From contig JBHGNT010000041.1 of the NCBI GenBank assembly GCA_043228905.1, positions 1-64,000 on the forward strand: DNA of 64,000 nucleotides. The letters run 5' to 3'. Origin of the DNA: Azolla caroliniana. Its lineage: Eukaryota > Plantae > Polypodiophyta. The translations under genes were made by a program, and so were the position numbers. The notes beneath the pieces were generated by a model. It saw nothing but the letters and a program-made list of their open reading frames with translations, was not told the origin of the DNA and did no database searches. Shown in pieces: positions 1-64,000 of this stretch (positions are counted from its first letter, which is position 1; every line of letters starts with the position of its first letter).

Positions 1-961
1 AGAGGGATTCAACATCAAAAGAAAAAATGAAGCTATTGGGTGGTGTTATAAGTTGTTCTAAAGTTTGGACAAGGGAATGGGAGTCCCTAAGATACTGTTT
101 TTGAACTAGAAGTATGGGGAGGAGTTGATGGTGAAGCCATTTAGACGTTTGTTCAAATAATGAACCGTTATATGAGCAAATCGGTCTATAGCTAACAGGA
201 CTTTTATGTACTTTTGGCAAGAAGTACATATTAGGTATTGAGTAACCTTTAGGAGGTTTGTGTAGGATAAATTCTATTTCTATGAGAGATAAGATATTAC
301 GATTACAATTGACTATGTCTTGTAGTCGACTTAAAAGTTCTTCTAATGGGAGACTATCAACTTTTTTATATGTAGTGATGTCGGATAAATGTTCTAGGGC
401 TTTATCTAAGTATGTTTTTTTATCGAGGACACAAACTCCAATGTTTTTGTCCGCTGGTAGGATGGTTATTTTATTATTATTTTTAAGGCTAGTTATTGCT
501 AATTGGAGGTGTAGTGGTATTTTGATATTAGGTAATATATTATCATGGAGGTTTGTGGAGAGAGAGATATTGTGTTTATGGAGTATAGATTCTAATGGTG
601 GATATTTAGTAGGAGGGTTCCAATTCGGGTTGGGTAGTTTGAAGGGATTAGAGGGAGGAGAGTTGGATTTTCTAAAGAAATGTTTAAGTCTCAAGGATCT
701 ACTTAGGTTTTGGTATTCTTGAAGAATGGATTGGTTAGTAGGTGGGGGGCAAGGGGGTATAAACTTAAGTCCTAGGTTTAAAAGTTTCATTTCTAGTTTA
801 CTAAGGGTGTAACTTGAAAGATTATGAATTTTACTTTGTAAGATGGAAGTAGTGTCTATGGTGGGAGTAAGTGGTTTCCAAAACTTGTATCTAAGCCTTT
901 TAGGGCGTGATTTAGTATAAGGGGAGAAAGGGAAGTGGGAGTTTTCTTTACCAAAGGGGGC
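1..961 (-). CDS. PLE reverse transcriptase, N-terminal half (runs off the window edge)
   Basis: Hand translation gives no stops from 961 to 1: IHNLSSYTLSKLEMKLLNLGLKFIP...RSLRLKHFF...WNPP...ITILPADKNIGVCVLD...YLDKALEHLSDITTY...MYFLPKVHKSPVSYRPICS...YLRDSHSLVQTLE...FSFDVESL. These are the typical PLE NLS/GLxF, ADK, LPKxHK-RPI and motif A blocks. Confidence 0.88.
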
Positions 962-1948
962 CTATCTAGTATGTAAAAAAGACGCTTACAAGGGTGTAAG
1001 GCGTGCTTAAACCGTTTACTAATTCGTTTAGCACGCCTCACTACACGTTTTTTGGTTTCGACACATGAGTTGGAGTTTTAGATGGGGGTTGATAGGGGGG
1101 TTTGTAAGAGTTGTGTGGGTTTGATTTATTATGTGGGTGGGTGGCTGGGGCAGATGGGTTAGAATTACAAAAAAGGGAAGGGGTATTAGATGTAAATAGG
1201 GAGGGGTTACTAACAGGAAAATGGAAAGGGGTATTAGACGTAAATGGGAGGGGTTCTTATTTATATTATGTGGAAATAAGAGGGGGTTGCCGTGTGTGGA
1301 ATTATTAGGAAAAGAGAGGGGGGTATGGGAGGAGTGTGTGAAAATATTGGGGGGGTTTTGTGAAAATATTGAGGGGGTTTGGGGCTATATTAGAGATTGG
1401 GGAAGGGGCAAGACCAAAATTATACAAAATGTTAGGGGGGTAATTAGGGTGGGGATCATTACAAAAAAGGGGCATGGGGTTATGGAGGGGAATATTGGAA
1501 AGTAACGGGGGGTATACAGAGAATTATTAAGAAGTGTAGGGGGAAGGTTTTGAGAGTGAGTGGGATATGGGTAAAGGGATGGGCTATGTTGCTGCCCTAG
1601 CGTAGGAGGAGGGAAAGAAAATTGAGGGGGAGAGGTATCGAGGGGCTTAGTATATGGAGGAGGGTTGGAGAGCAGAGGGGGAAGGTGAGAATGGGGGAGA
1701 TGCTTTCTATTGTAGTCGAGCGCAGGACCTGAGTTTGGGACAGCGTTATGGCCCGCCTGTGAATTAATCTCGTCCTGTTGTTGATGGCTATGTTGGGCCG
1801 ACGAGAAACTAGCAGGTGCAGCCGAAGAGTAGAAGCTATGGACCAGAGACGGGGGTCCTCGGTGTGCAGCCTGTGACCAAGCATGTGTATGGTGGCTCGT
1901 GTCTCTGTGGCCATCGAAAAGTGATGATGGTGGTAGTTGATGGAGATC

Positions 1949-2860
1949 TCCCTCTACCCTAGCATCCCACCTAAACTAGGACTCTCTGCCCTAAAAAGCC
2001 TTATTGCCCCCCACTTTTCTAACCAAAAAACCAATTTGATTTACACCCTTAGTGCCCTCACCTTAGAATACCACTTCCTTAAATTTAACAACCAAATTTA
2101 TCAACAGGTAAAAGGAACAGCCATGGGTAGTAATTTTTCCGTCGTGTATGCATGTCTCTTCCTCTCATATCTAGAAAATTCCAATCCATCACCCCACCTT
2201 TTCTATTTCACTAGGTATATTGATGATGCCTTTGGCGTCTGGACTGGTACTAAAATCCAACTTCTCGAATACCTAAACTTCTATAGTAACTCTACTCAAA
2301 ACTCTATAAAACTAACCATACACACTTCTTACACGAAACTACCCTTTTTAGACCTTTGGATTAGATTAGATAATAATAGATTCACCTTTAATTGCTTTCA
2401 AAAAACACTTAACACATATCAATACATCCCTTATTCCTCCAATCACCCTCTACATGTGAAAAATAGTTTTGTTTCAAATGAACTTAAAAGATATATGGTT
2501 AGAGAAAGCACGGCCCTAGGTTATTTAAATATGCAAAAAAAATTCTTTACGAGACTTAGAGCCCGAGGTTATCCCACACATTTTATTCTAAATAACTTTC
2601 GAAAACACCCTTACTCCCTTAGACACACTCTCCTTTTCAAAGAAAAAACTAAAAAGACCACCCCACCCACTATCTTTAAACTTAGATATACTCGCCATAC
2701 CCCCACACTAATTATTAAGAAAATACTAACTAACCTACACTATGATATCCAATTAGATCCCCAACTACAACATATCCCTAAACCCATTATTTGTTGGACT
2801 AAATCCAAAAACCTCCACTCCCTTCTAGTAAAAACTAAAAACATCCTAGAGCCACTATAA
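1949..2860 (+). CDS. PLE reverse transcriptase, C-terminal half (motif A to thumb)
   Basis: SLYPSIP, YQQVKGTAMGS, RYIDD, LPFLDL, YIPYSSNHP, RLRARGYP. The ORF ends at 2860 with no GIY-YIG domain. Confidence 0.92.
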   Translation, partial: SLYPSIPPKLGLSALKSLIAPHFSNQKTNLIYTLSALTLEYHFLKFNNQIYQQVKGTAMGSNFSVVYACLFLSYLENSNPSPHLFYFTRYIDDAFGVWTGTKIQLLEYLNFYSNSTQNSIKLTIHTSYTKLPFLDLWIRLDNNRFTFNCFQKTLNTYQYIPYSSNHPLHVKNSFVSNELKRYMVRESTALGYLNMQKKFFTRLRARGYPTHFILNNFRKHPYSLRHTLLFKEKTKKTTPPTIFKLRYTRHTPTLIIKKILTNLHYDIQLDPQLQHIPKPIICWTKSKNLHSLLVKTKNILEPL

Positions 2861-2949
2861 ACATATTTTCTCACCCTTCATTTAATCTATCCCCCTTCCT
2901 TGTTCCTCTCTCCTTCCCCCTTACTTTTATTTTGTAGTCACACACATCT

Positions 2950-3157
2950 ACTTTTTTCCCCCAATATTTCCCTTATATCTCACTAAAAACTATATTCTAT
3001 CTCCCCCTCCCTTTTTTTCCCCCCCAATATTTCCCTTATATCTCACTAAAAACTATATTCCATCTCCCCCTCCCCCCTTTTTTTCCATTTCTCATCCCCT
3101 CTTCCTCTCACTACCTTTTTTTCCATTTCTCATCCCCTCTTCCTCTCACTACCTTTT
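2950..3157 (+). repeat. Two tandem duplications in the PLE 3' UTR
   Basis: ccccaatatttcccttatatctcactaaaaactatattc occurs twice, and ttccatttctcatcccctcttcctctcactacc occurs twice. Confidence 0.8.
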
Positions 3158-3494
3158 TATACACTCTCTCTCTTCCCTCTTCCCTCAACCCCTCTCCCTA
3201 ATACCTCTTATTAACTTCCTTTAACTTTCCCTTCTTTCTTTTATTTACATATAATTACACACCCTACCACTCATTCATTTCCCCTTATTCACCTCTTTCT
3301 ACTCCCTCATCTGTCTTATCACCCTATCAATCTTCCATTCACCAGCCCATTTTGTTTCCCCCCCCATATCACCACCCCCTCTATCATCAAGATCTTCCAA
3401 CTTAAAACCTCACAGCCCTCCATCTATTTACATTGTTATTGTACCCCACTCACTATGATTATACATTCTCCTCCCTTCCCCATCCTCAACATCC

Positions 3495-3502
3495 TATATA
3501 AA
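3495..3502 (+). promoter_or_regulatory. TATA box in the PLE pseudo-LTR
   Basis: TATATAAA ends about 20 nt upstream of the hammerhead motif. Confidence 0.45.
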
Positions 3503-3521
3503 CCACCTTTTGTATGTACAT

Positions 3522-3580
3522 GACCTTTTGCACTGATGAGCTCTACCTAAAAGAGCGAAACTAGTTTGCTGCATAAGGTC
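3522..3580 (+). ncRNA. Type I minimal hammerhead ribozyme
   Basis: CTGATGA (3533-3539), stem II GCTCT/AGAGC, GAAA (3557-3560), palindromic stem III ACTAGT, GUU cleavage triplet, and stem I GACCTT..GCA / TGC..AAGGTC. Confidence 0.85.
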
Positions 3581-3609
3581 TTTCCTTTTATTTTAATGGA
3601 ATTTTCCTG

Positions 3610-3648
<39 letters not shown>

Positions 3649-3685
3649 GTGTGCTTAGAATCTTTTCTTATTACATTATCTATGT

Positions 3686-3840
3686 AAACCCTAGACCTAA
3701 TCCCGAAACCCTAATCCCGAAACCCTAATCCTGAAACCCTAATCTCGAAACCCAAAACCCTAATCCCAAAACCCTAATCCCGAAGCCCTAAACCCTAATC
3801 CCAAAACCCTAAACCCTAATCCGGAAACCCTAAACCCTTT
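3686..3840 (+). repeat. Degenerate telomere-like array (AAACCCT / AAACCCTAATCCCG units)
   Basis: Repeated aaaccctaatcccg and aaaccct units. The array is preceded by (TC)n at 3612-3646 and flanked by the 14-bp direct repeat tattacattatcta (3669-3682 and 3843-3856). Confidence 0.85.
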
Positions 3841-4168
3841 CCTATTACATTATCTACCATATCTAAAAGTCGCTCGCACTCCTTGTATCAACCTTACGGT
3901 TAATAAACAAAGTAATGATTGTTGTGAGTAACTTAGTAATTAGTAGTGTGATTAGTGCTAATTACATAGGAAATAATAACTTCAATGGCATTGTGAATTA
4001 TAATATCAACTATTGCACATAACTCTACTTACCATGCTAGTTGTGAATGAAAGAGATTGTGGAGAAATGAGTCTATGAAATATTAAATATTATGAGTCAT
4101 GACTCTAAGCATGTGTGTATATCTACTTTTGACTAAGGGCACAAGGTAATATATATTTGTATACAAAG

Positions 4169-4557
4169 TTTTTTTTTCCCAAAAAAACGGAAAAAAACTC
4201 CTTCCATTATTCATAAAATTTTACAGATTAGAGTATTATATACAAATCCTTGTAGGGACGTGATAATTCCATCTTATGTGGATGCCCACTGACTCAAGAA
4301 AGGGAGAGGACGACTATTGTTGGATGAAGGCTAGTCGTTGTCTTTCAACTCCATTGGAGCCGCCTTTGAGGCCATCATATTGTCTCTTTAGAGTGGCTAC
4401 AACTTCACACCATATCTCTTGCATTAACATTACTGGATGCGTTGTTTGGTTGGAGAAGACTCGTCTATACCGTTGTTTCCATAGAGTCCAAAGAGTTATC
4501 AGGCTGACCAATTCCAACACAACTTGAGATTTAGTAGTAATAGGAGTTTAGTGGATA
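4169..4557 (-). mobile_element. 5'-truncated L1-type LINE fragment
   Basis: Minus ORF with LWTLWKQRYRRVF (the WxxWxxRNxxxF-type C-terminal motif of plant L1 ORF2). The T-run at 4169-4177 reads as a polyA tail. Candidate TSD is tgtatacaaag / tgtacacaaag. Confidence 0.6.
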
Positions 4558-7500
4558 TTGTACACAAAGTTTTAGACCAATATTGTCCTTGAAACAAGCA
4601 ATAACTTTTGATGTTTTACCTTGAGTTATTTGTAGGTTTGTATATGGATATCAATAAAATGTCAAATAAGACCAACTCATCCCCTATGTGTATTTTTAAA
4701 CAATGGCATGGCTCGTAACTGTAAGGCTCAAGGGCATATGCCAACGTATATCTATTAGACATTGAGGACATGGAATATGATGTAGTGCCCACCAGTACAA
4801 TTCATATAATATGTAGTAAAAACAATAAGGATAGTTCAAGGTGGAGGCTACTTTCAAGTTAAATAGTCTTATCGGGAAACTACTTACGATTATATTAATA
4901 TAATTCTAATTGTGATAGCCCAACATCCATCACGTTTCCAAGCTTTTTTTCAAAAGTGTTATCCACCAATACCACCTCAGTCATCATGCTACTATTGTGC
5001 TAAAAAAACATATGTATCTGTGTGTAGTTTTGAAAATAAGGACATATTTGGTCTTTTGTCTATTTTGATATTTGGTATGGTTCATATAACAAATTCTCTT
5101 GGGAGCACACACATCATATTTACGTGGGACAAACATATAGATAATTCTGCATCAATGAGTATTCATGATATATGTTTCTTTGTTACCATCAACTTGCATA
5201 TTGATGATTTATTAAAATGGGTTATTTATTTTTGTCATTTGAAAGGGAATTTCCACGTTATATGCACATTTGCATGTGACATGACACGTATATGTGCAAT
5301 GATCGATTATCTTTTCACCAACTAGGTATGAAAGAACCTACCCACACATGTTTAATAGAATTAAACCTTCTAATAATTCAAAGACGAACATATTATTATA
5401 ACATACATCAAAAGAATCATGATCTTCTTATCTTTATGAGTATCTCGAGTCAAATATCCTTACAATTTGCGTTCTACTTTGTGATAGCATATCTTGAATA
5501 CAAAACTTAGAGAATATAGATATTGAAATTCCATTAGCTTGTAAGCCACACTCTTCTATGCATCTTGAAAACATTCAATCATCGATCTCACATTTGAATA
5601 GTACTTACGCTAGAATTCAAAGCAATATATCATCAAATGGGCTTTGTTGCTCCTTCTACTTTGGAAAGACCATTTTAATAAGAGAGAGGTTAATTTTGAG
5701 ATGAAAGTTAGTTAGTGGCATATTCATTAGATGTATACATTCAGATATACACACGATCATTATTTTTCTTTACGGAAAAAGTGCTTGCTGGCCCTCACTA
5801 TCACTTTTGATATTAGGGTGGGTAAAAGTATTAAATGCCAATATTGATTTCACCTAGTTGGTAAGCCACATGTTTCATAAAGCATAGACTTGGTTTGAGT
5901 CCCACCCATTACCCTAATTTACTACAAACCATTGTGAAATTTAGGGGTTGAATGCACGTCCTTTTTGTCACCATCATACAACCTTACAACATGATATGCA
6001 ACAAAAATATATGCATACGTCCATGTGAGTGTAAATGCAAACTTGCATAACATGGAGGTTGGGGTAACACTTAAAATGTCACATTTGGGCATCTATCTTT
6101 TTGTACAATCTATTGAAGAATTTCAATGCGTGAAGTTCAACCATAGTACAAGACAACTATATATTGTGCGTAGACTTTCGATAATGGTTTAAGTGATGTT
6201 CCAAAAGATAAAGTTCTTAAATACGTTATCATTAGATTGCAGATGGGAAGCTTTCAAGTAAGGCATTTATCCATACAAAGAGAAATGTGTTTTTATGAAG
6301 TTAATGTTGTGCAAATGTGCTAATAATGCAATGCTCCACCTTCAATCCTATTTGAGTTTTCTTTCCCCACATCTTCAACCTTGATCTTAACACACATATG
6401 TCTCTCTCTCTCTCTCTCTCTCCCACTACGCCAATGATGCATGCATACACACATACTAACCTACATCTTATGAAGACAATGGTACACCACTTGTATGGAT
6501 ATGCCACAACTATCAAGAGGCGCTAGCCTGCAACAGCTTGAGCAACAAAATATAGGGATGTCCAAAATATAGAGCAACAGCTTATATGATGTATGAAGGA
6601 AACCCTTTCATGTTATGAATAAGCATTTAATGTTTATCTTCCAAATTACAAATCCTAGTAATATTTGGAAAATGGTATTCAATAAGAACATGCATGTGAA
6701 GAATCAAGACCTTATATGCATGAGTATCTTACGCCCATCTTTAACATTTATCTTATTACGAGGTATATGTAAAAGGATGTGATGACTTAGCTTGAAAAGA
6801 AGTTTACCGAGGCCGACTTTATATATTTATTAGTTTATCCAAAAAGGTAGACAATAGATCCTTAAATACATCACCATATGAAAGTAAATGTCATATGAAT
6901 GCTAAAAATAACCGCCAATAAATTTCAAACGTACCTATGACATTTACAATATCATGAAATCTTGGTATCATAAGATGAGTTGGCATGCTCCCTTTACACT
7001 TCATGAGCGCTTTAGATTCAAAAGCAAAAACTTCAACACAAAACTATGCAATGATATTTAAATGATTGATCAAAGGCATATTTAATGCACAAATTCATAA
7101 CCAACAGGTATTGATCCAAACACCAAATCCCAAACATGTGTAGAATCTTCTTCGACTTCTTCGGTCGAGTCGAATTCGGTTCCTTGTTCAGGCATTTCCC
7201 CTCGTTCTTCAGTCGGTTCTCGATTTTGCCGAATATTAGATCGGTCGACTGGTTCAGATTCGATTTCGATCGATTCAGCTTCTACTCGATTTGACCAAGC
7301 GTCGACTCGGTTCGATTCAGTAGTTGGAGACTTGTTCTCAATCTCCCAATCAATAATCATCTTCTCTTCCATGAAGACGATGTCTCGGCTTTGGATCACT
7401 TTCTTCTCGGCTAAGTCCCATAGCCGATAGCCGAATTCCTCATCGCCGTAGCTGAGAAATATGCATGGCTGAGATTTCGGGTCCAATTTTCCCCTTTGGT

Positions 7501-7735
7501 CCTTTGCCACATGCACATAGACAAGACAGTCAAACACCCTCACATGTCGGTACGATACGTCTTTGCCACTCCACACCCTTTGTGGGACATCATCACCATC
7601 CAAGGGTACTGAGGGTGATCGATTGATCACATACGCTGTCGTCATCATCGCCTTAGCCCAGAATGTCTTCGATAACTTTGCATGTGCAAGCATACTTCGA
7701 ACCCTCTCTATTACGGTTCGGTTCATTCTCTCGGC

Positions 7736-10700
7736 TGTCATGAACAGTACTAAGACAGAGAAGGAATTAGTACTAAAAGAAGTATTAGTACTAAGAGAGG
7801 TGAAGAACTCTCGAGAGAAGGAAAGAGTGAGTGAGAGGGAGGGAGAGAGAGATCGAGAGAGAGAGAGAGAGTGATGATAAGAAAAGATATATATTATGTG
7901 AAGAAAATGTACAGTAGCTAGGAGGCTTAAGACTGGTGTTGAACCGATTTGGTTCGAAATAATGCCTTGTGCCTCCTTTTATAGTGTTCTAAGGAATACT
8001 CCTGAAGTTTCTAGAATGTTCCAGAGAAATCTGAAATATACATCAATTTTCTATAATAAAACATAAATGAAAATAATATTCTATGTATTACAATGTATAG
8101 TCTAATGGCCAAGAGCTCGACCCATGTAGTATAAGGTCATGGGTTCGAGTCTTGCCATATCATGACACTATCCCCCCTTTAAAACGACGAGTGTAACAAG
8201 TCGTTTTGGATTGAGGACCTGGTTTGTCTGGATATTGACGATGGAAGTCTTCAAGAAGAGCACGAGCATTGGTGACATTCTCTATTGGTTCCCAAGTACG
8301 CTCGCTGGGACTATATCCTAGCCAATCAACTAGATAGTAGAGCTTGTTGCGAACAAGCTTGGAATCAAGGATGGCGGCAACCTCGTACTCAGGTCCATCT
8401 TCAAGCTCGATCGGGGGTGGAGGCTGTGTAATACGTCCTGGGATGGTGCTTTCTTGATAGGGTTCTAGGAGAGAACTATGAAACACCGGATGTATCCGAA
8501 GTTGTGGAGGTAGATCAAGACGAAAAGCGACATCATTAATCTTTCCGATAATACGGAAAGGACCTAATCGCCGATAATCCAACTTCTCGCATGGGCGAGT
8601 AGTCTTGATGTGTCGTCGGAGTAGCCATACCCGATCTCCAATGTTAAAACTAGATGGGAGTCGATGACGATTTGCATAAACCTTGTGTGTTTGTTGAGCT
8701 TGTTGGAGATGAGTAGATAAATCCGCTTGTATCTTGCGTAACCTGTCCAAACGATCCTCTGCGCAAGGATTTGTGGACACCTCTAGGGTTTCAAGTACAC
8801 ACCACCGGGGGTGACATCCCGTATAAGCATAAAATGGCGTAACTTTCGTGGATGCGTGGATAGAGTTGTTATAGGCAAATTCGGCGAAGTGGAGAATATC
8901 TGCCCAATCATCCTGATGATAGCTAAGAAAGCACCGCAGATACTGCTCCAACATTTGATTGGTTTGTTCGGCTTGGCCGTCGGTTTGTGGGTGGTAACCG
9001 GAGGAGAGGTTACAAGTGACCTTGAGCATGTTAAAAAGGTGCTTCCAGAATTTTGACACGAACTGGGGTCCACGGTCGCTGATGATACTATCGGGAAGTC
9101 CATGATGCCGACATACTTCACGCATGACAATTTCGGCAGTGTCTTCACTGGAGATCTCCTTAGTACATGGCAAGAAATGAGCCATCTTCGTATATCGATC
9201 GACCACCGTTAGAATCACATTGAACCCCTTAGAGACTGGAAGATCCGTGATGAAGTCTAGAGCAATGGATTGCCACGACTTGCTTGGAATTGGTAATGGT
9301 TCTAATAAACCATATGGATGATGCCTTGGCATTTTCGCTCTGCAGCATGTATCACAAGTCCGAACAAAATCCTCGACAAATTGTCACATACAGGGCCACC
9401 AGAATGATTGTTGTACTAAATGTAGTGTTTTAGTACTACCAAAATGCCCAGTTGTATATGTGTCATGACAGTTTTGTAGTACTTGAAGGCGGCAAGAACC
9501 ATTAGGAACATACAAAAGTTCTTTAAAGAAGAGTAATCCATCATGGTATTTGAATTGCCGATAGTCCGTACCTGGTGGTTGCGACTGTGAACATGACGCT
9601 CGAGAGGGATCAATTTGTGCTAGTATAGCTTGGGCGAACGCATTTGTCTTCAAGTCTTCGCGTATGGTATCGATAACGCGGGAATCCATGGGCATGTCAA
9701 AGATCTTTGTTGCTTGTAGTCGTGCCGGTCCCAAGATGACTTGTTTTTGGTTATCGAAAGCTGGCTCGCCGGGACGGGGTGCTACGTACGAACGCCATGA
9801 TAATGCATCGGCCTTCCCTTGGTGCTTCCCCGGACGATATGTAATTTTGAAGTCGAAACGCGTGAGGAAGTGGGCCCACCGAGCTTGACGTCGATTCAAC
9901 ACACGAGCATCCTGAAAGTAGGCAAGGTTCTTGTGGTCACTAAATACGGTGACCGGATGAGAGGATCCGTCCAAAAAATGCCTCCATTGCATAAAAGAAT
10001 CCACTATTGCCAATAGCTCCTTATCATGAATTTCGTAGTTGATTTCGGCGGCGTCAAACTTGCATGAGTGAAAAGCCACAGGATGTAGCTTCTCATCATT
10101 CCCCTATTGTGACAGAATGCTCCCCAATGCAAAATCCGATGCGTCAGCTTCGATAATAAATGGTTTTTCCAGATCGACATGAGCTAGAATTGGAGCCGAT
10201 GTAAATGCCTTTTTAAGACTCTCGAAAGCCACGTCCGTTTCTTTAGACCAAATGAACGGTTGTCCCTTCCTGGTAAGTTGTGTGAGAGGTAGAACGATTT
10301 TTGAGTAATCTTGTATGAACTTCCGGTAAAAATTGGCAAAGCCTAGGAAGCATTGCACATCCCGCACCGAACGTGGAGTCTGCCATTCTACCACCATTTT
10401 GACCTTAGCTCGGTCCATGGAGATGCCTTCTGACGAAATGATGTAGCCGAGAAATTCCACTTGGTTGCACCCGAAATTACATTTTTCCAGCTTTGCATAC
10501 AGACCATGTTCTCGAAGTCGTTTTAGTACTAATAGTACATGAGAATCATGTTCTTCTTGGGTCTTTGAATAAACCAGTAGATCATCCAAATAGATGATCA
10601 AACAATCATCCAATAGATCTCGGAATATATCATTAGCCATGTGCTGGAAGACTGCCGGTGCATTAGTGAGGCCAAACGGCATGACCGTATTCTCGAAGTG

Positions 10701-13400
10701 CCCATATCTGGTGCGAAACGCGGTCTTCCATTTGTCTCCTGGTCGGATCCGTACGAGGTTATATGCTCCCCGTAAGTCGATCTTCGTGAAGAACCTGGCA
10801 CCATTGATCCGTTCTAAAAGACTTGAGATAAGGGGAAGAGCATACCTATTCCTGATTGTAACCTTATTCAGGCCACAGTAATCTACAACAAGACGAAGCG
10901 ATCCATCCTTTTTCTTGACGAAGAAAATGGGCGCGCCGGCAGGAGATTTCGAATGCCGGATGAAACCATTTTCCAAATTCTCCTCTATATAGGCCTGAAG
11001 GACTTCCAGCTCGGTTGGTGACAAATTGTAGATCGGTCCCCATGGCGGCTCTTTTCCCGGTTGTAAATCGATGGGGCAATCGTACGGTCGATGATGAGGA
11101 AGTGTGTTGGCTTGTACTTTATCGAACACATCGGCGTAATGACGATACTTCTCGGGAAGTTGAACGGTGGATCCTTCTTTAGTGGTGCTGGAGGGGTTTA
11201 CTGATATTTCAAAGAGGAACATTTCCTCCTTGTGCCCTTCTTTACGCAACTGACGTAGCGAAATGGTTGCCATCTTTTGAGTTGACCCTTGGGTTTGTCG
11301 ACACCGGATTTCTCTTGTTCTCCAATCTATGTCTGGGTTATGTAACTCGAACCACGGTAATCCTAAAACTATTGGATGTTCTGGGATACTAATAATATTA
11401 AATGATACTACACATGCTAAGTTACCTAGGACAATATTAATGGGCTCTGACTCTTCTATGATATTTCCGGAAGCAATGGGACGTCCATCAATGACTACTA
11501 CAGAGGCTGGACACTGGAGTTTTCTTAGGGATATCTTATGAGCTTGAGCAAATTTCTTATCCATAAAGCAAGAGTTAGCTCCGGAATCTAGGAGTGCTAG
11601 GACATGTACTGGAGGGGTACTTTTAGTACTAACTATTACTTGGGCTACGAACACATCACTAACTTGCTTAGAGGGAATGGAACCACTAATGGGCTGCACA
11701 GATCTAGGGCTGTCCAACCAAACGGCTCCTATTTTGGCTAGACTTAGTCGTTTAACTCTTCTTCTAACTGACTAAGGACATCAAATCTGTTTGCTAGATC
11801 TGGGCTATTAGTACTATTAGGACTATCAGATATCCCTACTGAAATAGGCTCGGGTTTAGTACAATTAGAACTAGCGACTATTTGGTTTACCTGTCTTCTT
11901 GGCCTTTGGGGGCAATTTATTGCAATATGTCCTGGTCCACCGCAGTAAAGACATAATCGATTTGTACGGCGTCGCTACTTTTCTTCTTCGGATAATGGCC
12001 CTCGACGACGTGTAGTGTCAATCTCCATCGGAGTCGGAGTATTCACTGGAGGCGCATTATATGACTCCCTCGGAAAAGGTCTTGCTACCACTGAGGCGTA
12101 GGTGGGCTCTGATCTTGCCCTCAGCATCTGTAGTTGTCGTTCCGAACGTCGCTCAAAGAGGTGGTTGTCACATCTCACCACGCGACTGATTGCTTCTGTT
12201 AAGGACTTTGGCTCTTCGGGGAAGGTCAAGAGTAAATCCTTGACGTCGTTGCGTAAACCATAACGGATTTGCTCCATCAACGCTTGATCATCCCAAGGGA
12301 TATCAGCGGCGAGTAGGCGAAAATCTGCAGCATATGCGGAGGCTGGACGGTCACCTTGGTGTAATCGCCGAATTTTGTTGATTGCGGTCCTGATGCTGTC
12401 AATATCTCCGAAACATGCTTTAAACTCACCTAGAAACTCTTCAAAATTGTTGAGTAACGGGGATTCCTTTTGTAATAGTGGAGCGAACCATGCCAACGCT
12501 GAGCCACTTAACAAAGTGCCTACTAAACCCACTCGTGATGCATCGGTGGGATACTAGGAAGGATGCATTTGAATAACTAATCGTACCTGGTTAAGGAACC
12601 CTCTAAACTGTGCTCGCGTTCCATCGAACTTCGTGGGAAGGCTAATCTTGGGTTCTTTATGAATCCCTTGTGTTCCGGGCCCTTGTTATTGCATCGCTAC
12701 GATGGTTGCTTCGAGTTGTTGCACGCGTAACGCAAGTTCCCCATGTTGTTGTTGCGTTTGCTGCTTTTCTAAGGAGATTTGCTGAAGATCCCCCAGCAAC
12801 CGTTGGTTTTCTTGTTCCAAAGCATGGAACTTCTCTTTCAAGCATTGAAATTCCGAGAAAACATATTGATATTCTTTAGCGCTAACAGTGGCCATGGGAT
12901 GAAAGAAAAGAGGAATAAGAGATTAGTAGGAAATGAGAGAGACAGAAGGTAGGAAAATCGGTTCAAACTGTCAGGAACAGTACTAAGACAGAGAAGGAAT
13001 TAGTACTAAAAGAAGTATTAGTACTAAGAGAGGTGAAGAACTCTCGAGAGAAGGAAAGAGTGAGTGAGAGGGAGGGAGAGAGAGATCGAGAGAGAGAGAG
13101 AGAGTGATGATAAGAAAAGATATATATTATGTGAAGAAAATGTACAGTAGCTAGGAGGCTTAAGACTGGCGTTGAACCGATTTGGTTCGAAATAATGCCT
13201 TGTGCCTCCTTTTATAGTGTTCTAAGGAATACTCCTGAAGTTTCTATAACGTTCCAGAGAAATCTGGAATATACATCAATTTTCTATAATAAAATATAAA
13301 TGAAAATAATATTCTATGTATTACAATGTATAGTCTAATGGTCAAGAGCTCGACCCATGTAGTATAAGGTCATGGGTTCGAGTCTTGCCATATCATGACA
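7736..13400 (-). mobile_element. Full-length Ty3/gypsy chromovirus (Tcn1/Tf1-like), copy 1
   Basis: 432-bp LTRs at 7736-8167 and 12969-13400 (TG..CA, 7 differences by eye). TSD TCGGC at 7731-7735 and 13401-13405. PPT next to 8168. Domain order is gag-PR-RT-RH-INT-chromodomain. Confidence 0.95.
8160..12895 (-). pseudogene. Chromovirus gag-pol with in-frame premature stops
   Basis: Gag runs 12895-11744 (CLYCGGPGHIAINC knuckle), followed by protease LLDSGA, RT YLDD, RNase H ADASD, integrase and chromodomain EYEVAAILDS..YLVDWLGY..TWEP. Stops at about 12686, 12555, 11975, 10104 and 9384 are all compatible with C>T changes. Confidence 0.9.
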
Positions 13401-16400
13401 TCGGCTAGCCCGTTAAGCTCTGGCATCTTTGGCACGGTATACTCGAGCCGGATTCCTTGATTTTGGTAGTATTCTTCGAACTGCCCGCGGTACTCTCTGC
13501 CATTGTCCGCTCGGACTACCTTCGGTTTTCGGCTGGTTTTCCCTCTAGGCCCTCGCTTGGAACTCTTTGAAGACGGATAACACTTGATCCTTCGTCTTCA
13601 GTAGGGAAGCCCACAACTTCCGGCTACAGTCATCAATGAAGGTCACGAAATACTGTGAACCACCATGCGACTTCGTATCCACATAGCATACCTCCATATG
13701 CATGTGTTCCAGCGGCATTTTTTTCCTCATCGAGGGCCTCGATTGGAAGGATGTCCGATTTTTCTTGTCGGCCAAGCAATCTGTGCACTTCTCAAGCTGC
13801 ACTTTCTTCATCTCTAGAATGAGGTTGTCCTCAGCAAGCTTTCGCATCCCCTTTTGGCTCATATGGCACAACCTCCTGTCCCACAGTTCACCGACCCTGT
13901 CGGCTGCCACATTTGCTTCCCCTTGGCAAATTCGAGCATGCATGAAGTATAGTGTGTTGGTTTTTCGAGCTTGGGCCACGATTAGGCTCCCTCGACAGAA
14001 CTTCATGACTCCGTTCCGGATGCTACTTGTGTAGCCTTCATCACCCAGTTGACCAATTGATATTAGGTTCAATCGAACCTCCGGAACATCTTGAACATCT
14101 TTCAACACGAGTTTGCACCCAATTGAGGTTACCAAACACACATCTCTTATGCCGACGATTCGGCATGCTCCTTCATTCCCCATCTTTACAGATTCGAGAT
14201 CTCCGGCTTTGTAGGATGAGAAGCACTTTCGGTTGGGGGTTAGGTGAAACGACGCACCCGAATCGACCACCCATGTCGATTCTTCGCCAACGAGATTCAC
14301 TTTGTTTTGCTCACTGATGAGCAACAACTCCTCACTCGCGACGATTGTCGAGGTGTTCTTCCTGTTCGGGATTTTCTTCGGCTCTAAACCATCAGCTCCC
14401 CCTTTCTTCTTTCGAAAGTGTCGAAAGTTTTCTAGAAGTGCCCCGGCTTCCCACATTAGAAGCATGTGGGGCCTCCCCCTTGACTTTGACCTTGTCGTCG
14501 ATTTATCTCGGTCCTAGAGACTTCGATTTCGGCTTCTTCCCCAAATCGTGTCACCTTCGGTGACTAAGGCCTTCTGGTCGGTATTGGACTCTCGGTCCTT
14601 CTAGTGAGCTTCTTCATTTAGGAAGATCGACTTCACCTGCTCTAGGGACAGATGCTTCCCTTATGGTCACGCGTTGCCTAATGTGACAACCAACGTTTCC
14701 CAGTTGTCCGGAAGGGATTCCAACAACAATAGTGCTAGTACCTCTTCTGCAAGAGGTACTTCGAAAGAGGTGGTTTGATTCATCAGTCCTTGGAAGGCAT
14801 TAATATGCTCCGCCATGTTGGAGTTGTCTTGATACTGGAGTCTCACGATTTTCCTGAAAACTGAGACTCTGTTCACGACGTTATTGTTTTCGAACATCAC
14901 GCCAATCTTCTTCTAGAGGACGTCGGCACTCGTCTCTTCGTTTAAGTTGTTGTATCTAAACTAATGTCTATAAAACACCTTATATATGTTGCCACCTTCA
15001 GATGCATGACTTCCCAAGTTGATCCATCAATCTTTGCACCAGTAGCGAGAGGCATTTGCACATGAGCATGTCTCTCATCTTCGACTTCCACATTGAGTAG
15101 TTGGAGCCAGTTAACTTGAACACGCCGCCGAATGAGTCTTCCATGGCTCTGATACTAGTTTGTTGAGAATCGACCGGCCACAACCGGTTTCACGTTCGTA
15201 TGTTGGTGCAAAGAAACGAGCGAAATATATACGCCGACAAAAACGAGGAAAAACAGAAAGAACAAAGACACAAATATTTAACGTGGAAACCCGAAATGGG
15301 AAAAAACCACGGGGGTCCACAAACCCCAAGAAACTAAATCACTAAGTAGGGAGAGGAATACAGGGAGTCTCGCAAGCACCAACCTCGAGCTCGTCTTCAT
15401 CTAACAGACGATGGATGTCAGGAATAGTATTGAGACAGAGAAGAAACTAGTACTAAGAGAGGAATATTAGTACTAAGAGGAATAGAGGGTGTAGAACACT
15501 CGGGTGAGAGAAGAAATTAGTACTAAGAGAGGAATATTAGTGCTAAGAGGCTGTAGAGAAAGAGAGAGATCGAGGGAGAGAAAATGATGGTGACAATGAT
15601 ATATTATGTGAAAAGAATATACAAGGAAGGCTATGAGGCTTAAGACTGGCGTTGAACCGATTTGGTTCGAAATAATGCCTTGTGCCTCCTTTTATAGTGT
15701 TCTAAGGAATACTCCTGAAGTTTCTAGAATGTTCCAGAGAAATCTAGAATATACATGAATTTTTTATAGTAAAAATAATATCTTACGTATTACAATAGAT
15801 AGTTTAATGGTCAAGAGCTCAACCCACATAACATAAGGTCATGGGTTCGTGTCTTGCCATATCATGACGCTATCCCTTTCCTTTAAAACGACGAGTGTCA
15901 CGAATCGTTTTGGATTGAGATCATTAATCTTTCCAATACTACGGAAAGGACCTAATCGCCGATAATCCAACTTCTCGCATGGGCGTTAAAACGTTAAAAC
16001 TGGATGGAAGCCGATGACGATCCACGTAAACCTTGTGTGTTTGTTGAGCTTGATGTAGATGAGTAGATAAATCTGGTTGTATCTTGCGTAACCGCTCCAA
16101 ACGATCCTCTGCGCAAGAAAAGGTGCTTCCCGAATTTCGAGACAAACTGGGGTCCACGGTCGCTGATGATATTATTGGGAAGGCCATGATGCCAACATAC
16201 TTCACGCATGACAGTTTCGGCGGTTTCTTCACTGGAGATTTCCTTAGTACATGGTAGGAAATGAGCCATCTTCGTATATCGATCTACTAATGTTAAAATG
16301 GCATTGAATCCCTGAGAGACTGGAAGATCTGTGATGAAATCTAGAGCAATGGATTGTCATGGCTTGCTTGGACTTGCTAATGGTTCTAATAAACCATATG

Positions 16401-18200
16401 GATGATGCCTTCACATTTTTGCTCTGCAACATGTATCACAAGTCTGAACAAAATCTTCGACAAATTGTCGCATACAGGGCCACCAGAATGATCGTTGTAC
16501 TAAATCTAATGTCTTAGTACTACCAAAATGCCCAACTGTATATGTGTCATGACAGTTTTGAACTACTCGAAGGTGGCAAGAACTATTAGGAACATACAAG
16601 AATTTCTTAAAGAATAGTAATCCATCATGACATTCGAATTGTCGATAGTCCATACCTGGTTGTTGCAACTATGAACAAGATGCTCGAGAAGGATCAATTT
16701 GTGCTAGAATGGCTTGGGCGAAAGCATCTGTCTTCAAGTCCTCACGTATGGTATCGATAACGTGGGAATCCAAGGGCATGCCGAAGGCCTGTGTTGCTTG
16801 CAGTCGTGCCGGTTCCAAGATTACTTGCTTTTGGTTATCGAAAGCTGGCTCGTCGGGACGCGGTGCTAGATATGAACACCGTGATAATGCATCTGCCTTC
16901 CCTTGGTGCTTCCCTGGATGATATGTAATTTTGAAGTCGAAACGTGTGAAGAATTGGGCCCACTGAGCGTGACGTCGATTTAACACACGAACACTCTGAA
17001 AGTAAGCAAAGTTTTTGTGATAATTGAATACGGTGACTTGATGAGAGGATCCCTTTAGAAAATGCCTCCATTGCGTAAAAGAGTTCATTATTGCTAATAG
17101 CTCCTTATCATGACTTTTATAGTTGATTTCGGCGTGTCAAACTTGCGTGAGTGGAAAGCCACAAGATGTAGCTTTTCATCATTACCTTCTTGTTACAGAA
17201 TGCTACCTAATGCGAAATCCGACACGTCCACTTCCATGATGAATGGTTTTTCCGGATCAACGTGAGCTAGAATAGGACCCGATGTAAATGCCTTCTTAAG
17301 ATTCTCAAAATCCATGTTCGCTTCTTCAGATCAAATGAACGATTGTCCCTTCTTAGTAAGTTGTGTGAGAGGTAGAACAAGCTTTGAGTAATCTTGTATA
17401 AACTTACGGTAGAAATTGGCAAAGCCTAAAAAGCATTGCACATCTCACAACGAACGCGGAGTTTGCCACTCTACCACTATTTTGACCTTAGCTGGATCCA
17501 TGGAGATGCCTTCCGAGGAGATGACACAGCCCAAAAATTCCACCTGGTTGCACCCGAAACTACATTTTTCTAGCTTTGTATAAAGACCATGTACTCTAAG
17601 TTGTTTTAGTACTAATAGTACATGAGAATTATGCTCTTCTCGGGTCTTCAAATAAACCAGTAGATCATCCAAATAGATGATCAAACTAACATCCAAGAGA
17701 TCTCGGAATGTATCATTTGCCATGTGTTGGAAGACTATTGGCGCATTAGTGAGGCCGAACGGCATGACCGTATACTCGAAGTGCCCGTATCTGGTACGAA
17801 ACGTGGTCTTCCATTCATCTCCTGGTTGGATCCATACGAGGTTATATGCTCCCCGTAAGTTGATCTTCGTGAAGAATCTTGCACCATTGATCCGTTCTAA
17901 AAGACTTGAGATAAGGGGAAGTGCATACTGTTGAGATTTGACGCTATCAAATCTTTCGCCTCCCGGCCACAACCGGGCCAACACGGATCAATGCAGCAGA
18001 AAATAGGAAATACAGAGAAAGACACGAGAGACGAATACACAGGGTATAACGTGGAAAACCCTAAACGGGAAAAACCACGGGAGTGCACAACTCCAACTAT
18101 CACTATGAACAGGGATGTACAATGGTGAAGCTTCAAGGCAACGACCTTGAGCTCACTGTCTTCGCCACAGGCGGCGGCAATACACAGAGGCGTCGACCTC

Positions 18201-18240
<40 letters not shown>

Positions 18241-18422
18241 CTGCTCACACTTCGCTCTCTCGGCTGAAAACAGAAAATGAGCAACAACCAAAACTGTTTG
18301 CCCTAAGTCATATTTATACATATATGACTTTCGGGCTATTTACAAATATAGCCTCAAGGGCCCTTGGCAAACATATTCACAGATATGTCCCCGTATCCGG
18401 ATCTCTCTCCGGGTACATACGT

Positions 18423-18562
18423 CATCCGGCTCCGTAACCGGGGTCTTCAGCATCCGGCTCCGTAACCGGGGTCTTCATCATCCGGCTCCGTAACCGGGGT
18501 CTTCATCATCCGGATCCGTAGCCGGGTACTCTTCATCCGGCTTCATGCCGGGTACTCTTCAT
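18423..18562. repeat. About 28-bp CCGG-rich tandem repeat in the copia B LTR (also at about 23253-23392)
   Basis: catccggctccgtaaccggggtcttca occurs three times, plus degenerate copies. Confidence 0.85.
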
Positions 18563-18651
18563 CATACGGTTCGGTAACAGCCTCCGGGCTTGCCGTCATT
18601 CATCTCCGGACATCCCATCCGGAGGGACCGAAATCCCAACAAACTCCCCCT

Positions 18652-21600
18652 TCACTTCGGCATGGGATGTCTCTCCAATCCGATCCTCTTCCGGCATGCT
18701 TCCAGCTTGTCGGGTGTGAGCACTTTGGTCAGCATATCTGAGCCGTTCTCGTCCGTGTGGATCTTCGCCAGCACGAACTCCTTGTCTTCTATCCTTTCCC
18801 GGATCCAGTGGTATCTACGCTGGATGTGCTTCGTCCGGGAGTGATAGGCCGCGTTCTTCGCAAGGTGGATTGCACTCTGACTGTCGCAGTAGAGTCGGTA
18901 CTCCTCCTGTTGGATACCGAGCTCTCTAATGAAGTCCTTCATCCATATTATTTCCTTGCCGGCTTCAACAGCCGCCATGTACTCCGCCTCCGTGGTTGAC
19001 AACGCAACCGTCTTCTGCAGCCTCGACTGCCATGAAACAGCTCCCCCTGCATACGTCATCACATACCCTGATGTGGACCGGCTGGTATCTGCATCAGCCG
19101 ACATATCCGAATCGGTGAAGCCGTCGAGTTCGGGCTTGCCGGAGCCGAATCGGAGGCACATGTTTGCCGTGCCCTTCAGGTATCGGAGTATCCATTTGGC
19201 CGCGTTTCAATGCTCTTTGCCGGGATTGCTCATGTACCGGCTCACCACTCCGACTGCATATCCTATGTCCGGTCTCGTACACACCATGGCATACATCAAG
19301 CTCCCGACGGCTGAGGCATACGGCACTTTCATCATATCCTCCTTTTCAGCCTTTGTCTTGGGACTTTGCTTGCTGGACAGCTTGCAGTTTGCCGGTAGGG
19401 TTGATCCGACCGGTCTTGCTTCCGACATGTTGAACCGTTGAAGCACCTTTGTCACGTACTTCTCTTGTGACAGCCACAACTGCTTCTTGCTCCGGTCCCG
19501 GATGATGTGCATCCCTAGTATTTGTCTCGCCGGACCCAAGTCCTTCATTGAGAAGGTTCGGTGAAGAGCCTTCTTCAGCATCCGTATCTTGACCTGGTCT
19601 CGTCCGACGATCAACATGTCGTCCACGTACAGGAGGAGTATTAGAAAGTCTCCTCCTTCGAACTTCTTCACAAACACGCAGTGGTCAGACTGCGTTTTGA
19701 GGTACCCTTCGTCGGTCATGAAGGAGTCGAACTTCCGGTACCATTGCCGGGGAGCCTGCTTCAGTCCGTAAAGGCTCTTCTTCAACCGGCATACCAGGTG
19801 CTCCTTCCCTTTCTTCTCGAATCCTTCCGGTTGCTGCATGTAGATCTCTTCTTCGAGGTCACCGTGAAGGAATGCCGTCTTCACGTCCATCTGTTCTACC
19901 TCAAGGTCCATGCTTGCCGCTATGCTCAGCACCGTCCGGATGGAGGTCATCTTCACTACCGGGGCAAATATCTCGTCGAAGTCGACGCCCTTCTTCTGCT
20001 GAAACCCCTTCACCACGATCCGGGCTTTGTATCTCGGGGGGTTTCCGGCATCTCCCGGTTTCAGCTTGAACACCCACTTGTTTCGAAGTGCCCGCTTTCC
20101 TTTCGGCAACTCCACAAGTTCATATGTGTGGTTCTCATGCAGGGAATCCATCTCGTCCTGCATGGCACTCAACCACCTGCGGCTCTGGGTGTCATGCTTT
20201 GCTTCTTCAAAGCTCTCCGGCTCCCCTTCGTCGGTTAGCAGCACGTGCTCTGGTTCCGGAAATCTCCGGGGGGCCCTTCTCTCTCTTAGAGGATATCTCC
20301 GTTCCAGAGCTTCGGTAACCGGTTCTTCCGATTCTTCTTCATCCGAATCCATTTCGGGATCGGGGCCGGTTCCGGTATCATTTTTATCTTCTTCGGCCGG
20401 TTCTGTTTCTTCACCGTCTTCGGCCGGATCCTCGAGTGCTAACCGGTCCCTTGCCGGTCGGGACTGCTCCTCGTAGAGTTGATCCTCACCGGTCGACTTT
20501 GAGCTCTTCATCTTCTTCTCCGACTCCCAGTCGGCGAGTGTCTCGTCCTCCATGAAGATGATGTCTCGACTCCTGAATATCTTCTTGTCGACCGGGTCCC
20601 ATACTCGGTAGCCGAACTCGTCGTCGCCGTAACCGAGGAATATGCATGGCCGGGTCTTTGGATCTAACTTTCCTCTCCGGTCCTTTGCCACATGCACGTA
20701 TGCGAGACACCCGAACACCTTCAGATGCCGGTAGGACACTTCCTTACCGGTCCACACTCTCTGCGGCGTGTCTCCGTCCAAAGGTACTGAGGGTGATCTG
20801 TTTATCACATATGTCGCCGTCGACATTGCCTCAGCCCAAAATCCCTTGGGTAATTTCGCATGCGCCAGCATACTCCGGACCCTCTCCATTATGGTCCGGT
20901 TCATCCTCTCGGCCAGCCCGTTCAGTTCCGGCGTCTTCGGCACGGTAAACTCGAGCCGGATTCCCTTCGAGCGGCAGTACTCCTGGAACTGCCCCCGGTA
21001 TTCCCCTCCGTTATCCGCTCGTATCGCTTTCAGCTTCTTGCCGGATTCCCTTTCCACTCTCGCGTGGAGATCTTTGAAGACGGACAATACTTGGTCCTTT
21101 GTCTTCAACGGGGCCGTCCACAGCTTCCGGCTGTGATCATCAATGAATGTTACGAAGTACTGGGCTCCGCCATGTGACTTTGTTTCTACCTGACACACAT
21201 CGGTGTGCACCAACTCCAATGGTGCGCTACGTCTCGTCGGTGGCCTTGAGTGGAAGGAGGTCCGGTTTTGCTTACCGGCCAGACAGTCGGTGCACTTCTC
21301 CAGGTGCACATGCTTCACTGGAATAAGGTTGTCTTCTGCAAGCCTCTTCATCCCCTTCTCACTCATGTGGCACAGTCTTTTGTGCCACAGCTCACCGGCA
21401 GTGTCGGCTGCCACATTCAGCTCTTCCGGACATAACCGGGCATTCATCAGGTACAGTGTGTTGACCTTCCGGGCCCGAGCCACTATCAGGCTCCCCTTGC
21501 TGAACTTCATGACACCGTTCCGGATGCTACCCGTGTAGCCTTCATCATCTAGCCTCCCGGCCGAGATCAGGTTCAATCGGACCTCCGGAACGTGTCGCAC

Positions 21601-22725
21601 ATCCTTCAGCAGCATCTTGCATCCGGTTGATGTCATCAGCCACACGTCTCCTATGCCGGCAATCCGGCATGTGCCTTCATTTCCCATCCGGACACAGCCG
21701 TGCTCACCGGCTGTGTAGGATGAGAAGTATTTCTTCTCCGGGGTCAGGTGGAACGACGCTCCGGAATCGACCACCCAGGTCATCTCTACACCGGCAAGGT
21801 TCAGCTCCCTCTCTTCGGTAATAAGCATTATCTCTTCTTCACTTGCCGCGAGTGCCGTCGTTCCTTTCCGATCCTGCCCTCGCCGATCCGGACCTCTCCG
21901 GTCCGTGGCTCCCCGGTATGCACCGTTTCTCTCCGGTGACTTCTTCGAATCGGTGTCGTCGGCTCCGTTGTCCTTTCGGTAATGCCGACAATTCTTCCGG
22001 AAGTGCCCCGGCTTCCCACAGTGGAAGCATGTGGGCCTTCCTCTTGACTGCGACCGGGTCCCCGACTTCTCCCGTCTTTGCGGACTCCGGTTCCATTGTC
22101 TTCCCCGATCCGATTCGGTAAGCAGCGCCTTCGAGTCGGAGGCCGGTTCTTTATCTCTCCGACGCGCTTCTTCGTTCAAAATACTCGTCTTTACCGTTTG
22201 TAAGGACAAGTTGTCTTCCGTGCAGGAGGTGCTGAGAGTCACCACCAAGTTCTCCCAGCTGTCCGGCAATGTACACATCAGGATGATGGCTTGCATTGCA
22301 TCCTCCAACGGGAACTTGATCGCCGCAAGCTGGTTCACGAATCCCATGAACGTGCTTACGTGTTCCACCATACTCTCGCCGTCCCGGTACTTGAGGTTCA
22401 CAATCTTTCTCATCAGGGAGGTCCGGTTCAACGCATTCTTCCTCTCGTAGAGGCCCGACAGCTTCCTCCACATCTCATATGCGTTGGTGTCGTTCGCCAC
22501 GTGTTGTAGAACGCTCACGTCGACGTATTGCCGAATGGTTGCAACGGCTTTCCGGTTCAGAAGCCTCCACTCCGTCTCAAGTACCCCCTTGGGTATTTCC
22601 GACCTGTCGATCGGTTCATACAGGTCCCGAACAATGAGCAGATCCTCCATCTTTATCTTCCAGTCGGCGTAGTTCTGCGCGTTCAGCACCATCATGCCCG
22701 GAGGCCCACTACCGCCGCCTTCCAT
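18652..22725 (-). CDS. Copia B gag-pol polyprotein with a single premature stop at 19207-19209
   Basis: MEGGGSGPPG..., CFHCGKPGHFRKNC, DSGAS, integrase, RT YVDDML and RNase H. TGA replaces the W of PGKEHW, which is intact in copia E. Confidence 0.92.
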
Positions 22726-23028
22726 TTTCTGTGTTACCGTCGCTCTGATACCAGATTGTTGAGATTTGACGCTATCAAATCTTTCGCCTCCCGGCCACAA
22801 CCGGGCCAACACGGATCAATGCAGCAGAAAATAGGAAATACAGAGAAAGACACGAGAGACGAATACACAGGGTATAACGTGGAAAACCCTAAACGGGAAA
22901 AACCACGGGAGTGCACAACTCCAACTATCACTATGAACAGGGATGTACAATGGTGAAGCTTCAAGGCAACGACCTTGAGCTCACTGTCTTCGCCACAGGC
23001 GGCGGCAATACACAGAGGCGTCGACCTC

Positions 23029-23070
<42 letters not shown>

Positions 23071-23996
23071 CTGCTCACACTTCGCTCTCTCGGCTGAAAA
23101 CATAAAATGAGCAACAACCAAAACTGTTTGCCCTAAGTCATATTTATACATATATGACTTTCGGGCTATTTACAAATATAGCCTCAAGGGCCCTTGGCAA
23201 ACATATTCACAGATATGTCCCCGTATCCGGATCTCTCTCCGGGTACATACGTCATCCGGCTCCGTAACCGGGGTCTTCAGCATCCGGCTCCGTAACCGGG
23301 GTCTTCATCATCCGGCTCCGTAACCGGGGTCTTCATCATCCGGATCCGTAGCCGGGTACTCTTCATCCGGCTTCATGCCGGGTACTCTTCATCATACGGT
23401 TCGGTAACAGCCTCCGGGCTTGCCGTCATTCATCTCCGGACATCCCATCCGGAGGGACCGAAATCCCAACACATACCTATCTCTGATGGTGACCTTATTC
23501 AAGCCACGGTAATCTACAACGAGACGAAGTGATCCATCCTTTTTCGAATGCCAAATGAAACCATTTTCCAAATTCTCCTCTATATAGGCTCGAAGGACTT
23601 CTAGCTCGGTTGGTGACAAATTGTAGATCGGTCCCCATGGTGGCTCTTTTCCCGGTTGTAAATTGGTGGGGCAATCATATGGTTAATGGTGAGGAAGTGT
23701 ATTGGCTTGTACTTTATCGAACACATCGGCATAATGATGATACTTCTTTGGAAGTTGAACGGTGAACTCCTCTTTAGTGGTGTCAAAGGGTTTTACTGAT
23801 ATTGAGAAGAGAAACATTTCTTCCTTGTGTCCTTCCCGCAACTGATGTCGCGAAATGGTTGCAATCCTCGGGCTTGTTGATACTGGATTTCTCTTGTTCT
23901 CCAATCTATGTCTGGGTTATGTAATTTGAACCACGGTAATCCTAAAACAATGGGATGTTCTGGGATACTAATTATATTAAATGATACTACACACGT

Positions 23997-24876
23997 TGTC
24001 GGGGTAGTTGTGGTTCGTGTAGCGAAGTCAGAAGGACTAAGGTTAAGGGGAGTTGAAGGAACTTTTATAAGGCTTGCGCACAAATGTTAGGAAGATTAAG
24101 GATAAGAAGAATAAGAGTTTAAAGTAATGTGTGTGTGTGAGAGAGATGAGTATAGATAAAAGAAAGCGACAATGTATGATTCAAGAAGCAAGATAGAGAC
24201 AAAGTATGATTTAAGAAAAAAAAGTATATGATATGAACATGATATATATTACGAATACAAGATTTTACCAACTTTACAATGCTTGATAGCAAGATGAACC
24301 CTTTCTCTACCGACTCTTGATTCGAACCCTTGACTCCAACTTGGAAACACGAGCCTCTTCACCAACAAGCTAAAAACGTTTGTTTCTTTGATTATCTTAT
24401 TTCTCTAACTTTCTCTTCTTGATTGATTACCTTGTTTTCCCCTTTTGTTTTCCTTTCCCCTCTTTTTATAAGTATTGCCATGCATATGGTAATGTGTAGT
24501 AGCATGGCATGCATGAGTTACATGTGATGCATGATCGCCATTTGGCGCACATGCATTGCATGTGATGCATGATAGCCATCATGCTCATTTGAGCTCCCAT
24601 GTATGAACAAATATATGGGATAAGTATAATGATGGATATGACCCTAAAATAAATATCCTAGCTTAGTGGTGTATGCTTTGTGCTTGATATACAATATTTA
24701 CGTTTATTCTTATATAGTGAAGCACATTCTTGAGAACATTTCTAAAAACAAATAGCTTACCCTAGTGGTATATACATTGTGCTTGGTTTATAAGGTTGTG
24801 GGTTCGAGTTTTTGAAATATTATTGAATTTAATATTTAAATTTATTTTTATATCGTGAAGCAAATCCTTCACGACA
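23997..24876. mobile_element. Probable solo LTR (about 880 bp) inserted in the protease region of chromovirus copy 2
   Basis: Termini TGTCG...CGACA. The host sequence resumes on both sides, with an imperfect TSD acg(c)t. There is no coding capacity. Confidence 0.7.
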
Positions 24877-25064
24877 ACGCTAGATTATCTAGGACAATAT
24901 TAACAAGCTCTGACTCTTCTATGATATTTCCGAAAGCAATGGGACGACCATCAATGACTACTACAGAGGTTGGACATGGGAGTTTTCTAAAAGATATCTG
25001 ATGAGTTTGGCAAAATTCCTATCCATGAAGCAAGAATTAGCTTCGGAATCTAGAAGTGCTAAGA

Positions 25065-28000
25065 CATAGCACTCTGGCTCGCCTTCATCAGTCAAGAGGA
25101 TGTATTGACTAGCATATGTTGTTGGTGCTCTCATTTCTCTGAGTGGGTATCTCCTTCCACTCATTGTCGGCTCTCGTTTGAGTGTCTCTCCTGACTCTCC
25201 TCTTTGCTTGGGTTCATATATGTTGATTGGCTTCTCAAGGTTGGACAATTCCAACTCGTATTCCTCGATCGACCTTAACAGTTTTGTCGACTCAGTCTCA
25301 TAGTCAGTCGGCTGGTCTCTTCGAGGTGACCAACTCGGAATCGGATGTTCTGACTGGTTGTCTCCGAACCGTCGACTGTGTCGGTTCACTTAGCCTCAAC
25401 TCGATAGTAGTGGAGGTTGACTGGTTAGTCTACTTCAATTGCTTCCAGTTCTCTATTGCTCTTGTTTTCCAAGAAGACTACGTCCCGACTCCTCACTACC
25501 TTCTTATTGACTAGGTCCCATAGCCTATAGCCAAACTCATCTTTAGAGTATCCCATGAATATGCATGCTTTTGACATTCTGTCGAGTTTCGCCCTCTGAT
25601 CCTTCGGTACATGCATATACACCAAACATCCGAACACCCTCAGATGTTGGTAGGTGACATCCTTTCCCGTCCACACCCTTTGTGGGACATCGCTCTTCAA
25701 TGGCACTAAGGGAGACCTGTTGATCAGGTAAACAATTGTATACATCGCCTCAACTCAATAAGAATTCGACAGTTTAGCAAGAGAGAGCATGTTCCTCACT
25801 CTCTCCAAGATTGTTCGATTCATCCTCTCTGCAAGCCCGTTCAACTCAGGGGTCTTCGACACTGTGTATTCAACTCGAATACCTTGGGCCTTGTAGTATT
25901 CCTCAAAACTGCCCTCTATATTCACCACCGTTGTCGGTTCGGACAACCTTCAACTTCCGACCCGACTCTCGTTCAGCTCTTGCCTGGAACTCCTTGAAGA
26001 ATGACAGTACTTGATCTTTTGATTTTAATACAAAATCCCACAACTTCCAACTGTAGTCATCAATAAAGGTTACAAAGTATTGTCCACCTCGGTGTGATGG
26101 AGCATCTACATAGCACACATCCGTGTGTACTAGTTCCAGTGGCACTTCTCTTCTCCCTGGTGGTCTAGAGTGGAATGTTGCTCTGTTCTGCTTTCCGATT
26201 AAGCAGTCGACACACTTCTCTAGGGGCACTCCCTTGACTTCTGGTAGGAGTTTCTGGTTGGCTAACAAATGCAGTCCCTTCTCGCTCATCTGGCCTAGCC
26301 TCTTATGCCATATCTCTTCTACTGAGTTAGCTGCCATGTTCACTTCCGACTTGCACAATCGAACATGCATCATATACAATGTGCCTTCTTTCTGTGCTCG
26401 GGCCACTATAAGATTTCCTCAGCAGAACTTCCACTTGTCATTCTGAAAGCTACCACTGCAACCTTCATCATCCATCCTTCCAGTCAATATCAAATTCAAT
26501 CTAATATCGGGGACGTGTCGAACATCCTTCAGAGTTAGCCGACATCTTGTCGACGTCGTCAAGTGGACACTTCTGACTCTGGCTATTTTGCACTCTCCAC
26601 TGTCACCCATCTTTACGTAGCCATGATCCCCGGCTATGTAAGTCGAGAAATACTCTCTCGATGGAGTTATGTGGAAGGATGCACCAGAGTCGATCACCCA
26701 AGTGCATTCTTCGCTTGCAAGGTTTGCACTTGTTTGTTCGCAAATGAACAAAAACTCTTCATTGCTCGTAGCAATGGCCGAAGTGTTCTTCTCATCAGGA
26801 ATCTTCTTGGGTTCGACATTGTCTCCAACAAACTTGTCTTTTCTCATTTGTCAACAATCCTTCTGGAAGTGTCTAGGCTTTCCACAATAAAGCACATGAG
26901 CTTACCTCTGGACTTTGACCGGGCTTGAGACTTTTCTCTCCTTGGTGGACTTCTTTGCCGGTTCCTCCCTCTACTAATGTGTTGAGTCAAATTTGACTCA
27001 GACTAGACTAGAGCACCCTTGTCCTTCCTTCTCACTTCCTCATTCAGGATGCTTGTCTTCACCGCTTGTAAAGACAAGTTCTCTTCTTGACATGAGGTGC
27101 TGAGAGTAACCACCAGGTTCTCCCACTTATACAGCAGTGTGCCCATTAGCAAGATGGCCTGCATGGCATCATCGAGGGGAAACTTGGTTGCATCAAGTTG
27201 ATTCACATACCCCATGAATGTGTTGATGTGTTCGACAATGCTCTCACCGTCTCTGTATTTCAGCCATACAATCTTTCTCATTAGTGAGGTTTTATTGAGG
27301 GCGTTCTTCCTCTCATATAGACCTGACAGTTTCTGCCACATCTCGTGAGCATTCGTGTCATTCGCCATATGTTGAAGGACACTTACATCGACGCACTGTC
27401 GAATGGTGGCCACCGCCTTCCTATTGAGAAGTTTCCATTCCGACTCTAATACCCCCATGGGTATTTCTGCTTTGTCGATGGGCTCGTACAAGTCTTTGAC
27501 TATGAGAAAATCCTCCATCTTTCTCTTCCAGTCTACATAGTTCTAAGAGTTCAGAACTATCATTCCTGGGAAGCCGCTCACACCTCCTTCCATGCTTGCA
27601 CCTCAAGCTCTAATGCCAGTTTGTTGAGAAACGAATCGTCAATCCGCAATAAAAGGAATGCGTTGAAATACACAGTTGGGAAACACAGAAGATAATATGC
27701 ACTGATGTTACGTGGAAACCCTAAAGCGAGAGAAAACCATGAAGAACAAAGCTTCATTATATATAATGAATATACAAGGACAAGATTAGAGTACAACACT
27801 CTCTAATCTGAATGTATCGGCCACGTAGGGCTCTTATCCAGCACGCCTATGTTGCTGCTCACACAGTCTCTCCCCCCCCCCCCCCCCCCTCTCACTCTTC
27901 TCTATCATTCTCTACAACTATACATTTGCCCTAGGCGTATTTATACTAATACATCATATGGGTTACTTACAAGTGTAGCCCCTACTACAGATCGCTACTA

Positions 28001-28169
28001 TTATTATAGCTATAATAATAATAGTCAACAGTTAATCAGTTGACTCCCTATTTGTTAACTCTTTGACTGTCGGCTCTCCTCGGCCCGAACAGTCGGCTCT
28101 TCCTTGTCTTCAACTATCGGCTACTTCCAAACAATCAGCTCCTCCCACGGGAGGGATATATTCCCAACA
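25065..28169 (-). mobile_element. Degenerate Ty1/copia element C (5' LTR, gag, PR, INT; RT deleted)
   Basis: LTR at 27622-28169 (tgttg..cccaaca), degenerate iMet PBS at about 27607-27618, gag MEDFLIVKDLYEPI, WVIDSGAS and integrase. It is fused to the gypsy protease at about 25065-25067. Confidence 0.85.
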
Positions 28170-29228
28170 CTTTCTAATAGATATGCCACAAGTTACAACT
28201 CAAGGGTATTCAATTGGATTGAGCTTTGTCATTCTTGTTTGAATATACTAAACGTACACATCTTTTATCATCATAAATTGTTTGTTTACTGCATACACCT
28301 TCCTAACACTTGGTATCATGAGCAAGGATTAATTCATCTCTTGTTTTCATATATTGGTTTATATATTGCAATACTGTGGAATCATCTAATGATGGTTGAG
28401 TACATTGTGGAATTTAGTTTCATAGGGGATTTCTTTTGCCAATGCAATCAAAGACATCACTAATGAAGCAAAAGTTTTTATGTGCAAAAGGGCAACCATA
28501 GTTTTCAATGCTAATTCTAGTAGGAATATGAGTTGTAGAGTGTTTGAGGTATAAGACCCATAGAAAGCTTGTGCTATCGTGGCGTCGTGGCAAACTTGTA
28601 AGAGTGGGGCATTAAAATGATGTTTAAGTTACCACTCCATTAATTTCCATACATTCTATGTATAGTCAAAATATCTTTAGGTCTTTTGAAAAAACTTCAA
28701 GATCCTTCTCAATTGCCATAGAGACCATCTAGAAGCATTGACATAACACTTCAATTAACTGAAGTGATAACCTTGTAACACTACAAAGATCTACTCAATG
28801 AAGCAAAACTACATGTGTCAGACAAACATAGAACTCAAAAAAGAAAAAAAAAACTGATGCCAAACAAAAGTAAAGATCAACAGATAAAAGAAAGTAGCAC
28901 AAGCCAAAGGAAATATAAGAAACATAAAATAAGGCACAAAAACCAGTGATTTCAAAATGTATTATGTGAATAAAAATTATATGGTGTAGTGGAATACTCA
29001 TACACAATGTATTTTGTAACCACTAAAAGCCCCTATCTTGTTGTCAGTAAGATATGAAAGCAATTATCGCTAATGACTTAGAAAAAACCATGGTTAAAAT
29101 ACAATTTGAAGGAATACACGATAAACCAAAATCTTTGAGCTCTAAAAAAATGGCATATCCTTGTATGAATACCTGGATTATTCCATTTCACACTCGGTTG
29201 AGAGAAAGAAACATAAAAGCATCGTAAC

Positions 29229-32200
29229 TTAGCATTTATTCAGCATCCCACGACCGAAATATTCGGCTATGACCGAGAATCCATCATCTGAATTCCTCAA
29301 CAACTGGAAGAACCGATCGTGATCATTGGCATTTTGCTCCAAATTATGCTTCATATCGAGCAAAGTGCGATTCGAGGGAGCGCAAATGGGGCACTCCTTC
29401 TCATTATCACCAAGACAACGTTGATGGAATGAATGCATACACAAGAAATGAACAGCGGGAAGATCCAAGGCCGAAGTGCATGCAGAGCATTTGCTTAGTT
29501 GGAAAATCCTTGCATTTGTCCGAAGATCATGGATCTCTTTTCGCATCAAAATAGTTTCTTTCTGCAGACAAAAAGCAAAAACAAAACAATGAAAATATCC
29601 ATAAATGAGCAAAATATAGCAAGACATTCATTAGATGGCACACAATGTGTTAAACATGTTTACCTTTCATAGTCAAACAAGATGTATGGATATAGTTTTG
29701 GTTATAGGTTCCATATGTATGAACTCCTAGTTGTAGTTTCTACTTTTCGGTAACAAAATGAACGTTTTCGTTTCTGTTAAAAAAAGTATGATTGTTCCAA
29801 TACACTGGTCACACATGGAAACAGACCGAATGCATAAGGTTAGAGATAAGGAGGAAAACATCAGTACAACTAATTATAGTGATTGACCATTTGAGCATAT
29901 ACTGTTAATTGCCTGGCTTTCAACATGATTACAAAAGAGAGGAAATGGAGAACAGATATCATTAAAGTGGACAGTGAGGACTTGGATCAATTTAAAAGAT
30001 GACCCATTGTTAAGCCCTTCTCTTTATGTCCCCTAGATGATTTCATTGTTCAACCAAGTATGTGGAGAAAAACACACACCCTTTGCACAATGATAGGTCA
30101 GGTCTAGACATCAGTTCATCAACTGAGGATAAAGACAGGACAATATACAAATATAGCTTTTGTAGAACACATGTCAGCTTTGAAATCAAGAAGTTGAATA
30201 TGAGGAGCATTATGCATGTCTGAAGAGGATATCCTAGTCTCTTTGGAGAAGAATTCGGACCTCTTGGTAGAGTGATTGAACACACTGACAAAGGATGCCT
30301 AGGAACTTTTATTCATGAAAAAAAGAGCCTCTTGAGGAAGAGGGTGACACTCACAGATCCATCTATAACAATAGAAGATTTATGAGAAGTTTCTTCTATA
30401 CGGATATACATACACAAGAACCACCCATCTCCAACAGGTGGTTGTAGCTTCAAGTGAGTGAGGGACATTTTCTATGTCTTGCCTCCAACACCATGGCCCA
30501 TCCATCCGTACCTGAACACAGCCATGTAATAATACAATTAAAGGAGGGCTTCAGAAGCCAGAAATTTCTGTCTGCAGATATCATTGATCAATCACCTCTC
30601 TTGGTGAGTATTGTAGTTACCCATAACTAGATACATCTATTAAAATGTTTATATTTCCCAAAGCTAGATTAAGAAACACATTTCTTTTGTTTTCTCTCTG
30701 ACAAAATGGTCAAGAGATCTCATCCACATATAACCCAAAGAGCATTGGAGAGAGAGTAGGGCCCCCTCTTTCATTACAATGGCGAGTGAAAACCCCTCGA
30801 GGCGCAGGACTCTACACACTACTGTTTGGTAAATAAAATGCATGGAGAAGGCAATGCCAAAAAACATACATAATCAGTACACAGACCATCTTCCTCAAAA
30901 AAACATGGAATACTCTTCCATCGCTATAAATATTTCGAATACCTGATACTTATCAATTGTTTTCTGGTCCTCTTCAATGAATTGTGATATCTGTTGAAAC
31001 TGGCGAGCAATATAGTCTTTCACAACTGTTAATTTCAAAGTTGGGTTTTTGGCAAGCGTCTGCAATACGATAAGAGGAGGAAGCAGATTATCTTTTTCAA
31101 CATACGTAAGAACTTCCTTCACTTCCTTGGAACAGTCTTCTCCCCGTTCCCCGAAATACTGCAGCACATCAGACCAAAGCGAAGAGTCTCCACCCCTACT
31201 AGAATCAGCTAATCTCTTGCAGCAAGAAATAAGTCCCTGATAATCTTTGTCTTGCATATAGCAAGCCATGACATCCTTATAAAGTTTCATTTTTTCATAC
31301 AAAAAGAGAAGACCATCTCTAAACCCATGCATTTCACACAGCACAACTGCCAGATCTTCATCATATCGAGGTTGTTGTTCATGAGGAGGCCATCCACTCT
31401 TAAGCAATGCTAGACCTTTCATACGCCGATCTGCTCGTTCTTCTTTTGACTCTACGAGAAATTCTCCAGCTGCCACTTCTGCTTTACCTTTACTTGTTCT
31501 TTTAGAAAGCAAATCAGTCGAGGAATATCCACCCCTTGATGATACCTTAATATTCAGACTTTTAGACCTGTTCAAACTAGTTTGATTTGTATCTATCTTC
31601 TCCGGTGGTTGTGACAGGCTAGGTGCAGAAATATCTTCAGAAAGATAAAGTTCCAAAAGGGTATTATGTATCTCTACATGGGCTAGAGATTCTTTCACCT
31701 TCGCGATATACTGTTCCAAGAAAAACATCAGCTCTTTAGGCTGGTCAACAAAAATGTGTACAAAATCTACAGGGGATGGGAGATATTCTGGCACACCGTT
31801 GCTGTGTATACTATTTTGCGGTCCATCTCCAACACAAATACCCAATAGTACATCAATAGTTTCTGCCGGTTTATGGCAAACAAGAATTTTCCCATATTGT
31901 TTCAGTCTTAAAGCAGACTCATACAGTGAAAGGCTGGCGATGTATTGAAAAGCTTCGTCGTATCCACCTAAATCCTCAAGCAATATTTTCAAATACCACT
32001 CATGTTCACCAGCTTTTTTTGCAACATACATAGCATGTTGGTGATAACCTGCTGCACGACACACCTTCACAGCTGTCTCTACATCAAACCGAAGCTCCCC
32101 ATCTCCTTTAATGAAGTCATCCAATTTCGCCACAGCTTTAAGTTTCGTAAAACAATTTATCAAGAGAGTTGTATGGTCAGGAGTAGCCAAACCCTTCTCA

Positions 32201-34843
32201 TGAAGCTTCTCTAAATAGTTTGTTAGATTGTGGATTCTCTGTGCATCTAGAAACTTCTGGATCACATATGATGGTTCTAATTGTCCTATTGTCCTGATAT
32301 ATTGGGCCATTGCTTCATCATAATCTTGTTTTCCATATAAATGATCGCCATACTTCCGCAAAACTTCAGCTATTGCTGCCGCATCTTGCTGACTTTGTAC
32401 TAAATTGATTGCAACAGTGTATAAACTCTTCCGGAATAGCAGTTCAAGTTTGCTCTCCATATCCTTTTCTCCTAAATAAATCACACTGTGATCATCCGTA
32501 AGTATTATAATATTACCCCATTCGAACAATACGTGAGCGACCTTTCCAATTGGAAAACTGTATGCAATCAATTTGTTCTTTAAATCATAAATGTTAAAAA
32601 CACTCTTATCTGGTCGTCTCTGGTCTCCTATAACTAACAGAAGATACCCCCTAAACCACCCCACAAAACTTTTCTCTCCTTCAAAAGCCCAGCACGGACC
32701 TCGCCCATCTGCATCGTAAAAATAGACCGCCTCAGGAAGTCCAACCACAAGATCCTGATAGAGAGTATTGTTATAAACAAATTATACATCTTTCTGCAGA
32801 GAATTTCAGAAAAAGAAGTTCAGGAATCAGCATAGATTTCAAACCTGATTGTCATTCATCGCCACACACCCTGTATCGCAACCATGTGGATCGAGAATGA
32901 TCTGGTTTGGGGTCTGTTCATGCATGTTAAACAAAGAGATGCAGTTCGTGGTCACGACAAAAAGCTGGCGTGCTTGACCATCCACTCGGAAACCAAGCCC
33001 TGTTATGGCTGACGCCATTTGACCATCTTTTGAAGAATTAACTACAAGTTTTAGACGTCCCATACCACCACGAGAAACCTCACCCTTTATGCAGTAAACA
33101 ACTCCTGTCTCTAGTCCCAAGCATATAAGCAACATTGGCGGTGCCTCTTCAAATACCAAGAAAGAAGTTATCTGCAGTACAATAACTATGCAATCAAGTG
33201 AAAATGCAGAAGAATTGATATCATTATGATATCCAAGAACCATCTTAAATAAGCAAGCATACCTTTGCTTCAGGATATTTATCGGTGAAGACCTGGAGAG
33301 ATCGAATACATGAAGGCCCAGTCGTGCTTGAGCCCTCCCCAACGGTTTTATCTAAATCAAATATCTTGAGGTAAATTGTGGAGAAAGGAACTGTCTCATC
33401 TTCACCAATTGTTACAAGCATATTTCTTTGCTGCAGAAAGGCATTAAAAGTCATCCAACCAAGACATTGTAAAGGTACATAATCACAATCCTATAATATG
33501 CATTAACTCTATATATCGAAACATAAGCATATGACTCACAGGACCAGAAAAATGTCCACTTAAGAGTGTACACAAATGCAAAAACAAACATATGTTATAT
33601 ATTAAAACCATAGATCATTAGATTCTACAAGTACATGTAGGTAGAGCCCAGAAAGTGGCGGCAGCGATGAAAGGAGCATGGTATCCCAAAAATGCTAGGA
33701 CTCAGCTAGTGTGAAAGTCCCAACTTTTTGGGGATAGCATGCTCCTTATAGACTTCATTTAGACAGAGAGCTCGGGTTCCACATGAATTTCTCATAATCA
33801 TTACTATATCTCTGAGACTCCTGGCTAAATTATACCATTTATATTGAAGCTCAATAAAACCTGCATCATCTTGATTTTTGGAGAGCCAAAGAAATTAATT
33901 ACCATCCTTTCGCAAGAGGAAGCATAGCAAGATATTGACTCACACTCTTTAAATCTAGAGAACATACTACCTACAAGAAGACGCATAAAGCACAGTAATG
34001 TCCATATGATTCTGATTTGGAATAACATGCTTCCAGTTTCAGAAAAGTATCTCCCATCTGCACATAACAATCTTACAACCATACCTAATGAACAGTGGTT
34101 TCTACATGAAAAAAAGCATACATCCATATCAGTGTACACATGATTCCCTATGTTTGAAAACAAGGTCTTGCCTTATTGTATTATATCTATCACTTTCAAT
34201 GCAAGGAACAATGTGATATCACATAATCATTGTGTTGGAGTCTTCCTAGAAAGCAAGGATTGTCTTCTTATAACATGTTACATACAAAAGTCTCTATCTT
34301 AGAAATAATGGCTTGTCTCAGAGTATCTTATCTAATTCTTTTACTCAAACACTAACCAATCATGCTTGGATCTGGATCCAACTACAAACATACATATATA
34401 TGTATAACTTAAACCAACAAACACACACAGATACACACATACATATATACACACACGGATATATACATACAACATAAAGATGTGTGTGTGTGTATATATA
34501 TATATATAACATATGCACATCTATACAATGTGCCAGAAACAAATTGAAAATTGGATCAATGGAAAAAGACATATTTTTCTCTATACATAAATAAACAAAT
34601 TTAGGAGAGAGTTCAGGCGAAGTGGACCTTGAGATGCTGAATGTGATGGACATGACTGGAATGAGCCAGAAAAGAGTGCGAAAGCTTAAGGTTCCGATCG
34701 AGGACATGAACGAGACCATTGCCTCTCTGCGCAACAAGAAGCTGACCCCGCCCACTCGTGCTGCAAACGATGTCCCCTCGAAGCTCCTCAGCACAAGACG
34801 TAGGCTTCTCCTCAAAGAACTGGAATTTCCTCCATTGATACAT
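29229..34843 (-). CDS. VPS11: Vacuolar protein sorting 11 (HOPS/CORVET core subunit), 5 exons, about 951 aa
   Basis: GT-AG exons with consistent phase: 34843-34628, 33430-33263, 33171-32845, 32754-30943, 29561-29229. Starts MYQWRKFQFFEE, has a clathrin-repeat region (KYGDHLYGKQDYDEAMAQY) and a C-terminal RING (CSACTSALDLPAVHFLCMHSFHQRC..CPIC). Confidence 0.95.
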
Positions 34844-36869
34844 TATATAAGCGTGTGTGTGTGTGTGTGTGTGTCTACTCTGTCTCTAAATCTGTCTGTC
34901 TCTGTTTCTGACTCTGTTTCTGACTCTGACTCCGTCTGTGTCTTAGGATCAAAGATCTAGATGTGGGTTTTCGCGATCAATCAAAAGTCTATTAGGAATC
35001 CCTCTGTTTCATGTGTTCTGTTTCTTGTTTTATGCATTGTTTTTTTTTGCTTTGGGTCTGTTTTCTCTTACCTCCATGTGTTTTGCTTCAATCAAAAGTC
35101 TATTAGAAATTCCTTCATTGAACACATGCTAAAGATTACATCCATCCATGATTTTTTTTTCAAGATTCTTTCCAGATTCTTTGAGATTCCATGCAATAAT
35201 AAATCATACACATCAAGATTCTTTGAGAATTTTGAGATACGAAGTGACTCGAGGTTCGATTCTCGCCAGCACATCCTGTATGCTCTCGCATTCAGTCTCT
35301 TGTGGACACTCATCATAATATACCTGCCCCCCTAACCTATCTATGCATCGAACAATATCTCATACATAATATGCATGTTTGTTTTGTCTGTCTATACATC
35401 GAGCACGATAGACTTGTCTGGCATAGCACTAGCAAATCATTCATCACTTATTGCACATGATGGTATAGGTTGGTTATTGGTTATACAATGAGGATGTTGT
35501 GCCGCATAGTTGCTCGACTCTCTTGTCACCATTATTCTTGCCCACTCTATACACATTCATGTTGAACACTAATCTTTTTGTATGTTTCTAAGGAGGAGTA
35601 AACATCGATGACTTGAAAGTCCACATATATATGTAAAGGCATCTTTATAGCTTCTTCAACCATCCTTTTTCGACGATTAGTTCTTCTAGTGTAGATTCAC
35701 TCATTAGTGTTAATTTTTGGACTCATCAACTATATTTGTGCTACAACAAACTCATTAAGATAGTAAACAATAGCTCGTTTGGTTAATCATTGGCACAAAT
35801 TAGTGATTCATCGTCATCGTCATCATTTGGAATGAAACATATTCTTGAAGCAGCACTACTAGAATCAGAACAAGAAACTTTAGTAGTTGATCATATTATT
35901 TATTTGTGTTTTAGCATCAATAATACTACAACCAATTTTGTGTTTTGGCATCAATGCCAATACCAAATTGTATTTCTGCATTGATCCTATCACCAATATA
36001 CATATTTTTAACAAAACTTCATATCAATTTTGTTGAACAAATCTTTCATTAATACCAATACTCTTGTGCATGCTCCATATTAACATGAGTGTCAAACGTC
36101 AAACCATCTTCTGAGACCACAATGTAGAAATCTTAGGACAAGTAGTCTATTAGGCCCTTTAGGACCTACCTCGAATATGTGTATGATCATCCGTAGAAAC
36201 TTAGCATGGCACGCCCCTTTTGTTATTGATTAGAATCAGATACACTTTGAGCAAGAATAGTGGTGATGAGAGAGTCTAACAATTACGCAACATGGCACCC
36301 TCATTGCGTAACCAATTAAAAGACCTCCAACATCCTCACAAAAGTTGTGTGACATGGTAAGAAGTGCTTTACTAGATTAAACCATTGAACATGTAAGTTG
36401 TGGAAAGGATGGGTAATTACATACTAATAAAGGTGAAATTCAATTTGTTGCTTTCAAGCATTCCCCCACATGCAATTCCTTATTTGAAAGGGTATCCCAA
36501 ATTTGTAATAAAACTTGTAGGAAGTACAAATTGGCTCGATGATTGTTCCACAACTGTTCTTGTTTTTTTTTTTTCAAAAAAAACAATTCTTCATTAGTAG
36601 AACTTCTGCATACATGATGAAATGATTAGACTGAAAGCATTACAATGGCTCTAGCCATGGTGACCTATAACAAAGCACAATAAAATCTAGCAATAAATGT
36701 TCAATCAAGTCAAAGTAGACACAATGCACAATATATGGATAAAATGCATTACAAAAACATACTAATAGCAATTCAACGCTAGGAAAAATTATGAATTTTG
36801 TCAAGAAACATTAGATTAATGAGTGTAAGAACCCTTAAAAGAAGTGAAAATGATGAAAAGAATTTCCAT

Positions 36870-37110
36870 TATACTATAAGAATTTGCCTTCCATGACATG
36901 GATAATGATGTGATGGGGAACAAGATAAAAATAAAAATGACCATATTGTTGGTAGTATCCCAACACATCTGTCATTCAAAATACTCAACATCGTTGAGAA
37001 ATACCATTTGCGAAGTTCACTTCTTTGAAGAAATAGTATGCCATCAACTCGCATTTGTTCATTACTTGGGAATACCAAGTAGCTCATTGTTTATCAATGC
37101 CTTCAATACG
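36870..37110 (-). mobile_element. Possible ancient gypsy integrase remnant
   Basis: Weak, frameshifted resemblance to the integrase core region; no intact motif. Confidence 0.25.
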
Positions 37111-37883
37111 ATTACATATGAAATTTGAATTGCAATACTGTTATCTGTGATTTGCAAATTGCATGGAAATAAAGAGTAGCTTAATGTTTATAGTTGTGTT
37201 CAGTACAATTACATATAAATTTGAACTGCATGTTATTACACTTAGGCCTTAGCTATATTCATCATACTATTACAAAACCGACGTTTTGGGGATGAGGTGG
37301 AGAGAGAGAACATGAAGGATGTATCACAAAAACTTGGAAGCATAACTAAAATGTGGCACAATTATAAGTTAAGCCACTGCTAGATTGTTTGGCCATATCT
37401 CCTCATAAATGGCATCCTGTTTTAATTGGAAAAATGTCTTTGGGTACATCTGAAGTTTGGCGTCGAGATTGTGATTGATCAAAACAAAAGGGATATTACT
37501 AGTGATTTATATCTTAAGCTAACTAGGGAAGAAAGATATCGCTACAGGATTCAACACCCAGGTGGATAACATATATACCTCACATTTGAGCCGTGCAAAA
37601 TTTGACGATTTTCTGGACAAAGTGAGCCAAGCCTGAAAAACCTTTTATAATAAAATACATAATGCTTTGTGTGTGAGTATAAACATCATCAGTAGTTGAC
37701 ACCCATATGTTTGGACCCAAGTCGAAATACTTAGCATCTACTCGGGACCATGTTTTTTTCTTTATGTTTCCAAGAGTAACAATGGTTGAAGTTATTCACA
37801 ACACAAAATGCAAGAATCATGCACAGAAAATATAAGCACTATCTGCTCCCTAGGATGTTGCCTTCCCAGGTTTTGATAATAAT

Positions 37884-40800
37884 TTACCCTCGGCGACGAT
37901 ACATCAGAACCTGGAAAAGACTTAAGTTCCTTAGTAACACTTACATTTATGATGTTTTTAATAATGCACATTTGAGATCTTATAAAGTAGACTGATCATA
38001 CCAGGTTACCATGGCAATGCCATAGAACATCATGAATCTGCCCAAGGGTAGCCTCTGGACGAAGTATTCCAGGATTTCTAAAGCTATCACCAGCATCATG
38101 CCCACTTTTCTGTTTCTTCCCATCCATATATAACTCTTGCCCGTCATTACTTCCAAGAACAAGTTCTATCTCTTCATCTGGATGGATCGGTAGGCGGCGT
38201 AGAAGGAACTGAAATCAAAACTTTATATTTTATAGATGCCTAAAACCATAACAAATAAAGAGCCATAAATGGTATATTGAGCTTACCTCACATACATGTC
38301 GCACTGTTACATTTGCCGGACAACACAGGTAAGGCTTCTCAAGGCTAGGGAGTTTATCGTAGGTATCATTATGGTTGAAAGGCTGCAAGGTGAAATGGAC
38401 ATCGAACTGCATAACCAGCAAGAGAAAGATTAAAATCCGTGGCCAATACTCATGAGAAATAACAAAAAGAGTCCATGAAAAAGTTGTAATATACTTCAAT
38501 CTCTTTCTCCATTTGTGAAGCTGCTGAAAGCACATCCAAAAGCAACGTTGCTCGGGCAATTAACCGGTTGTTGCTTATATTTAGATTTCCGTAACGCGCA
38601 GTACTCCGTGAACCAGCCCTAGCCCATGTTGCAAGGCCTTCTAATTTTGCAACATTGCCACTTGATGTTTCTCCTCTGGTTTCTTCATTTCCTCTTCTTG
38701 AAGGTCTGCTAACCTGCACATCACCTTGTTCATCATCACTAGCCTCCAGTTGAAACATTGCTGTCTCTCTTTTTCGCCGTTTGGACCTTCTTTCCCTCGT
38801 GGTGGCTTCAGAACCAAGTGTTTGTTCATAATCCTCCACATAAGGATCCTCGTCTGCACCATAGCCATGGGTTCTGCCCTTACTTTGGTTATCGATGTTC
38901 CGATATTTGCTTTGAGCCCTACGGACAATTGCTGCAGCTGGAACTTTCGCTGTTGTGTAACGTCTTGTGATAGCATCAGATTGACGTTCTAACGTCTCCG
39001 CAATACTTTGTTGAAGCTTCAGTGAACAATCATATTAGTTAAAGAAAATTCAAAAGCAATGTATTCTCTCTCTTTTTTAATGAATCACCTCTTTTTATTA
39101 TTTAGGTAATGGGCATTGTCTTAATAAAATTCATTACACAAAACAATAAAGTAAAGGACAAGTTTGAAGAGTATTATTTGTATAACAAAGATATAGCATA
39201 TGCTGAAAAGACCAAATCAGAAATAATCTTTCCTATCCAAGAGATGAGGTGCGAAGATATATCTCAATGAAGATCTCACACCAGCTGAGGTAGCAACTAC
39301 ACAAGAAAGGAAACATACCAGAAGCGCTCAAAGAAAGAAAGTAGGGAAAATAGTTTTGACTACATGGATGACAAAGCCACTGCTAAGAAGAAAGCAGTAC
39401 AACATTTTCTGGCCATCTATGATACCCTACACATGACTATATGCAATTCATCTGATTCTCTCAGAAGATCTTGTGCTGAAACTTTGAGGATAGCGTCAAG
39501 ACTACAGATATTGCTATGTGCATAGGCACACAAGTGCACTAGAAGCAAACTCCGCATGTAAAGGGATACAAGTCGGAGTCTATATTCCATCCTCCATAGA
39601 TTACTTGATGGTTCTCCATCTCTTCTAACAAAGATAAGAAAGTTCAGTATACCTAGTAGATCTCTTGGATTAGCAGTGACCACACATCTACGCTGGAAAA
39701 GACATGCATTCCCACACACTACACACCACACTCACACATGGTAGAGCTAAACAAAATAGTTGGTATGATGATCAATATTATAGCAGAAGAATTGTAACAA
39801 AAACGTTTCTGCAAGGATACTCACACAGACAAGCAAGATAAACCTTCCGGCGCCTTCTAAGAAACAAGAAAAATGTCAGCACAGTGATGCCCCAAGGCAA
39901 AAGTTTTGCGTGAAGAATCCTGAAAGTAAATCCTTCGATGACCATAAAGATTCAGGTAGAAAATCCTTTTTAAGTTCAAGAAGCCACTCAAGCATGATTT
40001 CAGTCAAGGCAGAACATGAAAAAGGAATTCCAGTGGGAAGACATACCAATAAAGTTTTTGGAATTTTTTTTTTTACCAAGAAAGATAAACTTTGGTGTAA
40101 GAATGGAAATGCTTTATTTGTAAAAACAATGGGCCATCAAAATAGGGAACACAAGTCCATGATGCCAAAGTCAAATCCTTATTCGGACAAATGCCGGAGT
40201 TGTACCGCGCTTAGGGTAAAATCTAGAAACACATGGATATAATTGATTGATTCTGGAGCTTGTACAAATTTTATTTCTCCAAAGTTGGAAGCGAAGTTAG
40301 GTATCTGTGCAGAAAAGATGGAATGTATGGCTGAAGTAGAACTACTATGTCATGGTCAGTCGGAGTCTATTACCCTGATACTCGGAAACAGTGAAGAACC
40401 TTACATTATGCTCTACTGGGAGAGGTACATTCTGAAAGGCCTGAAAATGATACAATTGATTTGGTGCAGGTGTGATCCATCTAACCTACCACCTTACAGG
40501 TAAGTGCGGCCCAGATAAAAGACGTATACAATTCATCTCTTATTGTAGCAGAGGAAAAATGGTTCTTCGAGCATGCATAATGATTACTGTGCACTGAACA
40601 AGAGTACAACCAAAATAGATTTCCAATACCAAGGCTTGATGATATACTTGATCGATTAACACAGGGGGCAATATTGAGCAGGATTGATTTCAAAAGTCGC
40701 TACTGTCAGATTCAGATTACACCTGAGGATGTACATAAGACTCCATTCTTAACTATTGGTGCTACGAATTTCTAGTAATGCCTTGCAGACTTAAAAACCT

Positions 40801-43800
40801 GCTAATTTCAATAGAATAATGTATAGAATTTCATCCATACAGGATTTCATGTGCACATTCTTGATGGCATAATGTACTGTAAGAATGGCCAAGGGCATAT
40901 AGACCATTTCCCTCTGATTTTACAATGACCACTGCAAGGACAGATAGGTTATAAATACGAAGAAAAGTGGTTTCTTTTTAGAAGAGATACAATTGCTCGA
41001 ACACATTGTTTCGAAACTAAGGGGTGCAAATGTATCCTGCCAAAGCCCAAGCAATCAATTCATGGCCATAGAGATACATTTCCTTGGGCTAATTGTTTTG
41101 ATGCAAATGGATACTGCCAGAGTAGAAGCAATTAATTCTTAATCACATTTGAAAATTGTTCACGGTGTTCACAATTTGTTAGATCTATGTGCTGAATTCT
41201 GCAGGAGCCATTAGCAATTTTCTTCTTTCCTAGTATTCCCAGTAGAGAGTACCTTGGAACCTCTACATATAAGAGTTTCCTATTTCATAAAAACGATGAT
41301 CCAAAAACTTCCAAATAAATTACGATCAACTAAGTGCTGGTACAATAACTGGCATGTACCATAGGAATTGCATTGTAATTCAAATCCAACATGTGAACAA
41401 TTCAATTTAGTGCAGCCTCAAATATATTTTTGAATACCAAAAACCTATGCATCCTAGAAGCCAAAAACTTATCAGAATATCTTACCTGCTTATTTCTGCG
41501 TTCATTTTCCTCACGTAATGCAAACTCCTGGAAGATGTTAAAAGATTTGTTGATCAACATATTAGTCATATATTTTATTTTAGACAATTGCAATTATAGA
41601 GATGATCAGTTTCACATCTTATACCTCTTCCTCATATTTATCTACATTTGGGTACAATGCTGCAATGAGAGCATCGAAATTCAAGTCATCTCTGAGAGAC
41701 CGTCTACTTGCACAATGCGTGCGACAAACAGGGCATTCATTATTCCTAAGGAAAAACAAAAACAATGAGGCAAATTTAGAGTGATCAAAACACAAACAAA
41801 ATTATCTGACAGAGAAAGTGAAGTCTATAAATAGATGAAATGTGGCATTTATGACATGAGCATCAATAAAAAGGGACATTCTACCCCAATCTCATGGACT
41901 TGTCTATACATTCCCGGCAAAACCTATGCAGACATTCCATCACAGTCCTTGTTTTCCGAATAATACCTGAGCACCAAAATAGACCATTAATACATATTGC
42001 ATATATACAACTACTACCTGTAAATTTTAAGTAATGCCCAATCACCAGCATACCAAGGCAAATGGGACATTGGACATCCTTTCTGATGTCAGCAAGATCC
42101 ACTTCAACAAACCTAAGATCAATCAAATTTAATTCTTCTTGGTTAATGGTTTTCTAAACTGATAGAAACAGTTTTATAAAAAAATTTAACGACGTACTAC
42201 ATTTGTTTCAGAAAAGTAAAAGCAAAATTCTATTTACATACATTCCCTTAGCGAGAAGTAGGTTATCACACTTTAGAGGATGGAATGGATACTGACGTTA
42301 GCTTGTCTTTTTGTCAAGAGTTTCTTCAAATCTGCAATAGCTGTTTGTAACTTCGCTTCTTTTTTTATAAAACAGCATATGGAACCTTTTCCATGAAGGA
42401 GAAGAGGGATAAACTGGGACAAGAGTGTGCATCCCATATTATTATGGTGAAAGAGCTATCATATGGTCTTTACAAATCTATTCTCACAAAAGGGATTGGA
42501 TGAAAAACAAAAAAGTAGTATCACAGCTCTAGTATCTCAGTCTGAGAGGCACTGTGCAAAATGAACCACTATGGTGTACTATACCTCCAAACAATGTCTC
42601 CATGAGGCGAAATCTAAGAACGGGGAGAGTGCCCCAATAAATGAGGAAAACCCGCATTTGTTCCTCAAATTCCCTTGATGAGCCAGCGGAAGCACCCCAC
42701 TATCTCCTTGAGGTGTGAATGAGCGCATGCCAGTCACCAGACTGTGTCTAGAATCATTGTGGTGGAATGAGCCTCATCACTGAGAATGTGAGAACATCAG
42801 CTCTTCCAAATACACCATAAATCAATACTAGCAGATACGTTCTGTCCTTCCAATACAATTCGGCCTTTGTATGATATAAGACTCCAATTTTACAATGCAG
42901 TTATATTTTTCTCCTCCTTGCTTTTATGACAGTTTTGCATAAATTCATAACATCTTTTGTTTAGGACTTTTTTGGCATACAAAACCGGCATAGATATAGG
43001 TGCTTGAATAATTTCACAGCGATAAAGGTGATTCATGGATAGAGACTAACAAGAAATCGAACCCCAATGACATACAGCAATTTGGAAGAAATGATCAAGG
43101 TATTCTCACATATTTGAGAGCATGGGAGGGTATACCCTGGATTTTATGAAATCCCAGTTAGTTACCTACCAGGCAGAAAGAGCTGCAGAAAGAGTGACTT
43201 TCAATTAATGAGCAGCATGTGGGTGGTTTTTGTGCTCAGAAACAGGTTTTAAAGAGCGAGAATCCTCTAAAGCTTCAGAATAGAGAGCTTCTCGTTGGGT
43301 CTGTTAGATTGACTTCACAACTTTAGGCAACATGTCTAATGCAGTCCAGCTTTTCTGGTGGAAATTGATGAAGTCAGTAATATACATTAACTTAAAGTAG
43401 CATATGTCATGCACACTAACACCCACTTCTTCAAAATACATATTTTTCCAAGAATAACAGGAAGAAGGGCATCTGTCTTCTACTATCAAACTTAGGTGCT
43501 GTAATACAATCTGATACCTGGCATGACATGAAGTTACAGTTTAGAATGTCGAAAGATAATATTGTTTTGGCAACCAGACTCGAAAAAGGAGATTATCTTT
43601 CAAATGAGGTAGTGGAAAGCGCAATTGAAGTCTGATAATAGTTACTCAAGAAAATTCAAGCAAAATGCATACAAGATGTAATTCAAGTCTAAATGTACTC
43701 GAGGCAGATGTGGGTTCGCGACTGAAATTTCTGTGTGATGTATCTAGTTGGCCTCACAACGCATCCACTTCTGACATGAGATGACTATCAGAATTGTATG

Positions 43801-44774
43801 TTGCTTTACATATGTACTCAGCCTCATGGCATGTCCACTTACACCTTCAAAAAATTGAGGAATGCACCTCATGAATGGGATAAGGTGTGGTTTCATGACA
43901 CTGTGCAGAATCAGGTACACAAAGGTTGACAGAAACTTCACACTTCGATTCCTTTCTCTGTCCCTTTTGAAAGGAATGTTTTATATCTGCGTTATTGTAG
44001 GTAAATCCTTCTACAGACAGTACTTCCAACACTCATGAAAAAGTCTGATCTTTCCATCAATCTGTATATGCGGATTTTGTCAGAAAAAGTTTGAAGCGGC
44101 CATGAAACTGACCAAAAAAGTGGATGATTTTTTATCCACAAATCTGAATTCCACACATATATGCAGAGCTCTTGTAGCCAGAAGGAAGCATTGCCATTGT
44201 TGATGAGAATGCAGTTAAGACTATGTAAGTATCGGAGTTAGATGTATGTTTGTCTGTCATTAAGACTGTGTAAATCATCTCGAGAGAAACACATACACCA
44301 TTACACATTGACTGTGTTGATTCATCAGATGCAGGAAAGGAGTTTGGGTAGACCCTTAGTTGATCAAATCAATTTGGAACGTAAAAGAAACAGAAAAGGG
44401 AGTGGGGAGGAAATGAGAGACATACTCTTCTTGGAGATTGCTATGGGGCGAACAGTTCTTAGCACCTGCAAATTAAGATCACAGAAAGGAATAAAACACT
44501 TTGTAATACATTTCTCATCCTCAATGCCAGAAAATCAGTTGGGACGGGCCAAATTTACATACTTTTCTCGGCTGCTGCTTCGTCACCTGCGGAGGAAATG
44601 TCGTCTTCTTCTAGGGTTACATCGGCCTTCACAGTCTCTGTTTCTTCTTCTTCTTCTTCTTCTTCTTCTTCTCCATCTTCTTCTTCTTCATCTTCTGCTT
44701 CAGCTTCTGCTTCTCCATCTTCTGCTTCTGCTTCTGCTTCTGCTTCTTCTGTACCGTCATCATCATCACCTTCT

Positions 44775-44806
<32 letters not shown>

Positions 44807-45493
44807 TCCTTCTCCTTCTCCTTCTCCTTCTCCTTCTCCTTCTCCTTCTCCTTCTCCTTCTCCTTCTCCTTCTCCTTCTAATTCTTCTTCTTCTTCTTCT
44901 TCTTCTGCTACTGTTGCTGTTTCTGCGTCTTCTTCTTCTTCTGCTGCTTCTTCTATTTTAGCTTTAGTTCGCACTTCTGCATTTGCTTCTTCATCTTCCT
45001 CCTCCACATCCTTTTCTTCTCCTTCGCTTCCTTCTCTTCTTTCTTCTTCTTCTTCTCCTCCTTCATCATCTCCATCTCCATCTCCATCTCCATCTTCATC
45101 TTCATCTTCATCGCCATCTCCATCTCCATCTCCATCTCCATCTCCCTCTCCATCTCCGTCTCCATCTCCATCTCCGTCTCCATCTCCGTCTCCATCTCCG
45201 TCTCCATATCCCTCTTCGTCTCCATCTCCGTCTCCATCTCCATCTCCGTCTCCATCTCCATCTCCGTCTCCATCTCCATCGTCATCTCCATCGTCATCTT
45301 CATCTTCATCTTCATCTTCGCCATCTTCCGCGCCTGCATATTTCACATCCGATTGCGCCTCCTTCTCCACAACTTCACTGATCAAAGCCAAGCTACCATG
45401 GCAAACCTCGTCTTTGCCAGGGAATTCATGGACAGGAGGAGAATGGAGGGGACGACCCTCAACAAGATCCTCCTCCTCCATGGACACGACCAT
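37884..45493 (-). CDS. RING1: PRC1 E3 ubiquitin ligase RING1-like protein, 10 exons, about 716 aa
   Basis: Exons 45493-44563, 44465-44426, 42112-42054, 41966-41885, 41745-41625, 41527-41486, 39016-38495, 38406-38287, 38208-38002 and 37910-37884, all GT-AG with consistent phases. RING: [61 protein letters not shown]-like C-terminus: [11 protein letters not shown]. Confidence 0.92.
39700..41070 (+). mobile_element. Ancient Ty3/gypsy remnant inside a RING1 intron
   Basis: Protease-like [12 protein letters not shown] at about 40243 and RT-like [15 protein letters not shown]...SRIDFKS at about 40615-40700, heavily frameshifted. Confidence 0.65.
42950..44250 (+). mobile_element. Possible highly decayed LINE RT remnant in RING1 intron 2
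   Basis: Only a faint, out-of-frame resemblance to the L1 ORF2 motif order. Confidence 0.25.
44640..45325. repeat. Coding microsatellites (TCT)n, (TCTCCT)n, (TCTCCA/G)n
   Basis: They encode poly-E, (GE)n and (GD)n in RING1 exon 1. Confidence 0.9.
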
Positions 45494-45939
45494 CTAATCT
45501 AATCTCTCTAGCTCACCATCATCATCACCATGACCATCATGAAATCAATTCATCACCCCCACCACCACCACCATCACCATCACCATCACCATCATTATCA
45601 TCATCATAATCGCCCACATCACCATATCATCAGCATGAAGATGGATCGCAGGGAATGAATGATGCGAGGGGGCCTAGATTACCTTCTGCACACACACACG
45701 CACACGCACACAGAAAGAGTGAGAGAGAGTGAGAGAATCTGTCTTTCTTCTTCTTCTTCTTCTTCCAGATTTCCTGAAGAAGCTGACAAGATGCAATGCA
45801 AGGTAGAAGAATATATATGTTATGTATGTAAATATATGTATGTATGTATGTATATATATCTGTGGGAGGGGGAGGTGGTGCAAAAACAGGCAGCACCACT
45901 AGATGGAGATGGAGATGGAGATGGGTTTGGCTGGCTTCC

Positions 45940-46540
45940 TATGGTGGACTTGGTCTTGCCTCCCCGGCCCCACTTGACCTTGACCTTGACCTTGACCTTC
46001 CTTTGTCCTTGACCTTGACCTCACCCTCGCCCATGCTCTTCGTCCGCCACGTCTGTTTGTCTATGTCGCTTCCGGTGGTGGACTTAGTTTGTGCCACCCC
46101 GGTCCCACTTGACCTTGACCTTGACCTTGACCTTGCTTTGTCCTTGTCCTGGTCCATGTCCTTGACCTTGACCTTTGATCTTTGTCCTTGTCCTTGTCCA
46201 TGTCCTTGACCTTGACCTTTGATCTTTGTCCTTGTCCATGGCCTTGACCTTGACCTCACCCTCGCCCTCGCCCATGCTCTTGATCCGCCACATATGTTTG
46301 TCTATGTCGCTTCTAGTGGTGAACTTGGTCTCCTACTTGTCCTTTGACCTAGACCTTTTGACTGTCTTGACCTTGACCTTTTGACCGTGTCCTTGACCTT
46401 GACCTTTGATCTTTGTCCTTGTCCATATCCTTGACCTTGACCTCGCCCTCGCCCATGCTCTTGATCCGCCACGTCCGTTTGTCTATCTCTCTTCCCCCCT
46501 TACTACATTTCTTTTTTTACCTTGACCTTTGACCTTTGCC
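45940..46540. repeat. Compound (GACCTT)n/(GTCCTT)n repeat with three copies of a roughly 60-bp spacer, upstream of RING1
   Basis: ccctcgcccatgctctt..tccgccac.t.tgtttgtctat at about 46025, 46266 and 46447, separated by hexamer runs. Confidence 0.8.
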
Positions 46541-48356
46541 CATGTTCCTGGTCTGTCACATCTTCTCCTCCTCGGATCCATGATGTTTTTCCTTCATCTC
46601 TGCCCTTGCCACCTTTCTTTCGCTAGACTTCGTCGTGTGACTTCTTCATATTTGCCCTCGGACCCTCACCTTATAGCAGACTCTAGCCTTTGTCTCATGT
46701 CGATTGGGCAATTGATCAATCCCAAACTCGTCCTCACACCAACCTTAGGTGAAGAGATCAGACCTTGGTACTACTCCAATACCTTTGTGAGGATTTCATT
46801 ATTAGTCAATTGAGATTGAACCTAAGTAAATCCCATTGTTTGAGTTTCCTTGGTAATGGATACATACAAATAGACCATCAGCTAGATGAGCCCTTCTTTA
46901 AGCATTTGTGAACACTAGGGCCAAAGTTATAGTTACAAGGTAATCAAGTCTTTGTAGTGGTGGATTAGTAGATATGGTGTCAACATTTGAAAGAGGCATT
47001 GGCTATGCGCAGACATCCTAGAGTAGTGTAACTAGATGGAGGCCTAGTAGGTGTACTAGTGTTTCTACTAACATTAGGTCCAAAAGCTACCTAAGTTCTT
47101 AACAATAACATGAGAAAGGAATAGATGTAGACAGTAGAGGTTTACACTCACAAAGTTCAAATCCATACATATGGATGGCTATTATCTTCCATTCTCTTAA
47201 GACCACTATGAGTTTTCATATGCATATTCCCACTTTGTTTTAATTGCATAATAACTTTTTATATACTAGTACTTTCATTTACGCTAGTTGACTAATGTAG
47301 GCTACACAACATGGTTGTTTTTGTAAGTCTTGAGGATTTCCAATATTGTCTCGAGAAAGGTACATTATTAGTCAATGGAAATTATGATTATCCTTTCCAA
47401 GTGAGTCATCACATTGCCATGCGTTGTTGTTATGTCCTTACTATATATGAATGAAAACTTTGCATCTTGGATGTCTCTTTGTATTGTCTGAATATGTAAC
47501 TTCTAACTTTGTCTTTTTATGGGTCAAATTCCCAGATTCCCTCATTCATCTGCATCTAGCAAAGCATAAAAGATAAAATTTGCTACCTTTAACATCATCC
47601 ACCTCATCTAAAGCCTAGGTAGGATGAAAAAAAAAGAATCATATTAAAGCTTGACTCCTTGTTTCTTTATGTGGCACACCATTTGTGGGACCATTTGTCA
47701 TCTTCCCCAAAGACCCTCTATAGTTCCTCTTAATGGTCACATTTTTGTCATCTCTTTCTTTTCACATTGTGCTGCATTTGCAACAATATTAAATTTTATA
47801 GTTTGGCTATGCTTAGACTTGTCTTGCCCCTCGCTTGCCACATGTATTAAGATTCAAAACTATATAGTTACAAACACTATGGGGAATTAAGTATTCAATT
47901 CCCAAGAGAGAGGGATAGAGTAGCGCACACTCTTTGTATACATGTGTTGGATGTGTGTTTACACATGAATGCCCTTGTTGGCCATAATGCTCACAAGCCC
48001 AAAGCAACTTTGTTCACCTTCGATCCAAAAGACTGTAGATAATGTGTTGGTTGGTAAACGCAGGAAGGAAAGCTTTTTTGTCCATGATTATGTACCATAC
48101 ACATGGATGCACTTCCTTGCATTCGGTTTGGTTCCGGCCTAAAGAACAATTCCCTCGGAACGGGGGTGATAGAGAGGATTAAACTTTGAAGCTAGGTTAT
48201 GATCATATTTCTCATATCATTGAAGGTGAGTCTTTATCATCATTCCAGATTTATGTATTGGTATCACCAATCTTGTATATTTAGTGATGGTTTCTCTTCA
48301 TATGTTCACTTTGGCAACTTCCAATATGTCATGAAATTTGTCAAGTTGATCTAAAC

Positions 48357-50891
48357 CTATCCACAATCTATACATTGGAATGACCATGTTTTAGATGTTT
48401 TCCATGCACCCTTTTCTTCTCTCAAGGCATCGATCTTCTCCACCTCCTCTTTCATCCCACATGTGGCATAAAGATTACTTAGACAAACATAAGCAGTTGC
48501 ATCCATCACATCGATTTGAAGTGCATGTTCAAAGGCAAACCTTGCTACCTTCACATTTCCCCATTTTTGGCACGCACCCAAAACACTGTGCCATATTGAC
48601 ATGTTAGCAACGTATGGCATCTGTTTTATTATTGAAATTACTTTGTCCAAGTGTCCTGCACGCCCAAAAAGATCAATCATACAAGCATGGTGCTCTAAAG
48701 TCGGCATTATGCCATAAACTTCGCTAATAGATTCAAAGTATACTTCACCCTTGTCAAGTAAACCTGAATGGCTACATAAATTGAGTAAAATTGTAAATGT
48801 CGCCAAATCTGGTATCTTCCCTTCATTTACCAAATTTCCAACTAGTTTAAATACCATGTATTCCTTTCCGAGCTGACTAAATCCCGAAATTAATGAAGTC
48901 CACGAAACTACATCCCGAACATTCATTTTGTCAAAAACTTCTGTTGCTTCCATTAGCATCCCACAGCTCCCATACATGTCGATCAATGCGTTATCAACGA
49001 CGATATCAACTTCTAACAACCCATCCTTTACCATCTCAGCATGTATTTCTTGGCCCTTATGCAAAGCTCCAACGCAGCCGCAGCTTTTCAACACACAAGC
49101 AAGGGTAACTGCATCTGGAGAAATGTCATCGAAACGCATTCTTTCAAAAAGATGAAGTGCTTCTTGAGCATACCCATGTTGGACGCATCCAGCAATAATT
49201 GCACCCCAAGTAATAACATCACGAACCTGAAGATTGTCGAAAACTTCCCTCGCTTCCAGTAGTGCACCACATTTTCCATACATATCAATCAATGCATTGC
49301 TGAGAGCAGTGTCATTTGCTAATATCCCCCGTCTGATAATCTCGGCATGTATTTCTTGTCCCTTAGACAAGCCTTCTATTCTGCCACATGCTTTCAAAAT
49401 GCAAGAGAATGTGCTTTCGTTTGGTTCATAGCCCTTGTGTTGCATCTGCTCAAAACACTTATATGCCTGCTCAGTCTCACCATTTTGAACGTAACCTGAT
49501 ATGAGTGCATTCCATGAGACGACATCTCTTACTGACAAATTGCCAAAGACTTCTTGCGCTTTTGCAAGTGCACCACATTTCCCATACATATCCAACAATG
49601 CATTTCCGACCATGACATCTTTTTCTAGCAACCCATCTCTTATTACCTCTAAATGTATTTCTTGGCCCTTATCTAAGATTCCTTGATTTCCACAAGCTTT
49701 CAAGATACTAGCAAAGGTAACTGCATTTGGAGACACACCTTCACGCTTCATTTGTTCAAAACAATCAATCGCCTCCGTGTCATATCCAAATTGTGTGTAT
49801 CCTGCTATAAGTGCACTCCATGAAACCACATCTCGAAATGGAAGCTGATCAAACACTTCTTGAGCTTTTTCCAGAAGACCACATTTCCCATACATATCTA
49901 TTAAGGCAGTGCCAAGCACTATATCTTTCTTCAAAAACCCTTCACTCGCAATCTTTGCATGTATCTCTTGGCCTGTATAAGACGCTCCGATGCTCCCACA
50001 AGCTTTCAACACACTAACAAAAGTGATAGCATTCGGAGATACACCTTCACGTTGCATTTGTTCAAAATGCTTCAGTGCCTCTACACCATTCCCATGTTGA
50101 GCATACGCTGTAATGATAGCACTCCAAGAGACAACATCTCGAACTGAAAGTTTGTCAAATATCTCTTGAGATTTACCAAGAAGACCACATTTAGCATACA
50201 TATCCACCAATGCAGTGCCAACCATAGGATTGTTAACAAGCATATTACCCTCTCCGACAACCGCTGCATGTATTTCTTGGCCCTTATCTGCTGCTTTTAT
50301 GATTCCACAAGCTTTCAAGGCACAAAGATACGTGACGATATCAGGGCACATGCCCTCGCATAGCATTCTTCCAAAATATTTCAATGCCTCTTCACCATAC
50401 CCATGTTGGGTATATCCTGTAATGATTGCATTCCAAGAGATTCCATTACGAAACCGGAAATATTCAAATACTTCTTGTGCATTTAGGAGCGCGCCACACT
50501 TGGCATACATACTAATCAAAGAACTACAAATATAAACATTTTTTTCGAGCAAGCCCTGCTCAGCAAGATCCCGATGTATTCTACTTCCCCTATGCAAATC
50601 TTTCTGCTTTGCACATACCTTCAATAAAGCAATGAAATGACTATCCTCATCACATTTCTCATAGTTACAGCTGTTGCTAAGAAGAAATGCCTGTTGCTCC
50701 TCTTCCTTCTTGTGGAAATCTTCTCTTGTTGTGTAATTTACTTTTTTCCTCGTTGTCATCTTCAGCTCCTGAAAATCACTGCTAATGCTGTGTTTGAAAG
50801 GGGAGTTTTTCTGCTGTGAGAAATAACAAGGGAATGCATGAGCAGGTAAGGAATCGCTTATGAAACTGGTAATTCCACATTGGACACCCAT
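48357..50891 (-). CDS. PLS-class pentatricopeptide repeat protein, E subgroup (no DYW); probable organellar RNA editing factor
   Basis: Intronless 844-aa ORF with repeated ALIDMYGKCG..A.EVFD...RDVVSW and P.AVTF...LKACG triplets, plus E motifs (HHACMIDLFGRAG, WHSVLGAC, YVCLSNLY). There is no HSE/CxxC deaminase. Confidence 0.93.
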   Translation of the reverse strand: MGVQCGITSFISDSLPAHAFPCYFSQQKNSPFKHSISSDFQELKMTTRKKVNYTTREDFHKKEEEQQAFLLSNSCNYEKCDEDSHFIALLKVCAKQKDLHRGSRIHRDLAEQGLLEKNVYICSSLISMYAKCGALLNAQEVFEYFRFRNGISWNAIITGYTQHGYGEEALKYFGRMLCEGMCPDIVTYLCALKACGIIKAADKGQEIHAAVVGEGNMLVNNPMVGTALVDMYAKCGLLGKSQEIFDKLSVRDVVSWSAIITAYAQHGNGVEALKHFEQMQREGVSPNAITFVSVLKACGSIGASYTGQEIHAKIASEGFLKKDIVLGTALIDMYGKCGLLEKAQEVFDQLPFRDVVSWSALIAGYTQFGYDTEAIDCFEQMKREGVSPNAVTFASILKACGNQGILDKGQEIHLEVIRDGLLEKDVMVGNALLDMYGKCGALAKAQEVFGNLSVRDVVSWNALISGYVQNGETEQAYKCFEQMQHKGYEPNESTFSCILKACGRIEGLSKGQEIHAEIIRRGILANDTALSNALIDMYGKCGALLEAREVFDNLQVRDVITWGAIIAGCVQHGYAQEALHLFERMRFDDISPDAVTLACVLKSCGCVGALHKGQEIHAEMVKDGLLEVDIVVDNALIDMYGSCGMLMEATEVFDKMNVRDVVSWTSLISGFSQLGKEYMVFKLVGNLVNEGKIPDLATFTILLNLCSHSGLLDKGEVYFESISEVYGIMPTLEHHACMIDLFGRAGHLDKVISIIKQMPYVANMSIWHSVLGACQKWGNVKVARFAFEHALQIDVMDATAYVCLSNLYATCGMKEEVEKIDALREEKGAWKTSKTWSFQCIDCG

Positions 50892-51512
50892 TCAGCAAAT
50901 TCTTGCACGATTTTTCGGTCGATCTTATGCCATTTTGATCGATATCAAGCAATCCTTCAGTCGATCACTTGCGATTCTCGTACAGGGGAGGGGTTACACA
51001 GTTTCCAATCGAACTTACGATATTTCTCAACATTTTTTAGTCTTCTACATGCTTCTCTTACTTCTGCTCTAATTCCTCCATCGCCCACACATCATCATCC
51101 TTCATGATTTTCCTCCCTGCTTCCCTTTGGCCTCAGCTACACCTGTGTTTCCATAGCCAAGGCCTTCATCTTTCTTCTCTCCTTCTTCTTTTCCTTCTTC
51201 TTTCCACGGCTAATTCTTGGAAGAAGATTAGAGAAAGATATGGGGATTATATCATGAATCTTCTCTCCTTCTCCTTCTTTTTCTTCTTCTTTCCATGGCT
51301 AATTCTTGGAAGAAGATTAGAGAAAGACATCAATTGGGGATGGATTATATCATGAATAAATTTAGCTCTTGAAGCGAAAGAAGATCAAAGAAGGAGACAT
51401 AGTGTGAACGCGTCCGCTTTACACACACCGATGATGGCCGCTACTTCTCTTCACCGAAAAGACAAAGTCCCTATAGGCCCGAGGGGATCGATTCTGGCAT
51501 AGTAAAGTGGGA

Positions 51513-51585
51513 GTCGGCCTAGCTCAGATGGTAGAGTGTAAGGCTCTTAAACTTCTGGTCATGGGTTCGAGCCCCATGGCCGATG
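51513..51585 (+). tRNA. tRNA-Lys(CTT), probable pseudogene (one of the two best-preserved units; the second is 51619-51691)
   Basis: The 73-nt cloverleaf has paired acceptor, D and T stems and intact A/B boxes. The anticodon stem has two mismatches and no oligo-T terminator follows. Confidence 0.55.
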
Positions 51586-53471
51586 TTGCTGGATCGATTC
51601 TGGCATAGTAAAGTGCGAATCGGCCAAGCTCAGATGGTAGAGCATAAGGCTCTTAAACTTTTGGTCATGGGTTCGAGCCCCATGGCCGACGTTGCTTACC
51701 ATGCAAGATTTTCATGAAACTCTAGATACATGGAAGTACATAATAACCACGTCATCAAAGTCCACATGGCCAACCTAGTTTAGATGGTAGAGGGCAAAGT
51801 TCTTAACCTTATGGTCATGGGTTTGTGCCCCATGGCTGGCGTGCTTGCCATATAAGATGTTCATGGAACTCTAGATCCATGAAAGTACTTAACAATTACA
51901 TTGTCAAGTCGACACAGGCATTTCTTGCCACATAAAAATGTGTATTGAACTCTACATGTCAGATTGGTATTATTGGCCATGCAAAAAACACACTCTACAT
52001 GCTTGACATGCACTCCTTGCCACGTAAAATGTTCAGTATGTGAAAGGCTTTTTGTTATCTAGCTGGCCTAGCTTAGATGGTAGAGCACAAGGCTCTTAAC
52101 ATTGTGGTTATGGGTTTGAGCCCCATGGTTGGCGTTTCTTACCATGTAAACTATTAATTGAATTGTAAAACAATAGAGTATTTAACAAACATGTCAGCAT
52201 AAGCTCAATACCCCTGTCTAAAGAGCATTTCTTGCTTGCCACATAAAGTGTATATCAAACTTTGCATCTTCGAACATTTCTTGCCACATAAAATGTATAA
52301 CATGCCTGACATGCATTGCGTGCCACGTAAAATGTTTATGGCACTCTAGGTAGATAGAAGTATGTCGTCAAGCCCGCCTAGCTCATATGATAGAGCGCAA
52401 GGCTCTTAATGTTGTGGTCATGAGTTTAAGCCCCATGGCTAGCGTTGCTTACAATGTAAGATGTTCATGAAACTCTAGATACATGAAAGTACATAATAAG
52501 CACATTATCAAGTTCACATGGCTAGCCTAGTTTAGATGGTAGAGGGCAAGGCTCTTAACCGTATGGTCATGGGTTCTAGCCCCCTATCTCATATGCTAGA
52601 GCGCAAGGCTCTTAACCTTCTGGTTAGGGGTTTGAGCCCCATGGCCGGTGTCTCTTACCACGTAAAATGTTCATTGAATTGTAGATCAATGAAAGTATTT
52701 AACAAACATGTCAGGCTAGCTTAAATGGTAGAACCTCATGGTTGGCATTGTTTCCCATGTAAAATCTTCATGGAACTCTAGATTCATAAAGGAACATAAC
52801 AAACATGTCAGCATAGGCTCAATACCCATGTTTGAAGAGCGTTTCTTGCCACATATAATGTATATCGAACTCTACATGTGGGAAGGGCATTTTTGGCCAC
52901 ATAAGATGATTTTGGAACTCTACATGCTTGATATGCATTGTTAGCCCTGGTTGAAGGGAGAATATGAACAAACAAAAGAAAAAGAAAGATATATTGAAAT
53001 GGTGGAGTTTTATCTGAGAATTAGTCTTGACGTAACAAGTATTAGGAGGAGATAAAGATACACCTGTAATACTAGGAACGTGGAAGCTTTTTTCTTATCG
53101 AGGAAGATGGGTTTGTTTTTAAATATACCACATATTTTTATCTAGATAGACCTTTCTCTGACTATTCATTGCGGAATTACATGCGTTGACCAACCTTGTT
53201 AATTAAGCTTGGATTATTGCTCGGTGAAAACAATGTTTATGGCACTCTAGGTAGATGAAATACGCAAACAAGCATGTTGTCAAGCCGTCCTAGCTCAGAT
53301 GGTAGAATGCAAGGATCTTAACCTTGTGGTCCTGGGTTCAAGCCCCACGGTTGGAGTTGCTTAGAATGCAAGATGTTCATGAAACCCTAGATACATGAAA
53401 GTTTATAATAACCACGTCACCAAGTCCAAAAACAGGGCCAACCTAGTTTAGATGGTAGAGGGTGGCTAGTG
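51513..53471 (+). repeat. Tandem array of about 10 degenerate tRNA-Lys(CTT)-derived units with shared spacers
   Basis: Units at 51513, 51619, 51769, 52062, 52372, 52521, about 52584, about 52714 (internally deleted), 53284 and 53437 (internally deleted). The consensus GCCGGCCTAGCTCAGATGGTAGAGCGCAAGGCTCTTAACCTTGTGGTCATGGGTTCGAGCCCCATGGCTGGCG closely resembles plant tRNA-Lys-CTT. Confidence 0.88.
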
Positions 53472-53490
53472 TTGCTTGCCATGTAAGATG

Positions 53491-55197
53491 TGTTGGCATA
53501 AAAGCCTGACTCCTTCCAATTTGTATTCGGCTTAGTATTCGGCTTAGTGTGAACTCGTCCACATAGTTAAGGCTTAGTATATAAGCAATAACCTGACGTT
53601 GTAGAGAAGAGATAGATATATACACATTGTATCAAGGCTCTGAGAGAGAGAGAGAACGTAATAAAGCTTTCCATTAAAGCTCATTTCTGTGTAAGTCTCC
53701 GCCTTCCTCCCCTTCTGTGTTGTTTTCCGACATACGCAAACAGGTTCTCATACGCTTCCGCATATGCACACACACCTACCAAACTTTCTACAACTGGTAT
53801 CAGAGCATCCTTGCTATTCGGCAGCAATAACCTGACGTTGTAGAGAAGAGATAGATATATACACATTGTATCAAGGCTCTGAGAGAGAGAGAGAACGTAA
53901 TAAAGCTTTCCATTAAAGCTCATTTCTGTGTAAGTCTCCGCCTTCCTCCCCTTCTGTGTTGTTTTCCGACATACGCAAACAGGTTCTCATACGCTTCCGC
54001 ATATGCACACACACCTACCAAACTTTCTACAACTGGTATCAGAGCATCCTTGCTATTCGGCAACAGACAACAGAAGAAGCTCAAAAGAAAAGATGAGGTC
54101 AGTAAAAATCTCAGTTTTCATAGAAGAATATGGCTTCAACATCCGGAACATGAGTTGAAATCAGAATGTTCGATGGTAAAAATTTTGCACTCTGGAAGGA
54201 GATGATGTAGGATGTTCTGATCATCAGAAGACAAGTCAAAACTATTCGACACAACGAAAAACCCGCTTCGATGACAGTCGAAGAGTGGAAATCGATGGAT
54301 GAAATTGCACGCTCCACCATCCGAATGCATTTGGCCGAAAACGTCTACTTCAGCATGGCAAAAGAGACTACAACGTTCTCACTATGGGAGAAGTTACAAG
54401 TTGTGTATGAGAAGAAGTCCTCATCTTCGAAACTGATTTTGATCAAACAACTTTTCAACATAAAGATGAGAGAAACCGATTCAACTACCTCCCACATCAA
54501 CACCTTCAGCCGGGTCTTGTCAGAATTCTCCTCACAAGGGATCAACTTCGAAGAAGAAGTGAAAGCCCTTGCCCTCCTATCCAGCTTGCCGGCGAGTTGG
54601 GAGGTATTCTGCACGACATACGCCAATAGTCGACTGATCCTAAATCTGGATGAGACGATCGGCCAAGTCCTCACTGAGGACATTCGGCGAAAATTGATGG
54701 GACTTGCCATTGATGAATCGGTAGAAGCCCATCACTCGACTGAATCGTTCGACCGATAGAGTCGTATGAGAGAACAAGCCGACAAAATCGTTCGGAATAC
54801 CAACCGATCAAAAACGAGGGGAGACCGACAACGATTGAAGTCGAGAACGGGCCGATTAGGCGAATTCTGCACACATTGCAGAAAAGCAGGGCACAATGTT
54901 TTTCCAACTCTTGGTCAATCAAGAGGAAAGAGAATGGTCGCCGATCTGAGTGAAATTGAGGTAGACCCGATTCAGACCACTCTCCAGCTGGCAACCAAAT
55001 CAACGTTGTCGACTCTCCATCGGGAGAAATTCTCTCCTTAGAGGACTCTATGATCGGGGAAGTCCTCTATAGTGCACAAGAAGCACACACGTGGTTACTG
55101 GATTCCAGTGCCACATTTCACGTGACCCCAAACATAGAAGGTTTTAGAACTATTTGGCCGACACCAGCGACACAGTCAGTCTGGGAAACGAGTAGGA
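53491..55197 (+). mobile_element. Degenerate Ty1/copia element D (5' LTR, PBS, gag, start of protease)
   Basis: LTR at 53491-53792 (tgttgg..ctaca), PBS tggtatcagagc at 53795-53806, gag FDGKNFALWK/ARSTIRMHL and WLLDSSATFH. It is interrupted at 55198. Confidence 0.85.
53584..54061 (+). repeat. 239-bp tandem duplication of the LTR 3' part plus PBS
   Basis: 53584-53822 matches 53823-54061, giving a second PBS at 54034-54045. Confidence 0.9.
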
Positions 55198-58100
55198 TGT
55201 TAACTCTTAGGGCCGGACAATGGCCTAACACAGGGTGTCTACGGAAGACACTTCACCAAAGGGGTGTTACGGCAAGAGGATTAGGCTCAACGATTAATTC
55301 GACTTAATTAGGTTACTTAGCAAGATCGTCCTTAATAATCACACGCGTAAGATATAACAATGAATGCAGAACGGCAATTAACACAGAGAGATAAAACGCT
55401 AAGCTTCATTAATTATCCGCTCCACATTACATTGTATCCGGGCCTTTAAATAGGTTTCCGATTTGTAGTACAAAACAGTGCCATCCGCACCTGTTCGGGA
55501 TCGGTCCGGATCCGGAACGACATACCGATTCCGGTCCGTCCGTCCACACTAATAGCTCACTTACAACCATTCCTTAGTAATTAAATAACTCCTTCGTTTC
55601 ACACTCTGGTCTCCTTTGCCGGCCGGTAACACATGGCACGCCCGTGGGACAGTACCTTGTACGTCGAATCCACCATCCGACCCTTGCTATTCTTCATCCA
55701 AAATATCCAGAATGCTTTGTTCGAGAGTCTCCAATGGTTCATCTGGAATTGGTTGTTGTTGTGGTTGTTGTTGTTGTTGTTGCTGCTCCGTTGATGGCTC
55801 TTGCGACTGGTCCGTTGGTGGCTGCTGCGGCTGCTCCTCCGTTTGTTGCTCTGACACCGACGTTACCGTCGTTGCTCCCTCTGTCGTAGTGGTCTCTGGT
55901 TGACTGGTTCCGGCTTGGCCCTCGTCCGACGACGGTTGCTCATCACTAAGGTTAACCGTTGCCGCTTCCCGTGCTTTTTCTTCCCGAACCCGGGACCACT
56001 CGTAGCTCTCAAACTGGATTTGAGCGTCCAGCCTATCATCGTCTAGCTGAGCTACGAGTTGCCGGACGTGCACCAGCTGTTCATCCGCCAGGACTTGGAA
56101 GTCTTCGGCCAGCTCATCCCGTATGGCGGTGAAGTCCTCGGAAGTCAACGTGTAACAATCATCTCCTTCCTTCCGCCGATTTTCCACGTCTGCCCGTAGC
56201 AATTGGAGTTCCGTCGTATTTTGTGCCCACTTTGTCCACCATCTTATGGAGCTTTCGTCAATCAAGCGTTTTGTCTGATTCAGCCATGCCCGGAGGATGC
56301 ACTGAATCCGGCCCGTTCCCATCTGCGATTTGATCTCCGCAGCTTGCCGTTCCTCCTTCAATTGCTTGATGATTTTGATGTTGTCATCCGCCTGCTCCTT
56401 GTAATGCGTCAATTACCCTTGATATGTGCTTTGTAATTTTTGCAATACCGTTGACGCTCTCTCCCTTTCTTCCTGCTGCTGCCTTTGGAGCTCCATCCGG
56501 ACCTTCTCCGCCTCGTCCAACCGTCTTGTATTTTCCGCTCGTTCGTCGGCGAGCGCCGTTGCGGCCCGATCAACTTCCTGCCGGAGCTCGACCATCCGTT
56601 CCTTATGCTCCGTTTCCAGCCGTTTGTAGTCCCGGTGCAGGTGCTCAAAATCATCTGTCTTTTCCTTGAGCCGTACGTTGATCTGTCGACGGGCCCGGTC
56701 CTCGCGGTCCTTCTGCTGGTGGAGCTCCTCGTTTAGCCGTTCAATTTCCGTTTCCGCCGTCTTCCGCAACTTGTCCTTTTCCTACAGCACTTTGTCTTTT
56801 TCCTCCCTTAGCCGGTCGTAAGCTTGATGGCCTTTCCGAAGGCTCTCCTCTGCCCGGCGGAGGTTCTCAGCAGTCTTCTTTAATTCTGCTTCGGCTGCTG
56901 TCTTCTATTCCTGTTCACGGCTCCTTAGCGCTTCTTGTGCGGCAAGTTCATCTCTCAATTCCGCAAGCTCCTGGGCTTGCACCGCATCTCTCTCTGGAAC
57001 GGTTTCCGTTGCCGGGGTCTTATTAGTATGTATAGGTTGGTCTGTTTCTTTATTCTGTACACTTACCGGAGTCACCGGTGCTTGGATCTGTGTTGCCGTT
57101 AAGGCCATTTTAGCCATTTCTGCCGTGACCTGATCCAAGTCTTTTTCAAGGCACCGGATTCTGGATTGGGCCGTCTCTAGTTGTTCGGTTGTGACGAGCA
57201 ACCGTTCGCTTTGCGTTCTTTCTTCCGCCTCAATATACCCCATTGCTCCGGCAATCTGTTCGCCTATCCACCGGAGCCACAGGCTACCGGTGCATTGTTG
57301 TTGCGCTTGCACGGAGGTTTGACGGATGGGCTCGCTTGTGGGTGGGTGGTCCCGCCTGATTGCGCCGAGTTGCAATTCCGTTTCTGCCCGTGGACCACCC
57401 AACTGTCCTGGTTCCCCTTGCGCTTCTTCTTGGTTGGCCGAGGGAGGCTGCATTGACCTTTCCGGCTCTGGCGGAACGGGACTTGCCAGTGGTGCCGGTG
57501 GTGTAGGGGCTTCTGATTCCGGTGCCATGCGCACCGGTTCCGGTTCCTCCCTTGGCGTGGGAGTCTCAGTATGGGGAGCCGATGTTCCCTCCGTTTGAGG
57601 GTCTGAACGTTTCCCGGCTGCCTCAACAGTCCTTGCCGATGACCGTCGCTGGAGGTGCTCCGTAGGCTCCTCCTCTATTTCCTCTTCCTGAGTCTCGGCA
57701 TTGAGTTTCGCCGCCAAGGGGTCCACTTCTCTATTCACCGGTCGGCGGAGTGTAATCTTTACGGGCCGTACCGGTGGTTCCACTTGCGCATCTGTTGGCC
57801 GCTTCCGGCTGGCGCTCTCCTTTCCCGCTTGTTCTGCGTCCGCTGCCTTCCCCTTAGTGGCCTTAGAGGCCAACAACTGTTGTCTTTTGGAAGCAGTCTT
57901 TGGGGTGCCGTCCGCCACTCTTCCCCGCTTCTTGGGCTGGACGGGCTGGACGGGTGGCACAAGCAAGGTGAGCCACTGCGTTACTGCGTGCCATATCTTC
58001 CGTCCGTCTCGGCCTTCTTTGCCGTCTTTTCCTCTGACGATCTCGATCGCCGCACACAAACCGTCTGCGATCAATACCGGCCAATCCACCTTGATCCCTT

Positions 58101-58774
58101 CATAGGTGGCGATGATCATCCCTGCCCGGTTCTGCGGCATGACAGGGGGTCTAGGGTACACATGGCCGTATTCGTGGAGCACACGGGCAATCTCGCGGAA
58201 CAACATATCTCCGCCGCCCTGTGTCTGGTAGCCCTTGCTGCCTAGGGAGTACTCACCAAAATACTTGATGAGTTGCTCCGAGGTCAGATTGTCGATCGTG
58301 AATATGCCTCCCTCCGGACAGTCTGTTAACGCACGGATCACCTCCTCCGTTATGACCTCTGTGTCGATTTCTTTGATCACCTTGTCGGCTTCTTTGTGTG
58401 GCGGTGCCTCCATAATCGTCAAGATGCCCTCGAGCTCGTGTTGCTTTAGCCATTTCTTGGCGGCTTCCGACAGCGTTTGCGGGTCCATGTCTGTGTCGAG
58501 GTCGGATTGTGGTGGTGAGGTTGGATGGTGATGAGAGTGAGAGTGAGAGTGAGAGAGAGAGAGTTCAGAAAGCGGGGGTTCTCTGCGCGTAGGTTCTCGT
58601 CTGATGATATTCCAACGCCTTGGTGCTTCTGTGCTCCTGGGTTCGCGAAATGAGAAGGTCTCCATGCGCTGTGGTTTTTCTTTGTGCATTCTGGCACCTT
58701 TTTCGAGCGTGTGCATGTCGTGTGCTAAAATAGTATTATGTCCTATGGCGGCGCTTAAATGCCCACTACGTACC
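55198..58774. mobile_element. Non-chromovirus gypsy-type element: LTR, tRNA-Arg PBS-like site and a large extra ORF
   Basis: LTR at 55198-55631 (tgttaac...ggtaaca), followed after 2 nt by tggcacgcccgtgggac (55634-55650). It is inserted in the copia D protease. Confidence 0.75.
55687..58716 (-). pseudogene. About 1000-codon retrotransposon extra ORF (globular N-terminus, Pro-rich linker, long coiled coil) with 3 in-frame stops
   Basis: ORFs 58716-56905, 56769-56413 and 56412-55687 share one frame, with stops at 56905, 56782 and 56413. It has a GIKVDWPVLIA motif and an E/K/R/Q-rich heptad region. Confidence 0.75.
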
Positions 58775-61700
58775 TGTTGAGAACTCGACGTTCCTTATGT
58801 TCGACGCTCAGCCACAACCGAGATTCTTTTCATACACAGAAAAACAGGTAATGAAACGCGACACAAAAGGGGAGAAATGGTACACAGGAGGTTTACGTGG
58901 AAAACCCCAAAATAGGGGAAAAACCACGGCAGCCCACAGGCTGCAAACTGTCACTATGTAGGAATATACAACAGTGAGTTCACTGAGGCAACGACCTCGT
59001 GCTCTCAGATCTTCGCCACAGGCGGCAATTACAACGGAGGCAACGACCTCGTCTCTCTCTCTCTCTCTCTCTCTGTACAGTTACGCCCTCTCGCTTCTTC
59101 TTGCACCAACAAGGAAGAATAACAACAACAAAAAAAAACACACCTAAAAGTTTGCCCTAAGTCATATTTATACTAATATGACTTTTCGGCTATTTACAAA
59201 TGTAGCCTCGATGGGCTCTCAGAAACATATTTACGAATATCTCTCTTCCTCCGGTTCATACCGGGCCTACACCATCCGGCTCTTCGTAGTCGGGTACTCC
59301 CCATCCGGTTCATACCGGGCCCACACCATCCGGCTCTCCGCAGTCGGGTACTCCTCATCCGGTTCATACCGGGCCTACACCATCCGGCTCTCCGCAGTCG
59401 GGTACTCCTCATCCGGTTCATACCGGTTCGGCCTCGGCCTGTCGGCACTGTTCTTCTCCCTTCCCATCCGGAGGGACCTGTCTCCCAACAAACTCCCCCT
59501 TCACTCCGGCATGGGGTGTCTTTCCAGCCCGATCCTCTTCCGGCATGCGTCCAGCTTGTCGGGTGTCAACACTTTGGTCAGCATATCTGACCCGTTCTCG
59601 GCCGTGTGGATCTTCGTCAGTGCGAACTCCTGGTCATCTACCCTTTCCCGGATCCAGTGATACCTCCGTTGGATATGCTTCGTCCGGGAATGGTAGGCCG
59701 CATTCTTAGCAAGGTGGATGGCACTTTGACTGTCGCAGTAGAGTCGGTATTCCTCTTGCCGGATACCGAGCTCTCCGATGAAGTCCTTCATCCATAATAT
59801 TTCCTTGCCGGCTTCTACAGCCGCCATGTACTCCGCCTCTATGGTTGACAATGCAACCGTCTTCTGCAGCCTCGACTGCCACGAAACAGCTCCCCCTGCA
59901 TATGTCATCACATACCCGGATGTAGACCGGCTGGTATCCACATCAGCTGACATGTCCGAATCTGTGAAACCGTCCAGTTGAGGTTTCCCGGAGCCGAATC
60001 GGAGACACATATTTGAAGTGCCCTTCAAATATCGGAGTATCCATTTGACCGCGTTCCAATGCTCCTTGCCGGGATTACTCATGAACCGACTCACCACTCC
60101 GACTGCGTATCCAATGTCCGGTCGGGTACAAACCATTGCGTACATCAAGCTCCCGACGGCAGAGGCATATGGAATCTTCATCATATCTTCCTTCTCTCCT
60201 TTTGTCTTCGGGCTTTGCTTGCCGGACAACTTGCAGTTTGCCGGAAGTGTCGATCCGACCGGTTTTGCATCTGACATGTTGAACCGGTGAAGCACCTTTG
60301 TCACATACTTCTCCTGTGACAGCCATAATTGCTTCACTGACCGGTCCCGAATGATGTGCATCCCCAACATCCGTCTTGCCGGACCCAAGTCTTTCATTGA
60401 GAAGGTCCGGTTGAGAGCCTTCTTCAGCATCCGTATTTTGCCTTGGTCTCGTCCGACGATCAACATGTCATCCACGTACAGGAGAAGTATCAGGAAGTCC
60501 CCTCCTTCGAACTTCTTCACGAACACGCAGTGATCGGCCTGCGTCTTATGGTACCCTTGATCGGTCATGAAGGAGTCGAACTTCCGGTACCATTGCCGGG
60601 GAGCCTGCTTAAGTCCGTACAGGCTCTTCTTCAACCGGCATACCAGGTGCTCCTTCCCTTTCTCCACAAATCCTTCCGATTGCTGCATGTAGATTTCCTC
60701 TTCGAGGTCGCCGTGAAGGAATGCCATCTTCATGTCCAGCTACTCTACCTCGAGATCCATGCTTGCTGCTATACTCAGCACCGTCCGGATGGAGGTCATC
60801 TTTACTACTGGGGCGAATATTTCGTCGAAGTCCACACCCTTCTTCTACTGGAACCCCTTCACCACGATCCTGGCTTTGTATCTCGGGGGGTTGCCGGCAT
60901 CTCCTGGTTTCAACTTGAACACCCACTTGTTTCGGAGTGCCCACTTTCCTTTCGGCAGCTCCACCAATTCGTACGTATGGTTCTCATGCAGGGAATCCAT
61001 CTCATCCTGCATGGCACTTAACCATTTTCGGCTATGGGTGTCTTCCTTCGCTTCTTCGAAGCTTTCCGGCTCCCCCTCATCGGTCAGCAGGACATGCTCT
61101 GCATCTGGAAATCTCCGAGGCGCCCTTCTCTCTCTGAGAGGATATCTACGTCTTCGGGCTTCGGTAACCGGTTCCTCCATTTGCTCTTCATCCGAATCCG
61201 ATTCGAGGTCTTGACCGGTTCCGGTCTCAGCTTCCTCTACTTCTTCTTCTGCCGGTTCGGTATCCTCACCGTAACCGGCTGGTTCCTTGAGTGCTAACCG
61301 GTCTCTTGCCGGTTGGGTCTGCTCATTGTAGAGTCTATCCTTACCGGTCGACTCGGAGTTCATTACCTTCTTCTCCGACTCCCAGTCGGCGAGCGTCTTG
61401 TCCTCCATGAAGATAATATCTCGACTCCGGAATACCTTCTTGTCGACCGGGTCCCACACTCGGTAGCCGAACTCATCGTCACCGTAACCGAGGAATATGC
61501 ATGGCCGGGTCTTTGGATCTAACTTTCCTCTCCGGTCCTTTGCTACATGCGCGTACGCGAGACACCCGAACACCCTCAGATGCCGGTAGGACACTTCCTT
61601 ACCGGTCCATACTCTCTGTGGCGTGTCTCCGTCCAAGGGCACTGAGGGTGATCTGTTTATCACATATGTCGCCGTCGACAGTGCCTCAGCCCAAAACTTC

Positions 61701-63557
61701 TTGGGTAGTTTTGCATGCGCTAGCATACTCCGAACCCTCTCCATTATGGTCCGGTTCATCCTCTCGGCCAGTCCGTTTAGTTCCGGCGTCTTCGGCACGG
61801 TAAATTCGAGCTGGATTCCCTTCGAGCGGCAGTACTCCTCGAACTGCCCCCGGTACTCACCTCCGTTATCTGCTCGAACCGCCTTCAGCTTCCGGCCGGT
61901 TTCTCTTTCCACTCTCGCGTGGAGCTCTTTGAAGACTAATAACACCTGATCCTTCGTCTTCAGCGGTGTGTCCCACAGCTTCCGGCTGTGGTCATCTATG
62001 AACGTCACGAAGTACTGCGCTCCGACATGTGACTTCGTGTCTACTTGACAAACATCCGTATGCACCAACTCCAGTGGTGCATTACGTCTCATCGGTGGCC
62101 TTGGTCGGAAGGAGGTCCGGTTCTGCTTACCGGCCAGACAATCAGTGCACTTCTCTAAGTGCACGTTCTTCACTGGAATGAGGTTGTCGTCTCCAAGCCT
62201 CTTCATCCCCTTCTCACTCATGTGACATAGCCTCTTGTGCCACAGCTCACCGGTAGTGTCGGAAGCCACGTTCACTTCTTCCGGACATAACCGGGCATTC
62301 ATCAGGTACAGTGTGTTTACCTTCCGGGCCCGAGCCACAATCAGGCTCCCTTTGCTGAACTTCATGACACCGTTCCGGATGCTACCCGTGTAGCCTTCAT
62401 CATCCAGCCGACCGGCTGATATCAGGTTCAGACGAACTTCCGGAACGTGTCGGACATCCTTCAACAGCAACTTGCATCCGGTTGGTGTTGTCAGCCACAC
62501 ATCTCCTATGCCGACAATTCGGCATGTTCCTTCATTCCCCATCCGGACACAGCCGTGATCACCGGCTGAGTAGGATGAGAAGCATTTCCGGTCCGGGGTA
62601 AGGTGGAACGACGCTCCGGAGTCTACCACCCAGGTCATCTCGTCGCCGGCATGGTTTATCTCACTCTCCTCGGTGATGAGCATCAACTCCTCTTCACTTG
62701 CCGCAATTGCCGTCGTTCCCTTCCGGTCCGGCCCCCTCCGGGCTTTACCGTTCCGGTTCGGGGTTTGCTTCGAATCGGTACCGTCGGTTTCCTTGTCTTT
62801 ACGGAAATGCCGACAGTTCTTTTGGAAGTGTCCCGGCTTGCCGCAATAGAAGCAAGTAGGCCTCCCCCTTGACTTTGACCGTGTCCCCGACTTCTCCCGG
62901 TTTTGGGGACTACGGTTTCTATGTCTTCCGCGTTCTGATTCGGTAAGGAGCGCTTTGGAGTCGGAGCTCGTATCTTTGTCTTTCCGACGAGCCTCCTCAT
63001 CTAGCAAGCTCGACTTTACTCTTGCTAGGGATAACCGTTTTCCTTCCGGCCCGGCGTTGCCCAAAGTGACAACCAACGTCTCCCAACTATCCGGGAGGGA
63101 ACCGAGCAGGAGTAGTGCTAGGACCTCATCGGCAAGAGGTACTTCCAATGACGTTGCCTGGTGAATCAGCCCTTGGAAGGCATTCATATGCTCCGCCATG
63201 CTGGAGCCATCTTGGTACCGGAGTCTTACTAGCTTCCGGAATACCGACACCTGATTGACAGCATTTTTGTTCTGGAACATTATGCCGATCTTCTCCCAGA
63301 GCTCCTGAGACTTGCTCTCTTCATTGAAGTTGTTGTACAGGCTCATGTCGATGAAGCACCGTATGTACGCCGTTGTCTTCATGTGCATCACCTCCCATAT
63401 CGCAGCGTCGATTTTGTCCGGTCTCTTGTCCCCGAACTGAACCGGCAGCCAGAGGTCTTTAACCACGAGCATGTCCCTCATCTTCGACTTCCACACTGAA
63501 TAGTTGGAGCCGGTGAGCTTGAAAATGCCACCAAACGATTCGTCCATTTTCTGTGTC
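58775..63557 (-). mobile_element. Ty1/copia element E, lacking its 5' LTR and PBS
   Basis: 3' LTR at 58775-59490 plus PPT. Gag-pol at 63547-59501 is nearly intact, with stops at about 60845 and 60740. Non-LTR sequence lies directly upstream of the ATG context acacagaaaatg. Confidence 0.92.
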
Positions 63558-63626
63558 GATTTTGATTTCGCTTTTGCATGATTACTTCGCTTTTTTAAAA
63601 ATAAATAAATAAATTGTAGTGTGAGG

Positions 63627-64000
63627 TTACTTGTCCGTTGGTCCTATCGGACCCTTACCGGCCTCATTACGGTTTGCCGTTGCCTCATTCTCCCCCGTTT
63701 CCGCACCGGTTCCCAATCCGGTGTCGGTCCTTTGCTCAAATGGGTTCTTGGGCATCGGTCCTCTATATGGCTTCAATCTGAATCCGTTGACCCATTTGCC
63801 TAGCACTTCGCCGGCAAGTGTCCCTAACTGGTAGGACCCATTATACTCACGTGTCAGCCAATACAGGCCGGTCCATCTAAACCGTAGTTTACTCGGCATC
63901 TTGCCCATCCAGGTCTGAAATACTAACACCGGCTTGCCGATTTCGAACATTTTTTCATTTCCTTTCTGGTGCCGGTCGACAAATGCTTTCCGTCACCGTT
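63627..64000 (-). CDS. Ty3/gypsy integrase C-terminal (GPY/F) domain, partial
   Basis: FEIGKPVLVF..KLRFRWTGLYW...GSYQLGTLAGEVLGKWVNGFRLKPY; no chromodomain. Confidence 0.8.

Follow-up and report, generated by a model that had tools for sequence, protein, structure and literature searches.

An endonuclease-less Penelope-like retroelement of the Selaginella Coprina type, probably joined to non-telomeric DNA

Introduction

Among mobile elements, the endonuclease-less (EN-minus) Penelope-like elements (PLEs) are most closely related to telomerase, and they are described as generally confined to chromosome ends. Those of Selaginella are attached to telomeres via reverse-complement telomeric stretches, according to the relevant parts of PMC8557442 and PMC4209133, and EN(-) PLEs are also listed for the conifers Pinus taeda and Picea abies in a portion of PMC9033089. 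Coprina elements are usually given one open reading frame, and Coprina-1_Alen two, as excerpted from PMC13159263. Another plant group, PLE-X, inserts in 28S rDNA, or genome-wide in Chara, and the mode of internal insertion of a plant EN-minus group is left open in the same text (PMC8557442, section 9). Priming at chromosome breaks was foreseen as possible in a passage of the rotifer work (PMC3846280), and a single internal copy is for that reason not surprising. The literature that we searched, with partial coverage that does not establish absence from print, held no description of such elements in ferns.

Here we analyse an element at the beginning of a DNA stretch of 64,000 nucleotides, below called the window. 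In our judgement the copy is quite probably a 5'-truncated, head-to-head and non-functional EN-minus PLE of the Coprina type known from Selaginella, with its 3' end fixed on non-telomeric DNA, and its RNA was likely copied onto the ends left when a chromosome broke. The original prediction had already suggested that it may mark a healed break, which is also the reading that we find likely. The copy was compared with 67 related loci, 62 of which come from one metagenome-assembly series, judging by their printed names; the contigs are collapsed, and the flanks are those chosen by the assembler.

Results

Identity and architecture

The window copy belongs to a family of young land-plant EN-minus PLEs. 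A young EN-minus PLE family of land plants was predicted from the outset; the lack of GIY-YIG domains bears this out, and the reverse transcriptase (RT) tree places the element in the Coprina-type Selaginella group. In a FastTree phylogeny of 161 of 175 proteins, the window element forms a clade with the Selaginella protein P0022 and proteins from Cryptomeria and Ginkgo (support 1.0), and all EN+ proteins fall outside; fungal Coprina, Athena and TERT are not represented in the tree by named sequences, and the link to the Coprina type runs through P0022. The PLE hallmarks are present (N-terminal HNLS, the DK motif, motifs A and B', YIDD and the thumb), DKN is found, and the span from A to B' is 64 residues, i.e. 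there is no insertion in the fingers.

The predicted lack of a GIY-YIG domain, at the N-terminus of full-length copies as well, held throughout. None was detected in Pfam scans of six ORF1/ORF2 pairs (the control P0041 gave E 3.6e-07). A profile made from 18 EN+ relatives likewise detected none in six frames of the 67 loci and of window positions 1-6000, where the best E was 0.79. No endonuclease follows the RT stop, so there is no C-terminal GIY-YIG of the Penelope, Poseidon (Dryad) or Neptune type, and the traits of Naiad/Chlamys and PLE-X (N-terminal GIY-YIG, CxC motif, insertion in the fingers) were not found in the window element.

A complete unit measures about 5.5 kb and runs TATA, hammerhead, spacer, GCACTCC, ORF1 with a coiled coil, -1 slippery site with stem-loop, and RT (ORF2). 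Units in head-to-tail order are seen in the tandem copies L001, L020 and L021, and inverted arrangements in the window, L060 and L006. The partial tandem or inverted arrangement together with 5' truncation is the pseudo-LTR trait of PLEs, and a hammerhead within the pseudo-LTR, another trait of the group, is also present as judged from the sequence. In the window the neighbours of the element are VPS11, a PPR gene and copia elements. The coordinates are collected in Table 1. As a separate observation, run X11, which we guess to be RNA, covers the 3' half at a depth of about 25-30, with little over the 5' half and zero on single-copy DNA.

Table 1. Features of the window copy, in window coordinates
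Feature	Position	Strand	Remarks
ORF2 (RT), 5' half	2..961	-	HNLS, ADKN, RT motifs 1-2, A up to FDVESL; reaches the first base of the window
25-nt deletion	951..952	-	Relative to L001; 25 extra letters behind 951 in runs X1 and X2
Stem-loop, predicted frameshift stimulator	996..1041	-	GGCGTG/CACGCC core; closely follows the slippery site; -24.1 kcal/mol
ORF1, 3' half	1041..1950	-	His/Pro/Asn-rich, low complexity, 5'-truncated; 98.5% to L001 5966-7941
Slippery heptamer A_AAA_AAC	1047..1053	-	One codon ahead of the ORF1 stop; ORF2 in the -1 frame
Head-to-head junction	1943..1955		Palindrome GAGATCTC at 1943-1950; 2-nt microhomology TC at 1949-1950
RT, 3' half	1949..2860	+	SLYPS, GTAMGS, YIDD, thumb; stop 2858-2860; RVT_1 E 0.015
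3' untranslated region	2861..3494	+	Pyrimidine-rich; 63-nt and 38-nt tandem duplications
TATA box TATATAAA	3495..3502	+	Likely promoter of the next tandem unit
Type I hammerhead ribozyme	3522..3580	+	Stem III/loop forms a palindrome, AAACTAGTTT; cleavage predicted behind 3566 (GUU)
(TC)17	3612..3646	+	Inside the element
Degenerate telomere-like array, AAACCCT-type	3686..3838	+	14-nt unit CCTAATCCCGAAAC; inside the element
GCACTCC motif, conserved	3876..3882	+	About 53 nt upstream of the next unit's ORF1 start codon; copies have their 3' ends grouped just behind
Element 3' end	3911..3912	+	AG common to the empty site; non-telomeric flank next

ORF1, the frameshift signal and the hammerhead

The open reading frame upstream of the RT was overlooked by the earlier reader, and about half of it is missing in the window copy; the complete ORF1 in L001 has 846 codons. 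Its N-terminal domain is modelled as four long helices (pLDDT 81), and this model gave no fold match against PDB at E<=0.001. Searches for relatives of ORF1 returned only two longer ones, and there was no resemblance to P0013 of Closterium. ORF1 and RT overlap in the -1 frame in 37 of 39 cases, with A_AAA_AAC at the end of ORF1 in 28 of the 39. The 6-bp core of the stem-loop is retained in all of 17 rows and two of 11 pairs have changed on both sides, even if coding also constrains these bases; no pseudoknot behind the slippery site was found by eye. As read from the sequence, the region has what characterises a programmed -1 frameshift signal, namely an X_XXY_YYZ heptamer, a downstream structure and open reading frames overlapping in -1.

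A TATA box followed by a hammerhead after the RT had been foretold, and both are there, the latter with compensatory pairs. A TATAWA box lies 36-39 nt before the hammerhead core in 36 of 47 hammerheads and 51-53 nt before it in eight, and is absent in three. The Rfam match of the hammerhead, at 3519-3589 (HH9, 22.3 bits, E 0.05), is under the gathering score of 52. Among 16 relatives the core is invariant and compensatory pairs occur: 98.6% of the alignment cells are paired, three of nine pairs have changed on both sides, and the covariation score was matched by none of 500 shuffles. One X2 contig starts at the base matching the predicted cut. A TGC duplication was considered as ruining the cut site, and was dropped when relatives were seen to carry the same sequence.

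The RT halves and the head-to-head junction

The RT is divided between open reading frames at 2-961 (-) and 1937-2860 (+). The first is identical to residues 4-320 of P0001, an unbroken 621-aa Penelope-like reverse transcriptase in the database, with zero differences, and the plus-strand half corresponds to residues 320-621 with one difference; in DNA the halves overlap by 5-7 nt. An RT profile had no matches among PDB sequences. The original prediction of a complete RT of about 620 codons without stops is correct in so far as the joined halves match P0001, but the copy is not intact. It has a 25-nt deletion, private to it, which removes the methionine of MWLG and interrupts the frame that leads from the frameshift site into the RT, and in comparison with L001 the 3' half of ORF1 has three single-base indels, all in homopolymers.

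At the junction, 1949-1955 is the reverse complement of window positions 1-7, which are thus repeated there. We give a little better than an even chance to an arrangement of two 5'-truncated copies, in which the minus-strand copy continues to the left of the window to a 3' end of its own and the assembly broke at the start of a 2-kb inverted repeat. According to a section of PMC8557442, PLEs typically carry inverted, 5'-truncated copies at the 5' end, which are troublesome for assemblies, and permuted inverted halves on detached contigs appear in a section of PMC3846280. Here L060 is a fold-back of this sort, L006 consists of two families head to head, and the palindrome sits at the junction; an overlap of seven nucleotides is however short for an assembly break, and position 1 is the limit of the readable sequence.

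In L1 elements, 5' inversions have abutting halves with a short overlap and microhomology. The halves in the window abut in the same manner, with the 5-7-nt overlap and 2 nt of microhomology, and one RNA primed twice (twin priming) is a somewhat less likely possibility; position 1 would then be the true left border, beside the 1.5-kb flank of the empty site. This would not account for the window starting exactly there, short of an additional contig break at that border, and a similar abutting inversion is present in no other copy among the 67 loci.

The indels and the deletion all lie in the left part, and the junction was not found in the runs examined, as would be expected if the inversion were an assembly or chimeric-read artefact at the contig end. 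Runs X1 and X2 lack the insertion at this site, though, and would not show the junction, and such structures are usual in PLEs. We consider an artefact distinctly unlikely, and it would leave the junction at 3912 and the anatomy of the family unchanged.

The 3' end of the window copy

The element had been thought to end at 3860, but the match to L001 and the empty-site contigs move the end to 3912, at a distance of 37 nt from the first base of GCACTCC. The empty site is found in two public runs, on single-copy contigs (X1 record 6 and X2 record 22) that contain the right flank to 3911/3923 and continue into other sequence for about 1.5 kb. The runs examined showed neither of the two junctions of the window copy; in X1 and X2 the insertion is absent from the site. 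Contigs from four runs on L001 3900-6100 held no loose 3' end at the terminus, even if contigs drop rare variants, and dispersed ends there were not seen in the reads; one X1 contig passes through the end point into ORF1 at unit depth. A hairpin shared at the terminal motif was not found, the folds being weak and unlike each other, and within the unit the motif has no antisense partner of at least 8 nt.

Could the element have primed on telomeric or microsatellite ends, with the AAACCCT array being the attached chromosome end or the priming tract? The (TC)n and the array do exist on the plus strand as predicted, and the array is a C-rich repeat on the sense strand with 11 AACCCT, a level reached by 0 of 2000 shuffles. 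It is degenerate, with only three perfect CCCTAAA in 153 nt, and is bracketed by near-identical 19-nt direct repeats (3664-3682, 3838-3856). Both (TC)n and the array are internal, however, and the element neither targeted them nor joins its 3' flank there: behind the array the element continues for 74 nt, with ORF1 next in tandem copies, and the array is missing from the close relatives L034 and L038, whose ends share the same point. Neither CCCTAAA nor TTTAGGG occurs in 1000 nt of flank, and the DNA at the empty site is continuous. One locus, L009, exits the element at (TC)n, possibly by an assembly jump. Telomeric repeats are joined by the sister family L005/L006/L012/L013 and by L061, and the sister family behaves as was predicted; for the window copy telomere priming is already largely refuted and in our estimate very unlikely, and the 3' ends of its family speak against it.

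3' ends in the related families

Measured from the first base of GCACTCC, the 3' ends of the copies group at 30-49 nt. Ten ends could be counted, i.e. motif rows that do not continue into ORF1 (19 of 29 continue); L034 was included by hand and a spurious row of L004 removed, and 12 of 22 listed 3' exits were excluded, lying elsewhere in the unit or having no close relative to define them. Nine of the ten, from five families, join non-telomeric DNA (the window, L025, L031, L032, L034, L036, L038, L039 and L058), and the tenth, L012, joins (CCCTAAA)n. The original prediction would have other copies enriched in telomere-like repeats at their 3' ends, and this is not seen: one of ten ends joins telomeric repeats overall, and none of three in the window's own family. 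The counts are of loci, not on the level of chromosomes, and full-length copies could mostly sit in the arrays at chromosome tips.

The sister family carries a telomeric stretch, CTAAACCCTAAACCCC, at the end point and joins (CCCTAAA)n, which also caps the 5' end of L013, and the distant L061 likewise terminates in telomeric repeats. The five families, that of the window included, are without this stretch and join ordinary DNA with no target duplication. A reverse-complement telomeric 3' stretch with a telomeric junction is thus absent in the window family and four others, and present in L005/L006/L012 and L061. Five of 24 flanks have LTR-retrotransposon protein matches. For L039 an insertion that splits a copia RNase H was considered and given up; clear copia sequence is confined to the 5' flank, about 25 nt are common to this flank and the element, and the locus is possibly a chimera.

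The internal ends are numerous over five families, which suggests more than rare accidents, and an alternative to breaks is that these families borrow a nick, the target being opened in trans by an endonuclease (of a LINE, a GIY-YIG Penelope or a host nickase) and then primed by the EN-less RT. Twin priming of L1 follows staggered nicks, and the near-abutting inverted halves resemble it. A target duplication was, on the other hand, found in none of the seven loci with both flanks, and no common flank motif was seen by eye. We regard a borrowed nick as unlikely, and the rotifer study reports no sign of a Penelope endonuclease cross-mobilising EN-less elements (PMC3846280).

Discussion

We prefer priming at breaks, and the following course of events may be proposed. 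A downstream unit is predicted to be transcribed from the TATA box of the preceding unit, and the hammerhead, probably as a dimer, to trim the 5' end of the RNA. The RT is predicted to be made as an ORF1-RT fusion via -1 ribosomal frameshifting; it would recognise GCACTCC and begin copying just behind the motif. Families without the telomeric stretch may take a free 3'-OH at a break, with a few bases of microhomology. For the inverted copies, both ends of the break could have been primed, giving two cDNAs that meet head to head, or one RNA could have been primed twice.

The targeting of telomeres was likely lost in most of the families, and the priming at breaks likely is endonuclease-free. 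We think the chances about even that a radiation of these elements in a land-plant lineage, probably ferns, has escaped the telomere, the RNA motif setting the start of reverse transcription and a telomeric stretch of about 16 nt deciding for chromosome tips, and that families without the stretch spread via breaks, often at both ends. What is notable is the fixed 3' end on ordinary DNA in five families, as against a sister family that retains the telomeric stretch and junctions. They form a natural pair for testing what sets the choice of primer and the start of reverse transcription, and if the scenario is true, living telomeric and non-telomeric sisters would make the switch between telomere extension and genome-wide retrotransposition directly testable.

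Comparison with known systems

Athena/Terminon elements of bdelloid rotifers share with the window family the lack of an endonuclease, a coiled-coil ORF1, a frameshift, a basic NLS-like block and a hammerhead, going by the legend of Fig. 1 in PMC8557442. The Athena RT clade differs by its printed motifs, no Athena sequence being in our tree; Athena is specific for rotifers and telomeric, and the window family is without its extra ORFs. PLE-X, the EN-minus derivatives of Chlamys in Selaginella and Chara, have in common with it the missing endonuclease, a canonical hammerhead and non-telomeric insertion in plants, as outlined in PMC8557442. PLE-X has CxC and belongs to the clade with an insertion in the fingers, whereas the window family has neither, and the flanks that we saw are varied. 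Since these two PLE-X traits are missing, the window group would mean that plant elements came a second time, and independently, to internal insertion without an endonuclease.

The conifer EN(-) PLEs are represented through the Cryptomeria and Ginkgo proteins, which share the window clade. From the one-ORF layout usual for Coprina the window family differs by two ORFs connected through a -1 slippery site. Sm1/Sm2 of Selaginella, which are grouped with Coprina and appear as 'Selagine1' in Fig. S1 of PMC8557442, likewise have an RT only, DKN, no insertion in the fingers and a type I hammerhead. In the printed Selagine1 blocks of that paper P0022 agrees by eye at 22 of 30 positions, and the window element at 15 of 30 in motif A and 15 of 18 in B'. 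In contrast to Sm1/Sm2, the window family is without a telomeric 3' stretch and joins internal DNA.

The full unit and the divided reverse transcriptase

The reverse transcriptase (RT) of the Penelope-like element (PLE) at the start of the window is split between two inverted frames (see the table), the minus-strand one running off base 1. The original observation that a complete RT results from joining them was borne out: P0001, a database protein of 621 aa whose cluster has 21 members, spans both frames, its residues 4-320 matching the minus-strand frame with zero differences and residues 320-621 the plus-strand frame with one, and contigs from four public runs contain the halves in unbroken order. 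At the DNA level the halves share a 7-nt overlap and meet at a microhomology of 2 nt adjoining the palindrome GAGATCTC. A head-to-head arrangement is typical for PLEs according to PMC8557442 and PMC3846280. The left copy may continue beyond the first base of the window, or alternatively a single RNA may have been primed twice, giving the head-to-head halves; neither junction of the window copy was seen in the contigs of the public runs compared.

Searching metagenome contigs with 21 aligned relatives turned up 67 loci. Judged by printed names, 62 of these belong to one assembly series, and their flanks come from collapsed contigs. In locus L001, units of the window's family repeat in tandem roughly every 5.5 kb, and between window 3912 and window 1950 there is a stretch of 1634 nt that is missing from the window copy. 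It forms the 5' half of ORF1, a frame of 846 codons with a helical N-domain, Asn-Pro repeats from AACCCT units and a low-complexity tail; the N-domain is modelled as four long helices (mean pLDDT 81.4), and the model has no significant match in the PDB. The RT frame, which begins with a basic KKR...RRAKR block, is shifted by -1 relative to ORF1 in 37 of 39 ORF1/RT overlaps, and A_AAA_AAC stands one codon before the ORF1 end in 28 of the 39, every one of these 28 belonging to the close clade. A stem-loop follows, with a 6-bp core kept in 17/17 rows, to which coding constraint contributes and in which covariation is slight. The window copy is non-functional, having lost half of ORF1 and acquired a 25-nt deletion ahead of the RT as well as three indels in homopolymers.

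The Asn-Pro repeats (L001 5319-5564, and other copies) are encoded through AACCCT units, and the coding RNA itself thus bears long telomere-like tracts. Locus L027 exits the element within these repeats. L020 and L027 are mosaic units, with the RT from one family and the hammerhead region and ORF1 from another, which suggests template switching, or else an assembly that crossed between families where their sequence is shared.

The 3' terminus and the insertion site

The TATA box, hammerhead, (TC)17 and AAACCCT-type array all lie where originally described. The array had been taken to lie next to the element's end, at a telomeric or microsatellite end or break, but it is internal to the element: in the sequencing run X1 one contig passes through array and terminus to where ORF1 begins, with the same depth as elsewhere in the unit (about 590 vs 34-50 for single-copy neighbours, depth not being copy number), and loci L034 and L038 lack the array. 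Downstream of the hammerhead is a conserved GCACTCC, and 19 of the 29 rows with this motif continue into ORF1. In ten copies (nine of the 29 rows and L034, a spurious L004 row being dropped) the element ends 30-49 nt from where the motif starts. The expectation of telomere-like repeats at the 3' ends failed for nine of these ten, which adjoin ordinary DNA and represent five families (window, L034, L038; L031, L036; L025, L032; L039; L058), and held for the tenth, L012, which ends on perfect (CCCTAAA)n; the distant L061 also terminates in telomeric repeats. At the 3' end point CTAAACCCTAAACCCC occurs in the L005/L006/L012 family alone, and the truncated 5' end of its member L013 carries a (CCCTAAA)n cap. 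The seven loci having both flanks showed no target duplication, 5 of 24 flanks matched LTR-element proteins, and no dispersed 3' ends were seen in the contigs of the public runs compared.

In X1 and a second run, X2, single-copy contigs follow the right flank as far as 3911 and 3923, beyond which they have about 1.5 kb of other sequence; these individuals appear to be without the insertion, and the target is continuous, non-terminal DNA. The insertion is recent: over the stretches aligned, the window copy differs by 5 substitutions from its nearest database unit. Genes and elements near the insertion (VPS11, the PPR gene with E motif, copia elements) mark the host as a land plant, probably a fern.

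Rfam gives the window hammerhead a weak score (HH9, E 0.05). Across 16 relatives its core is invariant, 98.6% of cells are paired and 3 of 9 pairs have changes on both sides, although related sequences can outscore shuffles in such a test without any structure. The ribozyme has a short stem III and a palindromic loop, a form that PMC4209133 describes as acting in dimers. One X2 contig starts at L001 3982, the first base past the predicted cut, a single hint of an RNA 5' end set by cleavage. The copy at L026 990-1010 begins within the hammerhead, its core apparently deleted, about 30 nt behind the expected TATA position.

Features of the window
Feature	Position	Strand	Remark
RT frame, 5' part or left half	2-961	-	320 codons
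RT frame, right half	1937-2860	+	
Junction of inverted halves	1949-1950		
Very high-copy repeat	4190-4560		directly right of insertion; in X1, contigs as deep as about 220,000 vs 37 single-copy
Nested copia and gypsy elements	7000-28000; 58800-64000		
Near-identical LTR pair	7735-8167 / 12968-13400		98.4%
Near-identical LTR pair	17929-18641 / 22757-23471		99.6%
VPS11-like exons	30895-33351		
Acidic frame	44555-45493	-	312 codons; (DG)n and (EG)n repeats from hexamer arrays
PPR gene with E motif	48357-50891		intact, 844 codons
Four tRNA-Lys(CTT) genes	51485-53462		at 51513, 51619, 52062, 53284, amid degenerate tRNA-derived repeats
Exact tandem duplication	53584-54062		239 nt; possibly LTR end or assembly duplication

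Proposed mechanism

The anatomy, the fixed 3' end, the flanks and the empty site are observed features, and around them the following cycle can be proposed. Transcription would start from the TATA of the upstream unit, the RNA would be trimmed by the hammerhead, and a predicted -1 frameshift would join ORF1 and RT. The RT would then begin copying just behind GCACTCC, probably from the 3'-OH of a DNA break. For PLEs without endonuclease (EN-minus), PMC3846280 names double-strand-break priming as possible and describes their spread as restricted for the most part to chromosome ends. In the window's group, too, the full-length source copies may be terminal.

Relationship to other Penelope-like elements

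The check for a GIY-YIG endonuclease has now been run and agrees with the predicted lack of one. Pfam found none in six ORF1/ORF2 pairs, P0001, P0017 (Cryptomeria) or P0022 (Selaginella), with the endonuclease-bearing (EN+) control P0041 detected at E 3.6e-07, and a profile of 18 EN+ relatives, searched in six frames against the 67 loci and window 1-6000, gave at best E 0.79. A FastTree phylogeny of 550 columns, covering 161 proteins out of 175 candidates, puts the window RT in a clade with Selaginella P0022 and proteins of Cryptomeria and Ginkgo (support 1.0); a branch containing Closterium adjoins this clade (0.96), and all EN+ proteins fall outside it. The L004/L005 branch is the sister of the window family (support 0.94). 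In the Cryptomeria P0017 cluster, several near-identical intact copies sit on short unplaced contigs (15-52 kb), possibly as tandem arrays.

Our literature search, which was without the full text of Gladyshev and Arkhipova 2007, Lin 2016 and Arkhipova 2017, found no description of fern EN-minus PLEs. An identity as Chlamys or PLE-X is ruled out, because the window element has neither their CxC motif nor their insertion in the fingers. Compared by eye, the 'Selagine1' rows in Fig. S1 of PMC8557442 agree with P0022 and the window, and the layout of ORF1, frameshift and NLS in the Fig. 1 legend of that paper is mirrored by the unit of the window's family.

What the first reader, a model, noticed from the sequence alone, without database searches (positions are those of the whole stretch)
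55198..58774. LTR whose tRNA-Arg primer-binding site faces opposite to all coding sequence, with no polypurine tract
Seen: on the plus strand the LTR end (..TAACA, 55631) is followed after 2 nt by TGGCACGCCCGTGGGAC. As I recall it, this matches with one gap the complement of the 3' end of plant tRNA-Arg(TCT), TGGCACGCCCAGTGGGAC, a Tat/Ogre-type PBS. Yet the roughly 1000-codon ORF ending 37 nt away and the gypsy integrase at 63627-64000 are on the minus strand. The LTR's TATTTAAAGG plus T-rich tail also read best on minus, where no PPT precedes the LTR. There are three possible readings: (a) a plus-strand element with a large antisense ORF between PBS and gag; (b) an element whose gag-pol is antisense to the primed RNA; (c) a minus-strand element using a tRNA instead of a PPT for second-strand priming. 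Readings (b) and (c) would be unusual replication strategies.
Basis: partly seen in the sequence, partly recalled or inferred. Interest (0 to 1): 0.75.

Follow-up and report, generated by a model that had tools for sequence, protein, structure and literature searches.

The report
tRNA primes retrotransposon's second DNA strand
A lineage of plant jumping genes carries a binding site for an arginine tRNA where such elements normally have the purine tract that starts their second DNA strand, and rare copies still carry a piece of that tRNA fused to the element's outer end, so both strands are likely started by host tRNAs.

Summary
Observation confirmed; reading (c) wins. The LTR at 55198-55631 is the 3' LTR of a minus-strand non-chromovirus Ty3/gypsy element (contig bases 55198-73273, two nested insertions). 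Gag-pol, the ~1000-codon ORF and a normal tRNA-Arg(TCG) PBS all lie on the minus strand. In place of the PPT sits a three-part tRNA-Arg(TCT) site: 17 of the last 18 tRNA bases, a covarying hairpin, then T-arm bases. 2620 exact copies exist genome-wide (control 0), in a 100/100 RT clade; the host's sister lineage keeps a G-rich PPT. Direct footprints: seven loci carry 18-64 nt of the tRNA, with its CCA, joined to an LTR's U3 end. In two of them the first-strand PBS is for a different tRNA, and long copies show excess mismatch at A58 (6 of 19). No retained copy in the element's own letters was found. Priming itself is untested and no stranded RNA was available. The scan noted the site before on other DNA of this genome; a word search of its notes found none on the footprints. 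Nine paper searches found no description.

The parts
55193..55197 (.). Target-site duplication, left copy; the right copy (contig 73274-73278) differs at one base
   Evidence: four other copies have perfect 5-bp TSDs and one more has 4 of 5
55198..55631 (-). 3' LTR, 434 bp, U3 end at 55631; TATA-like box at LTR position 180
   Evidence: 420 of 434 identical to the 5' LTR at contig 72840-73273
55632..55633 (-). 2-nt spacer between the tRNA 3' end and U3
   Evidence: same in 10 of 10 family copies; 2-5 nt across families
55634..55650 (-). Part 1 of the second-strand primer site: last 18 nt of tRNA-Arg(TCT) including CCA, less one base, at the position of the PPT
55651..55663 (-). Part 2: 4-bp hairpin inserted between tRNA positions 58 and 59
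   Evidence: 95.7% of cells paired, 14 cells with changes on both sides, 0 of 500 shuffles, 23 sequences
55664..55673 (-). Part 3: match to the 5' side of the tRNA T-arm and T-loop
   Evidence: predicted duplex of about 27 bp across the hairpin; alignment
55687..58794 (-). Extra ORF 3' of pol, sense to gag-pol, 1036 codons, three in-frame stops in this copy; no Pfam family
   Evidence: open 993 and 979 aa in two sister copies; 5 unnamed homologues
58775..63567 (-). Nested Ty1/copia element with one LTR (58775-~59493) and gag-pol 59501-63643; its other LTR and PBS are missing. Not part of the gypsy element
63568..64000 (-). Gypsy element resumes: integrase C-terminus (63627-64000); pol, gag, PBS for tRNA-Arg(TCG) and 5' LTR follow to contig base 73273, with a second nested LTR element at 67679-71437
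54030..55197 (+). Older copia element into which the gypsy element inserted
   Evidence: gag 54211-54759; continues beyond contig base 73278

Best explanation
This is the 3' end of a minus-strand Ty3/gypsy retrotransposon that has no polypurine tract and carries in its place a binding site for host tRNA-Arg(TCT), which likely primes the second (plus) DNA strand. Steps: (1) shown: one strand holds TATA-like box, PBS, gag-pol and extra ORF; inferred: its transcript is the genomic RNA. (2) Shown: the 5' PBS matches tRNA-Arg(TCG) for 13 nt in this family, tRNA-Arg(TCT) for 13-14 nt in others; inferred: it primes the minus strand as usual. (3) Inferred: RNase H (D-E-D-D residues present) bares the minus DNA; tRNA-Arg(TCT) anneals to the three-part site, about 27 bp around a 4-bp DNA hairpin, with its CCA end 2-5 nt before U3, and is extended. 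(4) Inferred: the tRNA is normally removed; when it is not, the minus strand copies it and the copy is integrated outside the 5' LTR. Shown: such copies exist, with tRNA letters, CCA, stops at 18 or about 56 nt and excess mismatch at A58. The gap and hairpin may shield the tRNA/DNA hybrid from RNase H (speculation).
For: Position and conservation: 2620 exact gapped sites, reversed control 0; 38 of 38 gapped sites in fetched DNA abut the U3 end, 36 with the hairpin by pattern. Hairpin covariation. One RT clade, 100/100, 10 of 10 labelled rows; the host's sister lineage at 47-48% RT identity has a tRNA-Asp-type PBS and a G-rich PPT in 3 of 6 copies fetched, the other 3 gave no LTR pair; Athila/Ogre-type contigs L200, L197, L219 and L249 have PPTs. 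Footprints: of 55 perfect 18-mer+CCA sites 54 were examined; 9 sites at 6 loci abut a U3 end without the hairpin: C2:12.01 Mb, 57 nt outside a 5' LTR followed by PBS and gag, three tandem copies of one event; L088, 56 nt outside a 5' LTR; L162, 18 nt; L159, two U5-spacer-tRNA-U3 junctions in a family whose inner site is degenerate; L149, solo LTR; L091, a chimera. A seventh, L285, is a solo LTR with 64 nt. At C2 and L088 the first-strand PBS is for tRNA-Arg(TCG), so the copy cannot be the first-strand primer. A58 differs in 6 of 19 independent long copies against 24 of 978 other positions; L088 is one of them. Short retained copies in the element's own letters: 0 of 3 hits, all mutated inner sites. 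Hairpin sites captured on the U5 side read as perfect tRNA 18-mers, 7 of 7, so the site can take this tRNA. Retained PPT at U3 and tRNA at U5 is how failed primer removal shows in HIV-1 circles (PMC5618025, passages).
Against: No biochemical test and no stranded RNA. Footprints are rare (7 loci against 2620 sites) and show that the tRNA can be joined to U3, not that this is the routine route. 17 of the 19 long copies in the A58 test lie at U5 ends or were not assigned by the script, and the search pattern left position 58 free while restricting its neighbours, so the p-value (9e-6) is too small. U3/U5 labels for non-autonomous families (L088, L149, L091) and L285 rest on LTR homology and motif order. 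A tRNA/DNA hybrid should be an RNase H substrate (own knowledge). The cis-primer test covered only retained pieces of up to about 17 nt. The window's own 5' PBS has one mismatch (12 of 13). Three tree rows (L083, L084, L113) were labelled by family, not by seeing both ends in that copy, and L153 carries a captured pol. One genome and one metagenome contig (L169).
Confidence: 0.8

Rival explanations
1. Cis primer: the element's own RNA at this site (hairpin plus tRNA-like tail) resists RNase H and primes the plus strand like a PPT; tRNA binds only by accident.
For: The hairpin can form in RNA as well as DNA. The site is kept in a gapped form that no host tRNA has. Footprints are rare.
Against: All retained pieces at U3 ends have tRNA letters, including bases that the element lacks; none in element letters. 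The match follows three separate parts of the tRNA. Only 9 of 20 bases are purines.
Confidence: 0.08
2. Reading (b): the copied RNA is antisense to gag-pol; the Arg(TCT) site primes the first strand and the Arg(TCG) site the second. Both strands would still be tRNA-primed.
For: The 2-nt spacer and 17-nt match look like a classic PBS. Footprints outside U3 are expected under this polarity too. Two chimeric elements with TSDs (L090, L153) carry pol antisense to their LTRs.
Against: TATA-like box on the coding strand. Perfect tRNA 18-mers stand at the inner 5' PBS in 17 of 49 sites examined (16 contexts), where the usual match is 13-14 nt, but never at a hairpin site next to U3 (0 of 54): the first-strand site is the one that can be overwritten.
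Confidence: 0.06
3. The site has another job (RNA end pairing or self-priming with the 5' PBS, packaging, decoy for tRNA fragments) and the plus strand starts from an unrecognised purine stretch or at random.
For: In families whose PBS is also Arg(TCT) the 3' site is complementary to the 5' PBS. Internal purine tracts were not mapped.
Against: In this family the PBS is Arg(TCG) and does not pair with the 3' site beyond 4-5 bases, yet the site is kept. The U3 end is precise and fixed 2 nt from CCA in 10 of 10 copies, which needs a primer ending there.
Confidence: 0.05
4. Reading (a): a plus-strand element with a large antisense ORF between PBS and gag.
For: Antisense ORFs are common in Retand elements, though 3' of pol (PMC11963269, passages).
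Against: Gag-pol is on the minus strand in the same element and in all copies mapped.
Confidence: 0.01

Closest known systems
Canonical LTR reverse transcription, Ty3 (PMC5371799, passages)
   Same: tRNA at a 5' PBS, RT with RNase H, integrase, LTRs, TSD; second primer directly before U3; Ty1 and Ty3 also use split PBSs that pair with acceptor stem and T-arm
   Different: Ty3's second primer is a purine tract cut from its own RNA; its split PBS lies on the RNA strand and serves one tRNA for the first strand. Here a split site lies on the opposite strand, at the PPT position, for a second tRNA.
Athila, non-chromovirus OTA (PMC6317226, passages and supplementary file 3 in full)
   Same: No chromodomain, no aRH, 5-bp TSD, one gag-pol ORF, extra ORF 3' of pol, several-base spacer before the PBS
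   Different: Athila's PBS is mostly tRNA-Asp (72%), and the Athila contig mapped here has a PPT; RT identity only about 40-45%; the clade groups with fern and liverwort elements apart from seed-plant Athila.
Tat/Ogre/Retand (PMC6317226; PMC11963269, passages)
   Same: tRNA-Arg PBS; extra ORF after pol
   Different: No aRH; RNase H catalytic residues kept; extra ORF is sense; separate branch; Ogre contigs keep a PPT.
Primer remnants at HIV-1 2-LTR junctions (PMC5618025, passages)
   Same: Failed primer removal leaves primer letters at the DNA end that the primer started
   Different: In HIV-1 the U3 remnant is PPT; here it is tRNA.
Helenus TRIMs (PMC10886601, passages)
   Same: tRNA-derived sequence in an LTR element
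   Different: In Helenus it is a promoter inside the LTR, a PPT is present, and the author rules out a role in priming.

Membership tests
Ty3/gypsy LTR retrotransposon | Domain order GAG-PR-RT-RH-INT between two LTRs with TSD | tested here: met
Ty3/gypsy LTR retrotransposon | tRNA PBS after the 5' LTR on the coding strand | tested here: met
   13-nt match to host tRNA-Arg(TCG) in 4 of 6 two-LTR copies, 12 of 13 in the window's copy, truncated in one
Canonical PPT-primed LTR element | Polypurine tract before the 3' LTR | tested here: not met
Non-chromovirus | No chromodomain; RT groups apart from chromoviruses | tested here: met
Tat (TatI-III, Ogre, Retand) | Additional RNase H (aRH) | tested here: not met
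   no such Pfam match in a 1952-aa polyprotein at E<=1; definition
Athila | No aRH, 5-bp TSD | tested here: met
Athila | PBS mostly tRNA-Asp/Asn/Ala | tested here: not met
   tRNA-Arg(TCG) or (TCT)
Athila | RT falls inside the Athila clade of the reference set | tested here: inconclusive
   groups with fern and liverwort rows, not with seed-plant Athila-like rows; the reference sequences themselves were not in the tree and row labels came from PBS type or source names
Phygy / Selgy | 4-bp TSD, tRNA-Trp or tRNA-Ala PBS, no extra ORF | tested here: not met
   5-bp TSD, tRNA-Arg, ~1000-aa extra ORF
tRNA-primed second strand (proposed) | tRNA covalently starts plus-strand DNA in particles or in vitro | not testable with these tools
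   only genomic footprints

The most novel reading that the evidence does not exclude
A whole clade of LTR retrotransposons has abandoned the polypurine tract and primes both DNA strands with host tRNAs, the second on a DNA template through a three-way junction placed at the tRNA's position 58; because both inner ends are tRNA sites, an internal region can be captured upside down between foreign LTRs and still be copied.
Probability: 0.72. Interest if true: 0.88.

Novelty: new variant of a known kind. Interest (0 to 1): 0.8.

Why it matters
PPT priming of the second strand is described as common to retroviruses and LTR retrotransposons (PMC5371799, passages). A high-copy lineage that replaces it with a second tRNA breaks that rule, shows that an RT can start on a tRNA/DNA hybrid that its own RNase H should cut, and offers short defined substrates to test how primers are chosen and removed.

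Tried and rejected
RNA: no RNA holder listed; contigs of three runs laid on the locus cannot show strand or starts. Viral contigs: one distant gypsy locus and no pattern match. Metagenome scan: 80 loci kept of 519 relatives; only L169 showed both inner ends of this clade, 93% RT identity and possibly the same or a near host. Extra ORF: no Pfam family at E<=1, 5 unnamed homologues, atlas hits under 0.9 to unnamed plant clusters, Transposase_32 and ATHILA ORF1, leads only; not folded. L068, L108, L152 and L156 were first taken for U3 footprints and dropped when their LTR end proved to be the U5 type. Purine-rich stretches before L092, L098 and L108 were considered as PPTs and dropped: they lie before U5-type ends. 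One row (L243) was left out of the tree as too short. One of the 55 perfect 18-mers (C16:18.06 Mb) was not fetched. The Rfam search gave only part of the host tRNA set (30 loci of 62 matches), so other tRNAs were not excluded one by one. Paper searches without a description of this mechanism; subscription papers and Repbase entries are not covered, and only 5 supplementary files of PMC6317226 were held as text.

Full report
Observation. The LTR (55198-55631), the 2-nt spacer and the 17-nt site (55634-55650) are as described, and the site is not a chance match. The window is bases 1-64000 of contig C41 of a 523-Mb plant genome; the 503-base query had 3411 candidates, of which the 40 scored were 95-100% identical.

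Anatomy of the element. Neighbouring DNA shows one gypsy element from 55198 to 73273 with LTRs identical at 420 of 434 bases and a TSD matching at 4 of 5. It holds two nested elements: a one-LTR copia at 58775-63567 and an LTR element at 67679-71437. Of 10 regions mapped, 6 gave both LTRs in full. In these the order on the minus strand is 5' LTR, 7-nt spacer, PBS, gag-pol parts, extra ORF, tRNA-like site, 2 nt, 3' LTR, with deletions or insertions in some copies. Two uninterrupted sister copies have one gag-pol frame of 1955 and 1952 aa, an extra ORF of 993 and 979 aa in the same sense, and no antisense frame over 261 aa. Domains are GAG, zinc knuckle, protease, RT, RNase H and integrase, with no chromodomain or aRH; the RNase H keeps D-E-D-D. 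A sample of 15 sites taken from the first part of the genome-wide list gave 13 with sense pol or ORF upstream and 2 with no coding match. Reading (a) is thereby refuted.

Two tRNA sites, no PPT. Host tRNA-Arg(TCG) genes match the 5' PBS for 13 nt, and host tRNA-Arg(TCT) genes match the window's site at 17 of 18. The 20 bases before U3 hold 9 purines. The gapped site occurs 2620 times exactly, reversed control 0. Following a lead from earlier notes of the scan, I tested the upstream part: a 4-bp hairpin sits between tRNA positions 58 and 59 and is followed by a T-arm match, so the tRNA's last 30 nt can pair for about 27 bp around it (RNA energies as a proxy). Over 23 sites from several families 95.7% of cells pair and 14 change on both sides, 0 of 500 shuffles, best among slid controls; related rows inflate this. 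Other families use Arg(TCT) at both ends; the 3' site stays Arg(TCT) whatever the 5' PBS is, which argues against pairing of the two RNA ends.

Phylogeny and controls. Ten rows from dual-site families form one clade, 100/100, among fern and liverwort non-chromovirus elements (57 rows, one left out; nearest named relatives Riccia, Adiantum and Marchantia at 45-50%). The host's sister lineage has a tRNA-Asp-type PBS and a G-rich PPT in the 3 of 6 copies that gave an LTR pair, and four Athila-, Ogre- or other gypsy contigs have PPTs. The PPT was therefore likely lost once. One metagenome contig has the same two sites.

Footprints of the primer. If a tRNA starts the plus strand and is not removed, the minus strand would copy it and leave tRNA letters outside U3, as retained PPT does in HIV-1 circles (PMC5618025, passages). 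The genome has 55 perfect 18-mers ending in CCA; 54 were examined. Nine sites at six loci abut a U3 end and lack the hairpin. At C2:12.01 Mb 57 nt of tRNA-Arg(TCT) stand outside a 5' LTR that is followed by an Arg(TCG) PBS and gag, while the inner 3' site is the usual gapped form; the three copies are one tandemly amplified event. L088 is a non-autonomous element with the same layout and 56 nt. L162 has 18 nt of another isodecoder before a 5' LTR; L159 has two junctions of U5, spacer, 18 nt tRNA and U3, in a family whose inner site differs from the tRNA at several bases. L149 is a solo LTR with 18 nt, L091 a chimera. L285, from a wider pattern, is a solo LTR with 64 nt at an end judged U3 by motif order. 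Copies of 18 nt stop just before A58 and five loci stop at 56-57 nt; A58 differs in 6 of 19 independent long copies (5 T, 1 G) against 24 of 978 elsewhere, while 7 of 7 gene-like loci keep A. That A58 is methylated and causes stops and misreading is my own knowledge; the pattern biased the background downwards, and most long copies are at U5 ends. The converse test, short retained pieces in the element's gapped letters with foreign DNA upstream, gave 3 hits, all mutated inner sites.

Polarity. Footprints outside U3 would also arise if an antisense RNA were copied. The asymmetry of overwriting decides: perfect 18-mers lie at the inner 5' PBS before gag in 17 of 49 sites examined (one of them a tandem LTR away), where the usual match is 13-14 nt, but no hairpin site next to U3 is perfect (0 of 54), while 7 of 7 hairpin sites captured next to U5 are. 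All 38 gapped sites in the fetched DNA abut U3. So the coding-strand RNA is likely copied first from the 5' PBS and the hairpin site serves second. Two chimeric elements with TSDs (L090, L153) carry a captured pol upside down between foreign LTRs, which a two-tRNA design would allow.

Comparison. It works like Ty3 except for the second primer (PMC5371799, passages). It fails Tat, Phygy and Selgy on defining features and fits Athila only in part (PMC6317226, passages and supplementary file 3). Retand's antisense ORFs (PMC11963269, passages) and Helenus (PMC10886601, passages) are different things. Nine paper searches found no description; their other hits were seen as listings only. The scan's earlier notes report the same site on other DNA of this genome; these are unchecked and are not counted as support. 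A word search for the footprints in those notes gave nothing, though I saw only their short forms.

Verdict. Real, conserved and likely a new priming route in a known kind of element: tRNA priming of the second strand about 0.8, interest 0.8. It remains untested at the bench and lacks RNA evidence.

Noticed in passing
L090 / L135 (G000:C3:8.087-8.095 Mb) and L153 (C13:7.71-7.72 Mb): Chimeric elements with TSDs and near-identical LTRs whose captured pol runs antisense to the LTRs; in L090 one inner end holds about 56 nt of tRNA copy with seven bases of the hairpin spliced in.
   Followed up: partly
L273 (G000:C1:14.81 Mb): A complete 76-nt tRNA-Arg(TCT) copy with CCA abuts an LTR's U5 end: a reverse-transcribed tRNA delivered by the element.
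   Followed up: no
L078 (G000:C597:1-600): Inverted junction of two LTR ends around a tRNA-Arg(TCG) copy; L075 and L076 hold similar 36-nt copies.
   Followed up: partly
window:51485-53430: Array of degenerate tRNA-like repeats (8 copies of 74 nt with longer shared flanks); the genome has several tandem tRNA arrays.
   Followed up: no
window:3682-3866: Degenerate telomere-like tandem repeat with a 14-nt period.
   Followed up: no
window:48357-50891 and 30895-32781: Host genes: a PPR protein with E motif and a VPS11-like ORF.
   Followed up: no
window:7735-13294: Chromovirus-type gypsy element with chromodomain and two LTRs; used as outgroup.
   Followed up: partly
window:55687-58794: The ~1000-aa extra ORF is kept in all dual-site autonomous families mapped (26-90% identity in pieces) and has a long coiled-coil-like C-terminal half; function open.
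   Followed up: partly
L088, L076, L092, L148, L308: Several non-autonomous families carry both tRNA sites and no pol match, so they likely ride on the dual-site machinery.
   Followed up: partly
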